This document shows, in pieces, positions 1 through 64,000 of a stretch of 64,000 nt of DNA. The position numbers and the translations under genes were made by a program. How positions within the stretch are numbered: position 1 is the first letter of the stretch; each line of letters starts with the position of its first letter. Origin of the DNA: a virus. The notes beneath the pieces were generated by a model. That model was not told the DNA's origin. It ran no database searches and was given only the letters and a program-made list of their open reading frames with translations. The stretch lies in IMG/VR virus record IMGVR_UViG_3300009506_000019, positions 64,001 to 128,000 of that record; one strand, 5' to 3'.

Positions 1-755
1 ACAGTACCCCCAACAAATTGTTTGAGGAAATCGTCATCTCCAGAGTACCTCACTTTTTCTGGTTCGATGAATTCACCCCAATCGGTGACCACACCATCGT
101 TTTCCAGAACTACCATCATGCCTTCGACGAAACGATCATAGTTGACATCCTGTCCCGTCTTCTTGCGGAAGTAGTCAGTGAGATTCAACTTCTGACCGGG
201 AAGTACCACCATCTTCGTGCCACGTGCTGCCTTCCTGCAGGCATTTGCGCCAACACCATGAGTGGTAGAGCCAAGAGCTTTCCATGCACTGTCCGGTGGA
301 AGCTTGTCGCATCCAGCACAAGTGCCACCAAGCTTGGCATGTTCGCTGCAGTCGATTGGGTGTGTCCACAGATCACCACAATCCGGCATACGACCACCAT
401 TTTCTGCGATTTTGTCGATTGGGTCGATGATAACAGCATTTGGATCGATCATGAGACGATCATCGCTCCAAACACCAGCTTCTTTCAGAACTTCGATTTC
501 GTGCTTGAGATGTTCGATGTCGATTTGAGCATTGGCACCAAGAACCACTTTTGCATTGGGGAAGTGGAAAGCGCCACAAGGAATGGTGTGGAAAGCAAAG
601 TGCTTTCCTTTGTACTCGACAGTATGCGCTGCGTTTGGACCACCTGTACGAACCAGAGCAGCGTAGGGAACATCTTGCAGGATGGACATGAATTTGCCCT
701 TGCCCTCGCTGCCAGCATTCAATCCCACCAAAATATCAACGCAACGATTCGTCAT
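1..755 (-). CDS. purZ: Adenylosuccinate-synthetase homolog of PurZ/PurZ0 type (runs off the left edge; absent from ORF track)
   Basis: Manual translation from ATG at 755: MTNRCVDILVGLNAGSEGKGK...RTGGPNAAHT...MIDPNAVIID...LGSTTHGVG, open to window edge. PurA motifs are present, with Ser in place of the catalytic Asp (GSEGKG vs GDEGKG). Confidence 0.8.
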   Translation of the reverse strand, partial: MTNRCVDILVGLNAGSEGKGKFMSILQDVPYAALVRTGGPNAAHTVEYKGKHFAFHTIPCGAFHFPNAKVVLGANAQIDIEHLKHEIEVLKEAGVWSDDRLMIDPNAVIIDPIDKIAENGGRMPDCGDLWTHPIDCSEHAKLGGTCAGCDKLPPDSAWKALGSTTHGVGANACRKAARGTKMVVLPGQKLNLTDYFRKKTGQDVNYDRFVEGMMVVLENDGVVTDWGEFIEPEKVRYSGDDDFLKQFVGGT

Positions 756-1000
756 TATGCTTTCTCCTGTACAATGTTGTCGATATAACTCGACGGTATG
801 GAGCCTTTTACTTTCAAAAGGACGTTTCCCTTGTCGTCCACTATAATACTGGTGGGGTAGCTGATTATTCGGTACCGTGCTATCGTCAGCAGGTCTTCCA
901 AATCAGTGGAGTCGAATCGTATATGCTTGAAGTCCAAACCATCACGTTGTGGAAGGGTTGGTAACTTCTCACCATTCTTTGTGAATACGTAGATAATCAT
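755..1000 (-). CDS. Small thioredoxin-fold-like protein lacking CxxC
   Basis: 81 aa from ATG 1000; RYRIISYPTSIIVDDKGNVL resembles the cis-Pro/beta-hairpin part of the thioredoxin fold. Lies just downstream of the RNR gene; its stop overlaps the next start (TAATG). Confidence 0.55.
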   Translation of the reverse strand: MIIYVFTKNGEKLPTLPQRDGLDFKHIRFDSTDLEDLLTIARYRIISYPTSIIVDDKGNVLLKVKGSIPSSYIDNIVQEKA

Positions 1001-1014
1001 ACATATTTTATACC

Positions 1015-3306
1015 TTAACAGCGGCTGTAGCCGCAATTATAGCATTTGGAGCAGCCTTCTTCGAATGCCATGGCTGCACCGCAAGACGGACACGCACCAA
1101 CATGCCCATTTGTGGCCTTATGCTCAGCTGTTTGCCCCTGCATCTCAGCAAGATGTTCCTCAAGAGCAACAGAGATAGCATCTCCACACGATGTGATAAT
1201 TCGTGGTCGATTTCCTGTATGCTTTGACTTGTGCATTGCTGTGACGTGACAACGAATGCCACCAAGTTGTTTTGCAATTTTCTCTGGTGGAGCGCCGTGT
1301 TGCATGGCAATGCTGGCCATTCTGGCGATAGCTTCTGTTTGTGCAGCAGCACAGCCACCACCTTTGCCCAGACGAGCCGTAATCTCGTGCGTACCATCCT
1401 CATTTCCACCAATGTATACCATTAGACTACCGCAACCGTTCACTACTTTGCGGTTGCTGCCATGCGTAACCGGTGCACGCTTGCCAATCTGGATGAGCCC
1501 ATTCGGCTCTACCTTCTTGGTGCTGAGAGGCTGATATTTACGGCTTCCATCGCGGTATACCGTAATTCCTTTGCATCCACCTTCAAAAGCCATCTTGTAG
1601 GCTTTGTCCACATCAGCAGCAGAGGCATCGTGACTCATATTGATGGTTTTTGATACCGCCGACGTAATGTATCTCTGCCAGATAGTTTGATGATGGATAT
1701 GCCACTCATAATCAATATCATGAGCGGTGGGGAAAGCTGCCCGAATGTCTGCTGGTAGAAAATCCGCTTTCTTGAGAGAACCACCCACATTGGCCAACTT
1801 CTGTCTAACCTCTGGGGTGTCCAACCCACGTCGCTCGAGCATGCTGAACAAAGCAGGATGATAATCCACCTGCACCATACCAGCCTGATCACGAACAGTC
1901 ACAGGAGCGAACAATGGTTCAATCCCACTTGAACACATGGCATAGAGCGATGTGGTGCCAGTCGGAGCGATGGTCGTTCTATCACTATTGCGCATATGCT
2001 TTTCTTTGCCATCATACGCACTCCCCTCAAAGAAGGGAAAATTCCCACGATCTTGACCAAGCCTACGACTCTCATCCAACGAAATCTTGTCGAAAAACTC
2101 ACCGATTTCATCGGCCTTGGACAAAGCCGCATCTGAATCGTATGGAATATTCATGGTAGCAAGCATGTCTGCCCACCCCATGATGCCAAGACCAATCCTA
2201 CGAGTACCACGGTTCATTTCAGCCAGCTCTTGGATTGGAAAGCAATTTACTTCCACAATGTCATCCAAGAATTGAACACCAAAACGAACGGCATCTTCCA
2301 GCGCTTCCCAATCTACTTGGGATGTACCATTGATTCCGGCCACGAACTTGCTGAGGTTTATATGTCCGAGATTGCAGGACTCATAGGGGAGGAGCGGCTG
2401 CTCACCACAAGGATTAGTAGTACGAATCCTACCAATGTGGGGAATAGCATGCTTCCTATTAGCAGTGTCTTCGAAAAAGATGCCAGGCTCGCCATTTTCG
2501 TGTGCATTGTGAACAATCAAGTCCCACAGCTCTTGAGCTGGCATTGACCCACGTTTTTCGCCTGTGTGAGGATCTTTGAAATACCAATCATCACCAGCAA
2601 CTAGAGCTTCCATAAATCTGTCTGGAATTGAAACCGAGATGTTGAACTTCTCGATTCCAATGACAGATTTGAGTCTTTTGGCCTCTTCCGGGCCAACATC
2701 AAACTTCTTGGCCAATTCATCAATTTCTATCTCAATGCCTGCTTTTTTGCAGGTGATGAAATCAACAATGTCCGGATGCCCAACATCCAGCATTGCCATA
2801 TTTGCTCCCTCACGCATTCCCTGTGCTACATGGGTCGCATTCTCGTTCAGCATCCGCAGCCAATTGACCGGACCTCTGGTTGTGAATCGATCTGCGGCTT
2901 TTGTGCCTGCGGAACGTATTCCACCCAGGAAGAATCCCGTGCCTCCACCGGAGGCTTGGATCATCCCTTGATTGTAGTGCGATTTGTATATAGATGGAAG
3001 GTTGTCTTCTACCGGTAGTACGAAACATGCTGAACACTGTGCGTTGGGAAATCCTGCATTGACAAGCGTAGGAGTGTTTGGCATAAACTTATGCTCAAAC
3101 ATCATCTCAGTTGCTTTTTCGATAAAACGAGCAGTAGCCTTGCCATCCTCATACACAGAATGGCCTTTTGCTACGTGATTGGCTACGCGACGAAATGCAT
3201 CAAGCGGCGTTTCTTGTTTGCCATTGTCTTTTGTGAATAAAATTCTCTCCCGCATGATGTTGTAAACAACATCGGAGACATTAATGCCTTCAGCCGCAGC
3301 CTGCAT
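1015..3306 (-). CDS. nrdJ: Class II (adenosylcobalamin-dependent) ribonucleotide reductase with C-terminal TSCPD-like domain and Zn ribbon
   Basis: PNTPTLVNAG, SACFV, GGGTG, TNPCGEQPL, CNLG, TTIAPTGT, SKTIN, KGITVYRDGSR, C-terminal CPSCG...EEGCSKCYNCGYSRC; no beta subunit adjacent. Confidence 0.93.
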   Translation of the reverse strand: MQAAAEGINVSDVVYNIMRERILFTKDNGKQETPLDAFRRVANHVAKGHSVYEDGKATARFIEKATEMMFEHKFMPNTPTLVNAGFPNAQCSACFVLPVEDNLPSIYKSHYNQGMIQASGGGTGFFLGGIRSAGTKAADRFTTRGPVNWLRMLNENATHVAQGMREGANMAMLDVGHPDIVDFITCKKAGIEIEIDELAKKFDVGPEEAKRLKSVIGIEKFNISVSIPDRFMEALVAGDDWYFKDPHTGEKRGSMPAQELWDLIVHNAHENGEPGIFFEDTANRKHAIPHIGRIRTTNPCGEQPLLPYESCNLGHINLSKFVAGINGTSQVDWEALEDAVRFGVQFLDDIVEVNCFPIQELAEMNRGTRRIGLGIMGWADMLATMNIPYDSDAALSKADEIGEFFDKISLDESRRLGQDRGNFPFFEGSAYDGKEKHMRNSDRTTIAPTGTTSLYAMCSSGIEPLFAPVTVRDQAGMVQVDYHPALFSMLERRGLDTPEVRQKLANVGGSLKKADFLPADIRAAFPTAHDIDYEWHIHHQTIWQRYITSAVSKTINMSHDASAADVDKAYKMAFEGGCKGITVYRDGSRKYQPLSTKKVEPNGLIQIGKRAPVTHGSNRKVVNGCGSLMVYIGGNEDGTHEITARLGKGGGCAAAQTEAIARMASIAMQHGAPPEKIAKQLGGIRCHVTAMHKSKHTGNRPRIITSCGDAISVALEEHLAEMQGQTAEHKATNGHVGACPSCGAAMAFEEGCSKCYNCGYSRC

Positions 3307-3456
3307 GCTTGCTCCATTACCAATAAATTGGGTATGTTTCTATATCGCGGGTAGAAGAGTTGTTAATTATCCCACGACGATGAGTCACAATATACAATAA
3401 TCCGGCTCTGCAATCGTGCAGCAATATGGTACACCTTATTCGAAAAAGGAGTAAGG

Positions 3457-3759
3457 TTAACTGCCGGTGGTCTGCGTCAAAATAGATGGATCTGGTTGGC
3501 GCTCAGAGACTATAATGAAGTCTCCTGCGACAATGCGTTGAGCCAGCTCGAGAGCTGGATCTTTACACATGTTTCGCGCCGTCCAATAATCTGCTGCTCG
3601 CAATGTGGCAGGAAGAGCTTCGTCCACAAGATCTTGCTCTTCATCTTCTGCCCAGGCATACCCACCATAGCCTTGCATTGTGTATCCGCCAGTCCTGACA
3701 CACTTTATGCGAAGCTCGCCTTTGAGAGCTGCTACTTGTTCTGGAGTCAATTCAGCCAT
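3457..3759 (-). CDS. Hypothetical protein, paralog of 9632..9880
   Basis: Tight operon spacing; shared motifs DLvdeaLP, DywTA, L.Q.I.aGD. Confidence 0.7.
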   Translation of the reverse strand: MAELTPEQVAALKGELRIKCVRTGGYTMQGYGGYAWAEDEEQDLVDEALPATLRAADYWTARNMCKDPALELAQRIVAGDFIIVSERQPDPSILTQTTGS

Positions 3760-3762
3760 TGG

Positions 3763-4053
3763 CTATTCTCCGGCAGGACACTGATGCTCTGGTGTCCTAC
3801 GAATTTGGCCGCAATCCAAACAGAGGATAGATCCTTCGATCTTACACTTGGCACCTCTGATGGCCTGTACAACCAGACGCTGGTAATGCGCGTCTTTCTC
3901 ACGCGCTATAGCCTCGGCCTCTGTGGCTTCTTCTTTTGCTTCCCTCAGAGTATCCAACGTCTTTTGTTCAACAGTAGGCACATCTTTGGCCATAGCAGTC
4001 CTCGCCAACGCTGCGGCAGTCCTTCTTGCCTTGCGGTTCATTGTGTTAGTCAT
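3763..4053 (-). CDS. Hypothetical coiled-coil protein with C-terminal Cys cluster
   Basis: Operon spacing; helical E/K/A-rich core, CLDCG...HQC. Confidence 0.65.
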   Translation of the reverse strand: MTNTMNRKARRTAAALARTAMAKDVPTVEQKTLDTLREAKEEATEAEAIAREKDAHYQRLVVQAIRGAKCKIEGSILCLDCGQIRRTPEHQCPAGE

Positions 4054-4059
4054 AATAGA

Positions 4060-4392
4060 CTATACAATGGAACCGGCGTCGATTATCCCCTTCGCCAAAA
4101 GGTACTCGAACAGACCACGCTTGGCGGCATCATACGTCAACTCGCCATCGTTGGACGCATGTGTCGTAACAAGGGTGGTATAATCCTCTCCCTGAATGGA
4201 AACACTGGTCTCTTTACCAGTGGGGGTCATTCCTGGGACCCAATTGTCGGTCACAGTATTTCCATACTCAAGCTCGAGATGGATCATCTGGCGACGACGA
4301 TCATGCAACTGACGCATGATTGAGATCTGGTTGTAAGGGCCATTCGGATCAAGATCACCGACAGCCACGGGAGTAGTTAGTTGCCAAGGCAT
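4060..4392 (-). CDS. Putative fibre-associated/chaperone protein, paralog of 30963..31337
   Basis: Immediately downstream of adhesin fibre; LTT.V..GDL, EYG....WV.GM, YD...R.L...L...G shared with 30963..31337. Confidence 0.7.
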   Translation of the reverse strand: MPWQLTTPVAVGDLDPNGPYNQISIMRQLHDRRRQMIHLELEYGNTVTDNWVPGMTPTGKETSVSIQGEDYTTLVTTHASNDGELTYDAAKRGLFEYLLAKGIIDAGSIV

Positions 4393-4401
4393 GATTTTCT
4401 C

Positions 4402-6393
4402 CTATGTAGCGGAGCTTAACCCAGCTCCCTCTAGTACGTTAATAATTGCGTTTATAGCCGCTCTGGCTTCCGAGTCTACCGTTGTACCTCCAGTAGGATC
4501 GGAAATCTTAGTCGGCTGCGATGATGGTGGAACAGCTCCCCATGCCGCAAAACCACTACCAATCTGAAGTTCTAAATCATAAGAACCACCAATGGTTCCC
4601 ATAGTAACTCTATTGTTGCTGGTGGTTGTGGCACCTCTACCAAAAGCCATACTAGTATTGTGTGAAGCGTGTGCCTGATAGCCAAGTGCCACGGAACCCT
4701 GTATATTATCATCTATCTGAGTCGCAGCACCGATTGCAATAGAATAGTCTGCATTACCGGTTGCGGTTGATCCAACATCGGCCCCATCGCCGAGAGCAAT
4801 GGCACTTACTGAATTGTTCCACACCTTGGCGTTTCCACCAATGGACACTGAGCTACCCTGGCCAAGGTTTTGTGCGTTTACACCGATCGCAACACCACCG
4901 GTCTCACTTACTGTTGCTGCGCTTCCGATGGCAACCGAAGAAATACCTGTCGCCTGAGCGTTGTTACCCATAGCCACAGAAAATTGAAGTGTGGCATCAG
5001 TACCTGAACCAATAGCGACCGCACCAACACCAGTAGCAGTAGCGGTATCACCGACCGCCACTGCTGAAGAGGCACCACTAGAAGCTGAATAACCAATAGA
5101 AACCGCGTGTGTTGGAGTTGTTCCTGACGTAGAGGCTAGGTTGCCGACAATCACACTACCAGAACCACCACCACCCGCAGTTGCACCAGCACCAATTGCA
5201 ATCGTACCTGTATTTGTGGTGTTGATGTCTGCGCCGTTGCCGATGGCGATTGCCACAGACCCACTTCCAGCTGAAGCAAGACCTATCGCAATACCATTAC
5301 CTGCAATGGCTCCATCGCCAAGACCAACACCCCCAGCAGTTGAAGTCGTGCCTGTTCCAATAGCAATCGAATCATCACCAGTACATTGAGCACCGGTACC
5401 AAGAGCGATTGCTCTCAAGGAACTATCATTTACTGTAGAATCTTGGCCAATTGCGATCGATAGACTTGATCCACCACCCGTTGTGGTTCCAACTTTGGCT
5501 GCATATCCAATCGCTATGGCTGACGTGTTGCCATTCCACACCCTAGCGGATCTACCAAGTGCTACAGCGTCCGTGGCGCTGGCGTCAATTTCGGCGCTAT
5601 AGCCCAAAGACACTGTGCCTGAAGCGTAAGCTTTAGAGTATGGACCAACCGCAACTGCTGTTCCAGCTGTCGCTGATGAAGAAATTCCAACAGCAACAGA
5701 GCTTCCACCATTTGCAACAGAAGCTTGATATCCAACAGCAACAGATCCAATGCTATTGGTGTTGCTTGCTAAATAACCGAGAGCAACTGAGCTTCCTGAC
5801 CCGGCTGATGCCTGTGTTCCAATGGCAACACAACTCGTGGCGCTAGCTGCAGCCGTCGCAAGATATCCCATCACGATAGCGTAGTTCGCACCAGCACCAA
5901 CCGTAGGTCCTCTACCAATGGCAATAGCATTGGTACCAGACACATTGGGCGCATAGCCCATTGCAATCGCGTATGATGTAGAATCTTGCACCAGGGCATT
6001 GTAACCAATGGCGATAGCGTAATCAGAATTTCCAGTTGCAGTAGTTCCTATTCTAGCTTGGTAACCGACTGCAATACCACCAACAGTGTTATCATATACT
6101 TGAGCCGTGTTGCCAATTGCAATGCTGTTCGCACACGCATCGTTTATAGTGGCAGAACCACCGATCGCAATGCCGTAATCGGAATTTGCAGCAGCTGTTG
6201 ATCCAACATGTGCACTGTGTCCAATTGCCACTGAGTTGGAGGAGCTATCCCAAACCTGAGCCTGATTTCCAAGAGCAACGCTGCTTTCACACCCGTCTTT
6301 TACTGACGCAGTGTCACCAATAACCACACTGTATGCTGATCCACCAGTGGCTGAGCCTCCCACGTTACGATCGAACGCGAGCAATTGTCCCAA
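4402..6393 (-). CDS. C-terminal part of giant YadA-head-repeat (trimeric adhesin-like) fibre; frameshifted from 6300..9629
   Basis: Dozens of ~14-aa (S/A)(I/V)A(I/V)G repeats. No convincing own start; the repeat register continues from the upstream ORF. Confidence 0.75.
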   Translation of the reverse strand: MGQLLAFDRNVGGSATGGSAYSVVIGDTASVKDGCESSVALGNQAQVWDSSSNSVAIGHSAHVGSTAAANSDYGIAIGGSATINDACANSIAIGNTAQVYDNTVGGIAVGYQARIGTTATGNSDYAIAIGYNALVQDSTSYAIAMGYAPNVSGTNAIAIGRGPTVGAGANYAIVMGYLATAAASATSCVAIGTQASAGSGSSVALGYLASNTNSIGSVAVGYQASVANGGSSVAVGISSSATAGTAVAVGPYSKAYASGTVSLGYSAEIDASATDAVALGRSARVWNGNTSAIAIGYAAKVGTTTGGGSSLSIAIGQDSTVNDSSLRAIALGTGAQCTGDDSIAIGTGTTSTAGGVGLGDGAIAGNGIAIGLASAGSGSVAIAIGNGADINTTNTGTIAIGAGATAGGGGSGSVIVGNLASTSGTTPTHAVSIGYSASSGASSAVAVGDTATATGVGAVAIGSGTDATLQFSVAMGNNAQATGISSVAIGSAATVSETGGVAIGVNAQNLGQGSSVSIGGNAKVWNNSVSAIALGDGADVGSTATGNADYSIAIGAATQIDDNIQGSVALGYQAHASHNTSMAFGRGATTTSNNRVTMGTIGGSYDLELQIGSGFAAWGAVPPSSQPTKISDPTGGTTVDSEARAAINAIINVLEGAGLSSAT

Positions 6394-9300
6394 ACCTTGG
6401 TTTGAGCGCCTATGGCCACCACACCATGAGTAAGTGCTGTTGAGTTATACCCAATTGCAATACAATCGTCTTGGTTTACATGGGTACCGTCACCAATGGC
6501 CACACTGTATCCAATGGCCACACATCTTTCAGACTGGTCTGATATTGATGAATTATGACCAATAGCAATAGATTCAAGCGATGCTCCCGTAGCCGAATTT
6601 CCGATTTCAACCGACCGACCGATTGCGATCGCGTCTGTAGTGTTGTCCCAAATTGTTGCAAGAGTACCAATTGCAATTGAATTGTTTGCGGTAGACGGCA
6701 ATGTTGAGAAAGGAGCAATCGCAATGCCGTAACCAGCAGCACATGTTACCTGTTGGCCGATTGCAATCGAGCCTGCAGAACCTGACGCGGTTGTATTCCA
6801 GCCAACAGCTGTGCCACCACTACCAGTAGCAGATGACGATACACCAACAGCTGTGCCATACACTGCAGACGCTATTGAACTATCACCAACAGCAATGGCA
6901 CTGGCTTGGTTCACAGTAGCATTGCGTCCAATCGCCAATGTAGAATTGGCTGAAGCAGCTGCACCATAACCAATCGCCATCGCATAAGAAGATATGGCTT
7001 GGGCATTGGTGCCAATGGCCATCATATACGAGTGGCCAGACACCCCAGCGCCAGCTCCATAACCAATGGCCATAGAGCCACTGGAAAGTGTGACCGCCGC
7101 ATTTTGGCCAATAGCGATGCCGTTTCCGGCTGTCGAAGCTACCGAAGCAGAACTACCAATAGCGACCGCTCCGGTGCTAGCTGCAGTAGCGCCTGGGCCA
7201 GCTTTGAAGCTATTAGCACCAGTGCCAAGAGATGAAAGAGCTGTGCCACTTCCAACAGTTACGGAAGATCCATCATATGTGAATTCGGACGATCCACCAA
7301 ATGCACCAGCATTGTTATATTGAACTTGAGTATCGGCACCACCTGGAGAAGTAGAACCACCAGCCTCGTCTTGCCATGTTGCTGCTGATCCAGATGTAGC
7401 CTTCAATACCTGACCGGCTGTCGGGGCCGTAGCACTCGAAATGGCAACTACTGTGGTAGCAGTTCGAAGTCCACTGGCAGTACGGTCATCAGACAGGCGT
7501 GAATCACCAGTATCGATGAGTGTGGCATCTGATATCTTACTGTTCAAATTTGCAAGTGTGTCAACTGTATGAAAAGCTCCACCAAGAGCATGTGCTGTGA
7601 GACCAGCATCATCCTGCCATGTTGCAGCCGTGCCTGATGTGGCTTTCAACACCTGGCCAGCTGTTGGAGCTGTAGCACTTGAAATGGCCACAACTGTGGT
7701 AGCTGTGCGAAGCCCACTGGCGGTACGATCATTCGACAAACGCGAATCGCCCGTATCGATGAGTGTAGCGTCTGAGATTTTACTATTGAGATTTGCAAGC
7801 GTATCGGCTGAATGATAAGCGCCACCAAGAGTATGCGCTACCATACTTGAATCAAGATTTACCCAAGCTGAACCAGTATGGCCACGGAAATTTGAGCCAT
7901 CCCACTCGATTGCACCAGCTGTTGCGGTTGTTCCACCACCAACAATGATTCCCTTTCCAAGCTGAAGCTCGAGATCATAGGCACCAGCAATGGTACCAAT
8001 AGTACACCGACTTGCCGCAGTTGAAGCTGCGGTATAGCCAATGGCAACACTGTTTATGTGAGTAACAGACGCGGTGTCACCAACAGCAACCCCACCGGCT
8101 TGATTTACTAAAGCACCACCACCAACGGCAACCGTATAATTTGCTCCTGCCGACGCGGTATAACCAATTGCTATGGCATCAGATGATGCACAGGCAGCAC
8201 CATACCCAATAGCTGTAGTCCGCAATGCCGCTGCGTTGGCCGCTCCTCCAACCGCTGTACTGTTCTGAGCCAAAGCTGTTGTAGTGTAACCAATTGCTAC
8301 AGCATAGTTTTGTGCAGCATTGGCTTGATATCCAAGAGCAAGAGTTCCAGAAGCACCAGCTGTTGCAGACCCACCAACAGCGAACCCATATGCTGCTGTT
8401 GAAACAGCACCTGCTCCAATCGCAATAGCATTGCCATAAGAAGACGCGCCAGAACCAATGGATACGCTATTGACGCCAGTTCCAACAGCTCCCGGACCAA
8501 CCACAACAGCATGATCACACAATGCATTGACTTCGGCTTGATATCCAATGGCGATAGAATGTCCGGACGCTCCTATCGCAGAATTACCAACATCAGCTTG
8601 ATAACCGATGGCAATCGCATATGGGCAGTTATCCCAGATCTTTGTAGTGTAGCCCATTGCGATTGTGTCAGTGGCTGTCGCAACAACATTAGCAGAATAC
8701 CCAATGACTATCGAATTTGTTGCAAGACCAGAGCTAACATATCCAATTGCTATTGATGAATTGCCGGTAGCTTGGGCGTTTGGTCCAAGAGCAGTGCTGG
8801 CAAAGGCAGCGTCTGTAAACGGACCAACCGCAACTGCATTTGTGTTGTTCGACAATGCCGAACGACCTATCGCAATTGATGATGTGCCTGTGGTCTGAGC
8901 AGACAGCCCCATACTGATACTGTATTGTCCCGAGGCTGTGGTTAAACCACCAACCGCTACGGCTTGAGCGCCTGCGGTGGCGCTATTACCAACTGCTACA
9001 GAGTTCGTGTTGCTAACACTAGAAGATCGACCGACAGCGACAGACCCAGAAAAATTAGCAGTGGCTTGAGCACCAATAGCAACCGAACTACCTTGACCAG
9101 ATCCCGAGGGTACGAGAGCAGAGGCTTGGTATCCTACGGCCGTGCAATACTCACCACCCAAACCACCAGAACCGGCTTGTGCGCCGGAACCGATGGCAGT
9201 ATCATAGCTGGCATTAGTGATAGCATTGTATCCAATGGCTACCGTTTCTGGATCACCCGCACGGCTGCTATATCCGACCGCGACACCATGAATACCAGTC

Positions 9301-9629
9301 ACTCGTGCATCATACCCAACAGCAACGCTGTGTGATGATCCACAATAGGTGTTATGACCCAAGGCCGTGCCATTGGCAGCATCAACCCGAGCAAAATGAC
9401 CAACAGCTGTTGAGAGTGTACTTACTGCATGAACCCATGCACCATGCCCAACAACTGTACATTCAGAACCTTGACCAGTTGCTCCCTCTCCAATAGCTAC
9501 TGCATGAGAACCGCTCGCAACGGCTCCATTGCCAGCCTTAAAGCTCTCAGCACCGCTGCCAGGAGACAGAAGGGCACCCACAAAAGTTTGGATGCCTTGA
9601 TATACTGCGTCTCCGTATACTTTACCCAT
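6300..9629 (-). CDS. N-terminal part of giant YadA-head-repeat fibre/adhesin
   Basis: Two blocks of AIAIG repeats separated by a duplicated 81-aa stalk-like unit and a GGADTQVQYNNAGAFGG phage-fibre motif; last ~21 aa out of repeat frame. Confidence 0.8.
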   Translation of the reverse strand: MGKVYGDAVYQGIQTFVGALLSPGSGAESFKAGNGAVASGSHAVAIGEGATGQGSECTVVGHGAWVHAVSTLSTAVGHFARVDAANGTALGHNTYCGSSHSVAVGYDARVTGIHGVAVGYSSRAGDPETVAIGYNAITNASYDTAIGSGAQAGSGGLGGEYCTAVGYQASALVPSGSGQGSSVAIGAQATANFSGSVAVGRSSSVSNTNSVAVGNSATAGAQAVAVGGLTTASGQYSISMGLSAQTTGTSSIAIGRSALSNNTNAVAVGPFTDAAFASTALGPNAQATGNSSIAIGYVSSGLATNSIVIGYSANVVATATDTIAMGYTTKIWDNCPYAIAIGYQADVGNSAIGASGHSIAIGYQAEVNALCDHAVVVGPGAVGTGVNSVSIGSGASSYGNAIAIGAGAVSTAAYGFAVGGSATAGASGTLALGYQANAAQNYAVAIGYTTTALAQNSTAVGGAANAAALRTTAIGYGAACASSDAIAIGYTASAGANYTVAVGGGALVNQAGGVAVGDTASVTHINSVAIGYTAASTAASRCTIGTIAGAYDLELQLGKGIIVGGGTTATAGAIEWDGSNFRGHTGSAWVNLDSSMVAHTLGGAYHSADTLANLNSKISDATLIDTGDSRLSNDRTASGLRTATTVVAISSATAPTAGQVLKATSGTAATWQDDAGLTAHALGGAFHTVDTLANLNSKISDATLIDTGDSRLSDDRTASGLRTATTVVAISSATAPTAGQVLKATSGSAATWQDEAGGSTSPGGADTQVQYNNAGAFGGSSEFTYDGSSVTVGSGTALSSLGTGANSFKAGPGATAASTGAVAIGSSASVASTAGNGIAIGQNAAVTLSSGSMAIGYGAGAGVSGHSYMMAIGTNAQAISSYAMAIGYGAAASANSTLAIGRNATVNQASAIAVGDSSIASAVYGTAVGVSSSATGSGGTAVGWNTTASGSAGSIAIGQQVTCAAGYGIAIAPFSTLPSTANNSIAIGTLATIWDNTTDAIAIGRSVEIGNSATGASLESIAIGHNSSISDQSERCVAIGYSVAIGDGTHVNQDDCIAIGYNSTALTHGVVAIGAQTKVWDNCSRSIVTWEAQPLVDQHTVWLLVTLRQ
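7367..7838 (-). repeat. Tandem 243-nt (81-aa) intragenic duplication
   Basis: AH.LGGA.H..DTLANLNSKISDATLIDTGDSRLS.DRTASGLRTATTVVAISSATAPTAGQVLKATSG.AATWQD occurs twice. Confidence 0.9.
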
Positions 9630-9631
9630 GA

Positions 9632-9880
9632 CTATATCCCAACCGGTTCTTTGATCTCATCAATTTCGATATCACCACCCTGAATGTCTTGATATAGTTT
9701 AGATGTGGTAAGCTCAGTAATCAATCGCTTTGCTGTGCCCCAATCTTCATAGTGATTAGGTAGACCTGGTTCCATGAGATCCACAACTTCTTGATCTTGC
9801 ATGGTATAGTCTATTTCTTCCACATGGTATGTAGAACCTGACACATTCTTGACACTGATTTTGCCTCGAGACAATATCAT
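9632..9880 (-). CDS. Hypothetical protein, paralog of 3457..3759
   Basis: ATGA overlap with upstream gene; shared motifs. Confidence 0.7.
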   Translation of the reverse strand: MILSRGKISVKNVSGSTYHVEEIDYTMQDQEVVDLMEPGLPNHYEDWGTAKRLITELTTSKLYQDIQGGDIEIDEIKEPVGI

Positions 9881-11397
9881 ACTCTCACCATGTGATTAGA
9901 ACGCACATCATCATGTACGTAACTACCAGCAGAAGCGAAGTCAGTCGCCCACGTCAACACATCTGTTCCATCAATCGTACCATCCCCATTCGTTCCAGTA
10001 ATGGTGGGTGTAGACGACAACGCAGAAAAGGTCACATATCCACCAACACCAAGACCAGCATGTATTCCCCACCCACCATTGCCAGAACCAACAACGGTGG
10101 TACGCAAGTCTATACGACCACCATAGTCTGGCGCAATACCATGGCGGGTACAATTGTTTACTTCTGCGTTCTGTATAACCGCCTTGGCTCTGCTGATCCA
10201 CACACCATCATAACAACTTTCCACTCTCAGGTAATTGACCCATGGGAAGCTGTCAGTAGCGTAGTATCCATTGTTGGTTGCGTTTTTAATCCACACTCCC
10301 TCAACACCACACACCTGGCAAGATGAGATATATAATGATGCAAAATCACCACCATCGAGGAACCAACCTTTCTCATACGATCCATTTGCTGCCATGGTCA
10401 TGGTAAGGAAGGCAATTCCATATACTGTTGGGTTTATTGCACCAATTTGACTCCATCCAGCCTTGGCCGAATCCTGGCCAACAAAACCATAGTAACAATT
10501 TCTTGCCACAACTCTCTTTAAACCAAGGGTGCTCTCTGATGCATAAATAACAGCACCATAGGTTGGACCATTAATGAGAAAGTCTTGCATGAGCATGTAA
10601 CCAGTACATGCGGTGTGCCATAAAGCAGAATAATTCGATGGATGTCCAGCATTGAATATGGTAGTAGGTTCTGTGATCTCGAAAACAGATGTGCCATTTG
10701 GGATGGGATTGAAGATTCCAGCTGTTCGAATGGTATCTGTATCATTGTCAGCAATAATAAGCTGCTGACCTGCACCCTGCCCAGCTGTGATACTTACGAA
10801 CCTTCCTTCTAAATTACCGGCAGTCCATCCAGCAGCCGTTAATGAAAGGCTTCTGTTGGTTCCGCTGGTTGCTGTTCCTGATGATGGTCCCGTGGTTGGA
10901 GTGTAGATTCCTTGTGTGCCATAAATAAAAAGATTTCCAGACAGATTTCTACCACGAACATCGATACCAGTATAGTTACCAGCAGCCACATTAATAGTTG
11001 TGCTATGCACCATATTGAGCGGAATTGCATTGATAGCAGCCTGTATCGTAGCAAATGGTTCTGCTGAATAGTCACCGCTCAATAAAACAGCTGGTCGTGT
11101 TTCTGTTGGAGTATCACTACCAGTGCTTGCATTCACAGCAAGAGTTAGTGCGCCTTCTGTCTGGTATGAATTTCCTCCACCACCAGCTCCAGCAGTGTTA
11201 TCCTCCCAAGCACTCTCGGTTTTGCGCCACCACTTCTCGGCCGTTTCTTCACGAAACCACGTGCCCAATGGAGCGCCCTGAATCTCAGGTGGTGCTCCAC
11301 CATCATTCGGATCTCCATCATAGCCAGTAATGGCGTTGTTGAGGAATGCAGATCGACGAGGAAGCTCGAGGACTACGAAATCTTCAAAGGCACCCAT
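9877..11397 (-). CDS. Putative tailspike/beta-helix receptor-binding protein
   Basis: PFATIQAAINAIP...TINVAAGNY beta-helix cap motif; C-terminal TITGTNGD motif shared with neighbours. Confidence 0.7.
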   Translation of the reverse strand: MGAFEDFVVLELPRRSAFLNNAITGYDGDPNDGGAPPEIQGAPLGTWFREETAEKWWRKTESAWEDNTAGAGGGGNSYQTEGALTLAVNASTGSDTPTETRPAVLLSGDYSAEPFATIQAAINAIPLNMVHSTTINVAAGNYTGIDVRGRNLSGNLFIYGTQGIYTPTTGPSSGTATSGTNRSLSLTAAGWTAGNLEGRFVSITAGQGAGQQLIIADNDTDTIRTAGIFNPIPNGTSVFEITEPTTIFNAGHPSNYSALWHTACTGYMLMQDFLINGPTYGAVIYASESTLGLKRVVARNCYYGFVGQDSAKAGWSQIGAINPTVYGIAFLTMTMAANGSYEKGWFLDGGDFASLYISSCQVCGVEGVWIKNATNNGYYATDSFPWVNYLRVESCYDGVWISRAKAVIQNAEVNNCTRHGIAPDYGGRIDLRTTVVGSGNGGWGIHAGLGVGGYVTFSALSSTPTITGTNGDGTIDGTDVLTWATDFASAGSYVHDDVRSNHMVRV

Positions 11398-13004
11398 CAG
11401 ACCACCTCCTCAACATTGGTGATCGTGGCAGTGCCACTTGAGTTTGCGTTTACACTTGGTGTGTGCAACCAAATAATGTTGGTTGGCTTAAGGCCGGTAT
11501 TATTGATAGTGTACCAACCTTCTTTCCCAGCATCGCTTGTCGGAGGTGTGCCAATCGGCTGTCTTACAGCTGGAGCGTTGCCCGCCGATGGGAAAACCCC
11601 AGCCTGCAGTTTGGAGAATGTGACCACTTCCACATCCATTGCTGCATTGGGTGAGAAAGCTGGGAAGGTGAGCGTACGTTGCACAAACCCACCCAGCACA
11701 TAACTACCACCAGATGTGATTGTAGTTGTTACAATACCAGCAAGGTTTGTGACCGACAGATTTTGCCAGTTATACGTGCCCTTTGTGTCATCATCATGAA
11801 CTTGTAAAGTTCGAGTCCAGTTGACCGGGCCTCCACCCCAACTGCCGATAAACGTTCCACCACCAGTGTCCTCATCCATGGCGGCAGAAAGCAGCTGTTG
11901 GTTGGACTGAATTGTGATGATGTGGCTCTGAATACTGGTACCATCATTTCCACCAGACCGCAGACGTGCGGCCGGAACGGCAACATTGATGACCGCAGCC
12001 ACATTTGCAATATTCACCACACCCTGTTGAATGGTGGTTGAATCGTTGGCTGCTCTGTTAGCCGTAATTCTAAAATTGAAGGTGGTTACGTTGTATGTGC
12101 CACCAACTCGAGAAACACTCTTTGAAGCCTCATACGTAGACGGGTTCGTGATATTCAACTCTGTAGTTGTTGGGTCATCGTATGCCACAGTATCGAAATC
12201 GGTAACTGTGTTAGCTACCGTAGCTGACTCTGCGCCCTTGAGTGCACTTTGCGTTGCAGGATAGGAAATCGTCCCAATGGACACACTTGGATAGAGGTTG
12301 TTGCATTTTACCACGTTGACACCTTCCACACTTCCTGTGGTGTCGGTATCATACGGGTCACTTATGGCTCCAGTAACAGCATCACGCACAGTCACGCGAG
12401 CTGGGCGCAAAACAGCTGTGGTTCCTCTGTCCGCAATTGGGATTGGTACGACCGCATTTGTTGTTGGAGAAACATCAATGATTCCGGACTTACCAGCCTC
12501 GTAGTCAGCAACATAGATTCGATCAAAGTTCTTATCAGCTGTGATGTCGATCTGGTATGTGTCATTCTCTTTGACTTCTGTTTGCGATCCAGGATAGCCA
12601 CCAGTAAAGACAGCTGCTGTGATTTCTGGTGGTAACAACACCGCCGACACGGAAGTATCGATTGAGCTGTATGTGTCGTCCGGAGAAATCAGCTGGGCGA
12701 CAACATTTCCACCACCCGGTGGCAAGGTTATATTCACAAATCCTTGATAAATATCGCCAACCTTCGGCAACGTTCCTGCAATCGAGTTTACTTCAACCTT
12801 GGGAAAGCTGGCTTCTACATATACCTTGATATCTAAGGTAGATGAGGTAAATGACTGAAGAATGGTGTCACCACCCGGATCTTGATAAACCTTGTTTGTG
12901 ATGGTGCCAGATACCTGCACGTCTACATCGTAGATACGAATCCAGCCACCAGCCAAGATGGCCTTACTCATCACATCTTCAAATCTTTGCTTGGTGAATG
13001 GCAT
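11397..13004 (-). CDS. Putative virion structural protein (T/V/G-rich, beta-rich)
   Basis: Long ORF in structural operon; start moved to ATG 13004. Confidence 0.65.
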   Translation of the reverse strand: MPFTKQRFEDVMSKAILAGGWIRIYDVDVQVSGTITNKVYQDPGGDTILQSFTSSTLDIKVYVEASFPKVEVNSIAGTLPKVGDIYQGFVNITLPPGGGNVVAQLISPDDTYSSIDTSVSAVLLPPEITAAVFTGGYPGSQTEVKENDTYQIDITADKNFDRIYVADYEAGKSGIIDVSPTTNAVVPIPIADRGTTAVLRPARVTVRDAVTGAISDPYDTDTTGSVEGVNVVKCNNLYPSVSIGTISYPATQSALKGAESATVANTVTDFDTVAYDDPTTTELNITNPSTYEASKSVSRVGGTYNVTTFNFRITANRAANDSTTIQQGVVNIANVAAVINVAVPAARLRSGGNDGTSIQSHIITIQSNQQLLSAAMDEDTGGGTFIGSWGGGPVNWTRTLQVHDDDTKGTYNWQNLSVTNLAGIVTTTITSGGSYVLGGFVQRTLTFPAFSPNAAMDVEVVTFSKLQAGVFPSAGNAPAVRQPIGTPPTSDAGKEGWYTINNTGLKPTNIIWLHTPSVNANSSGTATITNVEEVV

Positions 13005-13006
13005 TA

Positions 13007-14707
13007 CTATGTTTTCTCCACCCAATTATACGACGAATCGCTGTATGGGCCACTTGATACGATGTCTGTGTATGATAAGATTCCTCCATCTGCCATTCTA
13101 ACATCACCGTTCGTACCAGTCACGTCCGTAGCAGCATCTAACTGAACTAGGGCGTATGGCCCAATAATCTCAATACCAACATCAGCGTTGCCGCCACCAT
13201 CTTTGAATCCGTTGCCTGTGGTAACAAACTTTCCTTGCGTCCTTATACGTACGCATGGTCCACCACAATTTTCAAAATACCACAATTGGGACTCGGCTCT
13301 TCCTAGATTTGACCCGTCAAATATGTCAATTCCTACGCTAGGAGCGTTCCTGATGGTGTCTATTGCTCCTCCCATAGCATAGAAATTTTGAAAGAACCCA
13401 TTTCGTTCAAGAAGTACAGATGGCTCGCTTCCGCTACCAACGGTGTCCAGTATCAAATTCCTGAACAACAACCCACCATTTTGATATGCAAGAATGCCAG
13501 CTGTGTGATTGCAAATGAAACAATAATATCCATACAACTGAGAGCCCATGTCGGTAGACCAAAGTGCTCTGTCAGCACATTTGTGTGCCGGATCAGCATA
13601 AATACCAACATCATACAATGAATAGACGTTGTTTGTCCCAGATTGGAATGCCCTGCCACGAACAGTAGATCCAAATTGGACACGCTCATATTCATGATCA
13701 ATGATCACACTACGAGCATTAAACCTGGTACCAGTTACCCCAGACACAACAAATGAGTACGATCCAACACCTTCTAGCTGTACATTGTTTATCTCTAAAT
13801 CAGAGCCCCAAACATCACCCTGAACTTTCAGACCAATGATGTAGTAGTCTTTTCGTGTTGTAGGTGTAGCCGCCAACGCGTTTCTTATACTGACGTTTGG
13901 TCTTCCAACAAAAACTGTGTCTGTGGCTACTATTGGATTTGGACTGATAGGTCGCATGAGATGCAATGTATTATCATCATGCGCGTTGATAATACCATAC
14001 ACACCATTGCTAAGAATGGCCATCCGACCACGAAGATCTTGTCCAGCAAATGGGGTGCCGCCCACCTGTACCCATGGGTCGTTCGATGCTTCTTGAAATG
14101 AGGTGATGGTCTGTGGTGACACAAGCTGTGTCCACTCGGACAGCGGCCTACCATTTATTCGAACAACACCACCAACACCAATACTAAATCCTTCCACCGG
14201 CAAAGAATAAAAATCTGATACAATCGGATCAGCAAAATGTACACCAGAAGCCAGATTGAAATCTACCTCATGCTCTACAGACTGAGGTAGTGTTCTGAGT
14301 GCTGAGTAAATATGCTTGAAATTTGATGCTCCCTGACTAGTCAGATAATCGTTGATTTGAGCTTGTGTTGCAAATATTGTTCCAGGAGGAGCATCAACAG
14401 CGCCAACATCATTGCAATCAACAGAGTATGTTAGATTCTCTCTTGTGGTGAGGATGACACCTTCAGCAGGAACACTACCTGTAGCTTCCGCCCAATCCCC
14501 GTTGGTGATTCCACCTTTAAGCTCATATATCTTGCCCTCGGACAAGACATTGACCTGCATTCCCTCTTTTCTTCGTAAAGAAGGAATCGCATCTCGAGCA
14601 GTTATGTCAGCAACGGTCCTCCAACCACCGAGGAACTCGGTGTCCTCGGCCATTGGAAAATCGCCGTCATTCTTCGGCTTTATTATGTCAATCAGTTGAA
14701 TCGGCAT
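13007..14707 (-). CDS. Putative tailspike/beta-helix protein, paralog family
   Basis: N-terminal GGWRTVADITARDAIP..RRKEGM phage fibre anchor motif; core shared with 15423 and 16935 ORFs. Confidence 0.7.
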   Translation of the reverse strand: MPIQLIDIIKPKNDGDFPMAEDTEFLGGWRTVADITARDAIPSLRRKEGMQVNVLSEGKIYELKGGITNGDWAEATGSVPAEGVILTTRENLTYSVDCNDVGAVDAPPGTIFATQAQINDYLTSQGASNFKHIYSALRTLPQSVEHEVDFNLASGVHFADPIVSDFYSLPVEGFSIGVGGVVRINGRPLSEWTQLVSPQTITSFQEASNDPWVQVGGTPFAGQDLRGRMAILSNGVYGIINAHDDNTLHLMRPISPNPIVATDTVFVGRPNVSIRNALAATPTTRKDYYIIGLKVQGDVWGSDLEINNVQLEGVGSYSFVVSGVTGTRFNARSVIIDHEYERVQFGSTVRGRAFQSGTNNVYSLYDVGIYADPAHKCADRALWSTDMGSQLYGYYCFICNHTAGILAYQNGGLLFRNLILDTVGSGSEPSVLLERNGFFQNFYAMGGAIDTIRNAPSVGIDIFDGSNLGRAESQLWYFENCGGPCVRIRTQGKFVTTGNGFKDGGGNADVGIEIIGPYALVQLDAATDVTGTNGDVRMADGGILSYTDIVSSGPYSDSSYNWVEKT

Positions 14708-15423
14708 CAGGTCACCGTCACAGTGGTGCTACCGAGGCTGTGATTGTCGCTACGGTAGAGATAATAGTTCTGGGTGACCCCGAACGAATTCGTTACGGAG
14801 ATCGTTCCAACAAGACTAAACCCACCTTCAAACCCTCCTACGAAAAACGTCCCTGTTCCATACGCTGACGGATAGGCATAAAAAATGTATTCACCAGCAC
14901 CAGCGTTTACAGTGAACGTAACTTGGCGATTATTATCTAGTTGTTGGTTAGCAAGTGCCTCGATGAAAGCTTCATCGTATGGGCCGGTGCTCGAATTTAC
15001 TCCATACATGGTACGTGGACGCCAATACATCGTGGTGTTCTGTGAATCCACTTCTCCATCTTCTTCGGCATTCAACGTAAACACAACAGTCTCATTATTG
15101 TTAAATTTTTGAAAATCGGCGTCTGAATTGAAGGCAGTTGGAGAATATATCACATCTTTAGGAGGATTTCCATCATTGTCGCTTAATGCTGCAACGGTAG
15201 GTGTTCTATTGTACGCGGCTGTAAAATCTGGCTCGCTGACGAACTCACCAACTTCTTTTATATTACCACCAACAATGGAAAAGGACGTGATATCAAAAGC
15301 TGGAACAATCCAGGACTCCTTTATGGCACGATATGCTGGTTGATCTGCAATCTCAACTAATGCATATCCATCATTACCGGTAGTCTCACCAGCTTTGATT
15401 AATTTTTTGATAGATGATGCCAT
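14707..15423 (-). CDS. Putative virion structural protein
   Basis: AGAGEYIFYAYPSAYG...GGF...YYLYRS motif typical of phage structural hypotheticals; start/stop overlaps. Confidence 0.65.
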   Translation of the reverse strand: MASSIKKLIKAGETTGNDGYALVEIADQPAYRAIKESWIVPAFDITSFSIVGGNIKEVGEFVSEPDFTAAYNRTPTVAALSDNDGNPPKDVIYSPTAFNSDADFQKFNNNETVVFTLNAEEDGEVDSQNTTMYWRPRTMYGVNSSTGPYDEAFIEALANQQLDNNRQVTFTVNAGAGEYIFYAYPSAYGTGTFFVGGFEGGFSLVGTISVTNSFGVTQNYYLYRSDNHSLGSTTVTVT

Positions 15424-16931
15424 TATATCTTCTCAATAAGATCAAGGCCCTCATCAGTAAGCGGGCCATCGGTCTCGATTGTGGTATAACTTACGACCTC
15501 ACCACCAAACAATTTTACATCACCATTGCTTCCTGTGACATCTGTTCCAGACTCAAGCTTGCAGGATGAATGGCCTCCTTCAAATTGAATACCAACATCC
15601 AAATTCCCACCACCATCAACAAAACCAGCTAGATTTCCAGATCCAATAACAGTGCCGGTAACTTCTATGTGGGTGTCAGACCAAATTCTTACGCAAGGCC
15701 CTGGAATATTTTTGAATATTACTCTTGATCCAAAGAATCCTCTTAGCCTTGATCTTTCAATACGTAGTCCTGATATTCCATTGGAACCACTACGTATTTC
15801 ATTTCTCTTCCCCTCATTATATTCGTTGAATTCAAACTCTTTTACATCCTGCAAAACCACACATGACCAATCAATAGCTTCTCCAATCGCATTACCTACG
15901 TTTTCAAATACGCAATTTCCCATTCCTCCTATTTCTACATCATAAAAGTTGACACCATCTTGGCCACGAATTCCATAACATCCAGACAAACTTGCGATGT
16001 TTGATTTATAAACTGATATTACAGAATCTGTGTCTGCCCCGATTGCTCGATGCGAACAATCAGACATAAACAGCACATATGTATTAGATGCTGCGTACGA
16101 ACCACCATTTGCGATTGGCGCATCTATCTCGCGATTTACAAGTATATTCGTCCAAATATGACTACCCTCGGTACCTATGATAGCACTATATGCACCATAG
16201 TTGACAAGGGTAAGATAATTCACATTAAAGATGCTACCTACAAAATTATAATCTCTGGACAATGGATTTATGTCTAAGACATAATTTGTGGCAACCTTTG
16301 TTATGTCATCCAAACTGTTTTTCAAAATAGTTGATGGTGTCATAATAGACACCGTTGTGGGAACCGGACTAAGCACTTTATTTACGTATAGTGTGCTATC
16401 ATCATGATCATGTATCGTGGTAACTTGCCCGGTGTTAAATACAGCGAACCACCCCTTTAAGTTAAGTCCAAGAAATGGTGTGCCAGCAAAGCTAACATAC
16501 GGATTTCCACTAGCAACCTGCATGGACGAGATTGATAAATCTTCAAGAGATGGATCTACCAAATCCCACGCTGATGGTGGAGAACCATTTATCGTAAAGT
16601 TACCACCAACACACTGTTTTGATGTTAGTGGCCAAGCTGCAGTGGTGTCTGTCGCTCTTGGACGATGAACACCAGTAGCTAGATTAAATGTAATGTTGTG
16701 TGCAATATAATACGGCAAAGCCTCATATGCGGCAGCGAGATGTTTGAACGCTGTCCAACCATTATTGGACAGCATGTTATCGATGTCATCTTGAATGCGA
16801 AACACAGACCCAATAGGTGGATCACCAACAGACCCACCACCAACATCATCATAATCAATAGGGATAACCAAGTCTTCGATGGTGGTAAGGCTATGGCCAG
16901 CATCGATTTTAATTTTGTCAAACGCGCCCAT
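15423..16931 (-). CDS. Putative tailspike/beta-helix protein, paralog family
   Basis: DYDD..DPP, FKH...ALP..I.H.I...LATGVHRP, DGGGN.DVGI...DVTG.NGDV motifs. Confidence 0.7.
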   Translation of the reverse strand: MGAFDKIKIDAGHSLTTIEDLVIPIDYDDVGGGSVGDPPIGSVFRIQDDIDNMLSNNGWTAFKHLAAAYEALPYYIAHNITFNLATGVHRPRATDTTAAWPLTSKQCVGGNFTINGSPPSAWDLVDPSLEDLSISSMQVASGNPYVSFAGTPFLGLNLKGWFAVFNTGQVTTIHDHDDSTLYVNKVLSPVPTTVSIMTPSTILKNSLDDITKVATNYVLDINPLSRDYNFVGSIFNVNYLTLVNYGAYSAIIGTEGSHIWTNILVNREIDAPIANGGSYAASNTYVLFMSDCSHRAIGADTDSVISVYKSNIASLSGCYGIRGQDGVNFYDVEIGGMGNCVFENVGNAIGEAIDWSCVVLQDVKEFEFNEYNEGKRNEIRSGSNGISGLRIERSRLRGFFGSRVIFKNIPGPCVRIWSDTHIEVTGTVIGSGNLAGFVDGGGNLDVGIQFEGGHSSCKLESGTDVTGSNGDVKLFGGEVVSYTTIETDGPLTDEGLDLIEKI

Positions 16932-16934
16932 GCC

Positions 16935-18890
16935 TCAATCCTTCGACACTATATTTAATCTTTGTGTGATAAGTGGATTGACGTAAGTTCCAAGATCTGT
17001 GTATGGACCAACAATTCCTTCAAGCCTGATGTCACCAGCTGTCCCACTTATGTCTACGCCAGGACCCAGAGTTATCTTTTGGCCACCCCCAATAACTTCA
17101 ATCCCAACATCGGAATTTCCAACACCATCATTTTGCCAACCAGGATACCCATCACCACAAAGACTCAAATCGCAATCAGAGTCATCAACTAAAACTATTG
17201 GTACTTGGAAACCTTCAAACCAAACACCGTGTGTAAAGCCTCTGTTGAATGGATCTATACATTTTATTACTCGGAAAGCATTTTGATCATGTGCGGTTCT
17301 GAAAGTCGTGCGCTTCCCTTCATAGGTTGAGATTGCTACTTGCTGATTAGACCAAGATGATCCATATCCAATGCGGAAGAATGCCTTGGAACCATAATAA
17401 TCAGACCAACCTTCATCTTCAAACACACAAAAATAGGTGTTCAAGAATGAATCGGTTTCAATGTAATTAACACGTCTCCCACCACGCATGTAGCTATTAA
17501 TCATAACACCGCGTATGCCATCTGCATAGTAAATATGACTTTGATCGTTAATACCGTATCTTCCTCTAAAGGAAACATGTGTTAGGTTCACACCAAAACC
17601 ATTGGTCGCCTGTACGGCACGACCACACGTGAACCCAAAAGTATCAAATTCTTCGGCTATATCAAATAAGCAGTGATCTAAAGCAATATATGCAGTGGAA
17701 TATGTAGACGAAACATGCCACTGTGCCCCAAACGACTGCAGCCAGCAGTTCACAAACTTAACAGGTCTGATACCATCAGCATCATTTGATAGATACATAC
17801 AACCACTGCTCGATTTTTGTGTGATGCCATCCAAACTATTCTGGAGGACCGTAGATGGACGACAAACACGAACAGTTGTTACTCCATCAATTGGAGTTGG
17901 TGACAACTTTTGTAATACGAAGAGTGTACTATCATCATGGTCGTGAATAATGCAGGCTTGTCCTGTATCGAAAACGGCAAACAATCCCTTAAGATCTTGC
18001 CCAGCAAATGGTGTGCCAGCTACTTGCACCCAAGGATCATATGATCCTAACGCTTGATGAGCTGTAATAGTTTGTGCGGCCACAATATCAATCCAAGTTG
18101 ATGAGGTGGCTCCATTAAAAGTAATGTTTCCATCACGAGAAAAATACTTACCATTAAGTTGGAATGCATAATTACCAGCATCCGAAGCTGGCCGATGCAC
18201 TGTTGCCGCAAGCTCAATTGTAATAGGATGAAAAATAAATACAGGTAGCGCGTCCCACAGCTTTTCAATATGTTTGAAACTTGTTGCTCCAGCTGTGGTA
18301 AGAAAATCATCGATTTCGTCTTGCGTGGCAAAATACGTATCGGCTGGTGGATCTACAGCATCAAGATCATCATAATCTACTGTCGCTGCTAATGGTGTGA
18401 GCGAGTAAAGTATGTCTAGATCTTGCGATCCACCACCAGCACCCTTATTTCCAATATAGCGATACCCACTAATCTTAAGCGGGGTCGGCCTGGTCAACGT
18501 TCCATTGAACGTAAGAATACCGGTTTGATAATCAAAAAACCAATCAAGTGGATCGGTTGGGAAAATCTCAACATCATCACCATCAAAAAGATGAGCTACG
18601 AATCCATCGCCATATTTTGGTGAAATCCAATCTTTGGTTCCAGCTTTCCAAGACTGACTATTGGGGACAGTTGGATCTACAGTCAACGCAAAAAGTGTTT
18701 GCTGTTCTACGCGACCAAGAGCAATACCAAGCGGTGGATCATTATATGGAATGGTGTCCGACCAAATATCATCAGAGTGGACATTGATGGTATCTGCACC
18801 AAATTCGTTAAAATAGAACTTATTATCAGAGTCAGTTGTCTCTCTGTTGATGAGTGTCTTGAATGACCGGTCTTCTTTGTTGGTTGCCAT
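16935..18890 (-). CDS. Putative tailspike/beta-helix protein, paralog family, distinct N-terminal domain
   Basis: N-terminal DWFFDYQTGILTF...ISGYRYIG; same core motifs as 13007 and 15423 ORFs. Confidence 0.7.
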   Translation of the reverse strand: MATNKEDRSFKTLINRETTDSDNKFYFNEFGADTINVHSDDIWSDTIPYNDPPLGIALGRVEQQTLFALTVDPTVPNSQSWKAGTKDWISPKYGDGFVAHLFDGDDVEIFPTDPLDWFFDYQTGILTFNGTLTRPTPLKISGYRYIGNKGAGGGSQDLDILYSLTPLAATVDYDDLDAVDPPADTYFATQDEIDDFLTTAGATSFKHIEKLWDALPVFIFHPITIELAATVHRPASDAGNYAFQLNGKYFSRDGNITFNGATSSTWIDIVAAQTITAHQALGSYDPWVQVAGTPFAGQDLKGLFAVFDTGQACIIHDHDDSTLFVLQKLSPTPIDGVTTVRVCRPSTVLQNSLDGITQKSSSGCMYLSNDADGIRPVKFVNCWLQSFGAQWHVSSTYSTAYIALDHCLFDIAEEFDTFGFTCGRAVQATNGFGVNLTHVSFRGRYGINDQSHIYYADGIRGVMINSYMRGGRRVNYIETDSFLNTYFCVFEDEGWSDYYGSKAFFRIGYGSSWSNQQVAISTYEGKRTTFRTAHDQNAFRVIKCIDPFNRGFTHGVWFEGFQVPIVLVDDSDCDLSLCGDGYPGWQNDGVGNSDVGIEVIGGGQKITLGPGVDISGTAGDIRLEGIVGPYTDLGTYVNPLITQRLNIVSKD

Positions 18891-18960
18891 AGACTACTCA
18901 CCGCACCAGGTATTCGTGTACGGGGAAATAGTCCGTTGAAGGACACCGATAGTAACTTGT

Positions 18961-19296
18961 TTACAGCGACTTCACAAAGGCATATAACGCCATCAGAGCG
19001 ATGACGAGATAGGATATGTAGAAAAATAAGAGGCGGCGACGACGGGACGGCATATTATCCGCTTCGTGACATACCTGTACCCAAAGAAGGACAGCCCCAT
19101 CCCTATCACCCTTATTGATCAAATCTTCAATTCGACCAAGCCAGATGCCAGGCACATACTGTGCAATCTTTTTGGCTGAATAATGAACGAACTTCTTGAA
19201 TCCGGGTGCTGTTCCAGTTTCGATGAAGAACTTGCCACGCTCGCATATAGCTCTTGTTTTGACGCTCATCTTATCAGAGGTATATGCACTGGCCAT
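18961..19296 (-). CDS. Hypothetical protein with C-terminal transmembrane helix
   Basis: RRRR followed by LLFFYISYLVIALMALYAFV. Confidence 0.65.
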   Translation of the reverse strand: MASAYTSDKMSVKTRAICERGKFFIETGTAPGFKKFVHYSAKKIAQYVPGIWLGRIEDLINKGDRDGAVLLWVQVCHEADNMPSRRRRLLFFYISYLVIALMALYAFVKSL

Positions 19297-19299
19297 CTT

Positions 19300-20205
19300 C
19301 TAGTCTATCACTGACAGCAACCCCCTGTGTTTTCTCGGAATGAGATCCAGAAGGTAATTTGCTTCCAGTGTTCCTTCTGAGAACAGATACTCAGGAAAAG
19401 CTTTTCTGATCCTTCGTATCTTGTTCGCAATCATCGTTTTGTTGACGCCCAAATACCTACCGATGTTTGCATTATAATTGGTACAACGGTCGATGTCAAA
19501 TACTCGAGCATCGCAGAGCTTGCAGGCAGAGCACATATCAATCGATGCCTGCGGGTTTGTTAGTATCATCAAGACCTGATAGGCTCTGGTCTCGTGCCCA
19601 AGTACCCGGTCTCCAAAATCGTTGATGATGGATCGAATTCGTTGTTCGATGTTCCTGTCTTCGAACTCTTTGCCAACACCGTTAATTCCGAAGTTGTCAA
19701 GCTCATCATTGATTTCGATGAACTTGTAGGTGGTTATCATCTCACCTTCACATCTAGTACAGGTCTTGTTATTCTTGACCGCAGTGGTATGACCACAAGC
19801 AATACAGCATTGCTGAAGATTTTTGCGATATAGTGAGTTGATATAATTCCGCACACAGAACCCACCCTGCCTTCTCACCCAATGAATCGGATTGTTTTTC
19901 GTTCCTCGAACCTGTCCGTTCTTTTGGCCGGGTGTTTTGATTCTGACTTTCTCTCCCCAAAGCTTGGCTTTGTCCACGTTCTCGAATACGCCTTGCCAGA
20001 AGACTGAGATAATATCGTCCAATTCAAGTAAAAATTGATCGGCAATCAGCTCCTTAGCAAACATTCCACGAATGCAGCCTTGACGACTTGAATCATCGAG
20101 CCTGTAGTTCTCTACGCCAGCCACAGCACTCATGAACTCTTTGACACATCTCCCCTGTCGAAAAGATATCAATAGTTTGTTCGCATACTCGTTGTCTACT
20201 CTCAT
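19300..20205 (-). CDS. Putative phage sigma70-family factor with Cys-rich (Zn) insertions
   Basis: Region-2-like DDIISVFWQGVFENVDK and IHWVRRQ...RNYI; region-4-like HTH NANIGRYLGVNKTMIANKIRRIRK; AAGGAGG before ATG 20205. Confidence 0.6.
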   Translation of the reverse strand: MRVDNEYANKLLISFRQGRCVKEFMSAVAGVENYRLDDSSRQGCIRGMFAKELIADQFLLELDDIISVFWQGVFENVDKAKLWGEKVRIKTPGQKNGQVRGTKNNPIHWVRRQGGFCVRNYINSLYRKNLQQCCIACGHTTAVKNNKTCTRCEGEMITTYKFIEINDELDNFGINGVGKEFEDRNIEQRIRSIINDFGDRVLGHETRAYQVLMILTNPQASIDMCSACKLCDARVFDIDRCTNYNANIGRYLGVNKTMIANKIRRIRKAFPEYLFSEGTLEANYLLDLIPRKHRGLLSVID

Positions 20206-20282
20206 ACTGCCCTCCTTATCCCTCCGTTGATGGTTTCTTTTAATACGCTTGGTCATTTCACGATCCATACTAGCACAGGGGT

Positions 20283-20363
20283 ATGACAGGCGTGGGCTAG
20301 AAAAGACCACTCGGAGGGATGGTAGTCTACGCTTGCGCGTGCGCTCCAACCCACACCTGTCAT
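20283..20363 (-). promoter_or_regulatory. Structured 5' leader (three-way junction) of sigma-like gene
   Basis: ~19-bp closing stem with G-U pairs only on minus strand, enclosing ACGC-GCAA-GCGT and AGACTAC/GTGGTCT hairpins. Confidence 0.6.
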
Positions 20364-20364
20364 G

Positions 20365-20709
20365 CTAATGTTTTGTAATAAACTCTTCAGCATCCTTGTC
20401 ATCGCCGAGGTCGCTTCGAAGCTCGTACGGCTCTGCCATAAATAACCTGGCAGTGAGCTGCATGTGTTCCCTCAACCCCCTAACTTGTACATCTCGCAAT
20501 TCAATTTTATACTTCACCATCACCGTAAGAAGAGTCTTCTCGATGATGTTTTCTACGGTTGGATCGTCCAACACGTCCAGCATGATTTCATGAATCAGGG
20601 AATTCGGAGGGCATCCTAACTCAGACCTGATTTTCCTGAAACCAAACTTGATGAGTGTGTAGATGAGGTTATTTACCTCATTTTCAGTCAATCTCATTGG
20701 ATCTGCCAT
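20365..20709 (-). CDS. Hypothetical protein
   Basis: ORF with GGAG before ATG 20709. Confidence 0.6.
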   Translation of the reverse strand: MADPMRLTENEVNNLIYTLIKFGFRKIRSELGCPPNSLIHEIMLDVLDDPTVENIIEKTLLTVMVKYKIELRDVQVRGLREHMQLTARLFMAEPYELRSDLGDDKDAEEFITKH

Positions 20710-20721
20710 CTCCGCCCACAT

Positions 20722-20973
20722 CTACGCCTCCACCATCAGCTCTGCGGCTGCGTCGATGACACCCATTCTCATTTCTTCGATTTCTCTTACTCTTATGGCC
20801 TTTCTATGAAGCTTGACCTCCTTGGTAAGTGCTTTATTCACTGAATGGAGCTGTTCTGCCTTCTGCAGCAGCCTGACCATTTCCCTTTTGTACTGGTTGA
20901 ATTGATGTCTCTTCCACTTCCTGCCCACCCACACCCCAACGATGAGACAGAAAATTCCAGTCAGTAGCAGCAT
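20722..20973 (-). CDS. Small membrane-anchored coiled-coil protein
   Basis: AGGAGG before ATG 20973; N-terminal hydrophobic helix followed by basic residues. Confidence 0.65.
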   Translation of the reverse strand: MLLLTGIFCLIVGVWVGRKWKRHQFNQYKREMVRLLQKAEQLHSVNKALTKEVKLHRKAIRVREIEEMRMGVIDAAAELMVEA

Positions 20974-21105
20974 GACGTACCTCCTACCCAACTAGTCATG
21001 CATGTTGCATGCCAACTCTGTCTCTGTGATGCATATGGCATGCCCGCTGCATTAATCAAAGGTGCACGAGCCGCTATAGACACACGTTCAACGGAGGCTT
21101 TCACA

Positions 21106-21765
21106 GTGGCCAAGAACAAAAAGAAACCAGTCAACAAGTCAAAAGATGTCGAGGCCAGCCCGATTCCGAGGCCCGAAAATCTGGTCATCTGCGACATGAT
21201 CAGGCAGCAAGGTCGCCATTGGGAAATCTCTGATGGCACTAAAGCTGTACCTGGAAAATGGTATAAGTCAAAAAGAGGATATTCAATCCTTCTTTGGGAA
21301 TTGCTTGAAGACGGATCTGTCATCGCACAATCGCACACCACTGGTAACAAAGTTACTGTCCCACCAGACCAGGTGTTGTATTTTACTCTTGATGAAGATC
21401 CGGGCACACCATGCGGCACTATTATGGTGGGCGGCGAGAGCGAGGGCGAGACGCCAGAAGAGATCGCCAAACACGACAGCGTGTACGCCAAATACCCGCA
21501 TATTATTCCTGGTTCTGTATATAAAGTACAGAATGTTGGTGTGAAAGACAACACACCACAGTGGGAAAGAAAAAGGAAAGGTAAAAAGACACAAATCAAA
21601 GGGCAAGTGAGATGCAAGATCCGCTGCCAAGAACCAGGATGTGATAACGAACGAGACATCAAAGTCCAGGACGCATTCCAAGTAAAGAAATGCGAAGCTT
21701 GTCGTGATAAGAAGAAAAAGAAGAATCTAGAGAAATTCCTGGACAAGAAGAAGGTCAAGAAATGA
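21106..21765 (+). CDS. Basic protein with C-terminal 4-Cys domain
   Basis: GGAGG before GTG 21106; YAKYPHIIPGS...RC....C...VQDA.Q.K.C..C. Confidence 0.7.
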   Translation: MAKNKKKPVNKSKDVEASPIPRPENLVICDMIRQQGRHWEISDGTKAVPGKWYKSKRGYSILLWELLEDGSVIAQSHTTGNKVTVPPDQVLYFTLDEDPGTPCGTIMVGGESEGETPEEIAKHDSVYAKYPHIIPGSVYKVQNVGVKDNTPQWERKRKGKKTQIKGQVRCKIRCQEPGCDNERDIKVQDAFQVKKCEACRDKKKKKNLEKFLDKKKVKK

Positions 21766-22040
21766 AGAACGAGGACATTTACAAGAAATATCCCCACATC
21801 ATACCCGGATCCATTGAAGAAGTTGATCGTGGCAGCGTGGTCCGGGGTGGGAAAGACAGCCAGATAACGAGTCATGGGAAGATCGCAATCATAAGATGTG
21901 CTGATTCAGATATGCCTGGCTGTCTGAAGACCAGGATTATCAACGTACAAGATGCTGAGCAGACTAAATACTGTGCTGCCTGTACTCGTAGACGCCGAAA
22001 TGAAAGACGCCGTGCCAGGCGTCACCAGCTGAAAAATTGA
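21762..22040 (+). CDS. Single-domain paralog of the preceding C-terminal 4-Cys domain
   Basis: YKKYPHIIPGS...RC......C...VQDAEQTKYCAAC plus Arg-rich tail; ATGA overlap. Confidence 0.75.
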   Translation: MKNEDIYKKYPHIIPGSIEEVDRGSVVRGGKDSQITSHGKIAIIRCADSDMPGCLKTRIINVQDAEQTKYCAACTRRRRNERRRARRHQLKN

Positions 22041-22098
22041 GGTCATTAATTTCGTCAATACCCCCTTCAGTCCCCGCCTCTCGAACCAGCATTAGCCT

Positions 22099-23367
22099 TT
22101 AGCAGGGAGAAACAGTAGAAAAAGCTGATTCCTCTACCGATACTCCGACAGGGGTATTCCGAGGGGAAAATGCCTTACCCCTCCACACGCGGCAGGCACT
22201 AGACGCGAAGTGTCGTATATTCTGCGCACCAGTGGCACGCAGGATGAGATTTCGACACTCTTCATCCTCCAGCATGTCGCGAACAGTTGCCAGATACCGA
22301 TTGGTTATACCATCCGGCAACGAAACTTCCCCTGCTAGTCCCCACGAATTGACAAACGTGTCACGGCCCTCTAGGAGCTGCTCTTTGCACCCACCGTACG
22401 AATCTACGTCGCTACCAACGGGCAGCGGGCATTCCGCCTGGCGTGGTTTTTGTGTGCGATCCGGAGACAATACTCGACTTGCCCCTTCACCTGGCCCTAG
22501 CAACGCCATGAAACTGTCAAATCTTACAGGAACTTCCTTCTCGATTCTTGCGCTTGTGAACGTGTTCGGCAGCTGTACTGCCAAATAAGTCACCTCCTGC
22601 ACTCGTCGTCGTTGAAAAATCTCTCGTCCTCGTACTCGTACTCGTCGCTCGGGGCCGAATCGATACAACCGTTCGGCCTCACGGAATGCCTCAATGGCAT
22701 CCGTTCTAGTGCAATCAGGCTGAAAAAGAAGAGACATCGGGTCTATCAAGAGGAATGTGCCTGTCTCGTTTACCCTGGCCTTTTTTGACAGCTTGATAGC
22801 AGCATCACGTTTATGACCCAAGATATCAGCATGGATCTCTCTACTCAGCAATTGACGACTACCATAGATAGCCATCAATCCGTAGAGCAAAGATTTAGTC
22901 TGATTCATATCCTTAGGATCAATCAGATTTTTGGCTTTGATGTCGTAACGTCTATCATCAAGGAAGAAGATGGCGGGCTTGAACGACGACAATTTGTCGC
23001 CATATGCGGACTTTTGCTTATGGAATGCAAGCTCGGCCATACGGTTGCGACCGGTTATTGAATAGTACCCGTCACCTTCTTCCTCAATGAACCCAAGAGA
23101 CATGGCCTTCCGTAGCCTACGTTGTGCCGTAGGCCGAATACACCCCATGTCTTTGATTAGTTGGTTGAGAAAATGTTTTCTATGAACGCGGCCGGAAGGA
23201 TTACCGCGATTGCGTGCCATCGCGAAATCCTGAGCTAATATCCATACTACAAATGCATCATGCGCTTGATTGTGAAGGGTCCACATAACAACAGACCCGC
23301 GCACTTTACATGTATGATCTGGATACCTCACAGCATCAGGATCCATAGTGCCATAGACAGCACGCAT
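22099..23367 (-). CDS. Putative DNA-binding (winged-helix) protein, possibly replication initiator-like
   Basis: LIKDMGCIRPTAQRRLRKAMSLGFIEEE resembles a wHTH; basic 422-aa ORF. Confidence 0.5.
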   Translation of the reverse strand: MRAVYGTMDPDAVRYPDHTCKVRGSVVMWTLHNQAHDAFVVWILAQDFAMARNRGNPSGRVHRKHFLNQLIKDMGCIRPTAQRRLRKAMSLGFIEEEGDGYYSITGRNRMAELAFHKQKSAYGDKLSSFKPAIFFLDDRRYDIKAKNLIDPKDMNQTKSLLYGLMAIYGSRQLLSREIHADILGHKRDAAIKLSKKARVNETGTFLLIDPMSLLFQPDCTRTDAIEAFREAERLYRFGPERRVRVRGREIFQRRRVQEVTYLAVQLPNTFTSARIEKEVPVRFDSFMALLGPGEGASRVLSPDRTQKPRQAECPLPVGSDVDSYGGCKEQLLEGRDTFVNSWGLAGEVSLPDGITNRYLATVRDMLEDEECRNLILRATGAQNIRHFASSACRVWRGKAFSPRNTPVGVSVEESAFSTVSPC

Positions 23368-23374
23368 TAATCCA

Positions 23375-23474
23375 CGGCTGCCACCACCACGATCGTGTGT
23401 TTGCAGTTAGAGCCAACCGTGGCGGTGGCAAGCCGCGAAAGTAAAATTCTCAGTTTTGTTGATCTGCAAACACA
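23375..23474 (-). promoter_or_regulatory. Predicted H-type pseudoknot abutting the start codon of 22099..23367
   Basis: Interleaved stems: 11-bp perfect TGTGTTTGCAG/CTGCAAACACA and 13+4-bp TGCCACCGCCACG/CGTGGTGGTGGCA. Confidence 0.6.
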
Positions 23475-23696
23475 GCTGACGTTTCTACCATGGCTCTACC
23501 TACCTGTCAATTATCGGCAGAAATGTTGAATATGTTGCTAGTTGGACATGTTCGATTTTATGTGGTAGGTAAAGATATGGACCAGCCCTCAAGTAGCGTT
23601 CACCCCCCCCAGAGGGAACAGTAAGGAAGGCTGCTGAGAGGGGATATCACTCAGCAACCAATCCTAACTCGGCTTGAGGGAAAAGACGTCTAGGGA

Positions 23697-24100
23697 CTAC
23701 GAGCGGCCAAGGAGGATGTTGTCCTTGCCTTGATCGAAGACATCGGCAAGAGTCTCAATGGGGCTGATGAGACACCCCTCTGTCGGAGTCGTGAGCCAAT
23801 ACTTCCGAGTGAACCCAGAAGGCGCCTTTGTCCAGCCAGACATGTCGTTGCCTACGATAGCGCAGAACCTGGTCATCAGCCGTGGGTCTGCGGGGGCGCC
23901 GCAGAGAACCCCGAAGTAGCTGGAACCCTCAAAGACGTTGCGAATGATCTGCCCATAATCAAACCCCCAAGCGGCGATTCCGTAGGAAGCGAGATCGTCA
24001 GCTTGGATGAGATTGTTCGCAAACCTCGCACCCAATGGGCGGCCAGATCGGCTGAACATATAGGCGAGCACACCGCCCATACGCTTGCCCTTAAAGACTA
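23697..24100 (-). pseudogene. Stand-alone divergent copy of the C-terminal ~130 aa of 24142..25458
   Basis: Colinear similarity (GKR.GG, ASYG..AWG.DYG...RN.F.GS..FG, YWLT..TE.CL..PI, QGK.N..LGR); similarity begins upstream of the ATG; no RBS. Confidence 0.7.
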
Positions 24101-24129
24101 CAGGCGGTAGTTAATCGCCTGTAGTCTTT
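24093..24129. terminator. Perfect 14-bp inverted repeat, probable (bidirectional) terminator
   Basis: AAAGACTACAGGCG-9nt-CGCCTGTAGTCTTT, 12 nt after the stop of 24142..25458. Confidence 0.7.
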
Positions 24130-24141
24130 TGCTAGATCACA

Positions 24142-25458
24142 TTACAAACGACCAAGAACGAGGTTGTTCTTACCCTGCTCCAACACCTTGCTGAGATCCC
24201 CGATTGGAGCAACGAGGCACTCTTCCGTCTTCGGTGTCAGCCAGTATGACTTATACATGACGGTCCACTCATCCATATTGTTCCCGACCAGCGCCCCACG
24301 TCTCGTGAGCGCGGGATAGGCGTCGGACGGGGATCCCCAACAGATACCGAATGTACCTGATCCTTTGAAGATGTTCCTGGTCACCACCCCATAATCAATG
24401 CCCCAAGCAATGAGACCGTACGACGCCATCTGCCGCGCATCGATGATGTTGTTATAAATGAGCGCACTATTGGGCCTGCCAACCGGCCCGATATTCGCAA
24501 AGAACCCTCCAAGGCGCTTGCCGTGCATTATGATCTCGTTGTCCTCAAAAGCGTAATCGCCGTGTGGACTTGTGAACAAAGCGGGATCATTTTGGACAAC
24601 TTTGTCCGCGCCGTGGGAGAGCACCAGCCCATACGACCCTCCACTGGACCCAGCAATGTGCCCACCATAGAAAGTCTCCATCTTGTTGAAAAGAGTCTCT
24701 CCTTGACCGAAATCGTCTACTTGTAGGATTCCAAAAGCTGAGTAGTTTTTTACCACACAGTCTCGGATGAGCGCCCTTTTACCCACCTGCCCAATGTGGA
24801 TACCCATTGAGAACCACGCATTTGGGGTTTCACCACCAGCATCCGGCCATGCCCCACCTTCCGACACCTTTGCAGGATTGACGGTCTGACGATCACCTAC
24901 ATAAGGATCTTCTGCGTCAGCGCCAGATTCGAGATCCACCTCGCAATTCCGTACCTCGACATTTCCAGTAATCTCAGTCCCAGTGACTGCCCCAAATCCG
25001 GAGCTTCCGACAAGCATCCAGATGTTCACCTTGTCTGGATTGGCCCCACTCATATCCTTTGATGTGGCATACCCTCCATGCACAGATTCCATGAGCACAT
25101 CTGCTGCATGCTTGACGATGATATTATGGTTAGCACCTTCTGTGACTTTCAGATTTTTGAGAGTGAAATTCTTTCCAACACCATCAAACTCGATGGAATT
25201 CTCACCACCGGTTATCTCAGTTTCTTCAGGACCGTCTCCTTGGACGGTGAGTGTCTTTGACAAAACCACCTGCTCTGCCGCTCCCAGCTCGAACTTCGTG
25301 GAAGCATCGGCTTGATGCATCGTGATGATATCACTGTCGGATGCATCATCATGAGCGGCTTGCAAAGCAGCTTGATCGCTACCGTATGGTGACCCGCCCA
25401 ATGGGGTTCCATCCTTGGTAACAGTGTGGCTCCCGCTGGTGACCACGTATTCGGACAT
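24142..25458 (-). CDS. Right-handed beta-helix (pectin-lyase-like) protein
   Basis: ALQAAHDDASDSDII cap, KTLTVQGDGPEETEITGG, repeated N-ladder strands; GAGGAG RBS. Confidence 0.7.
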   Translation of the reverse strand: MSEYVVTSGSHTVTKDGTPLGGSPYGSDQAALQAAHDDASDSDIITMHQADASTKFELGAAEQVVLSKTLTVQGDGPEETEITGGENSIEFDGVGKNFTLKNLKVTEGANHNIIVKHAADVLMESVHGGYATSKDMSGANPDKVNIWMLVGSSGFGAVTGTEITGNVEVRNCEVDLESGADAEDPYVGDRQTVNPAKVSEGGAWPDAGGETPNAWFSMGIHIGQVGKRALIRDCVVKNYSAFGILQVDDFGQGETLFNKMETFYGGHIAGSSGGSYGLVLSHGADKVVQNDPALFTSPHGDYAFEDNEIIMHGKRLGGFFANIGPVGRPNSALIYNNIIDARQMASYGLIAWGIDYGVVTRNIFKGSGTFGICWGSPSDAYPALTRRGALVGNNMDEWTVMYKSYWLTPKTEECLVAPIGDLSKVLEQGKNNLVLGRL

Positions 25459-25509
25459 GATCTTCTCCTCAAAAGTGGTTTGTTCGTTTGGTCATTCAGT
25501 GACTATCGA

Positions 25510-26274
25510 CTAGGTGTCGGCAATCACAGTGTACGTCTTGATGAGCGTGCCCACGCCCGACAGTAAGCTGAGACCGCTGACATCGATGGTGACGGTGATG
25601 ATGTCACCGATCTCGTAGATCTTTGTGGCTCCCGCGTCGGTGTCCATCACGACATCTATGGTAAGGTAGCCAGCCTCGAACTGAGGAGTCCCAGCAGGGG
25701 TCGCCGGCTTCACACATGTCGGAGCACCCCCCGTCCCCGTTGCAATGGGTACATAGGCAGGGGTGACTGTGGGAACGAAGTTGGCCCAGCCGTGGAGCAA
25801 CCCTTCAGAGGTAACCAGCTTCACACCGACTTTTTTGATCAATTCCCCAGCCGCTGCTCCATTGAGATCACCAACCTCAATGTCTTCAGCCAGGGCTCCG
25901 GGGTAAATGTTCAGAGCCGCATCCCCTTCTGCCATTGCCCCAACCACCTTCTCCAAACTCCGAACTGCATTTTGGAGAGCGAGCATAGAAAGAGAAGACT
26001 GATCATTCGCTGACTCGAGAGAATTCGTTAAGGTGCTGGTAGCCGCATCAAATTTGTCTTTACCAGCGTCTTCGAATTCATCAGGGGTGTCTGGATCTTC
26101 CTCAACAGTATAGCTAATATGCCCAGCTTGCTGGAGCTTTACCAGCTCGTCCACAGCTTGTTCTGGAAGATCATCAAAAAATCGTTTACTCTTCTCACCA
26201 CTAGCAGGGACGGAGAGTCTCAAAGACTGAATTGAAACTTTGACGTTTCGAAGATTCTTAATAGTAAGAAGCAT
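25510..26274 (-). CDS. Hypothetical (possibly virion) protein
   Basis: GAGGAG before ATG 26274; upstream promoter. Confidence 0.65.
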   Translation of the reverse strand: MLLTIKNLRNVKVSIQSLRLSVPASGEKSKRFFDDLPEQAVDELVKLQQAGHISYTVEEDPDTPDEFEDAGKDKFDAATSTLTNSLESANDQSSLSMLALQNAVRSLEKVVGAMAEGDAALNIYPGALAEDIEVGDLNGAAAGELIKKVGVKLVTSEGLLHGWANFVPTVTPAYVPIATGTGGAPTCVKPATPAGTPQFEAGYLTIDVVMDTDAGATKIYEIGDIITVTIDVSGLSLLSGVGTLIKTYTVIADT

Positions 26275-26349
26275 TTGTCTCTCCTCGCGATAACATCGCA
26301 ATGATATATAATATTCTAATTAAAAGTGTCTTTAGAAATACTTAAAAAT

Positions 26350-26378
26350 ATTGTACGCGTGATCACAATAATATGCAA
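26350..26378 (-). promoter_or_regulatory. Sigma70-type promoter
   Basis: TTGCAT-17nt-TACAAT in AT-rich gap. Confidence 0.6.
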
Positions 26379-26394
26379 TACATTAAAACGATTA

Positions 26395-26470
26395 TGGCGG
26401 GAGAGGAGGGACTCGAACCCTCATCAAACAGGTTAACGGCCTGTTGCTCAGCCAATTGAGCTACACTCCC
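26395..26470 (-). tRNA. tRNA-Asn(GTT), C33
   Basis: Cloverleaf, loop CC-GTT-AA, encoded CCA. Confidence 0.88.
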
Positions 26471-26474
26471 GCAT

Positions 26475-26549
26475 TGGTGGGGCGGAGTGGAATCGAACCA
26501 CTGCTCTCGGATTTTCAGTCCAAAGCTCTACCAACTGAGCTACCACCCC
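26475..26549 (-). tRNA. tRNA-Phe(GAA)
   Basis: Cloverleaf, loop CT-GAA-AA, CCA. Confidence 0.93.
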
Positions 26550-26552
26550 ATG

Positions 26553-26625
26553 TGCAGAGCTGGTCAGCCACGCGCTACCCATCCCAGATTGTGCTGGGCC
26601 AAAGCCTTGTCCGCTGCGCTCTGCA
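26553..26625 (-). ncRNA. Unassigned tRNA-sized structured RNA
   Basis: 8-bp closing stem TGCAGAGC/GCTCTGCA, CCCAG/CTGGG hairpin, no TTCGA loop. Confidence 0.45.
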
Positions 26626-26638
26626 ACTCTTACTTGTT

Positions 26639-26715
26639 TGGTGGACCGGACGGGACTCGAACCCGTGACCTCCTGGGTGCAAACCAAGCGCTCTCCCAAC
26701 TGAGCTACGCGGCCC
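26639..26715 (-). tRNA. tRNA-Ala(TGC)
   Basis: Loop TT-TGC-AC, G3-U70, one bulged base in acceptor stem, CCA. Confidence 0.92.
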
Positions 26716-26716
26716 A

Positions 26717-26792
26717 TGGAGCTGGTGAGAGGAATTGAACCTCCAACATCCGGTTTACAAGACCGGGGCTCTGCCAATTGAGCTACACCAGC
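26717..26792 (-). tRNA. tRNA-Thr(TGT)
   Basis: Loop CT-TGT-AA, CCA. Confidence 0.93.
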
Positions 26793-26810
26793 TCTTTGCC
26801 AGCGTTCAAT

Positions 26811-26885
26811 TGGCGGGCCTACTCCGACTCGAACGGAGATCTCCGGTTTTGGAGACCGGCATCCTACCAATTGAACGATAGACCC
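26811..26885 (-). tRNA. tRNA-Trp(CCA)
   Basis: Loop CT-CCA-AA, CCA end. Confidence 0.92.
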
Positions 26886-26905
26886 TTGTTTCTTCACCAC
26901 CCGGC

Positions 26906-26980
26906 TGGTGGGCCGGGAGGGAATCGAACCCTCAACAAACGGGTTAAAAGCCCGCTGCGCTACCGTTGCGCCACCGGCCC
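26906..26980 (-). tRNA. tRNA-Lys(TTT)
   Basis: Loop CT-TTT-AA, CCA. Confidence 0.93.
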
Positions 26981-27014
26981 ACACCGCCGATGGTCTTCTC
27001 CTCAGCGAACCGGA

Positions 27015-27091
27015 TGGTCCGCCAGGGAGGACTCGAACCCCCGACACGCGGGGTAGAAACCCGCTGCTCTGTCCAACTGAGCTACTGACGG
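27015..27091 (-). tRNA. tRNA-Arg(TCT)
   Basis: Loop TT-TCT-AC, CCA. Confidence 0.9.
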
Positions 27092-27111
27092 ACAGATCCG
27101 ATATTCGCGAC

Positions 27112-27187
27112 TGGTAGGCGAGGGGAGAATCGAACTCACCAACCTGTCGCTTATAAGGCGACGGCTCTACCATTGAGCTACTCGCCA
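27112..27187 (-). tRNA. tRNA-Ile(TAT)
   Basis: Loop CT-TAT-AA, U1:U72 mismatch, CCA. Confidence 0.88.
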
Positions 27188-27199
27188 TTTCTCTCGAGT

Positions 27200-27274
27200 T
27201 GGACCGCCAGGTCGGAATCGAACCGACGTGCGCCTGCTTGGAAGGCAGGGGACCAGCCACTAGCCCACTGGCGG
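27200..27274 (-). tRNA. tRNA-Gly(TCC)
   Basis: Loop CT-TCC-AA, U73, CCA. Confidence 0.9.
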
Positions 27275-27277
27275 TTT

Positions 27278-27353
27278 TGGTGCGCAGAGCAGGGCTCGAA
27301 CCTGCGACCCTCTGCTTGTAAGGCAGACGCTCTCCCAACTGAGCTACCCGCGC
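27278..27353 (-). tRNA. tRNA-Val(TAC)
   Basis: Loop CT-TAC-AA, CCA. Confidence 0.93.
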
Positions 27354-27355
27354 AC

Positions 27356-27431
27356 TGGTCCAGGTGAGTGGAATTGAACCACTGACATCACGATTATCGG
27401 TCGTGTGCTCTCCCATCTGAGCTACACCTGG
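27356..27431 (-). tRNA. tRNA-Ile(GAT), C33
   Basis: Loop CC-GAT-AA, CCA. Confidence 0.9.
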
Positions 27432-27443
27432 ACAATGAAAGGC

Positions 27444-27567
27444 GGGGCTGGGGCGTCGCGCTCTTTCCATGCATCGACCATTCGCACCCTCTGGCTTAGC
27501 GAGCCAGCGCACAGTTTCTGGGGTGTCAGCCCCATGGTCTACCCCACGCTCTGACAAGCGTTGCCCC
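27444..27567 (-). ncRNA. Unassigned multi-stem RNA with complementary (kissing) loops
   Basis: Hairpin loops TGTCAG and CTGACA are exact complements; additional GACCAT/ATGGTC and CTGGCT/AGCCAG stems. Confidence 0.6.
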
Positions 27568-27574
27568 ATAATTT

Positions 27575-27649
27575 TGGTAGCGGGAGCGAGAATCGAACTC
27601 GCGACGGTCTGGTTATGAGCCAGATGTTCTACCACTGAACTATCCCGCA
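27575..27649 (-). tRNA. tRNA-Met(CAT)
   Basis: Loop CT-CAT-AA, U1:U72 mismatch, CCA; initiator/elongator status unclear. Confidence 0.88.
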
Positions 27650-27660
27650 ACAAATGCAAG

Positions 27661-27736
27661 TGGAGGGCCAGGCAGGAGTCGAACCCGCGACACCTTGGTC
27701 CGTAGCCAAGTGCTCTGTCCACTGAGCTACTGGCCC
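27661..27736 (-). tRNA. tRNA-Arg(ACG)
   Basis: Loop CT-ACG-GA, CCA. Confidence 0.92.
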
Positions 27737-27738
27737 TT

Positions 27739-27814
27739 TGGCGGTGCGTACGGGAATCGAACCCGTCGTTTCCTGAGTGACAGTCAGGCCGGTTCACCAG
27801 CTCCGTCACGCACC
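27739..27814 (-). tRNA. tRNA-Asp(GTC)
   Basis: Loop CT-GTC-AC, G73, CCA. Confidence 0.9.
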
Positions 27815-27901
27815 GAGACGTGACCCAACTGTCCTTCAGTAGGTTCTGACCGTTTTGTCGATACCACCGAAGGAGGTCAGTTAGGCCACGGTGGTATCTC
27901 G
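27815..27901 (-). promoter_or_regulatory. Putative attenuator: mutually exclusive RNA structures between leader 1 and tRNA-Asp
   Basis: Perfect 10-bp GATACCACCG/CGGTGGTATC helix competes with long CGTGGCCTAACTG..TCCTTCGGT/ACTGAAGGA-CAGTTGGGTCACG hairpin. Confidence 0.65.
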
Positions 27902-27988
27902 AAAATTCGCTTTAATACCGGCCCACATTGTCGTCGTTATGACGACTCTTCCGGTCCTTGCGACCGAATGTGTGCCGAGGGGTAACAT
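27881..27988 (-). CDS. Putative leader peptide 1 (35 aa) of the 14-tRNA operon
   Basis: MLPLGTHSVARTGRVVITTTMWAGIKANFRDTTVA*; last 27 residues use exactly the 12 amino acids of the downstream tRNAs; ATG 7 nt after TATAAT. Confidence 0.8.
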   Translation of the reverse strand: MLPLGTHSVARTGRVVITTTMWAGIKANFRDTTVA

Positions 27989-27995
27989 CACGATC

Positions 27996-28024
27996 ATTAT
28001 AACACAGCATGCTGTGCGTGTGAA
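27996..28024 (-). promoter_or_regulatory. Sigma70-type extended -10 promoter of the 14-tRNA operon, with 14-bp palindrome in spacer
   Basis: TTCACA-17nt-TATAAT, TGn; CACAGCATGCTGTG at 28003-28016. Confidence 0.75.
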
Positions 28025-28031
28025 TTATTAG

Positions 28032-28115
28032 TGCTGAGGGCGGGACTCGAACCCGCACGAGCAATTGCCCAGGAGATTTTAAGTCTCCAGTGTCTACCAA
28101 TTCCACCACCCCAGC
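28032..28115 (-). tRNA. tRNA-Leu(TAA), CCA not encoded
   Basis: Long variable arm, loop CT-TAA-AA, ends A-CTA. Confidence 0.92.
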
Positions 28116-28116
28116 T

Positions 28117-28202
28117 TGGTGGGCAAGGAGGGAATCGAACCCTCAATCCCGAAGGCACTGGTATTTGAAGCCAGCGTGTATACCAAGTTCCACCACTTGC
28201 CC
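28117..28202 (-). tRNA. tRNA-Leu(CAA)
   Basis: Long variable arm, loop TT-CAA-AT, CCA. Confidence 0.9.
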
Positions 28203-28280
28203 ATGAGCTACGCGCCCTGGAACCCTGTCGTAGCTCGATGACGCCCTCCTACGTGCTTGACGCCACACCACTTTCTCGAT

Positions 28281-28366
28281 TGGTGGGTGCGGAGGGAGTC
28301 GAACCCTCAATCCCGAAGGCACCAGATCCTAAATCTGGCGTGTATCCCAAGTTCCACCACGCACCC
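28281..28366 (-). tRNA. tRNA-Leu(TAG)
   Basis: Long variable arm, loop TT-TAG-GA, CCA. Confidence 0.92.
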
Positions 28367-28367
28367 T

Positions 28368-28453
28368 TGGTACGGGAGGCGGGACTCGAACCCGCACGGA
28401 CAAGCCACATGCTCCTCGGGCATGCGCGTCTACCATGATTCCGCCACTCCCGT
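28368..28453 (-). tRNA. tRNA-Leu(GAG), C33
   Basis: Long variable arm, loop CC-GAG-GA, CCA. Confidence 0.9.
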
Positions 28454-28463
28454 AGCTTACTTT

Positions 28464-28529
28464 TTACAAGGATAAGAGTCGCAGGAGGAAACCTGCGACA
28501 GCGATCGAGTTGTGCGTTTTATTCGCCAT
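28464..28529 (-). CDS. Putative leader peptide 2 (21 aa) of the tRNA-Leu operon
   Basis: MANKTHNSIAVAGFLLRLLSL*; Leu codons CTC CTG CTC TTA TTG; overlaps 8-bp hairpin GTCGCAGG/CCTGCGAC; stop 10 nt before tRNA-Leu(GAG). Confidence 0.7.
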   Translation of the reverse strand: MANKTHNSIAVAGFLLRLLSL

Positions 28530-28538
28530 CTCACTCCA

Positions 28539-28567
28539 AGTATAACATACTGGTGACCGCACATCAA
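28539..28567 (-). promoter_or_regulatory. Sigma70-type extended -10 promoter of the tRNA-Leu operon
   Basis: TTGATG-17nt-TATACT with TGn. Confidence 0.7.
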
Positions 28568-28586
28568 TCATTACCTATATCCGGAC

Positions 28587-28760
28587 ATGGACGAACAGCA
28601 ACAAAAAGATGCATTAGAGTTGTTGAAGGAAGCCACGGCAGCTCACCCAGACATTGTTTATGGAAGACCCAACACAGTAATTTCTCACACAGACATGGTG
28701 AATTGGTTGTATCAGTGGATTCCTCGAGTTCAAGGCTTCCTTGATGAAGTTGATGGATAA
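28587..28760 (+). CDS. Small hypothetical protein (57 aa, below ORF-track cutoff)
   Basis: MDEQQQKDALELLKEATAAHPDIVYGRPNTVISHTDMVNWLYQWIPRVQGFLDEVDG*; fills the divergent gap. Confidence 0.5.
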   Translation: MDEQQQKDALELLKEATAAHPDIVYGRPNTVISHTDMVNWLYQWIPRVQGFLDEVDG

Positions 28761-28812
28761 ATTGACAACCACCACGTGATTATGATCTAATTGGAAGTGA
28801 TAGGAGAACGTC

Positions 28813-28923
28813 ATGGATACCGTGATGAAAAACACAGGCTTCGCTGTTCTTGCCAACGCCCTTGTTGGTCAGTCGCAGCCGTGTTACTCCTATCATCATT
28901 ATTCACAACCACACAGTAGTTAA
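28813..28923 (+). CDS. Putative leader peptide 3 (36 aa) of the 7-tRNA operon
   Basis: AGGAG RBS; MDTVMKNTGFAVLANALVGQSQPCYSYHHYSQPHSS*; last 17 residues are only Q,S,P,C,Y,H; stop 16 nt before tRNA-Ser. Confidence 0.85.
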   Translation: MDTVMKNTGFAVLANALVGQSQPCYSYHHYSQPHSS

Positions 28924-28939
28924 GGCACGCTCACATAGA

Positions 28940-29029
28940 GGAGCGGTAGCCTAGCCTGGTAAGGCGGCGGGTTGCTAACCCGTTGGTGTGCTTGCACACT
29001 CGAGGGTTCGAATCCCTCCCGCTCCGCCA
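28940..29029 (+). tRNA. tRNA-Ser(GCT)
   Basis: Long variable arm, loop TT-GCT-AA, CCA. Confidence 0.93.
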
Positions 29030-29047
29030 TTTTCTTGTGAGGTTGTG

Positions 29048-29230
29048 ATGAAGGATGAATTCAAGAAAGCAGTAATCATGACAGGTGACGTACCGCACTG
29101 TTCGTGTCGGTATTGCAAAAACCTGAATCGCACCAGAATCGACAGGAAAAAGCAAAGAAAACAAAAGAGAAAAAGGAGGGCAAGACAGATTTTGAAGAAA
29201 TATTTACGTACGGGAGTAGCGCAGTGGTAG
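29048..29230 (+). CDS. Small basic protein with HCxCxxC motif inside tRNA operon
   Basis: GAGG before ATG 29048; MKDEFKKAVIMTGDVPHCSCRYCKNLNRTRIDRKKQRKQKRKRRARQILKKYLRTGVAQW*; last codons overlap tRNA-Pro. Confidence 0.6.
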   Translation: MKDEFKKAVIMTGDVPHCSCRYCKNLNRTRIDRKKQRKQKRKRRARQILKKYLRTGVAQW

Positions 29231-29284
29231 CGCACCGGTTTTGGGAGCCGGGGGTCGTGAGTTCAACCCTCACCTCCCGTACCA
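29210..29284 (+). tRNA. tRNA-Pro(TGG)
   Basis: Loop TT-TGG-GA, CCA. Confidence 0.9.
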
Positions 29285-29287
29285 AAC

Positions 29288-29375
29288 GGATGGGTAGCCT
29301 AATTGGTAAGGCACCAGTCTTGAAAACTGGCGATGCATTCGTGCACTGCGGGTTCGAGTCCTGCCCCATCCGCCA
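29288..29375 (+). tRNA. tRNA-Ser(TGA)
   Basis: Long variable arm, loop CT-TGA-AA, CCA. Confidence 0.93.
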
Positions 29376-29384
29376 GCTTAAATT

Positions 29385-29455
29385 GCACCCGGCCGCAGGC
29401 GAAAGCCGAATTGGACCGAGCGAAAGCCGAAAGTCCGAGGATGACGGCCGGGTGC
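29385..29455 (+). ncRNA. Unassigned structured RNA with GAAA tetraloops
   Basis: Perfect 11-bp stem GCACCCGGCCG/CGGCCGGGTGC enclosing GGC-GAAA-GCC and GGAC..GC-GAAA-GC..GTCC. Confidence 0.6.
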
Positions 29456-29460
29456 TTTAT

Positions 29461-29536
29461 GGCGGTTGTAGCTCAATGGAAGAGCATCCGGTTGTGGCCC
29501 GGAAGACGAGGAGTTCAATTCTCCCCAATCGCCCCA
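29461..29536 (+). tRNA. tRNA-His(GTG)
   Basis: G-1:C73, loop TT-GTG-GC, CCA. Confidence 0.92.
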
Positions 29537-29539
29537 AAA

Positions 29540-29614
29540 GGCCAGATAGCCAAGTGGCAAGGCATGGAGCTGCAACCTCCATCATCGTCGGTTCGATTCC
29601 GACTCTGGCCTCCA
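29540..29614 (+). tRNA. tRNA-Cys(GCA)
   Basis: Loop CT-GCA-AC, U73, CCA. Confidence 0.93.
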
Positions 29615-29615
29615 C

Positions 29616-29689
29616 AGAGGAGTCGCTCAATGGCAGGGCAACGGGTTTTGGCCCCGTTTATCTGGGTTCGATTCCCAGCTCCTCTTCCA
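29616..29689 (+). tRNA. tRNA-Gln(TTG)
   Basis: Loop TT-TTG-GC, CCA. Confidence 0.9.
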
Positions 29690-29694
29690 TCCAT

Positions 29695-29782
29695 GGGTGT
29701 GTAGACCGCTATGGACACGGGCTTGGCTGTAGACCAAGCGTGCTTTGGCACCGTGAAGGTTCGATTCCTTCCACACCCACCA
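29695..29782 (+). tRNA. tRNA-Tyr(GTA)
   Basis: Long variable arm, loop CT-GTA-GA, CCA. Confidence 0.9.
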
Positions 29783-30244
29783 TCAATCATCTGAAGCTTC
29801 AGCCCAGGTGAACTGAACACCCCAACTACCACTCGGATTATCAAACCAGTGGAGTGCCTCGGTGTGGTCGAGCCCCATCCTCATCTTGCCGTACGAAAAA
29901 CCATCTTCTCCATGGCCTGCGGTGTACTTCCCTCCACGAGTATTCAACTCCACATCACCGTTCTCCGGTCCATGTTTGGAAACTGTCGTCAAGCACCAAC
30001 CACCGTCTTCGTCTTTGTACATATCGACGTAGTAGTAGTCTCCTGGCGTATACTCCTTGCCTCGATTGTCGAGTGCCGGACCTCGGAAATTCAACGTGGC
30101 ATCGCCTGACGGAGTGAACTTCCAGAACACCGCATTCTCAGGATTCTTGCCATTCTGAAGGACTGGACCCAACTCGACGATGACTGAACGGTCCCACTTC
30201 TTGGTGACTGACAAACAACGGAATTTTGCGCGTACTTGTCTCAT
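29783..30244 (-). CDS. Hypothetical phage protein
   Basis: GGAGG RBS; RAKFRC...ENAVFWKFTPSG motif; own promoter. Confidence 0.7.
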   Translation of the reverse strand: MRQVRAKFRCLSVTKKWDRSVIVELGPVLQNGKNPENAVFWKFTPSGDATLNFRGPALDNRGKEYTPGDYYYVDMYKDEDGGWCLTTVSKHGPENGDVELNTRGGKYTAGHGEDGFSYGKMRMGLDHTEALHWFDNPSGSWGVQFTWAEASDD

Positions 30245-30315
30245 CTCTTCCTCCAAAAACGGTTTGAGTTGAGACCGCGCTGTTGACCCGGATCGCGGAC
30301 GTGCCGGTTACTATT

Positions 30316-30344
30316 ATTCTATCACAATCTGTACTTGACAGCAA
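30316..30344 (-). promoter_or_regulatory. Sigma70-type extended -10 promoter
   Basis: TTGCTG-17nt-TAGAAT with TGn. Confidence 0.55.
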
Positions 30345-30520
30345 CGCCACGACCACTTGGAGCCTGTGGATCGAGGAGGTCCTTTGGAACCATCATTTGC
30401 AACCACACAATCTCATACAACCGTTGCATGGTTTGAGAATAATCGTATGTGACACGAACAAGTGAAACTGTGGTGAAGGACTCACCACCAGCAGGGTCTA
30501 CCCCAACCAAAAGCTTTCGC

Positions 30521-30913
30521 TCAGGTCTGCCCTTCAGTAGCTTCAGGAGACACCTCTTGTACGTTTGGTACCTCTTTGGGAAGAGGAACAGACCTAGTGA
30601 ATGGGTTTGGGTTGTCGGGTGTTACCATACCTTCTGTTTGCGGTCTGATCACAATGGATTGTTGTAGATCGAATTTCCATCGTGAAACATCTTCACCAAC
30701 TCGTTGAGAAACCATCTTTGCAATCAATTCCTCCTGCAAAGCAAGGTTATCCAATTCTCTGCTTTTCAGCTCCTGTTGAAGTTTCAAGTTCTTGAACTTA
30801 AGAACCTCAGTTTCTGTAAGCCTATACCCACCAGGTTTTTTGGGCTTGTTCTCTGTTGGTGGTGCATCTTTGGGGTCAGTTCCACCGTTGCCTTTGACTT
30901 CTGCTTCAGACAT
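30521..30913 (-). CDS. Hypothetical coiled-coil protein
   Basis: AGGAG before ATG 30913. Confidence 0.65.
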   Translation of the reverse strand: MSEAEVKGNGGTDPKDAPPTENKPKKPGGYRLTETEVLKFKNLKLQQELKSRELDNLALQEELIAKMVSQRVGEDVSRWKFDLQQSIVIRPQTEGMVTPDNPNPFTRSVPLPKEVPNVQEVSPEATEGQT

Positions 30914-30962
30914 GGCTGTCTCCTGTAGGGTACTATATTTCAAAAGAATTTTGGATTTATCC

Positions 30963-31337
30963 CTACTCGATGGTTCCAGCAAAATGGCCATTATCAATCA
31001 ACCATTGATACAAAACTCGAGCAACACCATCATATAGAAGCTCTGCACCATCTGTTGGCAGAGAGGCTACCATGTCAGTAAAATCCGTAACATCAGGTAT
31101 CGGATCTCCTGCGCCATCAACCTGACCAATCATGTCTCTAATCGCATAATCTTTGGGAAAACCAACCGGTTGAAACATACCGGCTACCCATTTGGAATCT
31201 TGAATCGTACCATATTCAACCACAAAGCGTATGTATTTTGCTTCTGTCTTGAGCTGAAAATCTACAATTTTGACACGATCATAATCGAATCCCTCAAGAT
31301 CGCCAGGGCTGACCGCAGTTGTCAACAATAATGCCAT
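30963..31337 (-). CDS. Putative fibre-associated/chaperone protein, paralog of 4060..4392
   Basis: Directly downstream of 1097-aa fibre; shared motifs. Confidence 0.7.
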   Translation of the reverse strand: MALLLTTAVSPGDLEGFDYDRVKIVDFQLKTEAKYIRFVVEYGTIQDSKWVAGMFQPVGFPKDYAIRDMIGQVDGAGDPIPDVTDFTDMVASLPTDGAELLYDGVARVLYQWLIDNGHFAGTIE

Positions 31338-31346
31338 CTGAATCTC

Positions 31347-34300
31347 CTATCCTACAAATCCTTCTGGGGTTATGATTGTCGCCTGTACTGATGCCCTGCC
31401 ACCGTGAATCACCATCGGCTCATTATCTCCAGCTGCCCATCCTGACGAAGTAAAATCCCACTGAACATAAAAATGTGTCGTCTCATCTATGTCCTGATCT
31501 GTGCCAGAATTTATATTAAATACTGTATCGTATGCCGTAAGAGCATCTGTGACACCAGTGTTAAATTCAGTTGCTACTTGAGATCCACTACCATTAAAGT
31601 TTACTGCTCTTTTCCACATTCTAACACGAATGTTGAATGCCTGAAACATGTTGAACTTAGTCCAATATACATGAACTTGGGTGAGTTTACCGCCCTTAAA
31701 ACCACCACATGGAATGGTTATGTAACCAGCAATGTCCAATTTGTATAAGGATCTTCCTTGTCCATAGCATCTTGATTGACCACCCTGAAATCCATTTTGT
31801 GATTGGCCGCAGTTCATACCAGAAAAACCGATGAGGTATGTTTGAGTTGATGGTGTTCTAAACGCGTTTTTGTCCAATCCGTACACCAAATCCCCTCTTA
31901 GATTTGCTGCACGTACGTTGTTCCATTGTTGACCAGACAATCCCCAATCCTGAGCATTATTGAACCCAGGACAGAAGTTTCCATTACCAAGGCCAATCAA
32001 TGATGCATCAATGATACCATCATTTCCAGTATTTGCAAGAACAATAGCTCCGTCTGGTGCTGTTTGTCCACTGTCGGTTTTCTCTATCAATAAGAAATTG
32101 TTTGGTACATTTCCGGTGGCATTTACTATTGCTTGCAAACCAGATCCAGCATAACCAATACGAGCGCCATCTGCGTTTGGATTAGTAGAGCCATCACGCG
32201 TTGCGTTTGCGCCCCACCTAATGTTGGTTCTTTCTGTAACACCAAAATCGAAACCCCCAACATCAAGACTCCAGATGTTTGATGCAGCAATGTATGCATT
32301 CAATTCATTTGACGCTCTAACATACTCGAGCCTATCTACTTGGCTAGCAGTGTCAAATACAATCCTTGGATTGGAACCATCGAGTTCCAAATAGAATGCT
32401 GTGTCTTCAACTTCTACCCTATCACCAAAATGAACACGACCTACACCTGTGTGAACTGCCCAATTGTTAACACCACGGCTTTGGTTTTCTACCTTAATAC
32501 CGTACGCGTTGGTTATTTCTGTTGCTGCTGAGTGTGTTCCACCAGGAGCTTGAGCATGGACCGCAATGGCATTGCCAACATTGGCACCAGAATCAACATC
32601 AACTCTTCCCCACAAGCTGTCTGCTGTAGTGACTGTGCCACCTACATGTTGACCACGCACCAATGACAAAAGACCAACGGCATTAGCCATCGTGCCACTG
32701 CCGAAGTCCAAGATGACATCGGATCTTATACCCTGTTTGAGCCCATCCTCAGCGGTACTGTATTGTGCGGCACTGAAGATACCATATTGTTCTGTGCTGC
32801 GTCCGTAGGTGTGTGCTTTACCAACTACGGTAAGCTGTGCTCTACCAAGAGCATAGTTAACAACGTTCGGCCCATCATAGTTCGGATCAAGAATCCCTAC
32901 TTGACGATGTGTTATAGACGCTGGACTTTCAGCCTCATCGGTCTCTCCATCAAACCAAAGAGCTGCATCGTCCCTGATGTCGAATGGAGCAGTGATTCCG
33001 AATAGCCGCTTGTCCAATACTTCGTTTGGAGCGTTATTGACGCCAAAACCATTCCCCAAGAAACCAGTCGCGGCACCCGAGTAGACAACCGTACAAATAT
33101 GCAACCGATCTTTTAACTCGTTAGTGGTTGGACGATCCGAGATTGTCAGTGGACCAATCAAATCCCCAAAGGTTCCCAACGATGAACTAACCAGCAAATC
33201 GATATAATCGATACCATTATTGCTAAACAAACGCATTGGTAACGATCCGCTGGACGGGATGGCTTTTGCTGGTCCAGCCGAATCACCGGGTGCTGTATAT
33301 GTTAGCAAGTTAGAAGCAGTGGTAAAAGCAATTTGACCAGCACCAGCAACAGTGCCTTCACTCAAATCACGAAGTTGTACATAAGTCGTTAGTGTGCTGA
33401 GTGTGTCAAATCTTACACGCTCTCGTTTTTCGATGTCTGTCTGGCTATTTGGTCCATTCTTAGCAAATATTTCAAACAAAATTTGGGTATTATCTACCAC
33501 GTCCGTCATTGGGACGGCTGTTTGATTGGATGAGATGAATAAAGTACCACGGAGATACACATAAAAATTTGGACCGACTGTGATTGATAGTTCGTCTGGA
33601 GAGGCTCCAGTATTTACTACCGCCTGCAGTGTGGTTATATCAGAGTCACGCCTGATGCCGTTTGAATGCATCAGCGTCTGGTGTTCTTCAATTGGTGTTC
33701 CAGAAATACCGAGATCCGAAAGTGTCAGACCATGTGGGTTATTCGGTGTTGGAACACCGCTACCAACCAGAGATCGGTGATGAATATCATTTGATGAATG
33801 TCTCGGTGCATCTTCATAATAAAGATTTTGTACCTGAATTGTGTCCGTTTGATTGGATACTGGCAGAATTGCAGAAGATACAAATACTGTCAAAGTTTTG
33901 TTGGATGGAAATGACTCAAGTTCGAAGAAACCACCATCCAATACATTTACCGGATTTCCGGTAGTGTCATCTGGCGCGGTCCAAGTGAGAGTTCCATCAT
34001 TGAAATTGAATACTAAAGTTCCGTTACCGTTTGCTGTTCCGGCTTCTGCTGATGAAATTGTAACACCGGTAACATTGTTTGTAAGGTTGGCAATATTGAT
34101 AGCACTTCCAAATATCGGTGGAAGTTGTATTGCAGAAGACGGGATAGATACTCCGGATCCCTGAGCTATGACCGATGCTGCAATCAGAGTTCTATTGCGA
34201 GCATCATTATCAAAATTGTCGTCACTCTCTGGAAGAGCATCATATTGTGCTCGTGTGAATACTCTTAGCCGCACACTCCTATTTGCTTCTGTTGGGAAAC

Positions 34301-34637
34301 TATCTCCGGACGTCTCGTGTGGTTGTGGTCTATCGTAGCTTTCCGTATATACCAATACCACAAGATTTTCAACACCAACGGAAGAGTTGGCCAAAGAAAC
34401 AGCCGTGATACCGGATTCTAGTTCAGCCAGCTCTCCATCAGATGTATATCCATATCCAGCTTCAACATCGAGCAATGCTGGGTTGCCTGTGTTTGGAGTT
34501 ACAGAAAGACCAGCAACAACACCTGGAAAGGTATTATCAATGTGTCTTTGTAAAATATGGAAGGAGCGTGTGTCCTCAGTATGTTTGAGGTCTGATTGGT
34601 GGACCTCTACTCCCTCTGGGTATAAGCTTCTATCCAT
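31347..34637 (-). CDS. Putative tail fibre/baseplate-attached protein (long paralog)
   Basis: N-terminal ~550 aa colinear with 34649..36595; distinct G-rich C-terminus. Confidence 0.7.
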   Translation of the reverse strand: MDRSLYPEGVEVHQSDLKHTEDTRSFHILQRHIDNTFPGVVAGLSVTPNTGNPALLDVEAGYGYTSDGELAELESGITAVSLANSSVGVENLVVLVYTESYDRPQPHETSGDSFPTEANRSVRLRVFTRAQYDALPESDDNFDNDARNRTLIAASVIAQGSGVSIPSSAIQLPPIFGSAINIANLTNNVTGVTISSAEAGTANGNGTLVFNFNDGTLTWTAPDDTTGNPVNVLDGGFFELESFPSNKTLTVFVSSAILPVSNQTDTIQVQNLYYEDAPRHSSNDIHHRSLVGSGVPTPNNPHGLTLSDLGISGTPIEEHQTLMHSNGIRRDSDITTLQAVVNTGASPDELSITVGPNFYVYLRGTLFISSNQTAVPMTDVVDNTQILFEIFAKNGPNSQTDIEKRERVRFDTLSTLTTYVQLRDLSEGTVAGAGQIAFTTASNLLTYTAPGDSAGPAKAIPSSGSLPMRLFSNNGIDYIDLLVSSSLGTFGDLIGPLTISDRPTTNELKDRLHICTVVYSGAATGFLGNGFGVNNAPNEVLDKRLFGITAPFDIRDDAALWFDGETDEAESPASITHRQVGILDPNYDGPNVVNYALGRAQLTVVGKAHTYGRSTEQYGIFSAAQYSTAEDGLKQGIRSDVILDFGSGTMANAVGLLSLVRGQHVGGTVTTADSLWGRVDVDSGANVGNAIAVHAQAPGGTHSAATEITNAYGIKVENQSRGVNNWAVHTGVGRVHFGDRVEVEDTAFYLELDGSNPRIVFDTASQVDRLEYVRASNELNAYIAASNIWSLDVGGFDFGVTERTNIRWGANATRDGSTNPNADGARIGYAGSGLQAIVNATGNVPNNFLLIEKTDSGQTAPDGAIVLANTGNDGIIDASLIGLGNGNFCPGFNNAQDWGLSGQQWNNVRAANLRGDLVYGLDKNAFRTPSTQTYLIGFSGMNCGQSQNGFQGGQSRCYGQGRSLYKLDIAGYITIPCGGFKGGKLTQVHVYWTKFNMFQAFNIRVRMWKRAVNFNGSGSQVATEFNTGVTDALTAYDTVFNINSGTDQDIDETTHFYVQWDFTSSGWAAGDNEPMVIHGGRASVQATIITPEGFVG

Positions 34638-34648
34638 CACTTACCTCT

Positions 34649-36595
34649 TTACCAGGTAGTAGTCCAGTAGTATCCATTCCAAACGTACAGAGAACCACTG
34701 TAGTTATATACTGCTCCAGCGTCCTCAACTTCCAAACTTGGCAAAGAAGATACTGGATAAATCCTCAAAGGAATCACGTTTGGATCTGAACTCCCAAGCG
34801 CAAGACATGTTTTCAGACCTTGAGCATTCTTCCATGGAGTTCCAATAATGAACTGTCCCAGCTCTGAAATACCATACCATTCACCACTGTCAACATAAGA
34901 ATCAAAACCAGCCTTCATGTCCACGCCATCCGTTAACCCAAACACTCGTTTATCGTTTGGATCGTTGGGACTGTTGGCTGGTCCAAAGCCATTTCCAAGG
35001 AATCCGGTGCCTGAACCGGAAAACATTGTTGTGCTAAGTAATAGTCTATCGCTGAGCTGTGCAGCAGTCAACATTGCTGTAACTAAAAGATCGACCGTCA
35101 CATCACCAATGGCCCAATCGGAATCTTCTTTTACAAATAAATCTATCCAATACTCCCTTGTTTCATTCCATAAGCGAATGATTCCAGGATCATAATTTAC
35201 AATGTAATCCAAATCAACATATGGACCAAAACCAGCATCGCCTGGAGCCTTGAAATAAATACGCTGACTTGCTGACACATATTGAATTTGTGCTGTTCCG
35301 GCCGGACAGTTGTTGCTCAGGTCTTTCAATTGTGCCAATGTAGAAATAGTAGGAGGTGGTGTGTCAACATACCGCACACGCTCCCGCTTTTGCAATGTGG
35401 CTATACTGTTTCCTGTCCCAATCACGGCATACGTATTGAACAGAATCTGTGCGTCATCCGTTATGTCCGTGAATTGCAAAAGAGGACCATTGATGGTATT
35501 GTGATAGAACCCACCAAGATATAGCTTATCTCCTGCAATAGCTTGTGTAAAATCAATAGAGTGTGGAATGCCGCCAGTGTTCACTATTGGTTCAAGGAAC
35601 CCTGGATCAGAGTCTGGGCTTATACCGCTCGAGTGAAATACTTCCTGGTGAAATTCTGTGTTGGTTTCACCAAGACCAAGATCTCCAGGAGTCAACCCAT
35701 GAGGATTGGTTGGTGTAGGCACGCCACTACCGATAAAGGACCGGTGTTGATCGTCTTTTGCTGTGTGATGTGGGACAGTTTGTGTATATATGTTTGCTAC
35801 AGCAACTGTGGCACTATCATCAGCCAGAGGCAATAACGAATTTGATACCAATACGGTTAGAATATTTCCAGATGGCTGTGATGAAAGCTCAAACACTCCA
35901 CCAATTGCCACGTTGACTGGAACACCGGACGTGTCGTCTGGAGCCACCCATTCCAATTCACCCGTAGAATAGGTATAGGACAACGTACCAACGCCCGCTG
36001 GTGTATTCTCATCAACACGAATAATGGCTACTCCTGGAATAGCACTTCCAGTAACAGTAGCAGTTACACCACCACCAAAGGCAGAAGAAAGCTCGATGTT
36101 TGATGTGACTAGATTGACGCCACTGCCTTGCGCTGTCACTACCGCCAAGACCAAAGATCTATTGTAACTGGTATTGTCTAAATTGGTATCCTCGATCGGT
36201 AGAGCATTAAATTGGCTTTCGGACAAAACTTCGATTCGCACACTTCTATTTGCACGTGTTGGAAAACTATCTCCGGATGTTTCATGTGGTCGTGGGTTGT
36301 CGTGTGTTTCTGTATACACAGCTAGTACGAAGTTCTTGACACCGGCTGTTGAATTGGCTAATTCTACTCCAGCGACACCGTTTTCAACTTCAACCAGTTC
36401 TCCACTTGGAGAATACCCATAACCAACAGCAATATCAACGTTTGGACCATTTGGAGTGACCAACAGTCCTGAAACCACACCCGTGTTGGAGCTGTCTGTC
36501 TGTCTTCGTAGAATATGGAAAATACGAGTATCTTCCGTATTTTTGAGGTCTGATTGCCGTACCTCAACACCCTCAGGATATAGGCTTCTGTCCAT
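34649..36595 (-). CDS. Putative tail fibre/baseplate-attached protein (short paralog)
   Basis: MDRSLYPEGVEV.QSDLK.TEDTR, PHETSGDSFPT, GSGVPTP.NPHGLT shared. Confidence 0.7.
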   Translation of the reverse strand: MDRSLYPEGVEVRQSDLKNTEDTRIFHILRRQTDSSNTGVVSGLLVTPNGPNVDIAVGYGYSPSGELVEVENGVAGVELANSTAGVKNFVLAVYTETHDNPRPHETSGDSFPTRANRSVRIEVLSESQFNALPIEDTNLDNTSYNRSLVLAVVTAQGSGVNLVTSNIELSSAFGGGVTATVTGSAIPGVAIIRVDENTPAGVGTLSYTYSTGELEWVAPDDTSGVPVNVAIGGVFELSSQPSGNILTVLVSNSLLPLADDSATVAVANIYTQTVPHHTAKDDQHRSFIGSGVPTPTNPHGLTPGDLGLGETNTEFHQEVFHSSGISPDSDPGFLEPIVNTGGIPHSIDFTQAIAGDKLYLGGFYHNTINGPLLQFTDITDDAQILFNTYAVIGTGNSIATLQKRERVRYVDTPPPTISTLAQLKDLSNNCPAGTAQIQYVSASQRIYFKAPGDAGFGPYVDLDYIVNYDPGIIRLWNETREYWIDLFVKEDSDWAIGDVTVDLLVTAMLTAAQLSDRLLLSTTMFSGSGTGFLGNGFGPANSPNDPNDKRVFGLTDGVDMKAGFDSYVDSGEWYGISELGQFIIGTPWKNAQGLKTCLALGSSDPNVIPLRIYPVSSLPSLEVEDAGAVYNYSGSLYVWNGYYWTTTW

Positions 36596-36604
36596 AACTT
36601 CCTC

Positions 36605-39600
36605 TTAAAATCCGGGTGGTGGCGATCCAACACCAGTCATATTCAAACCTTTGACCACAGCGCTGTGAACTCTCAAATCTCTAATATCTGAGATGTTCTT
36701 GAACGTGAGCCTAATCTGATGGAATCGCTTGCTTCCATCGATGCAACTATTGATGTCAAATTCAAAGTATGTGGCAGCACTCAAACTGAACGCTGTGTTT
36801 GCGCTTCTCACCTCTGATATTATGCTAACAGCACGTGCTGGGTCAACCAATTGTTGGTTATATTCAATATTGTAAATGGCTGCTGGATTATATTGGTTTC
36901 CGTCCAATCTTATAGTGGACGAATCAACATATATCCATGCTGACAGTGGGACAACTCTTTTGGCCGTGCCGATGTCTTCTGTCAACACCGATTTCAATTT
37001 ATCTTGATCAGAACGCCTTGGAAGCGTAGATTCAAAGGCCGCATTGAAAAAGATGGATGACACTTCTCTAATGGACGACACATCACTTGTGTGTCTGTTC
37101 CACACCACATAATCAGCAAACCACGTCTCATTTCCATTATTGGGCGGTGTACTCAAATCGATTGGGCCTGTTTCCATGCGTGTCAATAGTTGATACTCAA
37201 TAGTATATGTCGCACCAGGCACAAAACCAGACAGCACTTCTATCTCAGACGCTGTATTGAATTGCCATTGGTTGTTTGGTAGTGGAATACCATTTTGATA
37301 GAGTATTGCTCTGTCTTGGTCTTGATCACAATAGAAAAACAGGTTGGCTACGTATGGTGCCACCTGTGTAAATTGAAGCTCTTCATTTTCTTGCTGGCTG
37401 ATACGTACTGGCTTAAGATAGCTGAACCTAGTTGGTGACCTACTCTCTATTTCCAGATTGGTAAGAGTGGCACCTAACCATTCTGCCTCATCAACAAACC
37501 CTCGTACATTTACAACATCGCCACTAACTACATCAGTAACATCGAAGGCATCGATTTGTTCGTGGGCATTGTGTATGTTTCTGATCAAACCAGATATAGA
37601 TGGAGCATCCAATCCGAGCACATTCTTCTCTGTAACAGAAAGTTCATCTGGAGACCACACATACAGCAAAGAACCGAAGTTAGATCGTCCACCAGATCTT
37701 GGAATAGTGCCATCACCCAGATACAAAGAGTCAAATGGCTCTTGAAGCAATACTGCACGCTCTACTATGGCTCTTTCTGCCCCACTTCCACCTGTGGTTC
37801 TTCTGATACTTACCTTGAATTGAGTAGCATCTGGCGGCAATACCTGTGAAAATTCTAACATCTGAGGATATTGTACGGTGTCTGTTGGATCAGACACCAA
37901 CAACCCAGAACTTTCTATCAGGCCAGAACCAAAGTCAAACCCCAACTTAAATTCCAAAGCATGTCCGCTCAAAGCTACGTTACGTACCCATACTTTGAAA
38001 TTGAACAAGAAACCGCATTGATCCTGACGAAATGGCACACTTCTTTCAAAAATAACATCGTGAGTTGTGTCATCGATAAGTATGGCTCCCTTTGCAAATT
38101 TTGCTTCAGGAGTCATCACAAATTCTCGAGGAGCGGAAGACTTGTCAATCCATCCAGATGGGAGTTTTGGTTCTCCAATCACAATGTTTGCTTGGCTGGA
38201 CACCAACGCCGGTTCTTCTGAAACAACTGTGTCTATGGTCAAGTCGCCAAATGTGTCTTCACTCCCAGACTCAATTGGTGGCACGCGTGTCTTTGGTATT
38301 ACTTCATATGTTCCATTCAGAATATCATAGTTGCCCTTTATCGGGTCTTTGAGAGCCCAAATTTCATTACCACCACTTGGTGTTACACTTATTACTGTTG
38401 CAACTTCTCCAGAACTCCATGGAGTAACACGAATACTTGTAGTAACAGAATTTACAATAGAAAATTGATGTAGTATCGCCGCTTTAACTCCAGACACATT
38501 TGGAAGTGTACCAATATTTAGCGGATCAACATAAATATCAATCCATTTATAACCATCAATAGGAGCGCTGTAAAGACGAATATACCCACCACCACCGATT
38601 GAAACAAATGAACTCCATGTAGAAGAATACGGGGGTTTCCAACGAAGAAATGTTCCAGCCTGCTGCCAATCAAATTCCATCTGATTAGTAAAATTTATTT
38701 CATCAGGAATGCTGGGATCTGTTGCTAATATATAGACATACCATAAGCTTGCAAATGGAACATTTTTATGTGCTCGTTCCTGCACACCAGCTGAATTAGT
38801 ACGATCGTATCGTATAAGTAATTGTTGAGACGACTCATTAACATCCAATACGGGATGTACACCTCTCATGCAACTCACATATTTATCACCTGATCCTGAC
38901 AACACATTTAGCAATATGTGTGTGATCCCTCTTTTTAAAGTAAATGAACCGCTGAAATTTTCAATGTATGCTTCATGTCCATATGATCCACCAATAGGAT
39001 TTAACTCAAAATCAACTAATGTTCCAGTACCTAAATCATTACCTTGTCCTCTGCCGATAATCACATCGAATGGAACATCAACAACACCATTTACGCTGTT
39101 GAAGCTTTCCATCGTACCATTCGTAACCACAACTTCTGTGTCATTTTCAGACACAGATGCCTGCAATAAGGCATATTTTTGGTCAAGGCCAAAGACATCC
39201 CTATGATGACTGAATGGGCCATCTAGCACTTGAACAGTTGATGGTCCATCTGCAATAAAATCATTTTCAGAGTTGATTCTGAGCTTGGTGGTAGACAAGA
39301 CAGTTTCAATTGGGCTTTGATACCTATTTTCTATGACGAATGTGTCGGTTGCTGTAGGTGGGGTGTCAAAGCCAACAAACACATCAATGTGGTCTGTCCC
39401 ATTATCTGAATATAATCTGGAGACTCCACCTGGAGTGAAAGTAACTGGTGCTCCCAAAGCACCATCGGTTGGAGACTGATACGATAGATTTCCAAAACCA
39501 TCTGAGTTGATAGTGCCTGTTCCAGTGAGTATTGCTGGGTTTACATTTAATTCTGTATGATCGCTTACGGATATTACTTCAAGATATCCGTCCAACGAAC

Positions 39601-40705
39601 CACCGGGTTGACTCTGTACTCGCCTAAATTGTTCATAATGCAGACTATTTTTCATATATAGGTTCATAGAACCAGCAACCAAACCTACATCAAAATCAAA
39701 CCATAACCTTGGGATGAAGATACCACGATTGTCTACATTGAGGTAGAGTCTGACCCCGGTAGCTGGAGTAAAACCTGTTGGAGCAAACAATGAATCGAAA
39801 AACGCCTTGGATCTTCCGGTAGGAATTACATACCTACCATCAACAGAAACTACCGGGCTATCATAGAATCTTGGTGTATTAAGAAGTGGGACAAATTTAA
39901 GTATGTCCGGTGGAACCCAAACAAACCGTTTGAAGCGTTTGCTGTATGTGAGTGTTCCGGTTCCCGTGTTTGCATAGGCATCTGCTTCAACCAGCGTAAC
40001 AAAATCACCAACGGAATTGATCTCTGTCACTAGGTCACTGCCATCCAAAGGACGGACAGCTTCTTGAAAATCGTTGTTTGGCAACCTATTGCGTCCGAGA
40101 ATCCAACGTGGGGCGTTTATAGAACGCGAAAAGATAAGAGGGTTTACTTGTGTGATAGCCGCGACCACAGCACGTTTCCCAGACAATCTGCCACCGAATT
40201 GTCTGAACGCCTGACGCATGAATTGAAGAATCTCTCTATATGTCTCGAGATCAGCACCAAATTCGTTAGGGGTAAGAAGCCGTACACCATGCGCCAAATC
40301 AATATCTGTAGAGCCAGCCTCAGCAAGCCTGAACGCCTTGAGTGTTGACTCAATGTAGTCATCGATTACTTCTGCTTGTTCAGCAATGGCGGCATGCCAC
40401 ACGCTGAAATCTTTGGTTGTGACATACGCGGTGACTTTGTTTTCACTAGCTTCTTGATGTAATTCTACTACCACATCTCCAAGAGGAAGATGTAGCTCGA
40501 AAATGGCGTTTCCATTCACATCGGTCGTAACAAACCCACTCTCAATGTCATTGACGAATATTTGATAGGTTGTATTTGGATTATTGGTCAATAATCTGAG
40601 CTGGGTATTGCCACTTCTATAAGGTATTACGTTCCCAATTGCATCGTAAAATTGACCAGCTGGAACGTAAGAACCTAGGTCAGTATATCTGGTCTCAGTT
40701 GTCAT
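36605..40705 (-). CDS. Large baseplate wedge/tail protein
   Basis: 1366 aa in tail module; DLETYREIL segment resembles gpI-like wedge domain. Confidence 0.55.
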   Translation of the reverse strand: MTTETRYTDLGSYVPAGQFYDAIGNVIPYRSGNTQLRLLTNNPNTTYQIFVNDIESGFVTTDVNGNAIFELHLPLGDVVVELHQEASENKVTAYVTTKDFSVWHAAIAEQAEVIDDYIESTLKAFRLAEAGSTDIDLAHGVRLLTPNEFGADLETYREILQFMRQAFRQFGGRLSGKRAVVAAITQVNPLIFSRSINAPRWILGRNRLPNNDFQEAVRPLDGSDLVTEINSVGDFVTLVEADAYANTGTGTLTYSKRFKRFVWVPPDILKFVPLLNTPRFYDSPVVSVDGRYVIPTGRSKAFFDSLFAPTGFTPATGVRLYLNVDNRGIFIPRLWFDFDVGLVAGSMNLYMKNSLHYEQFRRVQSQPGGSLDGYLEVISVSDHTELNVNPAILTGTGTINSDGFGNLSYQSPTDGALGAPVTFTPGGVSRLYSDNGTDHIDVFVGFDTPPTATDTFVIENRYQSPIETVLSTTKLRINSENDFIADGPSTVQVLDGPFSHHRDVFGLDQKYALLQASVSENDTEVVVTNGTMESFNSVNGVVDVPFDVIIGRGQGNDLGTGTLVDFELNPIGGSYGHEAYIENFSGSFTLKRGITHILLNVLSGSGDKYVSCMRGVHPVLDVNESSQQLLIRYDRTNSAGVQERAHKNVPFASLWYVYILATDPSIPDEINFTNQMEFDWQQAGTFLRWKPPYSSTWSSFVSIGGGGYIRLYSAPIDGYKWIDIYVDPLNIGTLPNVSGVKAAILHQFSIVNSVTTSIRVTPWSSGEVATVISVTPSGGNEIWALKDPIKGNYDILNGTYEVIPKTRVPPIESGSEDTFGDLTIDTVVSEEPALVSSQANIVIGEPKLPSGWIDKSSAPREFVMTPEAKFAKGAILIDDTTHDVIFERSVPFRQDQCGFLFNFKVWVRNVALSGHALEFKLGFDFGSGLIESSGLLVSDPTDTVQYPQMLEFSQVLPPDATQFKVSIRRTTGGSGAERAIVERAVLLQEPFDSLYLGDGTIPRSGGRSNFGSLLYVWSPDELSVTEKNVLGLDAPSISGLIRNIHNAHEQIDAFDVTDVVSGDVVNVRGFVDEAEWLGATLTNLEIESRSPTRFSYLKPVRISQQENEELQFTQVAPYVANLFFYCDQDQDRAILYQNGIPLPNNQWQFNTASEIEVLSGFVPGATYTIEYQLLTRMETGPIDLSTPPNNGNETWFADYVVWNRHTSDVSSIREVSSIFFNAAFESTLPRRSDQDKLKSVLTEDIGTAKRVVPLSAWIYVDSSTIRLDGNQYNPAAIYNIEYNQQLVDPARAVSIISEVRSANTAFSLSAATYFEFDINSCIDGSKRFHQIRLTFKNISDIRDLRVHSAVVKGLNMTGVGSPPPGF

Positions 40706-41370
40706 GACTTATATATCTCTACTCTGTCAACGAAGGTGCTTTCTCCGGGAGTAATCAAACCGCCAATCCCAATTTTATCAGTTTGAGGGATACCACTTCT
40801 ATTCTCTAGAATATTTGGGCTTACCTTCAACCAATCTGGAGTGGTTATCTGATGATAGTTTAGATCGTTGGTAAATACCTGTACAACAGCCCTTCCATCG
40901 GACTGCAAAAGAAAATCGAGTCTAATGTGAAACCATTTATATTGTCCATTGGTTCCACCAAGAAGCGGCTGCTCATATAACTTGGTAGATGTCCCATTTA
41001 GCAACCGATACAAATTCAATGTGTGATCGTCCAGAATGAGCAGTTGATATCCGTTGGGCGTGAATTGATCTATAATGTCACCAGAAACTGGTGTCACTGT
41101 AACATCATCATCCATGCGCAAGCCAATACCTGCCATATGCACCAGTGCATCTGTCTTTTTGATAGAAAAGGCAGCTCGAATACTCAAATCCTGAATCAAT
41201 GTGTATTGTTCACTGATGTACTTGAAAAACCAATGGCCACGATCACCACTAAAACTTCTGCAATACAAATCGTGAGCTAGCTGGTCATCAGGCACCGTAA
41301 CGTTCTCTTGGCGACCATCAACGATGGTACCAGCACCAGATGTTAATTTTTCCCAATCAAGCTGTCCCAT
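40702..41370 (-). CDS. Putative beta-sandwich (lectin-like) virion protein
   Basis: N-terminal MxxxDW, beta-rich, C-terminal GIGG...VDRVEI. Confidence 0.55.
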   Translation of the reverse strand: MGQLDWEKLTSGAGTIVDGRQENVTVPDDQLAHDLYCRSFSGDRGHWFFKYISEQYTLIQDLSIRAAFSIKKTDALVHMAGIGLRMDDDVTVTPVSGDIIDQFTPNGYQLLILDDHTLNLYRLLNGTSTKLYEQPLLGGTNGQYKWFHIRLDFLLQSDGRAVVQVFTNDLNYHQITTPDWLKVSPNILENRSGIPQTDKIGIGGLITPGESTFVDRVEIYKS

Positions 41371-41377
41371 ATCAATC

Positions 41378-42199
41378 TCACGGAGGAATAACTTCGTAGT
41401 TGGTTATAATTACGTCTTCAACTTCCATCTCCAAGAAATATGGTGATCCTCCATACCAGTTGGTAGATGTGCTGTCTGTTTGAAACCCAAAACCAGGATA
41501 GAACCCACTAGACAAATCAATGCCAACACCAAGTATTTCGGTATTGTAATCGTATGAACCAATTTGCTCCCAATCAGACCAGCCAACACTACCAGGCGGT
41601 GTCATCTCTGTACCACCATTGTAGCGGATCATCATTCTAAAATCTTCGCTGCCTAGCACAAGATCATTGAGTAGGAAAACTACTTCAAATTGTCTCCACT
41701 GTGTGCCGCCTATTTTTGGAACACTCTCAAGAGAAGCAGATGGAGCATTGGCTTCACCACCAGCCACCGTAACTCCATTTGCAATCCTTCTTGTCCAAAG
41801 ATCAAGACCAGTTGTGCCAAGATTGTTGTTGAACCCAACCATAATAAGATCGATGTCTGCGTCTGGTGTTGGTGTTCCTTGATAATATCCATCATCACCT
41901 ATCAAAGCTGGACTAATAATTGCCCCAAACCTGAAGTTGTTTGGGTTAACCACACCACCAGCCATTGCCATTGAGATAGCACAATACTTTGTTGGTAGAA
42001 CCGCGCTGCCTGGTCCCTTATAGAGTTGCCCCCAAATCTTTGGCACTGTTCCACCAGACGACAACTCTGTATGTAGAATAGGATTACCACTGGCACCAGG
42101 CGGGAAAGATGACTGAGATGTTTCTTTGGCTACAAGTCGCAACCCATAGCCGCCGAAATCGGCACCATTTCTAAATTCTGTCCAGTTTGCCTGTGCCAT
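41378..42199 (-). CDS. Putative beta-sandwich virion protein, paralog of 42199..42915
   Basis: MAQANW, QFE...R.NGGT..T.PGS.GW, GFG. Confidence 0.6.
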   Translation of the reverse strand: MAQANWTEFRNGADFGGYGLRLVAKETSQSSFPPGASGNPILHTELSSGGTVPKIWGQLYKGPGSAVLPTKYCAISMAMAGGVVNPNNFRFGAIISPALIGDDGYYQGTPTPDADIDLIMVGFNNNLGTTGLDLWTRRIANGVTVAGGEANAPSASLESVPKIGGTQWRQFEVVFLLNDLVLGSEDFRMMIRYNGGTEMTPPGSVGWSDWEQIGSYDYNTEILGVGIDLSSGFYPGFGFQTDSTSTNWYGGSPYFLEMEVEDVIITNYEVIPP

Positions 42200-42915
42200 T
42201 AGTCAATCAACTCCTGCGTGATTGACACGCGATCCCAATAGTGCCCATTACTGATATACGCACCAGAAGTTCTGGCCATAATGCCAAAACCCCAATACCC
42301 AGCATTGTACAAGACACCTGGGGAAGAATCTATATCTGTGAGCCCAAAATTTGTCCAACCAGGACTTCCTGGCAATGTGAGCTGAGTTCCATTGTTTCTT
42401 CGTGTGTATGTTTCTACATTTCCACCATTGTTGATCAAACGCATCTCGAATTGAGTATAGTAAGTTGAATAATCAACCACGTTGTAGATAAATGTTCCAG
42501 CAATCTTACTTGCAACACCATTTACTATTTTATACATCGCCCAATAGGCGTTGTTGTCTGTGGTGGCGTCCATTTCGACACCAGCCATATAGAAATTAAG
42601 ATCATTTGGATCAGAAATTACACCATTCAGATTTATTTGTGATCGTAGGATAACTCCAGTCAAAAGTGGACCAGAGTAGTTGGAACGAATAGCTGCAGAG
42701 ATTTGCCCTTCCAAAAGTGGAAATTCACCAATGTCAGGACCGTTATACATATATCCCATTACTGGATTGGGAGAGCCTCCAGTCCAGGCTCCATAGGTGA
42801 GTTTCAATGCTGTAGTGTCTCCACCAGGGGACACTTCTGTTGCAGTCTGTACACCATTAAAAACCTGGTCTCCAGGAGCATTGTATTCGAAAAAATTCCA
42901 GTCAGCTTTTGCCAT
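42199..42915 (-). CDS. Putative beta-sandwich virion protein
   Basis: MAKADW, QFE...RRNNGT.LT.PGS.GW, GFG. Confidence 0.6.
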   Translation of the reverse strand: MAKADWNFFEYNAPGDQVFNGVQTATEVSPGGDTTALKLTYGAWTGGSPNPVMGYMYNGPDIGEFPLLEGQISAAIRSNYSGPLLTGVILRSQINLNGVISDPNDLNFYMAGVEMDATTDNNAYWAMYKIVNGVASKIAGTFIYNVVDYSTYYTQFEMRLINNGGNVETYTRRNNGTQLTLPGSPGWTNFGLTDIDSSPGVLYNAGYWGFGIMARTSGAYISNGHYWDRVSITQELID

Positions 42916-42917
42916 AA

Positions 42918-45005
42918 TTACTCCGTATTGAACGTTCTCAATCTGCAGTCGCCAGCACTAGTTGGACTCATCTGTCCAAAGAACGAGGTCGCGTCCAATC
43001 CATTATGGAATCTATGCCAAAGCTGTACCTTGGTTCCATTTGAACTATCACCAGGATTACCTACTTGCTCTCCAGCCAATGACCAACCATTAGACCAACC
43101 AAGAAGAATGGTATCATTGCGATAATATGCAGAAACTGTAGCCCATAGCTGTTGTTGTTGTCCATTTATTCCACTAGAAAGTACAACCACATCGCTGCCA
43201 CTAAAGTATCCACCTCTGTTTACATCAAGCACGTTAACATCAGACAACAACCCGGTGTATTCCGCAACAAAGAACGCTGCATTGTAGTCACCAGCAGCCA
43301 AGTTTACCGTCAACGATGGTGTCACAGTACCATCTACATCATATCCAACCCAATACTCCATGGAGCCGTCACGATTTCCAACCCAAGTTACGCCAGTTTG
43401 AACTATAGACGTAATAGCACGAATGATGGAAGATCCAGCCAGTATCAGAATGTTTCCTGGGGTTGGTGTAACACCGAAAGTTATGGGAATGGACGATGAT
43501 CCACCAGCAATGTGAGAAGCTCCAACCGATTGAACCAACGACACTGGATGTGGTGGATACCAATCTGAGAAATCTTCAACATCTTTCACTGGAGTTGTTG
43601 GGTTGTCTCCAGTTCCGTATTCAAGATAGCTTGGGTCCAAATTCTCTTCGGGATAGATTCTGTTCTTGGTCCAACCATCTCCTGTAAGATCGTTCCAATA
43701 GACAGGTGGTTCTTCAAAGCCTTCCTCTACTGGATCATCTGACATCTTAGCGTAGTCTTTCCAACCACTCACAAATTCTTCATACGGAAAGACCGATGGT
43801 TCAAAATAAGATGGAAAGCCACTGAATTCCAAATTGTCCAATGGAATTTCGGCTACTGGCTCGAGTTCTTCTTCCAAGGCTGTAGACTCATACTTCTTTT
43901 TAACAATTGAGTCTACAATATCTAACTGTGCTGTGAGACTCTTACCAATTATGAACTCCTGTGGTGGCAGCACATAGGTAAATCTTTTTATGGCTTCTGC
44001 GTTTCCATGAATGCCAAGAATTTTCACTGGATACTGACCAACATTCGCTCCACCAGGAACATTTTGAATTAACAAGTCCCTCAAAATTGGTGGACGTGAT
44101 GGTGGCTTAATGAACATATCAGCAGAGTGCTGAGCTTCCGATGTTTTCTTTAGATATGTATCTACTGATTGAAATACAGAACTAGCCCCAACCAGCAACG
44201 AGTCTGCTGTATGCTGCTTTGTACTGGTTTTTCGAAGCAAAGTGTCTGTGTCATGATCAATCTCTGATACGAGCCGCACGAACGAATCAGTTGTGTGATT
44301 GTCTTCATATTGAAGAGAACCAGCAAAGGCAGCCATTACGGCCGTGTAATCAGCTGGATTTCCGACACCAGTTATACAATTCAGACCTTGTTCGTCTGTA
44401 ATTTTATATGCTAAGTATCCATAGGCATTGCTCTCTATTGGATTTGCGCCAGTATCTTCTTGTCCCAGCCAGATAAACCCATTGGTTGGAGCAATTATTG
44501 GATCATTGTCTCTTTCATTCCATACGAAAAATGCAACCAACAACGAGGGTGGAATAGGCGTTGCGCCAATAGCAGTTGTGTCGAACGCATTATTAGTATC
44601 GCTCTTGGTTGCGGATGTTACAAATACATTAAGGTCATCCGTATTAAGACCACCAACGCTCATACCCAGAGACACTATTCTGCTGTTTGCAGTGCCTGGA
44701 TAGATGTCGATATCAAAATTTTGATTTCCACCAAAACCAGTGTTTTTGCTTGATACCCAAACTTGCGTGTGTAATATACCACCACCAGCAACAGACCGAG
44801 AATGTTGAAACACTCTCGTCATGGTCATTTGATTGATTAAGGTGTCATGATGTACATCGATACTGGTAATTCCATACGGGACATAATCTTGAATGCCAAC
44901 ACAGATGATTGCTCTTTCACCAGTAGATACACTGAGACCATCCAAATTACTGTGAACAGCACTATTATCATGCCTTTTGGCAAAATCGTGATAGGTTATG
45001 GTCAT
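42918..45005 (-). CDS. Putative virion structural protein
   Basis: 695-aa ORF in tail module with overlapping stop/start. Confidence 0.6.
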   Translation of the reverse strand: MTITYHDFAKRHDNSAVHSNLDGLSVSTGERAIICVGIQDYVPYGITSIDVHHDTLINQMTMTRVFQHSRSVAGGGILHTQVWVSSKNTGFGGNQNFDIDIYPGTANSRIVSLGMSVGGLNTDDLNVFVTSATKSDTNNAFDTTAIGATPIPPSLLVAFFVWNERDNDPIIAPTNGFIWLGQEDTGANPIESNAYGYLAYKITDEQGLNCITGVGNPADYTAVMAAFAGSLQYEDNHTTDSFVRLVSEIDHDTDTLLRKTSTKQHTADSLLVGASSVFQSVDTYLKKTSEAQHSADMFIKPPSRPPILRDLLIQNVPGGANVGQYPVKILGIHGNAEAIKRFTYVLPPQEFIIGKSLTAQLDIVDSIVKKKYESTALEEELEPVAEIPLDNLEFSGFPSYFEPSVFPYEEFVSGWKDYAKMSDDPVEEGFEEPPVYWNDLTGDGWTKNRIYPEENLDPSYLEYGTGDNPTTPVKDVEDFSDWYPPHPVSLVQSVGASHIAGGSSSIPITFGVTPTPGNILILAGSSIIRAITSIVQTGVTWVGNRDGSMEYWVGYDVDGTVTPSLTVNLAAGDYNAAFFVAEYTGLLSDVNVLDVNRGGYFSGSDVVVLSSGINGQQQQLWATVSAYYRNDTILLGWSNGWSLAGEQVGNPGDSSNGTKVQLWHRFHNGLDATSFFGQMSPTSAGDCRLRTFNTE

Positions 45006-45376
45006 GGCAATTCAAAATCCCTGAGCTTTGGAGGATAGAACCATGGATGATCTTCTTTGAAATCGCCAGCCGCCTCTATAAATCCATCCTCAAATACATA
45101 TGACATGGATTGAACGATTTCATCACCAACTTTCATTCTCCATCCAACAATATGACAGGCTTTTTCTGGTCCTCCTACAGTCTTTTCCACTCTTCTCCTA
45201 TACACTAATTTGCGTCTTTCGTCTAAGAACAACTTTAAGACGCAATCGCTATCTTTCATCAACAAAAAGACTCGCACACGGTCTCTGTCAATGATGTCAG
45301 CAGACACAGGGGATCCATCTTCGTTGTATTTTCTCACAACAGTGCCGTCGTCGTATTCAGCAAGCCACCAGTACAT
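45002..45376 (-). CDS. Hypothetical phage protein
   Basis: W.AEYDDGT motif; operon spacing. Confidence 0.65.
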   Translation of the reverse strand: MYWWLAEYDDGTVVRKYNEDGSPVSADIIDRDRVRVFLLMKDSDCVLKLFLDERRKLVYRRRVEKTVGGPEKACHIVGWRMKVGDEIVQSMSYVFEDGFIEAAGDFKEDHPWFYPPKLRDFELP

Positions 45377-45377
45377 A

Positions 45378-45908
45378 TCAAGTCTCGTCGTATCTCCAGG
45401 TCATGGTGATAGGCGTAACTGCGCCCGGACTTGCCGATGCCCCAACACCAAATTGGTAAACCATGAAATCGCCAACAGGCCCGGTGCTGGTGGTTGAACC
45501 AGAAATGGAGAATGGACTACCAGACGTGTAGGGTGTCAAGTCAACTGGTGTTGCCCCGAGCGATGGATAGTTCGTGGTGTTCAACACGTCTCCGGTGTCC
45601 CCAACACTGCCAGTAGCTTCAACATAACTGCTAGCAGAGTAGCCTTTCAAAGTAAGGCCAGGGTCCAAAGCTCCACTCATGAACCAACGAATATTGTCCA
45701 GAGTGCCGCCCAATCCAGAAACCACCTCGAGTTGAGTAGATACCCAAAATGAGTATTTAGTTCCTGTGGTTGGAATGGCCACTGGATTGTTGGTCCCTGC
45801 GGTGGTGTGCGTATCCTCCGCGTTGGCACGGGTATTTATGCCCGTAATGTTCGATGCCGCGCCAGGCGACACCCCATTGAATCTATTTATGATTACGACA
45901 GCTGCCAT
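45378..45908 (-). CDS. Putative virion structural protein
   Basis: AGGAG RBS; T/G/S-rich, ends TWRYDET. Confidence 0.65.
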   Translation of the reverse strand: MAAVVIINRFNGVSPGAASNITGINTRANAEDTHTTAGTNNPVAIPTTGTKYSFWVSTQLEVVSGLGGTLDNIRWFMSGALDPGLTLKGYSASSYVEATGSVGDTGDVLNTTNYPSLGATPVDLTPYTSGSPFSISGSTTSTGPVGDFMVYQFGVGASASPGAVTPITMTWRYDET

Positions 45909-45916
45909 GTTAGCTC

Positions 45917-48751
45917 CTACACGTTCACAATTGAATCCCCAATGACTACGACTGGCCTAACTGTGAAGTTAGATATTTTGGTGTTAATGCTTCTGTCTGT
46001 AATGGTCTTGTTGTAGAATCGAAGGATTCCAGGACCATCTTTCAAAGATGTGTTGATTAGGTTCACACCATCAATGTAGATTTTTATTTGCTTGCCAGCT
46101 CTCAGCATTCTGATGGAGAATTGGCTTTTCTGGGTATTGATGAGCTTTTTGTTGATGGTAGGAATCCCACTGTTGGTGAGCAAGGCCCTAAAATAGGCCC
46201 TGTTCACAATGTCTGCTACCATTTCTATGGCGAGCACAACACCATTTGCTCGCATTTCCATAGCAGCAAGAATTACTTCACTTTGTGGTGGGCTAGATAC
46301 TATATTGGCATCCACCTCAAAATCAATTGATATGTCAGCGCCACTTGGCAGATCTCCACTATAACTTCTGAGCATCCTGGCCATAGCAGACCCAATGCCA
46401 GTTGTTGATAGAGTAAGAATTCCACTTTTAACATTGATTCCAGCAGCGCCTGTTGATTCGTCATTTACACCATCATCAACAAACAACAATTCACTACCAG
46501 CACCGATATCGATATCGCTGGCAAATTCCACCTTAAATGTTTCACCACCAGACAACTCATCAGAGGTTGGTAGAATATTAGAAATCTGTGGAAATGGATA
46601 ATATGCGTCTGGGTTCTCGTCCAGCAGCATCTTGCAACTTTTTATTACAATGGCTTTGTCACCAGACACAATACTTCCTAATTCAATACTATCGACCGCA
46701 GCTGGAACAACAGAGGATGGGCCACCTGTTTGTTTTAATAGATATGGGTCCACAAAGTCTTCTTTGCCAGAATATAATCTGGCTACTAGATTGTCTTGTG
46801 TTCCCTTTATGGATAACCTGAAGAACAGGCTGTCTCCTTTAATGCTGGGTCTGAAGTCATATGGTGGAGAATTCACAATGTCATCTAACCACACTTCATG
46901 TGTGGAAAAATCAACAGATACTGATGCCACTCCTTGTTCCCCACGTAATAATCTTAATACTTTTGTCTTCCCAACAACCGCTCCAGCAGACACCACAACA
47001 TCGAAAAGAACACCAGTTTCGAAATCAAGACCGGCAGCATTCTTTCTGATAAAGCTAGTACCAGCAGCGTTTGGAACGGTAGTCATTCCACCAACGCCAA
47101 ACGTTGGTGTAGAACCTGTACCTGATGTCTGAATGGTAAAATCAGACGGCAAACTTGAAAGATCAACTTCTTCCGTATACACTGCCGGGAAGATAAATTG
47201 GAAAGTTTGTGGTACGAAAGAATAGATGAATGCGTATGGTGTAGTTTCAAAGGTGTAATTCACCTGAGGCATCGTTGTGCCTTGCAGGTCATTGTCGGCA
47301 TCTATTCGAACAGCGATTACTTGACTAGTTTGAAGAGGATCTTCTGGTACAATGGTAACATCATAACCACTGCCATCACCAATCGGCGCGACCACTGAAC
47401 CAGGACCACTATATCCAGCCTGGAAAATACCACCAATAATAGCTGCCTCGTACCCACTTCCTTGATCGATGCTTACATCGATAGTTGCAACATCAACACC
47501 ACCAATGGGATTCGACGCAACCCTAAACTTTATCTGTGTTCCTATGCCAACGTCTGTTTCCCCCGGCGCAGGATCTTGATTAGATACTGCTGGTTCTTCA
47601 TATTCAAGATATGATTCATTATTGAACTCAAGCAAACAACATTCGCGAACAGTTGCCGCTTGTGCTAGAGATTGTGACCAAAGATTAGATAAAGTGCTAG
47701 AACTGGAACCTTGTCTTGCACCATGCATGATGGCGTCTGGAACACTAGAGATTCCAGGATTTTGTGTGGCTGGAGCAAACTTATTTCCAGGACCAAAACT
47801 GATAATAGTACCAGTGCCGCTTCTATATGTTTGAAGGTTCCACTGCTGAGCGTCATCCAACGCATCACATGCAACACGAGCAAATATGGCATTCCAACCA
47901 TACAAGTAAGGAGTTGTAATTTCGTTTACGGTATGAGTCGATGTGTCTGAATATACTGTGTTCAACACAGCCTGGTCATACTTATGGCCACCAAACGTAT
48001 TCAAACGAACAATGAAAATGTTCGAATATCTATGATCCCACGCATTAGCACCAATAAACTCTGTTCTGATAGTGAGTGGGGTAGCTGCTGGTGCTGGTAG
48101 CACCCACAAACCGTTCATTGTGTAAGACAGATTCGGGTTAGCAGCACCATTATATACATCTCTCTGCATTTCACAGAGCTGTTGTGCGTTGGTCACATCA
48201 TAGACACGCATTCCACCGTACGTGCCCTTTGTGCTTCCAGATGGGTTGTCAATTGCCCCAAAAGCAAAGACTGCATAGTCGCTCGTACCATCAGGCGTAA
48301 AGGTTATCGAAGCACCAGGATTATCTGTATATGTGTTGTTGAGATCAGCCTTTGGTGTGGAGTTTTCATTGAAGAAGTAATCGTAACCTTCAGCTAGATA
48401 CTCCAGATCAATTGCAATGGCTCTAACGAAATTTGTTTGAGCATTGGTACCAGAATGCTCTCTTCCTACAATGCCAATATATGTATCTGAAACAGGAGTG
48501 AATATGCCCTGGCCATAGAAGTTGTGAGCGCTATCGTCATGTTGCCATCGTCCCTTAAATCTTGGATCTATGGCACCATCAACTTTCCAATCAATACTAA
48601 AATCAGTACCACCAAATCCGTAGGCGTGAGCATTCCATACGATGAAATATTTCTGACCCAATACCAGTGTAGTGATGTTGATAGTTTGGTCGGAACTAGT
48701 CCAACCAATACTAGAAAGCGAACTGTATCTAAAATCGATTATGCCAGCCAT
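45917..48751 (-). CDS. Putative multi-domain virion protein with Ig-like domain
   Basis: P.VSNQDPAPGETDV...YTFETT Ig-like segment. Confidence 0.6.
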   Translation of the reverse strand: MAGIIDFRYSSLSSIGWTSSDQTINITTLVLGQKYFIVWNAHAYGFGGTDFSIDWKVDGAIDPRFKGRWQHDDSAHNFYGQGIFTPVSDTYIGIVGREHSGTNAQTNFVRAIAIDLEYLAEGYDYFFNENSTPKADLNNTYTDNPGASITFTPDGTSDYAVFAFGAIDNPSGSTKGTYGGMRVYDVTNAQQLCEMQRDVYNGAANPNLSYTMNGLWVLPAPAATPLTIRTEFIGANAWDHRYSNIFIVRLNTFGGHKYDQAVLNTVYSDTSTHTVNEITTPYLYGWNAIFARVACDALDDAQQWNLQTYRSGTGTIISFGPGNKFAPATQNPGISSVPDAIMHGARQGSSSSTLSNLWSQSLAQAATVRECCLLEFNNESYLEYEEPAVSNQDPAPGETDVGIGTQIKFRVASNPIGGVDVATIDVSIDQGSGYEAAIIGGIFQAGYSGPGSVVAPIGDGSGYDVTIVPEDPLQTSQVIAVRIDADNDLQGTTMPQVNYTFETTPYAFIYSFVPQTFQFIFPAVYTEEVDLSSLPSDFTIQTSGTGSTPTFGVGGMTTVPNAAGTSFIRKNAAGLDFETGVLFDVVVSAGAVVGKTKVLRLLRGEQGVASVSVDFSTHEVWLDDIVNSPPYDFRPSIKGDSLFFRLSIKGTQDNLVARLYSGKEDFVDPYLLKQTGGPSSVVPAAVDSIELGSIVSGDKAIVIKSCKMLLDENPDAYYPFPQISNILPTSDELSGGETFKVEFASDIDIGAGSELLFVDDGVNDESTGAAGINVKSGILTLSTTGIGSAMARMLRSYSGDLPSGADISIDFEVDANIVSSPPQSEVILAAMEMRANGVVLAIEMVADIVNRAYFRALLTNSGIPTINKKLINTQKSQFSIRMLRAGKQIKIYIDGVNLINTSLKDGPGILRFYNKTITDRSINTKISNFTVRPVVVIGDSIVNV

Positions 48752-49071
48752 TATACCAAGTCCACGTTTACACCCACTGTGATTCTTTGCCCTTGTGGGT
48801 ATTCAGGTTCATCGGATGGCCTAATGATCACAACAGTGACATCTGATAAATCTTGAGCACCAGAATTGTCAATATACTCACCATCGAAACCATTCGAAAA
48901 CACACCACCAATAATTGGCTCCTCTACCAAGACACCATTGTCAAGAATGACATTCAGGCTGCTCAAATCAAGAGAGCCCACAGTCTTGATCATTCTAAAC
49001 ACAACTTCTGCGTTCAGAGGAACGTTTATGTCTCCATCTCCGGGAGACACTGCTGAGAACAATACAGACAT
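48751..49071 (-). CDS. Small Ig-like protein
   Basis: VSPGDGDINVPLNAEVVF motif. Confidence 0.55.
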   Translation of the reverse strand: MSVLFSAVSPGDGDINVPLNAEVVFRMIKTVGSLDLSSLNVILDNGVLVEEPIIGGVFSNGFDGEYIDNSGAQDLSDVTVVIIRPSDEPEYPQGQRITVGVNVDLV

Positions 49072-50477
49072 TACGCCACCAACGTTATATCACCAGAGGC
49101 GATTCTTGCAAATTCGTTTTTGTCAATTTCAATGTCGGCGTTTGCTGTTCCCCCAACCCTGTCAAGTACCTGGAAGACAAAGTTGTCAACACCAGATATA
49201 TTTCGCACTACAGCTTGAATGTCGCTCTTTTCAACGGCTTCACCCAATCCAAGGCTGTTGATGTAGTCAATGACAGCATCCACAACTGTTGACTGGATAG
49301 TAGTAAAGGAGAACCCAGGTAGAACTACCAACCTTGCTGTCAAGGTTGTATCTACCTGTGTGCCTGTTCTAATAAGCGGGTCTTGCCCACCAACATTTGT
49401 GTCCGCACTGTCCAATGCTGCTTGGATGTTTGCTACCAGAACATCTTGTTGATAGTCGATATTGATTGAGCTTCCGATGGCAGGTGTGGTACCAGACGGC
49501 AAAAAGCGAATGCCGTCCTCTGCACGAACACTGTTGGCTACACCGGTTGTATCCTTCACGAATTCATAATCTACCCCAAGGGTATATCCAGGAACATTTA
49601 CTATATTCTGTACAGGTTGATTATCTAGCACAATAAGCTGACCAATACCTAGGAATTCAGCTTCATCAGATCTGGTCAGGTTCTGTGATCCAGTAATAAA
49701 CACATCGATTGCGCCAGAGTCTTCACCAGATCTGGTAATCAAAGGATCACCAGCAAACACAACCAACACATCACCAGCGTCTTGAAAACGACTCTTAATG
49801 AATAAACGCAAGCCATTTTGTACACCAAGCTGAGATCCCACAATAGAGATGGAATATCTCTCCAACAAGTCTGCGTTGGTCTCTCTATCAGTGACGATTG
49901 AAGATCTGCTTTTATTTTCCACCGAATCGAAGCCAGACAACGGACGAAGTGGTCTATTAATCTTTCCAGGACCAACCTCACCAATCTTCCCGGAAGTGGT
50001 GGCTTGTACAGCCACTTCAAGCTCATACCGTTCTGTTTCGAGGTTGTAGTAAGAGGCAGCCGATGCCACAGGCATCGTTTTTGATTCTGTGGTTACAAAC
50101 ACAACAGTCTCACCAGTCTCTTCGTCTGGCGTGGTTGCGATCGGAAAGTTCTTCTGAACAGTAGTATCAATTTGAGGAGCAGTTGCTCTAGAAAATATAA
50201 CTGTAGTGCTGGAACGACCGCCCTCGTTTCGAGTCAAAAACTCATTGTACACAAATGCTTCGACATCGATATCATCAAATTCTTCTTGTCCTTCTAATAG
50301 AATCAGCTGCGATACATTTCTGATTCTGTCATTCTGATTTTCAAGCACCAATGCGGTGGGTTGAACAACGATGTCCGGAATTGGGCCAATTTCAGTGTCA
50401 TGACCCTCGTTTCGGTCTTGTATGCCAACATTCAGATCGTTAGCAAACTGATCCGCTGTAATTTTTGGTACAGGCAT
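49071..50477 (-). CDS. Baseplate J-like wedge protein
   Basis: VQATTSGKIGEVGPGKI, DRETNADLLERY, YINSLGLGE...ISGVDN motifs. Confidence 0.85.
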   Translation of the reverse strand: MPVPKITADQFANDLNVGIQDRNEGHDTEIGPIPDIVVQPTALVLENQNDRIRNVSQLILLEGQEEFDDIDVEAFVYNEFLTRNEGGRSSTTVIFSRATAPQIDTTVQKNFPIATTPDEETGETVVFVTTESKTMPVASAASYYNLETERYELEVAVQATTSGKIGEVGPGKINRPLRPLSGFDSVENKSRSSIVTDRETNADLLERYSISIVGSQLGVQNGLRLFIKSRFQDAGDVLVVFAGDPLITRSGEDSGAIDVFITGSQNLTRSDEAEFLGIGQLIVLDNQPVQNIVNVPGYTLGVDYEFVKDTTGVANSVRAEDGIRFLPSGTTPAIGSSINIDYQQDVLVANIQAALDSADTNVGGQDPLIRTGTQVDTTLTARLVVLPGFSFTTIQSTVVDAVIDYINSLGLGEAVEKSDIQAVVRNISGVDNFVFQVLDRVGGTANADIEIDKNEFARIASGDITLVA

Positions 50478-50480
50478 CGC

Positions 50481-50921
50481 TTACCCCACTACTCCCGATA
50501 TTTCAGTGTTCCCTTTATCGGCAGTTCTAACACCAAGCCTAAAACGAAAATCGGTCTTATTACCTTCTGGTATGATTTGCAATCTAGATATAGAATAAAA
50601 TCGTTCGCTTCTTGGCCTGATGGCTGGTCTTTTGTTCTGCTGTTTCAGCATGAAAGAAAACATACCTCTTATTTGTCTGTTAATCAATATAGAAATAGTT
50701 GCACTGCCGAATTGAGGCACAGTGCCAACCAAGTTCTGAAGTGCAGCTGTGGTGCCATTACGTACACGCTCGAGAGACAACCCACGTCTCAAATCTTGTA
50801 GTGTCTTCTCCCTCGATTTTGCCTTGTCCTCTTCGTTGACAGGATTCCCAATCAACTTTGGTCTACCATTGCTGGCATTCACGACCACATCACCATTTGA
50901 TATTTTCAGTGTAGTGGCCAT
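50481..50921 (-). CDS. Putative gp25/gpW-like baseplate (sheath initiator) protein
   Basis: LKISNGDVV N-terminus; position immediately upstream of baseplate J. Confidence 0.55.
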   Translation of the reverse strand: MATTLKISNGDVVVNASNGRPKLIGNPVNEEDKAKSREKTLQDLRRGLSLERVRNGTTAALQNLVGTVPQFGSATISILINRQIRGMFSFMLKQQNKRPAIRPRSERFYSISRLQIIPEGNKTDFRFRLGVRTADKGNTEISGVVG

Positions 50922-50923
50922 GA

Positions 50924-51376
50924 TCAACCTCCGGACAAACAAGCATCTATAATTGTAGAGATGTTTGTAAACTGGTCAATTGCCGCGTTCAATTCGTTCA
51001 CGATTGCATTCAATTCATCCCTATAACTGAGAAGTCGAGTCAACTCAAATAATAAATCATTGGTTGTGCTCAACGCAACATCAATCGATTGCTGTAGATT
51101 TAGATTAAAAAAGCCAAGATCAACACATTGACTGATTTGATTCAACGGGATCAGATATGCGGATTGTTTTACTTCTTCAACCACAGCATTCGCTGCTTGT
51201 TGGACCGCTTGAACCGGCAGAGCCAGAATATCATACTGAAGAAGCTGCGTCTGGAACACAACAATTTGAGCTTCCAGAATAGCAACTTGACCATCTATCA
51301 GAGCTTGGATACTTCGCAGCGCAGAATCCGATAAGGAGCAAAGTATCTGTTTAACACATGGATTCAGTTCTGCCAT
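50924..51376 (-). CDS. Hypothetical helical protein
   Basis: Operon spacing; heptad-like pattern. Confidence 0.6.
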   Translation of the reverse strand: MAELNPCVKQILCSLSDSALRSIQALIDGQVAILEAQIVVFQTQLLQYDILALPVQAVQQAANAVVEEVKQSAYLIPLNQISQCVDLGFFNLNLQQSIDVALSTTNDLLFELTRLLSYRDELNAIVNELNAAIDQFTNISTIIDACLSGG

Positions 51377-51383
51377 AAGTCAC

Positions 51384-51884
51384 TCACGTGATTGGTACTG
51401 TGCCACCAACAGAAAGCACCCACAATCCACCTGTTGCGTTAGCTCCACCAAGAGCCGCTGCTGTTGCGGTAGCAGCCTGTGCTCTTGTTGTAGTGGGGAG
51501 TATGTTTGTTGGAAATACAGAAGGCAGAACCACAGCCGCAATAGTTGCTACGGCTGGTGGTGGTGTTGCAGAAGCTGCTCCAGCATACAAAGAAGCAGCT
51601 GCTGCTGAAATTCCCACCCACGCCTGCACAAAACCTGCTTGTAACTTTAACGGTCCTTGAGGGGGAGGAGGTGGCGGATCTCCACCAGGATCTGATAATC
51701 CAACCATTGCTGTCTTGATGGCCCCTTCAAGACCCTGAATAATACTATCTGTTCCAGGTAATCGATCCATTCCAAGGAAAAAGGCAATCATCGCAGCAGC
51801 CCATGCATCAATGGCTTCTTGCTCAGTGCCATATTCACCGAGTAGAGGATCTTCAAGTTCTGTTATGGTACTAGCCATTGGCAT
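51384..51884 (-). CDS. Hypothetical Ala/Pro-rich protein downstream of spike
   Basis: Start reassigned to ATG 51884 (or 51878) after the spike gene stop. Confidence 0.55.
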   Translation of the reverse strand: MPMASTITELEDPLLGEYGTEQEAIDAWAAAMIAFFLGMDRLPGTDSIIQGLEGAIKTAMVGLSDPGGDPPPPPPQGPLKLQAGFVQAWVGISAAAASLYAGAASATPPPAVATIAAVVLPSVFPTNILPTTTRAQAATATAAALGGANATGGLWVLSVGGTVPIT

Positions 51885-51888
51885 TTTA

Positions 51889-53040
51889 CTATCCGTCCGG
51901 GATGTTGAGTTTTGTAGAATTAATAGCCGAATCCCAATCCGGCATCTGCACCAACACCGATGGTGTTCCACTAGGACCAACACCAGTAGGATGAACATGT
52001 GTATCAAACGTATTCATCTTTGTTTGAAGTTGTCCCCACAAAGCCTGCAGATGATCCGCGATGGCAACCGCAACCTCCGGTGCTCCTGTTAGAGAAATGT
52101 AGAATTGCCCAGACGCGCCATCGATATCAACACTTGTCTGGTCTGTCTTCCATTGAACATAGGTTGCTGGCTGAGACTGCTCTATGTTTACATTCCCAAG
52201 ATTATCAATCAATAAACTGAATACTTCGAGAGCATCTGCGCCATCACCCAAGCTAATCTTGCCCCTGAGCGGAAAACCAGAAGGCCCAAGTTCTGGTATA
52301 TTTGTGCTATCCAAGATGTCGCCAAAATGAATCTTGGCTCGAGATTGTACGCTTGGCGTACCGGTCGGCAATGGGAAGTTAACATCAACTAAAAATTCTT
52401 TGTATATGCCACTGCTTGCGGGGGTTTCATCTTGATCCGTTGGTACTTTCTTTCGAAATACGGTGCCAAACCGCATTTCAGCTGTCTCGGACGAATAGTG
52501 ATACTCAGAAGCTTTGGATTCTAACCGATATGCTTGCTTATTGAGCTTAATAAACGCTTGGCCTCCGGAGAGATAGAGAGTTCCTTGATTTGATCCATGG
52601 ATATATGCGTCACCACTCGATTTGAAGTCAAATTCACCAGGACGCAATTCCCTGAACACGGCAAACCCAGCAATCCCATCATCGGCAAATTTCTTGAGTT
52701 GCTGCCACCCCTCTTGCGGTAATTCTTCCCCACTGGCATTTATGTCGTATCCCATGATAATGGGAGAGTCATCATTTCTGTAAGCAACATGCACGTTCTC
52801 CCCGCCAAAGGGCATATACCTGCCCCATGCAGATTGCCTTCCCTTACCAGAAAACCACAATGGTGGCACGGTTATATTTCTAGTGCCATGCACCTCTAAT
52901 GTGTTTACCTGGCCTTTTCCATTTGGTGGATCAATAGAGGCCAACTTCCCACGCACAATGCGTGACAAGTAGCGAGCGCCATCTCTGGTACCCATGTAAC
53001 CAGTAGAATCTTCGCCTGGATATGAGTCTCTTCCTGCCAT
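51889..53040 (-). CDS. Baseplate central spike (gpV/gp5-like)
   Basis: N-terminal OB-fold-like segment (RG.LASID...MPFGGENVHV), C-terminal THVHP...GPSGTP apex motif. Confidence 0.75.
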   Translation of the reverse strand: MAGRDSYPGEDSTGYMGTRDGARYLSRIVRGKLASIDPPNGKGQVNTLEVHGTRNITVPPLWFSGKGRQSAWGRYMPFGGENVHVAYRNDDSPIIMGYDINASGEELPQEGWQQLKKFADDGIAGFAVFRELRPGEFDFKSSGDAYIHGSNQGTLYLSGGQAFIKLNKQAYRLESKASEYHYSSETAEMRFGTVFRKKVPTDQDETPASSGIYKEFLVDVNFPLPTGTPSVQSRAKIHFGDILDSTNIPELGPSGFPLRGKISLGDGADALEVFSLLIDNLGNVNIEQSQPATYVQWKTDQTSVDIDGASGQFYISLTGAPEVAVAIADHLQALWGQLQTKMNTFDTHVHPTGVGPSGTPSVLVQMPDWDSAINSTKLNIPDG

Positions 53041-55115
53041 TATCCCGCACTCGGAGTAGCTGTGTTGTTTCCAGAATCAGCATCCACCAGCTTAAACAAC
53101 AACTTGTAGTTCAATGGTCTGCTTGGTAGTCCTCCAATCGTTGCGTACACAGGATTACCGCTTTTATCTAGTAATCCATCCCAACCACGAAGATAGCCTA
53201 TATTAATGCGTGTGTCCACGCTGCCACCCATTCCCCACTTAATTGAATGTCTTAGTGAGGATGTGGTTCCTATGCAATTGCGTTGAGTGATAAATATTGG
53301 TCTGTTCAACCACAAACCAAAATTTGGAAGTGCGTTGATACCCATATTTCTGGAATCTGCGTTCATCTTGTTCAGGGTTATATGAGCATATGCATGCGCT
53401 GCCTCTTTGGTGATAATGATACCTTTAGGATCTGTTTGCTCCAGCCTCAGGCCATACAATGGCACAAGATGTTTCAATGTTATGACAGCCCCAGACTGAA
53501 ATTCTTTAGCTAGACCCAATTCAGCATAACCTTGTGCAATGTTGAAATGGCCAACTATTTGCGTTCTGACTTTTTCGTCAGTGATTTGCTTGCTAAAGTT
53601 TATTGTGTCGCGTTTGGTGATGACATACCTACTACCAAATGGCCCACGTGTGTCTGTTTCATTCACCAAAGTGAATAGACGGCCATTGTCTATAGTTACA
53701 AGCTTGGCGCTTTCTTCCAGCGACCAGTCGTCTGGATCAAAATCATACAGAGGAAATTCACAAATCAAATCTCCCTTGGGTGATTCATAAAATACAAATT
53801 CTATCCTCTCAATAGAGTCAAAGATTATACGAAGCCTACTTGAAAATTCTGTCTGCATCGCAGGATTTTTGAGTATATCCCTTAATGTCGCTTCTCTATT
53901 CACAGAAGGATGAAATGACGCTGGCAACAAAAGTAAAAGACGACCACCATCAACAGGAAAGTCTTGTGGATTTTCACCGATAATGGTTATTACTGAGGTT
54001 GGATCTGGTGTACCATCACCATACCTGACAACATCATTCATGTATGGAGTGCTGTCACCATTTTCAATAATCATCTCCTCTATGTCTGTTATTTTGACTT
54101 CATGATCTATGAGCGATTGCCATTGAGATAGATCCTCAATTGGTGTTATGTTTATACCCTTGAGCGCGTCCTCAACTCCACCACTAGAGGTTGGACCGTA
54201 TTCCAAAACAGCTGAACGTTTATAGCTGAAGTTCCCGACACCACCTATTGTGGCCTGCGCCACAGCAGCACCAACGGGGCTATCCCTACGTAGGGAAAAC
54301 TTGTCGTCATTTTCAGGATCGTTACCAAACACTATGAAGAACAGAAGTTCAGGCAACGTTAGATTTGCAAGACCAGAACTCCAGAATGTTCTGACCACAA
54401 CGTCAAGTTCTTCTTGCTTGATAGCGTTGATGTCAATAATACCTGGGTTGAATGTAACACGAGCGTATCTAAATTGCTTGAGGGGGCCTTCTCCGCCAAT
54501 AGTCAAGATTCTTTGATTGTTTTCATCGACATTATCATCGAAATTGCTAACAAAACCAGCAAACATATGATACCAGCGAGTTGGTACATATGGATCTCTG
54601 AAAAAGACACGTATCGGATCGTTTGGGTGAAATATTGGATCTTCAGCTTGGAATGGATACCTAAACGCATCTCCTATCAACGGATTGAGAGATGATTCCT
54701 GACCATCTACTTCTGGAGCTGCGACGTTTGGTACTCTTACTGTTATCTTTCTGCCAACAACTGTTCGTTTTATTTCTGGTGTTATATATTGAACATTGTA
54801 TAAAATCGCATCTTCGATATCTTGTTCATCAACATAGATTTCCGTTAGTTTGTCTGGGTCTTGTCCTGCCTCAACTAACTTACTTATCTTTCTTTGAAAG
54901 GCCAATTGAGTTACATCTGTGAATATAGTAGTAAGATCAGTTGTGGTGTAGACATATTTATCGTCTGGATTTGCGAGTGTGATAGTGCATGTGTTTGGAG
55001 CACGACCTTTGTTCCAATCAACATCTACATCCAACACGTCTTCGGTAACATCAACACCGAAAATAAAAACCCGAAACGCCGGGAAGGCGTGTCTGACTTG
55101 TCCACGTGTTGTCAT
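53040..55115 (-). CDS. Baseplate hub (gp27/gpD-like)
   Basis: Position between tube initiator and spike; FYESPKGDLI, YGLR motifs. Confidence 0.6.
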   Translation of the reverse strand: MTTRGQVRHAFPAFRVFIFGVDVTEDVLDVDVDWNKGRAPNTCTITLANPDDKYVYTTTDLTTIFTDVTQLAFQRKISKLVEAGQDPDKLTEIYVDEQDIEDAILYNVQYITPEIKRTVVGRKITVRVPNVAAPEVDGQESSLNPLIGDAFRYPFQAEDPIFHPNDPIRVFFRDPYVPTRWYHMFAGFVSNFDDNVDENNQRILTIGGEGPLKQFRYARVTFNPGIIDINAIKQEELDVVVRTFWSSGLANLTLPELLFFIVFGNDPENDDKFSLRRDSPVGAAVAQATIGGVGNFSYKRSAVLEYGPTSSGGVEDALKGINITPIEDLSQWQSLIDHEVKITDIEEMIIENGDSTPYMNDVVRYGDGTPDPTSVITIIGENPQDFPVDGGRLLLLLPASFHPSVNREATLRDILKNPAMQTEFSSRLRIIFDSIERIEFVFYESPKGDLICEFPLYDFDPDDWSLEESAKLVTIDNGRLFTLVNETDTRGPFGSRYVITKRDTINFSKQITDEKVRTQIVGHFNIAQGYAELGLAKEFQSGAVITLKHLVPLYGLRLEQTDPKGIIITKEAAHAYAHITLNKMNADSRNMGINALPNFGLWLNRPIFITQRNCIGTTSSLRHSIKWGMGGSVDTRINIGYLRGWDGLLDKSGNPVYATIGGLPSRPLNYKLLFKLVDADSGNNTATPSAG

Positions 55116-55876
55116 GTCTGCCCAGCTGTACGCCTTGTGTCAATGGTTAATTCTTGAATCTGTGTTGGGAGTTCTGACAGCGGCGGTACAACCTCCTGCA
55201 CTGTGAACGACATCGAATAGTCGCGTGTGAACGGCTTGTCTGCATTCTCAGAAAATTCAAGTACATTACTGTAATGACCAATCAGATAGATTTGAACTGG
55301 TATACCAACAGACGCATACATAATCAAAAACTCATTGCGTGTGTTATCATCCAACAACATCGCTTCCCTGGTAAGCGCCCAAAGATTGTGCCAAATGAGT
55401 AACTTTCTGTTGGCTCCGGTGTTATATCCTCCCTGAGTAGAAAACAAACCACGATCGGTGGTTACGTCGCCTCTGATATCGAGATTTCCAGTGTTTCCTC
55501 TGAAGTCCAGAGTGAGGATATCGTTGTTCTCACCCTTTGAATTTGTAAAATGAAAGAATACACTACCTTCTTGTGTGTCTCGCTTGGTAATGCGTTTTGG
55601 CTGACGAAAGTTAATACTGTTGGGATTTACAGCCATCTCTATTGAGATGAGTTCTCCACCAGGAGCTGACAACGGATTGGTAGTAGACAAAAATTCAAGT
55701 GCACTGGCTGTATTTTCGGTTCCGGAAATTCTTGCAGATGGATCAATGCCTCCAGTACGCAATCTCTTCAAAGAAGTAAATGTCATTGGAACACGGTTTG
55801 GGTCCGTGAACGATTTTCCGCCCTCACCAAATATTGTTTGACCGAGGGCAGATGTAAAATCAGGTATAAGCGTCAT
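55112..55876 (-). CDS. Tail tube initiator/baseplate-tube junction-like protein
   Basis: MAVNPNSI...FSENADKPF.RDYSMSFTV; downstream of tape measure. Confidence 0.6.
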   Translation of the reverse strand: MTLIPDFTSALGQTIFGEGGKSFTDPNRVPMTFTSLKRLRTGGIDPSARISGTENTASALEFLSTTNPLSAPGGELISIEMAVNPNSINFRQPKRITKRDTQEGSVFFHFTNSKGENNDILTLDFRGNTGNLDIRGDVTTDRGLFSTQGGYNTGANRKLLIWHNLWALTREAMLLDDNTRNEFLIMYASVGIPVQIYLIGHYSNVLEFSENADKPFTRDYSMSFTVQEVVPPLSELPTQIQELTIDTRRTAGQT

Positions 55877-58086
55877 TACGGTGCCTCTGGTAAGCCCTTC
55901 TGGCCTTCCCAACCTAATATCTGGAAGACAACTTTGGCTTTGATTTTGCCCTTGCCAGGCACATTCACCTCAGTCATCTGTTCTTCTCGTTGTTCAACAT
56001 TTAACATCTGAGAACGCAACTTGTCGCCAACCATTCCCCCAATAACTTTATCTTGTTGTAGACGTTGATATACAGCCTCTTCTCCCCTGCCGGTTTTTCC
56101 TTCTTCTTTCTTGTAAAGCTGCATGAGTTCTGTATATAAACCTTCTTGACGAAGAATCATGCTGTCATTATAGTTGCGTAATAGCACACCAATGGCGCTG
56201 GTCTTTCTTTCTCCAATGCGTGCCTTGCCTCTTCGCCCTATGTCTTCTAACTCACTTCTGGTTACTGTCTCTGTAATATCAGATCCAAATACACCAGTGT
56301 CCTCACCAGAAGAGAATTCATATGCTTCTCCACGCTTGATTTGATCTTCTCTTTGCTTGATTCTTTTTAGTTTTTCGTCATATGATTCATACTTACCACC
56401 AGCACCTGTCATAAGGGTGCTGAGAATTCCCATTCTAGCGCCGCCCATAACTTCTTTGGCACCGCCCATCATCATCTTGATAGCTCGAGTGCTCATTTCT
56501 GCTGATTGAGCTATCATCTCGCCTGAAGCTTTTTTGGCAGCCTCATCGCCAAACAAGCCCATAGACAAATATTTTATGCCATATACGATCGATTGCAGTC
56601 CAGCGATGGTTGCGCCGAGAAGACCAGCACCAATCTTGGCTAGTCCATTTTGAATTTTTAACAACGAGCGTTGGAACGATGATGTTTCAGCAGCTCGATC
56701 AACAAATGCCCTGTTGAATTCTTTTTGATGATTTTTTATTGCGCCTTGTATATCGTTGGTTTTAGCTGCTTCTTTGCCAACTTCCACAATGGCTTTAGAT
56801 CCCTCAAAACCAAAGCCCATTTTTTCAAGGAAGAATCGTTGCTCCTCTACTGTTCTTCCATTCTCTTGTGCAAGTTTGAGAAGCTCACGTACAGACTCCA
56901 CAAACATACCGCCTTCTTCAGTGGTCTGTCCTCTACCACCAAATCCTTCGCGTAGAGCATAATATGCCTCAAGGCCAGTTTTTGGCCCCCCACCACCAAC
57001 ACCACGAGCTGTCATCCTTTCGCCCAGAACAGCAGAAAGGCCGACACTCATACCCGCCAGACCTTGAGTTACTTGACCAATAGCACGTTCTGCATATCCA
57101 GCCGCAAACTGCTGAGTAACACCAGGCATATTACGTTCGAGTAATTTTTGGAATCTGAGTTGAGCTTCTGCTACTTCTTCGATATCTACACGTTGTGTGC
57201 GTAGAGCCTGAGCAGATCTCATAATGGAACCAGTAAATGCAGCAACACTGGTACCAGAATCTCTTGCAGCCAAACCAATAGAAGCTATGATCCTAGTTGA
57301 TTCTTGAGCATTTTGATTGAAATCTTTGACCAATTCCCCCATCTGACGAGCAGCTGTACCAGACGCCTGTTTGAACAAAGAATCAATTGCCATCGAGGCT
57401 TCTAAAATAGATCCTCGAGACCCTTTGATTGGTTCGGAAAACTTACCTTTTACTACACTTTCTATATCTATTCCGGCCTGCGCGAAAGCTGCCGCCGCAC
57501 TTGCTGCTTCACCAGCAAGTCCTGTTGGCCCCTTGCCAAGCATTACGCCAAGACGACGAACGTCCCGTGAAATGAGGGACATCTCTGCGCGGCCAGCCTG
57601 ACCAGCTTGTTGAAAAACACGGCCAACAGTAGTACCCATGGCCCGGACTTCTTCTTCGCGCTTACCGCCCAGAACCATGAGCCCAATCAACCCACCAAAT
57701 GGAAGCTCAGATAGGATAGAGCCCTTGAGCTTAGCCATGCTATTTTGGATGCCCATAAATTGTGCTTGTTGAGGGAGCATCTCTCCGATGATTCCCTTAA
57801 CACCACGTTCGCGACGCATCTTTGCAACAGCTTCCTCATATGCCTGACCGATAGATTTGACTTTCTTTGCAGTCTCTTCTGATGCTGTTGCTTGCTCTTT
57901 ATTGATATCCTTGATGCCTTCGACCATACCAGCATACGCCTGCTTCATATAGTCTGATTTCTCAATGGTAGTGTCGTGCCACTGATCCATGAGGTCTACG
58001 GCATCTTCTAGGCTGGATGTGAATTCATCCAACCTATCTTTGAGATCACCAAGATCCAGATCTACTTTGGCTTTTACATCAGGCAT
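55876..58086 (-). CDS. Tape measure protein
   Basis: Helical A/G/M-rich protein following tail assembly chaperones. Confidence 0.75.
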   Translation of the reverse strand: MPDVKAKVDLDLGDLKDRLDEFTSSLEDAVDLMDQWHDTTIEKSDYMKQAYAGMVEGIKDINKEQATASEETAKKVKSIGQAYEEAVAKMRRERGVKGIIGEMLPQQAQFMGIQNSMAKLKGSILSELPFGGLIGLMVLGGKREEEVRAMGTTVGRVFQQAGQAGRAEMSLISRDVRRLGVMLGKGPTGLAGEAASAAAAFAQAGIDIESVVKGKFSEPIKGSRGSILEASMAIDSLFKQASGTAARQMGELVKDFNQNAQESTRIIASIGLAARDSGTSVAAFTGSIMRSAQALRTQRVDIEEVAEAQLRFQKLLERNMPGVTQQFAAGYAERAIGQVTQGLAGMSVGLSAVLGERMTARGVGGGGPKTGLEAYYALREGFGGRGQTTEEGGMFVESVRELLKLAQENGRTVEEQRFFLEKMGFGFEGSKAIVEVGKEAAKTNDIQGAIKNHQKEFNRAFVDRAAETSSFQRSLLKIQNGLAKIGAGLLGATIAGLQSIVYGIKYLSMGLFGDEAAKKASGEMIAQSAEMSTRAIKMMMGGAKEVMGGARMGILSTLMTGAGGKYESYDEKLKRIKQREDQIKRGEAYEFSSGEDTGVFGSDITETVTRSELEDIGRRGKARIGERKTSAIGVLLRNYNDSMILRQEGLYTELMQLYKKEEGKTGRGEEAVYQRLQQDKVIGGMVGDKLRSQMLNVEQREEQMTEVNVPGKGKIKAKVVFQILGWEGQKGLPEAP

Positions 58087-58696
58087 CGTCGGTATCAAAC
58101 GTCACTTTCACGTCCCGTCGTGACTTGTGACGCTTTTTCTCCTCTTCAATTTGTTGCTCTACCTCTTGCTTTGCTACTTGCCTTTCAAGTGCAGCCTGAC
58201 GCTTTTTCTGCTGAATTTCTGCGCCATCAACACTATGATGAGCCGTTTCCTTCAACGGCTCCTCAATAATTTTAACTCCCAATCTACGAAGCTCTTGCTC
58301 TCTGCCAGGTGTAAACCATTCGTTCAGTTGCTGATCTAACTCCTCATCTACTTCAAACAGAGGAGCCATATCACCTAAATCTTCCCCCTTTGCGATGGCT
58401 TGAGACATTGCCTCAAATTCATCGTCATCCATAGCAGCCTGAACCTGCTGATCTGCATCCATCTGCTCGAACATATAGCCAAGCACTTCCCTTCTTGCTG
58501 TCATGAGAGACAGTGGGACAATTCGTTCTTCTGTCTCACCGTCCTTTTTCGGTAGCATGTTCAAACCAAGTAAATTAACAAGGATGTTTTTGAGAGCCTT
58601 TAATACTTGGTTCGCTATCTCTGCTACCTCTTTCTCCTTTTCTTGTTCGCTCTCCCGCAGCAGCATGTATTCAAACAGCCACTGAGCGTTGGTCAT
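58079..58696 (-). CDS. Tail assembly chaperone, -1 frameshift (GT-like) portion
   Basis: Frame is open upstream to slippery heptamer at 58783-58789. Confidence 0.75.
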   Translation of the reverse strand: MTNAQWLFEYMLLRESEQEKEKEVAEIANQVLKALKNILVNLLGLNMLPKKDGETEERIVPLSLMTARREVLGYMFEQMDADQQVQAAMDDDEFEAMSQAIAKGEDLGDMAPLFEVDEELDQQLNEWFTPGREQELRRLGVKIIEEPLKETAHHSVDGAEIQQKKRQAALERQVAKQEVEQQIEEEKKRHKSRRDVKVTFDTDDA

Positions 58697-58701
58697 CTTT
58701 C

Positions 58702-59274
58702 CTACATCTGGGTTGTTGACGAGGATTCCTTTTCGGGAGAGGACGTATCCTTTGATTCGCCACCAGGAATCCCCGTCGAGGAATTTTTTAGGCCATCAAT
58801 CGACTCCTTCCTCTGCCTACTGATTTTTTGATATTCAGCAGCCAGATCGTCGATGACCGGCATTCCCAATTCACCCAACCACACATAAAGCTGGTTCATC
58901 TGCCAGGTACGTTGACCATACCGAGACATGGTGAATTGTTTCTTTGTGTCCTCGTCCATGCCATCCGGAAAATCAAATAACTCCTCAACTGGCACGCCAT
59001 CAATGCTTTTGATAGCCGCAGCCAATCTTGATTTCCTATATGAGGAGATTGCCTGTGGGGTGGAATCGGTTTGCATGAAACCATCAGCCCACATTTCCTC
59101 ATCGGAATTGATGGTGGTCATATGAAACTTGTGACCAGCAACCTCAGCAGTTGCCTCAAGCTCATGACCAGCAAGTTGTTTTTGAATGTCCAACAGCGCC
59201 GCATGTCGCTTTGCTATCGGTAGACTGGTAAGAACGATACCCTCGTCCTTCTCTTTCTTCTCTTCGTTAGCCAT
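58702..59274 (-). CDS. Tail assembly chaperone (G-like)
   Basis: AAGGAGG RBS; LAAAIKSIDGVPV; between tube and tape measure. Confidence 0.75.
   Translation of the reverse strand: MANEEKKEKDEGIVLTSLPIAKRHAALLDIQKQLAGHELEATAEVAGHKFHMTTINSDEEMWADGFMQTDSTPQAISSYRKSRLAAAIKSIDGVPVEELFDFPDGMDEDTKKQFTMSRYGQRTWQMNQLYVWLGELGMPVIDDLAAEYQKISRQRKESIDGLKNSSTGIPGGESKDTSSPEKESSSTTQM
58783..58789 (-). promoter_or_regulatory. -1 programmed frameshift heptamer A-AAA-AAT
   Basis: X-XXY-YYZ in frame (CTA AAA AAT); -1 frame reads FLDGDSWWRIKGYVLSRKGILVNNPDVGK into MTNAQW. Confidence 0.8.
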
Positions 59275-59320
59275 TATGGCCTCCTTCAAGTGAAGGGTAA
59301 AGTTACATCATACTACAGGC

Positions 59321-59893
59321 TCATGCCAGCCTCAACCTCCTCGTGAATTGTAGAGATGCTCTGGCTTTAATGATACGATCATCGTTGGCGGCAATGGTGA
59401 TTCCCCAATCGGTAAACCAGACACCAACATAAATGTAGGCTCTGATTACGCCGAACGGATCTCTCCAAACCTCCCTTACATTGAATGGTCTGGTTTGACG
59501 TACTAAACTGACCAAATCATTCCCATCCACACTACCAGTTTCTTCTGGCGATGTACTACTACCAATCACTGGCACACCAAAAGCTTCTCCCATGTGTGCC
59601 GTGTACATCTCATACCTGTCCACAGAAATTCTGTTGGTATTTTGAATTTGAGGAACCTGCTCAATAGGCTCACCAGTGCTGTTGGCCTGAACTTCAAAAA
59701 GTTGTTCGACGACTCTTGCCATGGATGGGGACCATGATTGAATTCGAGCAACTTTTATTCCCTGATCTGTTCTTATTGTGATGGAATGAGATGACGCTGT
59801 TTGCGTCATCGGCGGATTCGGAGCATAGCCACCAGTGTCTTGACTAGTTAGCCAATCACTTGCGTCCTTTATGAAAGTCTCAAATCCACCCAT
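59321..59893 (-). CDS. Tail tube-like protein 3
   Basis: SHSITIR...W.P...FEV...P.E..P...DRYEMY...GVWFT shared with tube 1/2. Confidence 0.75.
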   Translation of the reverse strand: MGGFETFIKDASDWLTSQDTGGYAPNPPMTQTASSHSITIRTDQGIKVARIQSWSPSMARVVEQLFEVQANSTGEPIEQVPQIQNTNRISVDRYEMYTAHMGEAFGVPVIGSSTSPEETGSVDGNDLVSLVRQTRPFNVREVWRDPFGVIRAYIYVGVWFTDWGITIAANDDRIIKARASLQFTRRLRLA

Positions 59894-59895
59894 AA

Positions 59896-60480
59896 CTAAG
59901 TCAGTCTCAAACTAAAATCTAAGTTGACAGTATCACCAGCCAGACCAGTAACTTTCACCTTTTTGGTGTAGATGAGTGTGGCATTGACATTGACAATACG
60001 ATTATCGTCGGCTCGTAATGTCCGGCCAAGATTAGAAAACCAACACCCACTATAAAGGAATCGTTCTTCCTCAGTGAATGGGCTGTTGGTCCTGACAAAC
60101 ATTGGCCCTTCACGACCAGTAAGATTCTGAAAAATTCCAGGACCAGGAATGAATGTTGACTCCCCAGGAAGCTTCCAAACCTCCATCACATCAAAAGGCT
60201 GATTCTGCCTTGTGAGCATGGTAAGATCTGGTGTGTTGAAGGCTTGTTCCATCCTTCTGCTATATGTATCAAAACGACTGATTGCTATTTGCAATCCAGT
60301 CATGTTCCCAGGCATATTTTCAACTGGATTGCCGGAATCATCAACACTAACTTCAAATATGGGTGTGACTGTCCTAGCTTGCGCAGGATTCCAACCGTTG
60401 ATGAGCCCTACTGTGATTCCGTTAGCTTTTATGGTAAGGGCGTGGGAGGTGCGTACTCTCGTGATGGGTATACTGGCCAT
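59896..60480 (-). CDS. Tail tube-like protein 2
   Basis: RTSHALTIKAN...GLINGWNP...YSGCWFSNLGR..RIVNVNATL. Confidence 0.8.
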   Translation of the reverse strand: MASIPITRVRTSHALTIKANGITVGLINGWNPAQARTVTPIFEVSVDDSGNPVENMPGNMTGLQIAISRFDTYSRRMEQAFNTPDLTMLTRQNQPFDVMEVWKLPGESTFIPGPGIFQNLTGREGPMFVRTNSPFTEEERFLYSGCWFSNLGRTLRADDNRIVNVNATLIYTKKVKVTGLAGDTVNLDFSLRLT

Positions 60481-60501
60481 GCACCATCCCTCAAACCCTT
60501 G

Positions 60502-60975
60502 TTAGGAAGCTTGCACCAATACGCGTTTCACGTACTCCAGTGTGGCATTGACGTTGACAATTCGGTCACCATCAGACCGATAGTTGCGGCCGATGTTCGA
60601 GAACCAGCAGCCTTCGTACCGGATGACCTCTGTTCCTCCCCCAACAGCAGCACTGTCTGGGAAGATCCATCGTTCGATGACATCGAATGGTGCGTCTTGC
60701 AAAGACAACATCATGAGATCTGGTGTTCCAAACGCTGTCTCCATACGACCCTTGTACAGGTCGTACCGCTGGATAGCGATGGTTTGTCCCGTAACGTTGC
60801 CTGGCACCTTCTCGAGCGGATCGCCACTGGTCCGTGTCTTGATTTCATAGATTGGAGTGATTGTCCGACTGATGGTCGGGTTCCATCCATTGATCAAGCC
60901 AATTGACTGCGAATTCGCCCTAATAGTCAGCGAATGTGAGGTGCGGACTAATGTTTGCGGCGGGTTTGTTGGCAT
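60502..60975 (-). CDS. Tail tube protein 1 (probable major tube)
   Basis: Directly after sheath; strong GGAGGAGG RBS; YEGCWFSNIGR. Confidence 0.8.
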   Translation of the reverse strand: MPTNPPQTLVRTSHSLTIRANSQSIGLINGWNPTISRTITPIYEIKTRTSGDPLEKVPGNVTGQTIAIQRYDLYKGRMETAFGTPDLMMLSLQDAPFDVIERWIFPDSAAVGGGTEVIRYEGCWFSNIGRNYRSDGDRIVNVNATLEYVKRVLVQAS

Positions 60976-61004
60976 TTATCGCCTCCTCCAACTCACATCC
61001 AATC

Positions 61005-63464
61005 CTAGAAGAACGGGTTATCCACAGAGAACTCACCAAAGAATCGCAGCGCTGGGTAGCGCAGGAAGAAGAAGTACCGGAAGAAGAACTTGGTCGGATC
61101 GACCTTGCTCTGTTCTGCCTGGATGTCCTTCGACAGATCGATGTCTCGTGAGACCCCGTTGGCATCTCTGAATGGACCAATAGCACCGCTCTCAATCAAA
61201 GATGTGAGAACCGATGCAACAATCACCTTGATATCGAAAATGAAATCCGCGAGGTCGTCTGGAACGATACCGCGCAGATTCCGATCGATGGCCTTGTCCA
61301 CTGCTCTCGTCACATTGTCTTTCTGTGACGACAGCGAGCGGTACATGAATTGCGGAAGCTTCCCGCCACCGTTCTCGGTGGAAACCGGGTCCAGAAGCTC
61401 GAGCCGACCACCCTTGTTGGTAACGACGCAGGTTCCATTGGACGCGAGCTGCGCACGTTCTGCCTTCAGGTAAGTCGGAAAGGTATCAACATCGAAACCG
61501 ATGATCGTTTTTCCAGCCAACGAAATGGCTGGCGATGTGAAACTGGTATGCTTGGCTGCGATGGCCACCCCCAACGCGTTGGAATCCAACGTGAGGGTTG
61601 TGGTTGTACCGTCTTCGTTGGTGATTTGACGTTGCACACCAGTTGGAGCCACCAAGAACAAACGACCACGAGCTGGGCTGTCTGGACTCACCTGTAGAGT
61701 AACCGCAGCACGGTACACGAAAGTGTCAGGTGTGTCCTTATCGCCAACTTCTGTTCCGACTGGCATTCCAAACCAACCAGACCGGTAGTTCTTCTCCGTA
61801 ACAGAGCTTTGATTCTCAACGTGAGTAAGAAGGTTGACCTGACTATTCAGTCGGGTATCATCCATCACTACGTCTGTGATCAACGATGATTGCTCCAGAC
61901 CATCGATGCCGTCTTTCATCTCGTTGACGGTCGGGAATCCGGGAGTGTTCAGATCGTTCACCTGACATGTGATGAGTGAAGGAGCATCGTTGTCGAACGC
62001 AATCTGACCGAGCATCGACAAACGATTCTCTGCTGAAACTGGAGTCAGATCCTGAATCATCGAATCTTCTGAGAAGAATCGCTTCGGGACATCGTACTCA
62101 TCAGACGGCCGGTCGTACTCATAGGTGGCAAAATAGTACGTGCCAACCATTGGTCTTTGACCAGTGCCCATCAACACATATGTCAATTGAGTTGTGGCCA
62201 AACCAAAGATGATCGTGGTTGCATCATTCGCTGCCGGTTCAGCGATTTCCACAGAAGAAATCCGGCCCTGTGATGGACTGGTCAACGCCACCTTTCCACC
62301 AACATCAGTGGCCACAGCCCGATATCTCGGACCATAGCCAGCCATAGTAGAAAGAACGGCATTGATGTTGTTTGCAATTTCTGCAGCCGTAGCTGCAGCT
62401 GGCACGGCTGGATCAGCATAGCCTGGAGGCGGAGAGGCAAGACCATTCAGGTCGATATTCACCGCTGCCTTGCCATCGAATGCCAGTCTCAAACTGTCAT
62501 TGGTTGACAGATCAAAGGTCTCTGTGATCGCGCCAGTGAATGTTGCGGCAGAGTCAGGAGACCAATCGATGTTTCCTGATGCCAACAAATAATCCACTGG
62601 CTCTGTGAAGCTTCGGACACCGGCAAAATAGCCAACACGTACGATGGATGTTGCTGTATTTTCAAAACTGTCGATGTCAGTGTCCAAAGCCACGTAGTCC
62701 ACTTCGTACGAAGCATTGCTATCGTAGAAGGCGTCATCGACTTCGAGGATGGTTACCGCACGTGCGGGAATGGTGAAACCAAGAGCAGCTGTTGCATCAT
62801 TTGCAAATGGCTCGAGGATTTGAATATCAGACACTGGAGTTGAAAGCGGACTATCGAGTTGGATTCCAGTGGTTCCGTTGGAAGCAACCGTCGCATAGGC
62901 AGCACCATACCCAAGGGAAGACGCCGCAGCGAGACCAGCATTGATGCCAGCCGCAACTTCATCAATCGTAGCTGCAGCACCAGCAGTGGTCAATGGTGTG
63001 GTGACTTCGATCAAAGACCCGGTGATTGTGACGGCAGTAGCGCCATCGGTGAAGGTCATGGTGACTTCTTGACCACCATCAAGCTTCAATCCGATTGCGT
63101 TGTTGGTTGTGAGATCGAATGGCCCAGCATCAGAACCGAGAAGGCTTGCTGCAAGATAGCTGACAGCACTATCTGGAAGATTGATGACCTGACCGTTCAG
63201 GGTTCTGCGAACGGTGGTGTTCGAGATTCTGCGATCACCAAAATTCACAAGCGTTGCTTCGTGGGGAATCGTTCCTGCCAGGGTGAGAGCTTCTTCGCTC
63301 ACCTTGCCACGCTGCACGCTCTCATTGATGGATCGCTTCTTTCGATTTCCAGTCGCCACGATGGAAAGAATGTCTGGTACGGTGGCAACTGAGATACCGG
63401 CAGGTACAATCACTTCACCAATGAGAACGCCGGGATCTGTATAACCTGAGACATTAAGGGCCAT
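61005..63464 (-). CDS. Tail sheath protein
   Basis: N-terminal YTDPGV..., C-terminal sheath domain (DPTKFFFRYFFFLRYPAL); precedes tube genes. Confidence 0.85.
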   Translation of the reverse strand: MALNVSGYTDPGVLIGEVIVPAGISVATVPDILSIVATGNRKKRSINESVQRGKVSEEALTLAGTIPHEATLVNFGDRRISNTTVRRTLNGQVINLPDSAVSYLAASLLGSDAGPFDLTTNNAIGLKLDGGQEVTMTFTDGATAVTITGSLIEVTTPLTTAGAAATIDEVAAGINAGLAAASSLGYGAAYATVASNGTTGIQLDSPLSTPVSDIQILEPFANDATAALGFTIPARAVTILEVDDAFYDSNASYEVDYVALDTDIDSFENTATSIVRVGYFAGVRSFTEPVDYLLASGNIDWSPDSAATFTGAITETFDLSTNDSLRLAFDGKAAVNIDLNGLASPPPGYADPAVPAAATAAEIANNINAVLSTMAGYGPRYRAVATDVGGKVALTSPSQGRISSVEIAEPAANDATTIIFGLATTQLTYVLMGTGQRPMVGTYYFATYEYDRPSDEYDVPKRFFSEDSMIQDLTPVSAENRLSMLGQIAFDNDAPSLITCQVNDLNTPGFPTVNEMKDGIDGLEQSSLITDVVMDDTRLNSQVNLLTHVENQSSVTEKNYRSGWFGMPVGTEVGDKDTPDTFVYRAAVTLQVSPDSPARGRLFLVAPTGVQRQITNEDGTTTTLTLDSNALGVAIAAKHTSFTSPAISLAGKTIIGFDVDTFPTYLKAERAQLASNGTCVVTNKGGRLELLDPVSTENGGGKLPQFMYRSLSSQKDNVTRAVDKAIDRNLRGIVPDDLADFIFDIKVIVASVLTSLIESGAIGPFRDANGVSRDIDLSKDIQAEQSKVDPTKFFFRYFFFLRYPALRFFGEFSVDNPFF

Positions 63465-63479
63465 TTTAGCTGCCTCCGA

Positions 63480-64000
63480 CTAATTCTTCTCTGGTATGGT
63501 ACCGTCGTACTGAACACCGTCTGCGTCAAGATAGAATGGAGTACCCCCGCTGGACACAACGGCTCTGTCGGTGTACCAAAGAGTTGTTACTGGAACGTTC
63601 AAGCGGTTCACGTAGAGCTTATCCCTTTCATCTCCACCTGGCCGAGGTACTTCACTTTCTCCTGCCATAGACGGATCCGGTTTAATAATCACCTGATACG
63701 TCTCGTTGGGAATACTAGGGTCGAAAATAGTTCTACCCAAGAACATATAATCTCTTTCATCCATATAGAACGTGAAAAATGACCAGACGAGATCCGCCAA
63801 CTCTGTTCTTATGTTTTCATCCTCGGACACTACCTCTATAGCTATGTCCAAAGACATAGCTTGATGATATCTATTGAACGGGGTAGTAGCTGAATATTCT
63901 GATTTTTGTCCGGGGGAGAATCCTAGGGCAGCTGCGGCTGTACCAGGATCGCTCTCTTCATCACCTATTTCAATGTCACCGCTCACACTGTTGCCCTGAG
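63480..64000 (-). CDS. Putative tail terminator/neck protein (runs off the right edge)
   Basis: Frame open to window edge; position upstream of sheath. Confidence 0.5.
   Translation of the reverse strand, partial: QGNSVSGDIEIGDEESDPGTAAAALGFSPGQKSEYSATTPFNRYHQAMSLDIAIEVVSEDENIRTELADLVWSFFTFYMDERDYMFLGRTIFDPSIPNETYQVIIKPDPSMAGESEVPRPGGDERDKLYVNRLNVPVTTLWYTDRAVVSSGGTPFYLDADGVQYDGTIPEKN

What the first reader, a model, noticed from the sequence alone, without database searches (positions are those of the whole stretch)
26395..29782. Candidate new system: three tRNA operons, each led by a leader peptide matching its own tRNA content
Seen: 25 tRNAs form three transcription units, each preceded by a tiny ORF below the ORF-track cutoff. 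Leader 1 (27881-27988, -) ends in 27 residues using exactly the 12 amino acids of its 14 tRNAs (D,R,M,I,V,G,K,W,T,A,F,N). Leader 3 (28813-28923, +) ends in 17 residues using exactly the 6 amino acids of its 7 tRNAs (S,P,H,C,Q,Y). Leader 2 (28464-28529, -) ends LLRLLSL before four tRNA-Leu. All three overlap RNA structures. Known: ribosome-stalling attenuation (trpL, hisL, leuL, thrL, ilvL, pheM) senses charged tRNA, and phage tRNAs can rescue infection from host anticodon nucleases. Inference: this is a multiplexed tRNA-depletion sensor in which loss of any host tRNA in a set stalls the ribosome and induces the phage operon carrying the replacement. I know of no description of leader-peptide control of phage tRNA arrays. 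Rough uniform-codon odds: (18/61)^17 about 1e-9 and (35/61)^27 about 3e-7.
Basis: partly seen in the sequence, partly recalled or inferred. Interest (0 to 1): 0.97.

Follow-up and report, generated by a model that had tools for sequence, protein, structure and literature searches.

The report
Codon-matched leader ORFs before phage tRNA operons
In this 166-kb uncultured phage and its relatives, each block of tRNA genes follows a tiny reading frame whose last codons spell only the amino acids of the tRNAs behind it. It looks like a ribosome-read gauge of tRNA supply, a control I could not find published for tRNA genes.

Summary
Leader 1 ends in 27 codons drawn only from the 12 amino acids of its 14 tRNAs and samples all 14 isoacceptors. 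Leader 3 ends in 17 codons drawn only from S, P, H, C, Q and Y. Leader 2 ends LLRLLSL and uses one codon for each of the four tRNA-Leu.

The pattern is conserved and co-varies in relatives:
- Where the S/P and H/C/Q/Y tRNAs form separate clusters (L006, L073), separate S/P-rich and H/C/Q/Y-rich leaders precede them.
- In a close relative (L078), the leader lacks ATA and tRNA-Ile(UAU) is missing from its usual place. The leader gains AAG where tRNA-Lys(CUU) is present.

Sigma-70-like promoters sit 6-9 nt before most leader ATGs, which implies leaderless mRNAs.

A sensor of tRNA supply is the best reading, but the mechanism is inferred. Only leader 2 carries a terminator-like hairpin. Leader 1 has a conserved hairpin around its stop codon with no U-tract. 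Leader 3 shows no terminator.

Exceptions exist: L003, a Glu codon in L078, and a solo tRNA-Glu without a leader.

This scan has noted the same design in other phage genomes. I found no published description.

The parts
27996..28024 (-). Promoter of leader 1 / tRNA operon 1: TTCACA-17-TATAAT with a TG extended -10
   Evidence: 11 of 12 matches. The -10 hexamer ends 7 nt before ATG 27988.
27881..27988 (-). Leader 1 ORF (35 codons plus stop), probably a leaderless mRNA. The upstream in-frame ATG at 27997 is not conserved in L078.
   Evidence: Homologues in L078, L003 and L068.
27884..27964 (-). Leader 1 sampling run: 27 codons using only the 12 amino acids of the operon and hitting all 14 isoacceptors. 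It includes ATA and ATT for Ile, and AGG/AGA and CGA for Arg.
27860..27898 (-). Stop-codon hairpin: GAUACCACCG (codons D-T-T-V) pairs with CGGUGGUAUC, with the UAA in the loop.
   Evidence: The same architecture occurs with different sequences in L003 and L068.
27819..27890 (-). Long alternative hairpin from the last codons to 4 nt before tRNA-Asp, with no U-tract.
   Evidence: z = -6.0. Conserved in L078.
26395..27814 (-). tRNA operon 1: Asp, Arg(ACG), Met, Ile(GAU), Val, Gly, Ile(UAU), Arg(UCU), Lys, Trp, Thr, Ala, Phe, Asn.
28539..28567 (-). Promoter of leader 2: TTGATG-17-TATACT with TG.
   Evidence: The -10 hexamer ends 9 nt before ATG 28529.
28464..28529 (-). Leader 2 ORF MANKTHNSIAVAGFLLRLLSL. 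Its five Leu codons cover all four tRNA-Leu isoacceptors.
   Evidence: Analogues in L006 and L073.
28468..28499 (-). Terminator-like hairpin GTCGCAGG-TTTCCT-CCTGCGAC plus TCTTATCCTT, lying inside leader 2 over its Leu codons.
   Evidence: the only terminator-like site in 26200-30300.
28031..28453 (-). tRNA-Leu operon (GAG, UAG, CAA, UAA).
28803..28806 (+). GGAG Shine-Dalgarno site 6 nt before the leader 3 ATG. In the predicted fold it pairs with CUCCUAU inside the sampling run.
28813..28923 (+). Leader 3 ORF (36 codons plus stop).
28870..28920 (+). Leader 3 sampling run: 17 codons of S, P, H, C, Q and Y only, using both TCN and AGT Ser codons. The tract is C-rich and G-poor.
28940..29782 (+). 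tRNA operon 3: Ser(GCU), Pro, Ser(UGA), His, Cys, Gln, Tyr.

Best explanation
The three mini-ORFs are translated cis-acting leaders of the phage's tRNA operons. Each ends in a run of codons that samples every tRNA species encoded behind it and no others. The time a ribosome needs to cross the run therefore reports the cell's decoding capacity for exactly that tRNA set.

Ribosome position then decides the fate of the nascent transcript through RNA structures that overlap the leader's 3' end:
- in L2, a terminator-like hairpin over the Leu codons;
- in L1, a conserved hairpin around the stop codon that competes with a long hairpin abutting the first tRNA;
- in L3, possibly a C-rich, Rho-type tract.

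The most likely logic is that of amino-acid-operon attenuators. Slow decoding, from a scarce host or phage tRNA, raises tRNA output, and ample supply shuts it down.

Shown: the ORFs, their composition and isoacceptor coverage, their conservation and co-variation, the promoter and Shine-Dalgarno placement, and the hairpins.
Inferred: translation, the coupling to transcription or processing, and the direction of control.
For: 1. The composition match is extreme in the window.
2. All 25 isoacceptors are sampled by their own leader. For L1, the chance of this coverage given an in-set run is 0.008.
3. In a leader-by-set matrix over 11 leader/cluster pairs from 5 contigs, own-set scores lead clearly for operon-1, S/P and H/C/Q/Y leaders. 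Leu leaders score highest against Leu only in the window and L073, and narrowly. Five pairs have 0 of 5000 shuffles reaching the observed score.
4. The fused S/P/H/C/Q/Y leader in the window contrasts with L006 and L073. There, a separate S/P leader (PSSSSPSPSPSPSSP; PSSPSSHPSPS) and a separate H/C/Q/Y leader (YQHCHQY; HQHQYC) precede separate clusters.
5. Window versus L078 (leader about 85% identical): ATA is replaced by AAA where tRNA-Ile(UAU) is absent from its place in the visible part of the operon. AAG is gained where tRNA-Lys(CUU) is present. An in-frame 3-nt indel and synonymous changes are also seen.
6. L006 carries Gln(CUG) and Gln(UUG), and its leader uses both CAG and CAA.
7. Promoters: -10 hexamers end 6-9 nt before the leader ATG in seven leaders. 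S/P-type leaders instead carry GGAG, GAGGAGG or GGAGGA.
8. A stop-codon hairpin is kept in four L1 leaders through different sequences.
9. The L2 ORF runs through the only terminator-like hairpin of the region.
10. Distant or unrelated arrays (L008, L076, L072) give no signal. The one L080 hit (p about 0.003) lies out of frame of a small zinc-ribbon-like ORF.
Against: - No canonical intrinsic terminator follows L1, L3 or the H/C/Q/Y leaders of relatives.
- No terminator/antiterminator pair could be defined for L2.
- L003's leader keeps Ala, Phe and ATC codons although its visible array lacks those tRNAs.
- L078's run contains one Glu codon.
- The genome's 26th tRNA (Glu) sits alone behind a protein gene, without an E-rich leader.
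- Single codons spread over 81 nt are hard to reconcile with a classical position-specific stall.
Confidence: 0.55

Rival explanations
1. Same leaders, opposite logic (pyrBI-like coupling or positive feedback). A ribosome that keeps pace with RNA polymerase melts the hairpins at the leader's end and lets transcription or maturation proceed. The operon is then expressed only while its own codon set is decoded fast, for example once phage tRNAs have taken over.
For: - The L2 ORF extends through the whole terminator-like hairpin and its T-tract, which is the pyrBI geometry.
- In L1, the last codons form the 5' arm of the conserved stop-codon hairpin, so a ribosome that finishes the ORF must open it.
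- Leaderless starts put the ribosome at the very 5' end of the transcript.
Against: - Positive feedback on a stable product has no obvious benefit.
- It would not need exclusion of other amino acids only from the 3' part of the ORF.
- There is no U-tract after the L1 hairpins.
Confidence: 0.15
2. The leaders act after transcription. Ribosome occupancy of the leader's 3' end controls folding, RNase III/E/P processing or stability of the precursor, and so the yield of mature tRNAs. It does not control termination.
For: - In L2 and L3 the stop codons lie only 10-16 nt before the first tRNA.
- The long L1 hairpin (roughly 30 bp with bulges) ends 4 nt before tRNA-Asp and lacks a U-tract.
- No terminators are seen for most leaders.
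Against: - No processing signal could be identified by sequence.
- The H/C/Q/Y leaders of relatives end 86-107 nt before the first tRNA, without a conserved structure.
Confidence: 0.15
3. The ORFs encode small functional peptides, or are untranslated RNA elements. The match to the tRNA sets would then be an indirect by-product, for example of RNN versus YNN periodicity or C-rich composition.
For: - Operon 1 amino acids are mostly read from purine-first codons and operon 3 amino acids from pyrimidine-first codons, so periodic sequence explains part of the match.
- S/P runs are low-complexity.
Against: - Given pyrimidine-first codons, roughly (16/29)^15, about 1e-4, remains for L3 (hand calculation from the codon table).
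- In L1, the three non-purine-first codons are exactly W, F and CGA, the three exceptions in the tRNA set.
- Leader sequences drift freely within the set, while the set tracks the cluster in relatives.
- No Rfam family matches.
Confidence: 0.06
4. Chance.
For: L2 alone is not significant (264 of 5000 shuffles).
Against: -.
- The pattern recurs independently in L006, L073, L078, L003 and L068.
Confidence: 0.01

Closest known systems
Ribosome-mediated leader-peptide transcription attenuators of enterobacterial amino-acid operons (trpL, hisL, leuL, thrL, ilvL; multivalent ilvGMEDA leader) and of pheST (pheM)
   Same: A short ORF lies just after the promoter. Codons cognate to the regulated function are concentrated near its 3' end. 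RNA hairpins overlap the ORF's end. L2 resembles leuL: a Leu-codon run plus a terminator-like hairpin.
   Different: The regulated genes are the tRNAs themselves. One leader samples up to 12 amino acids and 14 isoacceptors, mostly with single codons. Most leaders appear leaderless. Canonical terminator/antiterminator pairs are absent for L1 and L3. The setting is a phage.
pyrBI leader (transcription-translation coupling over an attenuator)
   Same: The leader ORF reads through the whole terminator hairpin, as in L2.
   Different: pyrBI senses UTP through polymerase pausing, not tRNA supply. It has no codon set matched to downstream genes.
tnaC / Rho-dependent leader control (also mgtL, mgtP)
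   Same: A ribosome at the end of a leader could mask a C-rich, G-poor tract next to the stop codon. L3 and the S/P leaders have C 0.30-0.44 and G 0.16-0.19.
   Different: No rut site or Rho dependence is shown. The C-richness is forced by the Ser, Pro, His and Gln codons.
T-box riboswitches
   Same: They sense the state of a specific tRNA and control genes of the translation apparatus.
   Different: A T-box binds tRNA directly, with one specifier codon and no ORF. No T-box or other Rfam leader matches here.
Phage tRNA arrays as counter-defence or codon compensation (e.g. PMC10264068)
   Same: A large phage-borne tRNA set. Here 26 tRNAs cover all 20 amino acids.
   Different: In the full-text searches I ran, no paper on phage tRNAs turned up that describes codon-matched upstream ORFs.

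Membership tests
Leader-peptide (ribosome-mediated) transcription attenuator | Short ORF with usable start signals between the promoter and the regulated genes | tested here: met
   ORFs. The -10 hexamer ends 7 nt (L1) and 9 nt (L2) before the ATG. GGAG lies 6 nt before the L3 ATG. The same geometry occurs in relatives.
Leader-peptide (ribosome-mediated) transcription attenuator | Regulatory codons cognate to the regulated function, enriched beyond chance | tested here: met
   Co-variation in relatives.
Leader-peptide (ribosome-mediated) transcription attenuator | Intrinsic terminator (hairpin plus U-tract) between the leader codons and the regulated genes | tested here: inconclusive
   L2 has one terminator-like site. 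L1 has strong hairpins but no U-tract. L3 and the H/C/Q/Y leaders of relatives have none.
Leader-peptide (ribosome-mediated) transcription attenuator | Mutually exclusive antiterminator structure, selected by ribosome position | tested here: inconclusive
   In L1, the stop-codon hairpin and the long hairpin share nucleotides. No alternative pairing was found for L2 or L3.
Leader-peptide (ribosome-mediated) transcription attenuator | Downstream expression depends on leader translation and on charged-tRNA level | not testable with these tools
T-box riboswitch | Specifier loop plus conserved T-box sequence / Rfam model | tested here: not met
   A permissive Rfam scan of 26300-29900 gave only tRNA hits above the curated gathering scores and no T-box or leader family.
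Known Rfam amino-acid leaders (Leu, His, Thr, Trp leaders) | Match to the covariance model | tested here: not met

The most novel reading that the evidence does not exclude
A previously undescribed and possibly widespread class of phage regulatory element. These would be multiplexed 'codon-sampling' mini-ORFs, often on leaderless transcripts. Through them a phage would measure the cell's decoding capacity for a defined set of up to 14 isoacceptors and set the output of the matching tRNA operon. That would give homeostatic tRNA supply and could serve as an alarm for host tRNA depletion or cleavage. The read-out would not be a classical intrinsic-terminator switch.
Probability: 0.5. Interest if true: 0.9.

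Novelty: new variant of a known kind. Interest (0 to 1): 0.86.

Why it matters
How phages regulate their tRNA genes is essentially unknown, and why they carry so many is still debated. A leader that samples exactly the operon's own tRNAs would have three consequences:
- tRNA supply would be sensed and tuned by translation itself.
- Attenuation logic would extend from amino-acid metabolism to the decoding apparatus.
- The result would be a compact, portable, multi-input sensor of decoding capacity, useful for studying anticodon-nuclease defences and for synthetic biology.

It also gives an annotation rule: look for codon-matched mini-ORFs in front of tRNA arrays. It would further explain why tRNAs are sorted into operons by amino acid.

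Tried and rejected
- Close relatives in GenBank phages: none found. Only single-tRNA matches came back. tblastn with neighbouring proteins gave nothing, or one distant hit, Rctr197k.
- Single-protein scans of IMG/VR found no relative.
- Exact tRNA probes found only G001, or unrelated AT-rich jumbo phages that lack leaders.
- Several Logan or NCBI contigs had no retrievable DNA.
- P0063 turned out to be bacterial.
- Prediction of an E-rich leader before the solo tRNA-Glu: not met.
- Distant relative L008 (36 tRNAs by my ARAGORN run, plus a tmRNA): no leaders seen.
- L080 'TWRRTWRR' hit (p about 0.003): it has no start codon and lies out of frame of a small zinc-ribbon-like ORF, so I treated it as chance.
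- Conserved terminators in the H/C/Q/Y leader spacers: none.
- Known RNA families: none.
- Compositional bias alone as the explanation: rejected (see rival explanations).


Full report
**What is there**

The window is bases 64001-128000 of a 166-kb IMG/VR virus record rated 100% complete. ARAGORN and Rfam agree on 25 tRNAs at 26395-29782. They fall into three groups:
- 14 tRNAs on the minus strand: D, R, M, I, V, G, I, R, K, W, T, A, F, N.
- Four tRNA-Leu on the minus strand.
- Seven tRNAs on the plus strand: S, P, S, H, C, Q, Y.

A 26th tRNA, Glu(UUC), lies elsewhere in the genome. The phage therefore carries tRNAs for all 20 amino acids, with a single U34 tRNA for each four-codon box except Leu.

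The three mini-ORFs are present with the stated sequences.
- L1 ends in 27 residues drawn only from the 12 amino acids of its operon. It includes both Ile codon classes (ATA, ATT) and both Arg classes (AGG/AGA, CGA), so all 14 isoacceptors are sampled.
- L3 ends in 17 residues of S, P, H, C, Q and Y only, using both TCN and AGT Ser codons.
- L2 ends LLRLLSL, with CTC, CTG, TTA and TTG covering the four tRNA-Leu.

The statistics are strong.
- In all six frames of the window, the L3-type run (17) is the longest, and the next is 9. The L1-type run (27) is second only to a 31-residue run inside a long Gly/Ala-rich reading frame.
- With the phage's own amino-acid usage, the per-position odds are 6e-12 for L3 and 8e-6 for L1. 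Full isoacceptor coverage by 27 in-set codons has probability 0.008.
- Shuffles of the 200 nt upstream never reach the observed score for L1 or L3 (0 of 5000). L2 alone is weak (264 of 5000).
- Codon periodicity does not explain the match. Operon 1 is mostly purine-first and operon 3 mostly pyrimidine-first. Yet the three non-purine-first codons in L1 are exactly W, F and CGA, the three exceptions in its tRNA set.

**Relatives**

No close phage exists in GenBank. Homologues of the neighbouring 157-aa protein and of the spurious ORF that runs across the array led to related contigs.

L078 has a leader about 85% identical in nucleotides.
- Its leader is MLSLGLHTVAMTAEVVKTKTTMWAGIRRNFRDTTVA.
- Differences from the window include an in-frame 3-nt insertion, synonymous changes and within-set replacements (K,A to R,R).
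- ATA becomes AAA, and tRNA-Ile(UAU) is absent from its usual place in the visible part of the operon. It lies on the other strand elsewhere in the contig.
- AAG appears, and tRNA-Lys(CUU) has joined Lys(UUU) in the operon.
- One Glu codon is an exception. The contig ends before the operon does.

L003 and L068 carry 38-codon homologues ending NFR/Q-x-T-x-V/A.
- L003's visible array lacks D, W, A, F and Ile(GAU).
- Its leader lacks D and W but keeps A, F and ATC, so the match is only partial.

L006 (IMG/VR, 132 kb) and L073 (metagenome contig) have separate S/P and H/C/Q/Y clusters, each with its own leader.
- S/P clusters follow ...CPSSSSPSPSPSPSSPLSR (L006) and ...PSSPSSHPSPSI (L073).
- H/C/Q/Y clusters follow ...FYQHCHQYPAQA (L006) and ...QRHQHQYC (L073).
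- Both contigs also have Leu-rich leaders: ...GLLSLLR and ...HLLLR.
- L006 has Gln(CUG) and Gln(UUG) and uses both CAG and CAG's partner CAA.
- Relaxed ARAGORN found a fourth tRNA-Leu(CAG) in L006. All three Leu leaders therefore sample all four Leu classes.

In a matrix of 11 leader/cluster pairs against five amino-acid sets, own-set scores lead clearly for operon-1, S/P and H/C/Q/Y leaders. Leu leaders score highest against Leu only in the window and L073, and narrowly; L006's Leu leader scores slightly higher against the S/P/H/C/Q/Y set.

Distant or unrelated arrays (L008, L076, L072) give nothing. One L080 hit lies out of frame of a small zinc-ribbon-like ORF and has no start codon.

**Architecture**

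- The only two sigma-70-like promoters in 26200-30300 sit directly before L1 and L2. Both have an extended -10, ending 7 and 9 nt before the ATG.
- The same 6-7 nt spacing recurs in L003 L1, in the Leu and H/C/Q/Y leaders of L006, and in the Leu and H/C/Q/Y leaders of L073.
- This implies leaderless or nearly leaderless mRNAs.
- S/P-type leaders (window L3, L006, L073) instead carry GGAG, GAGGAGG or GGAGGA.
- In L073 the H/C/Q/Y unit is closed by a strong terminator after tRNA-Tyr.

**RNA structure**

- L2 contains the only terminator-like site of the region: an 8-bp hairpin plus TCTTATCCTT. It lies over the Leu codons and inside the ORF.
- L1 has a hairpin whose 5' arm is the last 3-4 codons and whose loop holds the UAA. 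It is kept in the window, L078, L003 and L068 through different sequences.
- In the window and L078 this hairpin competes with a long hairpin that ends 4 nt before tRNA-Asp (z = -6.0 and -4.4). Neither is followed by a U-tract.
- L3 shows Shine-Dalgarno pairing with the sampling run and an unstructured C-rich, G-poor tail.
- The H/C/Q/Y spacers of relatives show nothing conserved.
- Rfam finds no T-box or known leader.

**Interpretation**

Amino acids outside the set are excluded only from the 3' part of each ORF. Every isoacceptor is sampled, and the set tracks the cluster in relatives. Together these point to selection on decoding by a ribosome, that is, a sensor specific for that tRNA set. 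A demand-sensing attenuator is the most economical model, and L2 fits it best.

For L1 and L3 the read-out is unknown. It could be Rho, processing or structure switching. The opposite sign of control cannot be excluded.

The exceptions are L003, the Glu codon in L078, and the solo tRNA-Glu without a leader. They show that the match is not absolute.

**Prior knowledge**

Four full-text searches found no description of leader ORFs for tRNA operons. Earlier notes of this scan report the same design in several other phage genomes. I did not test those.

A quick look at a cultured jumbo phage, Tunturi_5, found an annotated 49-aa gene (gp308) just before a 13-tRNA cluster. It is enriched in that cluster's amino acids (at most 1 of 3000 shuffles). 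It is less pure than the leaders here but is a possible experimental handle.

Noticed in passing
window 27432-27574 (-): The 143-nt spacer between tRNA-Met and tRNA-Ile(GAU) is about 97% identical to L078 10062-10204, more conserved than leader 1 (85%). Two central differences (GGGG...CCCC to GGAG...CUCC) preserve a hairpin, but they are also synonymous in an ATG-started frame. No Rfam hit. It could be an unknown structured RNA or a mini-gene.
   Followed up: partly
window 29048-29230 (+): A 60-codon ORF lies between tRNA-Ser(GCU) and tRNA-Pro and runs into tRNA-Pro. It reads MKDEFKK...PHCSCRYC... followed by a very basic tail. L006 has an unrelated 82-aa ORF at a similar place between tRNAs.
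   Followed up: no
G000 genome 25834-25909 (+), outside the window: A solo tRNA-Glu(UUC) lies directly after a protein ORF. With it the phage has 26 tRNAs for all 20 amino acids, with one U34 tRNA for each four-codon box except Leu. This is a near-complete, superwobble-style decoding set.
   Followed up: partly
L078 10246-10674: An HNH-endonuclease-like ORF is inserted inside the tRNA array, between tRNA-Ile(GAU) and tRNA-Val.
   Followed up: no
window 26448-27809 (-): A spurious 453-aa ORF runs across the tRNA array. Similar false 'proteins' from related arrays are present in protein databases and were useful as a handle to find relatives.
   Followed up: yes
L082 (PP885688.1, Tunturiibacter phage Tunturi_5) 14104-14253 (-): The annotated hypothetical gp308 (49 aa) lies just upstream of a 13-tRNA cluster (W D M M K V K R R E E R R). 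It is enriched in those amino acids, with two Trp and one internal Met besides the start codon. It is a possible cultured example of the same design.
   Followed up: partly
window 28587-28760 (+): A 57-aa ORF with no family match lies upstream of leader 3 on the same strand. Leader 3 may be co-transcribed with it, since no sigma-70-like promoter was found for L3.
   Followed up: no
L008 13747-14116: A distant relative (138-kb IMG/VR contig, GC-rich) carries a tmRNA gene amid some 36 tRNAs, without recognisable codon-matched leaders.
   Followed up: no

Follow-up and report, generated by a model that had tools for sequence, protein, structure and literature searches.

The gap within the tRNA operon

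The analysed window is a stretch of 64,000 nucleotides from an uncultured large phage. It covers bases 64001-128000 of an IMG/VR virus record, which has 166,061 bp and is estimated to be complete. Within the window, 25 tRNA genes form three clusters; a 26th tRNA gene, for tRNA-Glu, is located elsewhere in the genome, so that all 20 amino acids are covered. Inside a minus-strand cluster of 14 tRNA genes, a gap of 143 nt (27432-27574) separates the upstream tRNA-Met(CAT) (27575..27649, minus strand, with encoded CCA) from the downstream tRNA-Ile(GAT) (27356..27431, minus strand). The 3′ ends of the neighbouring tRNAs for Met, Ile, Ala and Phe were read, and each has a completely encoded CCA. A single strong promoter-like site (27996..28024, minus strand; TTCACA, 17 nt, TG, TATAAT; 11/12 matches) lies upstream of tRNA-Asp, the first tRNA of the operon; no promoter or terminator motif was found between this site and the element described below, or between tRNA-Met and tRNA-Ile. 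Ten neighbouring open reading frames had no match in Pfam, and seven had none in PHROG. One minus-strand frame stays open across the whole tRNA operon, the gap included; because of such a frame, gene callers sometimes call "proteins" on arrays of this kind. The gap was also considered as the site of a replacement for a missing tRNA, a candidate ruled out by the tRNA-Glu gene elsewhere in the genome.

The element in the gap is numbered here along the minus strand as p = 27575 - x, with p1 at window position 27574, and all of its parts are given on that strand. The whole element (p1-135, 27440..27574) consists of AAAUUAU, a folded core (p7-132), which starts 6 nt past the CCA of tRNA-Met, and a final CCU; its length is approximately 126-135 nt. 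The original prediction had pointed to two minus-strand hairpins, ACGCT-TGTCAG-AGCGT and TGGGG-CTGACA-CCCCA, whose 6-nt loops are exact complements, and both are present where it placed them. The first hairpin, H1 (p14-29, 27546..27561), has the stem 14-18/25-29 and the loop UGUCAG (p19-24, 27551-27556); the second, H2 (p41-56, 27519..27534), has the stem 41-45/52-56 and the loop CUGACA (p46-51, 27524-27529). The whole 64-kb window was scanned for two hairpins separated by no more than 80 nt, each with a stem of 5 or more Watson-Crick pairs and a loop of 4-8 nt, whose loops share 6 or more complementary bases; H1/H2 was the only such pair, and 60 block-wise dinucleotide shuffles contained none. 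As a caveat, nearby hairpin pairs number 350 in the window; at odds of about 1/4096 to 1/2000 for each of them, roughly 0.05-0.15 loop matches of this kind are estimated to arise per window by chance. The loop coincidence by itself is weak evidence and, at the scale of the scan, not compelling; it is the copy in a second lineage (L029, see below) that, at the level of sequence comparison, settles the reality of the element.

Copies in related tRNA arrays

The related loci L024, L025, L026-28 and L029 came from phmmer, run with the translation of the Met-gap-Ile piece on all called proteins, and two further matches of this search gave L031 and L032; the locus P0021/L030 was rejected as a relative, its match being limited to tRNA-Phe. 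L024 carries a copy of the element in the same slot between tRNA-Met and tRNA-Ile; L029 carries a more divergent copy in another slot, between tRNA-Phe and tRNA-Asn. In L025, the Met-Ile slot is filled by a different structured spacer of 116 nt (z = -3.0) that has the motifs CUGAC, GRAAC, CUGUGCUGG and AGAGGG in common with the element; this spacer was left out of the family because it could not be aligned reliably and because the model R1, built from the window, L024 and L029, does not detect it. R1 scores its own members at 174, 174 and 146 bits, as expected by construction; its search of the genome returned one copy only, and its search of all fetched loci returned no further copy. The remaining loci of the phmmer search (L026-28, L031, L032) are related arrays with the tRNA order Asp-Arg-Met-Ile-Val-Gly...Ala-Phe-Asn, as in the window, and their Met-Ile spacing is only 5, 8 or 53 nt. 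The L024 spacer ends in 8 nt that are identical to the entire 8-nt Met-Ile spacer of L031; the L024 spacer therefore reads as the element plus the L031 spacer, and the element would represent a discrete insertion/deletion unit of approximately 135 nt. The element occurs sporadically, in two slots, and is either cleanly there or cleanly missing, which suggests that it moves or gets lost as a cassette; it is dispensable, since the Met-Ile intervals of the related arrays L026 and L031 are without it.

Searches by other routes returned no additional copies. Close relatives of the neighbours at 25510-26301 and 24142-25458 were not found in IMG/VR, and in L021-L023, which code for distant relatives of the 438-aa neighbour protein, that place is devoid of tRNAs. 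Exact and degenerate DNA patterns, searched in IMG/VR, JGI metagenomes and GTDB genomes, gave nothing or chance matches only; a BLAST comparison of the two versions of the element with cultured phages gave no match, and neither did a word-index protein search with the spurious open reading frame of the gap over proteins of 249-793 aa. Contigs from public sequencing runs of four independent studies (one RNA library, three DNA) span the gap at 97-99% identity. Among these variants, X2 consists of contigs from a metatranscriptome run of a sediment study that cover 27474-28119 and 27273-27452, not 27453-27473, and as contigs they are proof neither of transcription nor of RNA ends or a processing site; its variants at p57, 64, 67 and 69 were left out of the scoring of the fold, and nine further X2 differences are unlisted.

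By these comparisons, the conservation of the element equals that of the phage tRNAs themselves. The window and L029 share 75% identity in the element and 58-78% in the orthologous tRNAs; for the window and L024, the corresponding values are 96.5% for the element, 96% for tRNA-Met, and 74-78% for tRNA-Ile, tRNA-Val and tRNA-Lys. The element evolves as slowly as the tRNAs that surround it, and its changes are unevenly placed: 25 of the 32 differences between the window and L029 fall on paired positions, and the junctions are more conserved than the stems, with AGACCA, GAAAC and UGGUCGAUG invariant. A protein-coding gap was tried as an explanation and rejected; the window-L029 differences are spread evenly over the codon positions of the open frame (10/9/13), and five of the seven population variants would be non-synonymous, which argues that the gap is under no coding constraint.

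Comparative fold of the element

The consensus fold was obtained with RNAalifold from the window, L024 and L029 (A3), and contains P1, H1, P2, H2, P3, H3 and P4; the loop-loop helix was added by hand. In P1, the 5′ strand UGGGGC (p7-12, 27563..27568) pairs with the 3′ strand GCCCCG (p127-132, 27443..27448), which is followed by a conserved CC. The closing GGGGC/GCCCC stem of the original prediction stands as part of this helix, with GGGGC at p8-12 and GCCCC occurring in two copies, p121-125 and p127-131; its support from L029 is a one-sided change, from U7.G132 to U-A. On the 5′ side of P1 lies a conserved A/U-rich flank (AAAUUAU/AGUUAU); on its 3′ side, a purine-C-C is kept in all three sequences (3/3). 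In P2, GGGGU (p30-34, 27541..27545) pairs with the GCCCC at p121-125 (27450..27454). P2 is followed by the junction AGACCA (p35-40, 27535..27540), invariant in the window, L024 and L029, for which UGGUC (p95-99) is a possible alternative partner. Downstream of H2, a weak helix P3 (p62-66/88-92) surrounds H3 (p68-73/79-84), the two together occupying 27483..27513; H3 itself (p68-84, 27491-27507) reads CUGGCU[CGCUA]AGCCAG, and hairpin P4 (27455..27478) pairs p97-100 and 102-104 with 114-116 and 117-120. The loop-loop, or kissing, helix joins p19-24 with p46-51 in 6 bp (27524..27556).

When base pairing was counted over this fold and the loop-loop helix, 97% of cells were paired, and nine base pairs had changed on both sides between the two lineages with pairing kept; none of 500 shuffles reached this result, and slid controls gave at most one. 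The double changes are distributed over H1 (17-26, 18-25), P2 (31-124), H2 (41-56, 44-53), H3 (68-84, 72-80), P4 (102-116) and the kissing helix (21-49). In L029, C17-G26 of H1 has become U-A and U18-A25 has become A-U; G31-C124 of P2 has become A-U; in H2, U41-A56 has become A-U and G42-C55 has become G-U; in H3, the CTGGCT/AGCCAG stem predicted originally, C68-G84 and C72-G80 have both become G-C. The stems of H1, H2 and H3 have accordingly each kept their pairing through two pairs changed on both sides. Two of the positions also vary among close relatives: at pair 44-53, the window and X7 have G-C, X2 has G-U, and X3, X5, L024 and L029 have A-U, whilst at pair 102-116 the window has U.G, L029 has U-A, and L024, X3, X5 and X7 have C-G. 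P3 shows two broken pairs in L029. Comparison of these sequences defines the four hairpins and the two closing helices, with the caveat that the fold draws on two divergent lineages and their close variants, at one or two events per helix. The strand is assigned as tRNA-sense, since the G-U pairs U7.G132, U34.G121, U102.G116, G44.U53 (in X2) and G42.U55 (in L029) work on the tRNA-sense strand only.

The loop-loop contact can be followed in the same alignment. All six of its pairs form in the window, L024 and L029; the L029 loops are UGACAG and CUGUCA, with the central pair U21-A49 exchanged for A21-U49. Two of the 12 loop bases have changed, the two are mutual partners, and complementarity is kept; given two changes in the loops, the probability that they would strike partner positions and leave them complementary is estimated at roughly 3%. 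The test of loop-loop covariation in related phage arrays, which had been suggested originally, yields one compensatory double substitution, and the covariation in favour of a kissing contact amounts to this single event. The energy of the loop-loop duplex is -6.3 kcal/mol in both lineages.

The consensus fold has an energy of -52.5 kcal/mol in the window, where the minimum free energy (MFE) is -52.9, and coincides with the MFE structure in L024; judged against shuffled sequences, the stability of the single-sequence fold is unremarkable (z = -0.67 for the window, -0.66 for L029). The nested arrangement of stems, as originally drawn, is not supported by the comparison; it reaches -36.0 kcal/mol vs. 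-52.5 for the comparative consensus, and it is without P2 (30-34/121-125) and P4 (97-104/114-120), both of which covary. The fate of its GACCAT/ATGGTC stem is mixed. The sequences are there (GACCAU at p36-41 and AUGGUC at p94-99 of the minus-strand RNA), and a 5-bp helix 36-40/95-99 (model B) is compatible with every covarying pair, displacing the outer P4 pairs only; it competes with these pairs, however, at a cost of approximately 3 kcal/mol relative to model A. None of the 15 bases in the three competing strands varies, and because of this invariance covariation cannot choose between outer P4 and GACCA/UGGUC; outer P4, the 36-40/95-99 stem, or a switch between both are all possible.

Processing, loop pairing and known RNAs

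Rfam searches with Infernal yielded no credible match to the element, whether at the gathering score or with the limit relaxed to E = 10, in keeping with its initial description as an unassigned, structured minus-strand RNA in a tRNA operon. Judged from the sequences compared here, the gap very probably holds the gene of a structured non-coding RNA that is under selection and has the comparative fold given above; it represents a new family among the small structured RNAs that phage tRNA operons are already known to carry. Its excision by tRNA processing, as envisaged in the original prediction, fits the layout and is likely, since the element sits in a 14-tRNA operon without a promoter or terminator motif of its own. 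The RNA would be co-transcribed as part of this operon and freed from the precursor by the tRNA-processing machinery; an RNase P cut at tRNA-Ile would set its downstream side, whereas the upstream side could be set either by an endonuclease cut in AAAUUAU after the CCA of tRNA-Met, or by RNase P at U7|G8, and exonucleases would then trim the RNA to helix P1. The features behind this processing scheme are the A/U-rich 5′ flank, U(-1)/G(+1) of P1, and the purine-C-C after P1. In the comparative fold, P1 (7-12/127-132) and P2 (30-34/121-125) stack as closing helices, with H1 branching between them; P2 closes a multiloop with H2, P3/H3 and P4, and mutual pairing of the 6-nt loops of H1 and H2 would lock the fold.

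Since T4, phage tRNA clusters have been known to carry extra, unexplained small stable RNAs. The closest known RNAs in context and size are T4 rnaC (139 nt) and rnaD (119 nt), annotated small stable RNAs of similar size located directly after tRNA-Arg in the T4 tRNA cluster; rnaC has a T-arm-like terminal hairpin, whereas the element is without one. The comparison consisted of R1 scores and MFE folds; with filters off, the best R1 score in T4 66000-76000 was 7.7 bits (E = 0.49), indicating no homology to rnaC or rnaD, and R1 had no match in the T4 rIII-30.9 gap. Both T4 RNAs, also called species 1 and species 2, are transcribed together with the tRNAs and excised by tRNA-processing enzymes; a protein-binding or decoy role has long been suspected for them, and to our knowledge their function is still not known. 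By analogy, the element might at most tentatively be seen as a trans-acting, stable RNA that binds or decoys a protein during infection. The element offers a compact case of approximately 126 nt with a directly testable fold, small enough for processing, probing and oligomerisation assays, in which two point mutations could break and restore the loop-loop contact; it could reveal what operon-borne RNAs do, and would add a family to the RNA catalogues.

Whether H1 and H2 kiss within one molecule is close to an even call. In the TAR-TAR* and ColE1 RNA I/RNA II complexes, loops of 6-7 nt are fully paired and form a quasi-continuous helix, and a fully paired kiss of 6 nt by 6 nt is therefore sterically possible; those kisses join two molecules, whereas the element has both loops on one RNA. 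The connection between H1 and H2 is only 11 nt long, with 5 nt inside P2, which would make an intramolecular kiss geometrically tight; nevertheless, the connection is estimated to be able to span a bent kissing stack of 16 bp. The complementary loops could instead pair between molecules to form dimers or closed rings, a minority possibility; the short connection is in its favour, and covariation cannot separate intramolecular from intermolecular pairing. ROOL has a size of approximately 580 nt. ROOL and GOLLD, recently found near phage tRNA islands to be self-assembling cages, are structured phage or prophage RNAs that resemble the element in their covarying kissing loops and in their setting; tRNA islands are a frequent neighbourhood for both, and a Met-tRNA lies upstream of one GOLLD (bioRxiv 10.1101/2024.12.08.627333). 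Their kissing loops, first read as tertiary contacts, covary and proved to be intermolecular bridges, in GOLLD within an RNA of more than 800 nt (bioRxiv 10.1101/2024.12.08.627333). ROOL and GOLLD are far larger than the 126-nt element and form cages of 8 to 14 subunits; their Rfam models do not match the element, which at 126-135 nt compares with 500-800 nt for these RNAs.

The phi29 pRNA (RF00044), which forms rings by loop-loop pairing, provides a second precedent for contacts between molecules. Like the element, it is phage-encoded, approximately 120 nt long, built around a three-way junction and equipped with two mutually complementary loops. Chimeric pRNAs are reported to form dimers (PMC12084888). 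It differs in its loop pairing, which spans 4 nt and takes place between molecules on the portal, and in its gene position near the genome end of small phi29-like phages rather than in a tRNA operon; again, its Rfam model has no match to the element. A further step, in which the operon would yield closed dimers or rings of a miniature self-assembling phage RNA or, equally, an anticodon-less tRNA mimic with a kissing-loop elbow, is doubtful. If self-assembly were true, the element would be a 126-nt counterpart of the ROOL/GOLLD cages and the phi29 pRNA ring, and the assembled RNA might sequester a host factor or scaffold a phage complex.

A tRNA mimic without anticodon arm that engages or decoys a tRNA-binding protein, taken on its own, is unlikely. 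P1 and P2 would correspond to the acceptor and T stems, H1 to the D arm, and the H1-H2 kiss to the elbow between D-loop and T-loop; U7|G8 would be the cleavage site of RNase P, and the CCA-adding enzyme would complete the purine-C-C tail. The order of strands (P1, 1 nt, H1, P2 ... P2′, 1 nt, P1′) reproduces the order of acceptor, D arm and T stem, and P1 with its five G-C pairs, an A.A apposition and the five pairs of P2 would add up to approximately 11 stacked pairs. RNase P prefers U(-1), G(+1) and RCCA, and the window, L024 and L029 all retain the U and the G at these positions together with R132-C133-C134; T4 rnaC, moreover, has a T-arm-like end, CCGGGUUCGAAUCCCGG. The likeness extends to the tRNA-like domain of tmRNA and to YrlA, given that the closing helix of the element is acceptor-like, its side hairpin resembles a D arm and its loop-loop contact might stand in for the elbow of a tRNA; the element differs from them in being without a T-loop motif and in matching none of the tRNA, tmRNA and YrlA models of Rfam. 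ARAGORN made no call in 27432-27574, the tRNA model (RF00005) had no match in the gap at E <= 10, and the sub-threshold YrlA (RF02553) matches in the region all fall on true tRNAs, none in the gap; the STnc100/PasD-type model (RF02076) had no match in 26300-29900 up to E = 10. The stem in the place of the acceptor is 5-6 bp long and not 7, the tail reads RCC-U/C in contrast to the full encoded CCA of the neighbouring Met, Ile, Ala and Phe tRNAs, and position 132 can equally be read as the partner of U7.

The cassette-like distribution raises the question whether the element is a passenger, a small mobile or recombining unit between tRNA genes without trans function for the phage, whose structure serves its own maintenance or renders it neutral to processing. 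The sporadic occurrence in two slots, Met-Ile and Phe-Asn, the absence from L026 and L031 despite conserved tRNA order, and the 8-nt L031 spacer embedded in that of L024 are consistent with this explanation, as are homing-endonuclease-like genes in related arrays and the mosaic relationship between the window and L024, where the Arg-Met-element block is 92-96% identical and Ile/Val/Lys only 74-78%. Yet terminal repeats, a target duplication or an associated enzyme gene were not found, and nine compensated pairs and invariant junctions, in an element that has diverged as far as the tRNAs have, favour selection on the folded RNA, which makes a mere passenger improbable.

Small ribozymes are known beside viral tRNAs (PMC10879173; bioRxiv 10.1101/2023.06.13.544163), and a self-cleaving ribozyme that trims the neighbouring tRNAs in the manner of the HDV-like theta ribozymes could be accommodated by the start of the element 6 nt after the tRNA-Met CCA, by its pseudoknot-type contact and by the conserved GAAAC junction. 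Nothing in the analysis supports self-cleavage, however, and this explanation is very improbable: the Rfam models for hammerhead, HDV-like/theta, twister, pistol and hatchet ribozymes gave no match up to E = 10, although theta may not be represented in Rfam; a kiss between two hairpins inside two closing helices is not the nested double pseudoknot of HDV-like ribozymes; and the hammerhead core CUGANGA is absent from the sequence. Theta ribozymes measure approximately 50-60 nt, and the element at 126 nt is about twice that size.

Finally, a decayed tRNA, an ordinary spacer with chance hairpins or a protein-coding frame, for which the unremarkable fold energy, the chance expectation for the loop match and the open frame through the gap might speak, is equally far-fetched and largely refuted by the covariation, by conservation at the level of the tRNAs and by substitutions that are uniform over codon positions and mostly non-synonymous among the variants, in a gap without any tRNA-model signal and in a genome that already has tRNAs for all 20 amino acids.

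Open frames across the tRNA arrays

On the minus strand of the window (26448-27911), a single reading frame remains free of stop codons through all 14 tRNA genes of the operon and their spacers, a run of 454 codons that begins directly past the stop codon of a 65-aa ORF (27912-28109); the remaining two frames contain 19 stops each over the same interval. This operon-wide open frame could reflect translation through the operon; alternatively, it could be a side effect of operon spacing in multiples of three, a reading that 7 of the 13 units fit. Chance is a third option. When the order of tRNAs and spacers was permuted 20,000 times, no permutation attained this frame length (maximum 447, mean 155), and our own calculation from per-unit open frames gives a probability of approximately 4e-6.

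The plus-strand Pro-to-Tyr tRNA array of the window (29104-29811) also lies inside an open run, of 231 codons (permutation p = 0.0065). Stop-poor sense frames resembling that of the window operon occur in three contigs with related tRNA arrays, which constitute a biased sample for this feature since all three were located via such ORFs: L031 (5996-7568; 24, 26, and 3 stops per frame, p < 3e-4), L032 (6248-7819; 30, 23, and 4 stops, p = 7e-4), and L025 (4141-5652; 26, 22, and 2 stops, p = 0.08). The arrays of L026, a 197-kb JGI contig, and of L024, a contig with a 96.5%-identical copy of the structured element in the tRNA-Met/tRNA-Ile gap of the window, contain no stop-poor sense frame. Gene calls in public sets include "proteins" 300-600 aa long that lie on tRNA arrays (P0006, P0012, P0014, and P0017).

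Folded elements in the tRNA spacers

In L025, the tRNA-Met/tRNA-Ile slot is occupied by a different structured RNA of 116 nt (4384-4499), which has a closing stem of 12 bp and two hairpins of 7 bp whose 6-nt loops read CUGACC and CUGGAC (fold z = -3.0). Short motifs that it has in common with the window element are the CUGAC loop, GRAAC, CUGUGCUGG, and AGAGGG. The L025 RNA may represent a relative of the window element reduced to a form without the hairpin H1, whose loop is predicted to kiss that of hairpin H2, and without the 3' hairpin P4.

Between tRNA-Ala and tRNA-Phe of the window, a gap of 89 nt (26550-26638, minus strand) contains a second conserved folded element. Its 8-bp closing stem (UGCAGAGC/GCUCUGCA) encloses three small hairpins in a cloverleaf-like shape without tRNA signatures, and a comparison with Rfam yielded no match. 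It is approximately 90% identical to part of the corresponding spacer in L026 (8413-8502), and one base pair differs between the two by a compensated change, from A-U to G-C. At its start (8370-8412), the L026 spacer contains a tRNA remnant within the array, a 3' half comprising T arm, acceptor strand, and CCA.

Possible array mobility, neighboring ORFs, and unusual tRNAs

All four public sequencing runs that were compared with the window at 26300-28600 (one RNA library and three DNA libraries) yielded contigs on the tRNA region with 97-99% identity, and the matches include non-tRNA stretches, for example 27815-28030. In each run one contig stops at 26393, and 26300-26376 is covered by none. 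The share of words of a 7-kb query found in these runs (0.26-0.38) roughly equals the array's own share; therefore, the tRNA array may travel as a module between phages whose flanking genes differ. Between the window and L024, the block of tRNA-Arg, tRNA-Met, and structured element is 92-96% identical, and the Ile, Val, and Lys tRNAs are 74-78% identical.

The phage is very sparsely represented in family libraries: ten ORFs of 124-1097 aa near the tRNA clusters (window 19300-36595) were without a match in Pfam, and the seven of these that were also searched against PHROGs had no match there.

The phage of contig L029, which carries a second, 75%-identical copy of the window element between tRNA-Phe and tRNA-Asn, encodes a CUA-anticodon tRNA (314-390; "Pyl" by ARAGORN), a candidate amber suppressor that hints at stop-codon recoding in this phage. 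The window itself harbors, by ARAGORN, a tRNA-Ile whose TAT anticodon is encoded in the genome (27112-27187; 55.6 bits with the Rfam tRNA model). This is unusual because a modified CAU tRNA normally decodes AUA; the TAT-anticodon tRNA is also present in L024, L026, and L032.

Follow-up and report, generated by a model that had tools for sequence, protein, structure and literature searches.

A short open reading frame ahead of a phage tRNA operon reads as an inventory of the tRNAs that the operon encodes. The frame, which we call Leader 1, lies between a promoter-like site and a block of 14 tRNA genes, and its codons 9–35 specify all 12 amino acids served by that block (D, R, M, I, V, G, K, W, T, A, F and N) and no others. 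The codon match is real and not due to chance. We propose, from the sequence evidence set out below, that Leader 1 is read by ribosomes as a sensor of tRNA supply and so gates the 14-tRNA operon, a reading to which we give a probability of about 0.6. In most discussions, phage tRNA genes figure as aids to codon usage or as substitutes for tRNAs that host defences destroy; to our knowledge, little has been established about the control of their expression. We found no description in the full-text literature of leader peptides controlling tRNA genes or phage tRNA arrays.

The stretch of DNA analysed here (the window) is 64,000 nucleotides long and comprises bases 64001–128000 of a 166,061-bp IMG/VR virus record that CheckV rates as complete. 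The record encodes a contractile-tail phage, with a tail sheath that matches phrog_15433 and is 37–40% identical to those of phiKZ-like Pseudomonas phages, and it also encodes a ribonucleotide reductase. Many YadA-head repeats are found in two large adjacent proteins (663 and 1,109 residues; window 4402–9629, minus strand), which are probably tail fibres and as such hint at a Gram-negative host.

Twenty-five tRNA genes lie between positions 26395 and 29782, a count on which ARAGORN and Rfam concur. They form three units: 14 genes on the minus strand, four tRNA-Leu genes on the minus strand and seven genes on the plus strand (Table 1). The order within the 14-tRNA operon is Asp, Arg(acg), Met, Ile(gat), Val, Gly, Ile(tat), Arg(tct), Lys, Trp, Thr, Ala, Phe, Asn. 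The possibility that a ‘missing’ tRNA-Glu is hidden in the 216-nt leader gap was excluded; its gene is at 25834..25909, elsewhere in the genome. Several other features of the cluster were recorded. The tRNA-Leu(taa) gene (28031–28115) is called without an encoded 3′ CCA, whereas its neighbours have one. The 180-nt gap between tRNA-Ser(gct) and tRNA-Pro is filled by a very basic, Cys-containing small ORF (29046–29212, plus strand) that enters the tRNA-Pro gene, and a stable multi-branch hairpin is the fold of the 86-nt spacer between tRNA-Ser(tga) and tRNA-His (29376–29461, plus strand; −40.2 kcal/mol, z = −4.6). Folding of the 143-, 89- and 78-nt spacers of the cluster (27432–27574, 26550–26638 and 28203–28280) is no better than that of shuffled sequences.

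Table 1. Leader 1, its predicted RNA elements, the three tRNA operons and the related leader frames (window coordinates unless a contig is named).
Feature	Position	Strand	Description
Sigma-70-type promoter	27996..28024	−	−35 TTCACA, 17-nt spacer, extended −10 TGnTATAAT; 11/12 matches
Leader 1 ORF	27881..27988	−	ATG + 34 codons + TAA (27883..27881)
5′ RNA domain, codons 5–23	27920..27976	−	Three-way junction; outer stem 27972..27967 / 27929..27924 plus two hairpins (MFE)
AAUUUUC, codons 28–30	27901..27907	−	Invariant in 6/6 homologues, including synonymous sites; immediately 5′ of helix B:C
Segment B (‘region 2’), codons 30/31–34	27889..27898	−	5′ arm of hairpin B:C
Segment C (‘region 3’)	27860..27869	−	3′ arm of B:C, 20 nt beyond the TAA
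3′ domain, long hairpin (‘region 3:4’)	27819..27890	−	Outer stem 27889..27878 / 27831..27820
14-tRNA operon	26395..27814	−	Putatively regulated unit; ARAGORN and Rfam
Four-tRNA-Leu operon	28453..28031	−	ARAGORN and Rfam
Seven-tRNA operon		+	Ser, Pro, Ser, His, Cys, Gln, Tyr; ARAGORN and Rfam
Leader 2 ORF	28529..28464	−	21 codons, ahead of the four-tRNA-Leu operon
Leader 3 ORF	28813..28923	+	36 codons, upstream of the Ser-Pro-Ser-His-Cys-Gln-Tyr operon
tRNA-Glu upstream frames	L005:11152-11300; L013:289-400; L014:251-300; L012:3531-3600; L026:1498-1560	−	Short frames in five relatives

Leader 1 begins directly behind its putative promoter. The sole strong promoter-like site nearby, TTCACA-17-TGnTATAAT, starts 7 nt past the end of tRNA-Leu(taa), so that Leader 1 could also receive read-through transcription from the Leu operon. 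The TATAAT element (28001..27996) is followed by 7 nt and then by the ATG at 27988, which is the spacing given in the original prediction; this geometry suggests that transcription starts at or beside the ATG. The first 12 nt, including the start-codon region, are unpaired in the MFE fold of the window sequence. Leader 1 thus has the arrangement of an attenuator leader, a short ORF with an accessible start between a promoter and the first gene of the unit, here a tRNA gene. The codon list previously reported for the ORF is exact (35 sense codons), and the amino acids L, P, H and S, said to be limited to early codons, are present in codons 2–8 only. Indeed, all sequence statements made about Leader 1 in that prediction are confirmed.

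The match extends from amino acids to individual tRNAs. Under standard wobble rules, each of the 14 operon tRNAs has a cognate codon in Leader 1, and the split isoacceptors are sampled as had been claimed: ATA and ATT call on the two Ile tRNAs, and the pair of Arg tRNAs is served by AGA/AGG and CGA. Among 2,561 genomic frames of equal length, 0.08% cover the full set of 14 (P = 0.0008). A terminal run of at least 27 residues drawn from the 12-residue set occurs in Leader 1 alone among the 12,190 stop-terminated frames found in all six frames of the 166-kb genome. The 12-residue set is largely specified by purine-first codons; the test was therefore conditioned on the purine or pyrimidine class of each first codon base, and the match retained a P of about 6e-4. 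The other two frames of the same DNA hold just 8 of the 12 residues. Enrichment of leader codons for amino acids tied to the regulated genes is a mark of attenuators, and here the tie is to the identity of the tRNAs and not to a biosynthetic pathway. Nine of the 27 sensor codons (GTC three times, ACC three times, GCC twice and GGT) fall outside the standard wobble range of the operon’s own tRNAs.

The other two tRNA operons also have leaders, and their C-terminal codons, like those of Leader 1, match the tRNAs of their own operon. In Leader 3 the last 17 residues are S, P, H, C, Q and Y only, exactly the six amino acids of the operon that follows; it is the only frame in the genome with such a terminal run (conditional P about 5e-7). 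Over their last 17 residues, neither Leader 1 nor Leader 3 has residues of the other’s set, or Leu. Leader 2 has Leu at five of its eight final residues (CTC, CTG, CTC, TTA, TTG), a proportion equalled by 13 of 8,128 frames. It is served by a promoter-like TTGATG-17-TATACT (promoter and ORF together span 28464–28567, minus strand), and the ORF traverses a terminator-like hairpin with a U-rich tail (28499..28478) directly before the four tRNA-Leu genes. Leader 1 has no such terminator and instead has a 72-nt hairpin domain. Upstream of Leader 3 are AGGAG and, by eye, a promoter-like TTGACA/TCTAAT pair that the promoter scan did not flag. In the MFE fold of the Leader 3 region (28795–28923; z = −3.5), the Shine-Dalgarno region pairs with the Tyr-Ser-Tyr-His sensor codons. 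Leaders 1, 2 and 3 share no sequence similarity with one another. Three unrelated leaders, each matched to its own tRNA cargo, rule out coincidence.

We found five relatives of Leader 1, giving six homologues including that of the window. The tRNA-Asp gene, and not the leader itself, served as the search anchor; this identified L005, a viral contig, and the metagenome contigs L012, L013 and L014. A peptide profile run against 1.84 billion protein representatives gave two more leaders, one of which provided DNA (L026, with copies L025 and L027). The tRNA gene order of the window recurs in the relatives. In all five, the Leader 1 ORF is open from a homologous ATG to a homologous TAA over 35–37 codons; frameshifts and stops, named in the original prediction as evidence that would count against the ORF, are found in none of these leaders. 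Three indels occur inside the ORF and all are 3 nt long, whereas those downstream of it have other lengths.

What is retained in these homologues is the set of amino acids. All 12 are present in the leader frame of all six, and the other frames hold 7–10. Trp occupies three different alignment columns, and Lys, Ile, Gly and Met shift as well, yet none is ever lost. A column-shuffle test of the retained set gives P = 0.002, a figure inflated by shared ancestry. In the five relatives, 13/15, 16/17, 17/18, 12/14 and 15/16 of the operon tRNAs have a cognate codon in the leader. Moreover, an ATA codon is present exactly where Ile(tat) or a second CAT tRNA is present (6/6 homologues), and leader AAG never occurs without Lys(ctt), nor CGG without Arg(ccg). 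The last 27 residues are entirely within the set in the window (27/27) and nearly so in L012 and L005 (26/27 each) and L013, L014 and L026 (24/27 each), the foreign residues being P, S, Q, L and E. Because the relatives tolerate one to three foreign residues, set exclusivity is not required. The original idea that the ORF lists the tRNAs of its operon is thus backed by a run unique in the genome, by two matched sister leaders and by the presence of all 12 amino acids in every relative.

A conserved ORF could also encode a working protein. On this account Leader 1 would be a functional 35-residue micro-protein, for example one for host takeover or anti-defence, that simply shares a transcript with the tRNAs. 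The N-F-x-D motif towards the C-terminus never varies, nor does the last Ala, and in two metagenomes gene callers had extended the ORF to a greater length. The pattern of change is otherwise not that of a protein under purifying selection. Peptide identity to the window leader is 29–57% (four relatives aligned), although the adjacent tRNA-Asp gene is almost the same across five of the six homologues. Pairwise codon differences are dominated by non-synonymous changes (257, against 75 synonymous), and divergence at the three codon positions (0.36, 0.45 and 0.42) shows no third-position excess. The variable residue of N-F-x-D follows RNA pairing, the search of protein representatives returned the same leaders only, and a protein function predicts no match to the tRNA set. 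We consider a micro-protein very improbable. A peptide that is not conserved as a protein fits a leader peptide, and selection appears to act on composition and on the open frame, not on the protein.

The promoter arrangement is conserved more loosely. A promoter lies directly upstream of the leader in five of the six homologues, and the scan scored none in L012. The window and L013 have the −10 element 7–8 nt before the ATG, as does L012 by eye. In L005, L014 and L026 it lies 22–26 nt upstream, with GAGG in a short 5′ UTR; leaderless initiation is therefore not a family trait. In L012 only, an ORF of about 170 residues is inserted (3991–4510) between tRNA-Leu(taa) and the promoter of the Asp operon. 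The insert looks like a mobile, homing-endonuclease-like element, and the promoter–leader unit is intact just downstream of it.

The relatives offered a further observation at a different locus. In all five, a divergent tRNA-Glu pair is preceded by a short frame in which GAA (Glu) is followed by Arg and soon by a stop (Table 1). The frame ends F-L-E-R-stop in four relatives and E-S-E-R-R-stop in L012. It may serve as a Glu leader with a single sensor codon, or be no more than a conserved element for processing.

Wider searches added no further homologue of Leader 1. No relatives were found among viral contigs with the neighbouring 263-residue protein, and no matches with an exact 32-nt leader pattern. 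The tail sheath retrieved two short contigs only, at 57% identity. A degenerate leader motif recovered only the already known L005 among viral contigs; it also gave a single chance match, in an Acetobacter genome sequence without tRNAs. The terminal-run statistic gave no signal in seven unrelated tRNA-cluster phage contigs chosen by a tRNA-Asp pattern (six were scored), in a crude screen with a brittle statistic that misses relatives with one foreign residue near the C-terminus. A tRNA with a CTA anticodon (L008:675-747; an amber suppressor, called tRNA-Pyl by ARAGORN) is encoded on an unrelated viral contig of 166.9 kb that has the tRNA-Asp anticodon arm in common with the window.

Leader 1 RNA is predicted to be strongly folded. 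The whole 175-nt leader has an MFE of −74.2 kcal/mol (z = −6.1 against shuffles). The three-way junction described in the original prediction is the MFE fold of the ORF, and the relatives have an equivalent long bulged hairpin of different sequence in this 5′ domain. Next comes the invariant AAUUUUC, which may be a pause or an RNA-level element.

The 3′ end of the ORF falls within two mutually exclusive helices. The first, hairpin B:C, is present in every one of the six homologues, with energies of −16 to −26 kcal/mol (z −2.8 to −4.5). It shows double compensatory changes at four positions, and codon 30 and its pairing partner change together, the encoded residue going from R to Q to L. The second is the long hairpin, a 72-nt domain of −42.3 kcal/mol (z = −6.7) that is recovered in the RNAalifold consensus and whose outer stem buries the last two codons and the stop codon of Leader 1. 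In an alignment of the homologues, 87% of the cells of the long-range stem are paired compared with 22–44% in slid controls, and its covariation score is reached by 1 of 500 shuffles. Segment C overlaps a strand (27874..27864) whose partner in the alternative fold is 27843..27832; because the full long hairpin uses part of C, the two structures exclude each other. The MFE fold of the untranslated leader contains the long hairpin in five of the six homologues, whereas that of L012 uses B:C. Exclusive helices that overlap the end of a leader ORF are a feature of attenuators, and here both covary across the six homologues.

So much structure raises the possibility that the region is a structured non-coding 5′ leader, or a small stable RNA of the tRNA precursor, in which the ORF and its composition are incidental. 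Small stable RNAs of a comparable kind are found in the T4 tRNA cluster. The strong folding and the covarying helices in both domains suit such an RNA, as do several conserved stretches that are invariant even at synonymous sites and the lack of third-codon-position periodicity. A random sequence of the same composition would be open over 35 codons with a probability of about 0.2, a second reading frame is also open in four of the six homologues, and, as the ORF overlaps strongly selected RNA structure, its conservation could be partly at the RNA level. However, a non-coding RNA cannot account for 12 amino acids that are kept in frame 0 alone in every homologue while their positions shift. Nor does it explain why indels within the ORF, unlike those downstream, are all multiples of three, or why two unrelated leaders in the window match their own, different tRNA sets. 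It has no matching Rfam family either: a search of 27815..28030 that included the T-box covariance model gave no match even at E up to 10, and at gathering thresholds only tRNAs were reported. We regard a purely non-coding leader as quite unlikely. In the absence of an Rfam match we also dropped T-box, tmRNA and ribozyme identities for Leader 1. ARAGORN reported no tmRNA, and an Rfam match to permuted tmRNA was at chance level and elsewhere (28209..28308, E = 0.86).

Leader 1 reads best as a translated sensor, and we can outline how it might work along the lines of the trp attenuator. Host RNA polymerase would start at or beside the ATG, and a ribosome would then read 35 codons, among which each tRNA species of the downstream operon is needed at least once; the peptide itself would be a by-product. 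The last six codons and the stop codon sit in the two competing predicted folds, B:C and the far more stable long hairpin. A ribosome that runs smoothly to the stop would cover B, leaving C to pair downstream so that the long hairpin closes; this would be the ‘off’, or default, state, and untranslated RNA would take the same fold. A ribosome stalled earlier, at a codon whose tRNA is scarce, would leave B free to capture newly transcribed C, so that no long hairpin forms and the operon is ‘on’. Output of the tRNA block would thus be raised when the matching tRNAs are short, for example after host shut-off or a tRNA-cleaving defence. The K, N, F and D codons lie very near B, where a stalled ribosome would itself cover B, so they would not be sensors under this trp-like scheme. 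We infer that Leader 1 is translated, that ribosome position chooses the fold and that the response has the sign given here; we hold the sign with less confidence than the reading of Leader 1 as a ribosome-read regulatory leader.

The output step would differ from that of a classical attenuator. In none of the six homologues does an intrinsic terminator (hairpin plus U-tract) separate the ORF from tRNA-Asp, and the longest T run past the stop codon is 2–4. Post-stop RNA has a C/G ratio of 1.0–1.65 and is strongly structured, the exposed part being only the C-rich loop of B:C, of about 20 nt; with this ratio and this structure, it offers no obvious Rho loading site. As no U-tract follows the long hairpin, the candidates for output are Rho-dependent or U-tract-independent termination, RNase III-type processing and stability control.

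One rival account keeps the sensor but makes its output post-transcriptional, and opposite or otherwise different. Complete translation of the leader, which would require all of these tRNAs to be at hand, would melt the hairpin at the stop codon and so promote processing or stability of the tRNA precursor, as a check of translation competence or positive feedback. Such a mechanism would suit the lack of a terminator in every homologue, and the duplex of roughly 30 bp in the long hairpin resembles the substrates of RNase III. Four further pairs (88–91 with the last four leader nt) can, in the window, carry the long hairpin to just 5′ of G1 of tRNA-Asp, where it could hinder RNase P. However, in the relatives the hairpin ends 8–14 nt before the tRNA, so RNase P occlusion is not conserved; we rejected blocking of the RNase P site for this reason, since the hairpin abuts the tRNA in the window only. 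The tRNAs of an array are excised separately, so an effect on the first would not gate the operon, and making fewer tRNAs when tRNAs are scarce brings no obvious benefit. Pairing of the leader tail with nt 5–10 of tRNA-Asp looked compensatory in one relative, and it was discarded because its energies are no better than those of shuffled tails (P 0.02–0.69). We judge the post-transcriptional account unlikely, if less so than either a non-coding leader or a micro-protein. A TnaC-like arrest motif, W-x3-D, was also rejected, the distance from W to D varying across the homologues.

A sensor read by the ribosome places Leader 1 close to several known systems, and identical to none. Like the leaders of ilvGMEDA (Ile/Val/Leu) and thr (Thr/Ile), it is an ORF right behind a promoter with codons that name several amino acids. 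Its topology is that of the trp leader, with B as region 2, C as region 3 and the distal strand as region 4; in both, the end of the ORF overlaps exclusive 2:3 and 3:4 helices, so that ribosome position can choose the fold. There the likeness ends. The ilv, thr and trp leaders control biosynthetic enzymes, whereas Leader 1 precedes tRNA genes, in a phage. They use runs of codons, whereas Leader 1 samples 12 amino acids (14 tRNA species), most of them at just one or a few codons. And, unlike classical attenuators, its 3:4 equivalent is without a U-tract in all six homologues. Because Leader 1 lacks an intrinsic terminator and would control tRNA genes, we do not class it as a member of the ilv/thr attenuators.

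Two further classes share some of these properties. In the Rho-dependent switches of Salmonella mgtA (mgtL) and corA (corL), and in tnaC, a leader ORF is combined with alternative stem-loops and no intrinsic terminator, and codon-specific translation speed sets the fold. Leader 1 has the same three elements: the ORF, the alternative stem-loops and the lack of an intrinsic terminator. These switches, however, each respond to a single amino acid or ion and act on genes for proteins, and Leader 1 is without a clear C-rich unstructured Rho site. T-box riboswitches resemble Leader 1 in being leader RNAs that report tRNA status through alternative helices. Unlike Leader 1, they bind tRNA directly, have no ORF, sense a single tRNA and control genes for aminoacyl-tRNA synthetases or amino acids.

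The three leaders of the window suggest a more general circuit, for which we consider the chances evenly balanced. Each tRNA operon would be gated by a translated inventory ORF, and loss of any one of the matching host tRNAs, whether through shut-off, codon mismatch or an anticodon-nuclease defence, would turn on the whole set of replacements; Leader 1 would be the 12-amino-acid, terminator-less member. If such a circuit is true, the output mechanism of a two-state RNA without a terminator would itself be new.

Reporter fusions and coupled in vitro systems would allow a direct test of the hypothesis, and Leader 1 offers a test bed for a ribosome-driven RNA switch that lacks a canonical terminator. 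A leader with codons matched to its cargo also provides a simple genomic signature for finding regulated tRNA arrays. If our reading is correct, Leader 1 would be a natural 12-input sensor contained within 105 nt. Leader-peptide attenuation would then reach beyond amino-acid biosynthesis to the translation apparatus itself, and phages would gauge decoding capacity through the ribosome and adjust their tRNA supply on demand.

Follow-up and report, generated by a model that had tools for sequence, protein, structure and literature searches.

A leucine-codon ORF ahead of four phage tRNA-Leu genes probably lets ribosomes report leucine-tRNA supply

Results

Promoter, leader ORF and tRNA-Leu genes

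The window, that is, the whole stretch of DNA analysed here, comprises 64,000 nucleotides (nts) and corresponds to bases 64001-128000 of a complete IMG/VR virus record of 166,061 bp (48% GC), which represents an uncultured phage. The whole genome is called G000 below. Two divergent arrays in the window comprise 25 tRNA genes; a 26th, for tRNA-Glu, is isolated elsewhere in the genome. The unit considered here lies on the minus strand and consists of the following features.

28562..28567 (-): -35 hexamer TTGATG, found by consensus scan; it aligns with TTGACG of the Leu leader of the relative G001
28539..28547 (-): extended -10 element TGtTATACT, with the TG at 28547-28546 and the hexamer TATACT at 28544-28539
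28534..28537 (-): GGAG, resembling a Shine-Dalgarno (SD) signal, 2-5 nt past the -10
28464..28529 (-): leader ORF of 21 codons, MANKTHNSIAVAGFLLRLLSL, plus TAA; ATG at 28529-28527, TAA at 28466-28464
28478..28499 (-): GC-rich hairpin GTCGCAGG/CCTGCGAC, 8 bp with a 6-nt loop, -14.1 kcal/mol
28467..28487 (-): Leu run, CTC CTG cga CTC TTA tcc TTG
28468..28477 (-): pyrimidine-rich tail TCTTATCCTT, still coding, which satisfies a loose terminator rule only
28454..28463 (-): 10-nt spacer from the leader stop codon to the first tRNA
28368..28453 (-): tRNA-Leu(GAG), reading CTC/CTT (ARAGORN and Rfam tRNA)
28281..28366 (-): tRNA-Leu(TAG), reading CTA/CTG (ARAGORN and Rfam tRNA)
28117..28202 (-): tRNA-Leu(CAA), reading TTG (ARAGORN and Rfam tRNA)
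28031..28115 (-): tRNA-Leu(TAA), reading TTA/TTG (ARAGORN and Rfam tRNA)

The -35 TTGATG and the -10 TATACT are separated by 17 nt, and together with the extended TG they suggest a sigma-70-like promoter, TTGATG-17-TATACT. A sequence-only reading of this DNA had described a promoter, an ORF, its Leu codons, a hairpin and a tail, and all of these were recovered at the same positions. Its statement that five of the last seven codons are Leu, with none earlier, was also borne out: Leu occupies codons 15 (CTC), 16 (CTG), 18 (CTC), 19 (TTA) and 21 (TTG) and is absent from codons 1-14. The run is impure, F, R and S being present as well. The ORF had been placed in front of tRNA genes, and four tRNA-Leu genes indeed follow it, the stop codon lying 10 nt before tRNA-Leu(GAG). 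According to ordinary wobble rules, every one of these four tRNAs has a readable codon among the five Leu codons of the leader.

A 57-aa ORF (28587-28760, plus strand) diverges from the Leu leader. It has no SD signal and matched no family, and it may also be leaderless because a -10-like CTATAT ends 7 nt before its ATG. Directly past tRNA-Leu(TAA), a strong promoter (TTCACA-17-TATAAT) heads an operon of 14 tRNAs, and its spacer is filled by a perfect 14-nt palindrome, CACAGCATGCTGTG (28003-28016, minus strand), which may serve as an operator or mark where the Leu unit ends.

Frequency of Leu-rich frame ends

When stop-to-stop frames of at least 15 codons were counted over the whole genome, 2 of the 5,863 had at least five Leu among the last seven codons. 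Frames of any length with this property numbered 5 in the 166 kb read in six frames (332 kb of strand), and one of the 5 ends 10 nt before the only Leu tRNA block of the genome, for which the odds were roughly 5e-4. The claim that the leader covers all four isoacceptors held in that the codons match, but the signal is modest: under the phage's own Leu codon usage, coverage of the four by five Leu codons had a p of about 0.11, so that it is only mildly unusual, and the corresponding value for G001 was 0.27.

We also agree with the sequence-only reading that this is statistically the weakest of the three leaders of the window, since it has only five Leu, in an impure run, with coverage at p of about 0.11. 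These same properties are what could be said for a chance ORF in a divergent promoter region. Such an accident was already disfavoured, and we regard it as very improbable, as it would have to place one of so few Leu-rich frame ends 10 nt before the sole Leu block and would not account for the independent recurrence of the design in G001.

The Leu leader of a relative

Homologs of a 153-aa protein adjoining the array led to a related IMG/VR record, G001; the protein has about 30 homologs, and the copy in G001 is 69% identical. This phage carries four Leu tRNAs (GAG, CAG, CAA and TAA), and the following feature was found.

L005:2728-2861: Leu leader of G001, with promoter TTGACG-18-TAAGGT and an ATG exactly 7 nt past the -10

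The ORF of this leader, MQRDHRVLSLLRGPHLSTGLLSLLR followed by a stop codon, has 25 codons and stops 20 nt before the first tRNA. Eight of its 18 final codons are Leu, as many as are reached by 9 of 5,139 frames of G000, and the codons CTT, CTG, TTG and TTA match the local gag, cag, caa and taa tRNAs. The leader DNA of G001 was barely alignable to that of the window, except for the -35, which does align, and yet the design was kept; therefore it is the Leu codons, not the sequence, that are conserved. This one relative retains a promoter, a Leu run, a hairpin and an ATG close to the promoter; selection has thus kept the start position, the Leu codons and the internal 8-bp GC hairpin.

The spacer between tRNA-Leu(TAG) and tRNA-Leu(CAA) (28203..28280, minus strand; 78 nt) corresponds to L005:3034-3110 in G001 and has two hairpins. 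It shares about 85% identity with its G001 counterpart, which exceeds the conservation of the tRNAs, and contains GGAGG and an identical loop stretch of 18 nt, GACAGGGTTCCAGGGCGC; one of the hairpins has two compensatory pair changes compared with G001. In a more distant genome, G002, a lone tRNA-Leu(TAA) (L006:7225-7290) lies behind a -10-like GATAAT and ATG CTG GAA TGA. The three-codon frame ATG-CTG-GAA, which starts 7 nt past GATAAT, is too short to count as a leader.

Among GenBank phages no relative was found, as blastn gave tRNA-level matches only and tblastn with the 153-aa neighbour gave none. Searches of viral contigs with the 157-aa and 438-aa neighbour proteins singly yielded no match, nor did the exact 3' half of tRNA-Leu as query, and patterns of the conserved spacer hit only G001 or chance matches. 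Relatives of the 438-aa protein (L002, L003 and L004) were set aside, having no tRNAs nearby. A match to a D-arm pattern was also rejected, as it came from an unrelated phage of 318 kb whose tRNA directly adjoins a gene, and the baseplate protein had no match in G001-G003.

Sister leaders and their tRNA blocks

The other two tRNA blocks of the window phage are each headed by a short ORF. The plus-strand leader ORF at 28813-28923 ends in 17 residues, QSQPCYSYHHYSQPHSS, consisting only of S, P, H, C, Q and Y, which are exactly the six amino acids of the seven tRNAs downstream. A run of 17 is the unique maximum among the 5,863 frames, the next-best being 9. The last 27 residues of the minus-strand leader at 27988-27881 include each of the 12 amino acids carried by its 14 tRNAs and no other, and this run is also the unique maximum among the 5,863 frames (next-best, 13). 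With these two, the Leu leader completes a set of three, among which the 19 amino acids of the array are divided exactly as they are among the tRNA genes.

In G001, a 122-aa gene lies between the tRNAs for Ser/Pro and those for His/Cys/Gln/Tyr, and each group has its own matching leader: an S/P-rich one, CPSSSSPSPSPSPSSPLSR (L005:4722-4835), and a leaderless one of the YQHCHQY type, MVSRFYQHCHQYPAQA (L005:5995-6044). This co-variation of leader and block is the strongest argument that selection matches leaders to blocks. Taken with the Leu leader of G001, the block-matched sister leaders support the view that selection maintains the ORF as a genuine Leu-codon leader for the tRNA-Leu genes. The sole tRNA gene outside the array, tRNA-Glu(TTC) at G000:C1:25834-25909, lies directly behind a protein gene, and no Glu-rich leader was found there.

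The two Leu-leader peptides, of the window phage and of G001, end in LLSL or LLSLLR directly past the 8-bp hairpin. A hydrophobic C-terminus (AVAGFLLRLLSL) and an LLSL motif common to G001 would also be expected if the ORF encoded a small hydrophobic peptide that acts independently, for instance on membranes, and whose proximity to tRNA genes is incidental. We consider this highly unlikely: the two phages have unrelated N-terminal halves, which also vary among strains, the length differs (21 versus 25 codons), and the three or four leaders are wholly unlike in composition, each matching its own tRNA block.

Some further features of the array were observed. For the plus-strand leader (28795-28939, plus strand), base pairing is predicted between the SD signal and the first sensor codons (GAUAGGAGAA with UACUCCUAUC), and the same holds for the plus-strand leader of G001 (L005:4708-4843; AGGAGGACG with CGUCCUCC); such pairing may restrict translation to the pioneer ribosome. 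A tRNA-Ile with anticodon TAT, which is unusual in bacterial systems, is encoded at 27112-27187 (minus strand), and its codon ATA appears once in the 14-tRNA leader. Between tRNA-Ser(GCT) and tRNA-Pro lies a small Lys/Arg-rich ORF, MKDEFKKAVIMTGDVPHCSCRYCKNLNRTRIDRKKQRKQKRKRRARQILKKYL... (29048-29200, plus strand), that runs into tRNA-Pro.

Transcription start and mode of translation

The A of the ATG follows the -10 by 10 nt in the Leu leader of the window, 7 nt in the Leu and HCQY leaders of G001, and 8 nt in the 14-tRNA leader of the window. Because the ATG stands only 10 nt past the -10, transcription probably starts downstream of the GGAG at 28537-28534; an RNA starting 7 nt past the -10 (about 28532) would probably leave it outside the transcript. 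If GGAG is untranscribed, as is probable, the mRNA is near-leaderless, and the anatomy implied by the earlier description has to be corrected in this respect. In one strain, moreover, GGAG is changed to GGAA at 28534. From the spacings, the position of GGAG and its loss in that strain, we read these leaders as leaderless or near-leaderless. The SD signal is present at ordinary genes of the phage, and the plus-strand leader is SD-led in both the window phage and G001.

On balance we lean towards the view that the ORF is a translated, near-leaderless sensor of Leu-tRNA. The 10 nt from the -10 to the ATG are, however, long for a true leaderless start, and with a 5' UTR of 1-3 nt initiation may be poor.

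The hairpin inside the ORF

The proposed 8-bp hairpin overlapping the Leu run was confirmed at 28499-28478. It spans codons 11-18, inside the leader ORF, and the Leu run overlaps its loop and 3' arm. When the 79-nt leader was folded, it was more stable than 200 of 200 shuffled sequences (z = -3.3). The leader of G001 also has an internal 8-bp GC hairpin (-13.4 kcal/mol); no U tract follows that hairpin, and the counterpart of the tail, TATCCCTGTTG, has fewer U. Folding of the leader predicted a single hairpin, inside the ORF, and no antiterminator alternative, and no pairing between leader and tRNA was predicted when the two were folded together. A fold with a ribosome mask, in which the AUG region is combined with the freed 5' arm (-8.8 versus -7.5 kcal/mol), was too weak to rely on. 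An intrinsic terminator past the ORF with a competing antiterminator was not found, and the gap between stop codon and tRNA is only 10 nt. Sites with a hairpin plus a U tract number about 7 in the 166 kb of G000 on both strands, and canonical intrinsic terminators are for this reason considered to be hardly used by the phage.

The leader had been likened to leuL and ilvL. An attenuator of the leuL type is ruled out because the hairpin lies inside the ORF; the missing U tract in G001 and the few canonical terminators of the phage speak against it as well. The geometry is at odds with any simple attenuator. An RNA ending at the tail would have no stop codon. The 3' arm and the sequence beyond it contain four of the five Leu codons, which would therefore be read after any termination decision at the hairpin, only once RNA polymerase is past the tail. 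A ribosome coupled to polymerase at the tail would, judging from these distances, still be on codons 10-12, and the hairpin would presumably be masked by a stalled and by a passing ribosome alike. Hence the attenuator mechanism as originally drawn is not supported; conservation and the context of the system do support the interpretation of the ORF as a sensor of Leu-tRNA.

The position of the hairpin recalls the Escherichia coli pyrBI leader, whose ORF runs through a hairpin and where the position of the ribosome decides whether that hairpin forms. By analogy, a closely trailing ribosome could suppress a pause or terminator hairpin here, so that smooth Leu decoding gives more read-through and shortage gives less. 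Such positive coupling would fit a hairpin inside the ORF, the U-rich tail of the window, and the three Leu codons of G001 (8, 10 and 11) just upstream of its hairpin. In the window, however, no Leu codon precedes the hairpin, a ribosome stalled on codons 8-11 of G001 would still cover the 5' arm, the hairpin of G001 has no U tract, and positive feedback on tRNA supply has no obvious use. We therefore hold this coupling to be quite unlikely.

A further explanation dispenses with translation: the promoter and the hairpin would be real parts of a tRNA-Leu precursor, serving pausing, stability or processing, and the Leu-rich frame a by-product of the hairpin and the pyrimidine tail. The hairpin does contribute CTC and CTG to the Leu run by its arm and loop, Leu is the commonest residue in random frames, and the hairpin is kept in both phages. 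The probable position of GGAG outside the transcript, the 10 nt between the -10 and the ATG, and the failure to find terminator/antiterminator logic would suit an untranslated leader too. What makes it unlikely in our view is G001, whose stop-bounded Leu-rich frame (8/18) is built of other nucleotides, begins with an ATG where the RNA is predicted to start, and includes Leu codons that are not part of the hairpin. In addition, such Leu-rich frames are rare in the genome, and the composition of the sister leaders matches their blocks far beyond chance and co-varies with block content in G001.

Strain variation

Strain contigs came from runs of two other studies (P2 and P3) and were 87-99% identical to the stretch. 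Among the differences listed, those in the promoter comprise six in the spacer and two upstream of the -35, and a variant at 28545, just before the -10, keeps the TGn. The leader-ORF variants among those listed are N7S and A10F, both N-terminal. A variant at 28497 (C to U on the minus strand) in the 5' arm of the hairpin keeps the pair as G.U. The hexamers, ATG, Leu run and stop codon showed no variant among the differences listed, where for the Leu run it has to be considered that 28467-28496 is the junction or overlap of two X2 contig pairs. As far as the differences listed go, this pattern speaks in favour of the sensor. The stretch was also present in contigs of four metatranscriptome libraries, which we did not count as expression because contigs cannot show transcription, ends or strand.

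Discussion

A translated sensor for leucine-tRNA

The present results suggest that the leader ORF probably lets ribosomes report leucine-tRNA supply to the tRNA-Leu genes. The match in composition calls for a reading specific to tRNA, and to our knowledge only ribosomes read in-frame codons between a start and a stop; the leader is therefore best understood as a translated sensor.

In the mechanism we propose, the stretch would be the 5' leader of a tRNA-Leu transcription unit holding a translated sensor mini-gene. The sigma-70-type promoter would start the RNA 0-3 nt before the AUG, and the ribosome would read 14 neutral codons and then five Leu among the last seven. Since the Leu codons call on each downstream isoacceptor, the dwell of the ribosome would report the charged supply of exactly those tRNAs. 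A ribosome held on the Leu run would keep the hairpin melted, and an unhindered one would exit at the UAA 10 nt before tRNA-Leu(GAG), upon which the leader could refold. This difference may tune the synthesis or the maturation of the tRNA-Leu precursor. Negative feedback, in which scarcity of Leu-tRNA leads to more tRNA-Leu, is the likelier sign, and we rank it as more likely than positive coupling of the pyrBI kind.

Several outputs can be envisaged: polymerase may pause or terminate weakly at the hairpin and the U-rich tract, Rho or processing may be involved, or a hairpin-dependent pause may synchronise the pioneer ribosome with polymerase while the decision falls further downstream. Processing of the precursor is plausible because in four of the six leaders 8-20 nt separate the stop codon from the first tRNA. 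The likelihood of Rho loading on the leader is rated low, the leader being short and partly structured and the three leaders not consistently C-rich.

We put forward tentatively, as a possible generalization, that large phages run product feedback on their own tRNA operons, each headed by a ribosome-read mini-gene written in the codons of exactly its tRNAs. The Leu unit would be the single-amino-acid case, sampling four isoacceptors, with an output that needs no canonical terminator. If this is true, tRNA genes are gauged by ribosomes reading the codons of that very tRNA, the shortest possible feedback loop, and it would explain how phages with complete tRNA sets dose their tRNAs against the host pool or against host defences that cut tRNA. 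The simplest member is the Leu unit, which involves a single amino acid and four isoacceptors within 66 nt; since the classical terminator model does not account for its anatomy, it could also bring a new output mechanism to light. Such a control would be a ribosome-sensed switch with a new type of mechanism, operating on non-coding genes with no canonical terminator.

Comparison with known systems

Sensing by leader peptides is textbook knowledge for amino-acid operons; its application to tRNA genes was not found in print, as a full-text literature search retrieved no description of leader peptides that precede tRNA genes or arrays. When 27780-29000 was scanned with cmscan against Rfam (E up to 10), only tRNA matches and noise were obtained, none of them in 28454-28570, and neither Leu_leader nor T-box nor any other family was found at the Leu leader. 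Of the likeness to leuL and ilvL leaders noted in the sequence-only reading, the functional part stands, with no match in Rfam to go with it.

The leader agrees with the general class of ribosome-mediated leader-peptide sensors in being a short 5' ORF enriched in codons related to the regulated genes. Its hairpin overlaps the sensor codons, and the terminator logic was not found in a phage where canonical terminators are scarce. Similarly to leuL of the enterobacterial leuABCD operon (Rfam Leu_leader), it has a Leu cluster near the end of a short 5' ORF and presumably reads Leu-tRNA via ribosome speed. leuL, however, controls leucine biosynthesis genes, whereas the phage leader precedes four tRNA-Leu genes. 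The phage leader also differs in that its hairpin is inside the ORF, with no terminator/antiterminator pair past the stop; its Leu codons are mixed and sample four isoacceptors; it is near-leaderless, not SD-led; and its stop codon is only 10 nt from the first regulated gene. The multivalent leaders of the enterobacterial amino-acid operons ilvGMEDA and thr are comparable to the sister phage leaders, which would sense several amino acids, and the Leu leader samples codon classes in a like manner. In the phage, though, the set of amino acids is defined by the downstream tRNA genes and no canonical terminator is present.

With pyrBI the phage leader shares an ORF that runs through the hairpin. 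pyrBI senses UTP through pausing of polymerase and has a strong U tract and a clear terminator, whereas the signal proposed for the phage is tRNA. T-box riboswitches are alike in that the status of tRNA sets the expression of translation-related genes, but they bind uncharged tRNA directly, with no translation, by conserved motifs, and no T-box motif or specifier loop was found here in the Rfam search.

For the mode of initiation there is a documented parallel. Leaderless leader peptides occur in Deinococcus deserti ahead of tRNA synthetase and amino-acid genes (PMC4007540), and like the phage ORF they are short and enriched in the cognate residue. They precede protein-coding genes, in contrast to the tRNA genes of the phage, and the start in the phage is deduced from the spacing to the -10 alone (+10 in the window, +7 in G001). 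The trn L-array of Anabaena sp. PCC 7120 is an accessory tRNA operon that responds to the translation state (PMC8421152, PMC10272220). Its control lies with the repressor TrcR; neither a leader peptide nor a uORF nor attenuation is mentioned in the 2023 paper (PMC10272220). It is the nearest printed case of a tRNA array responding to translation status, and its control by a protein repressor sets it apart from the phage leader.
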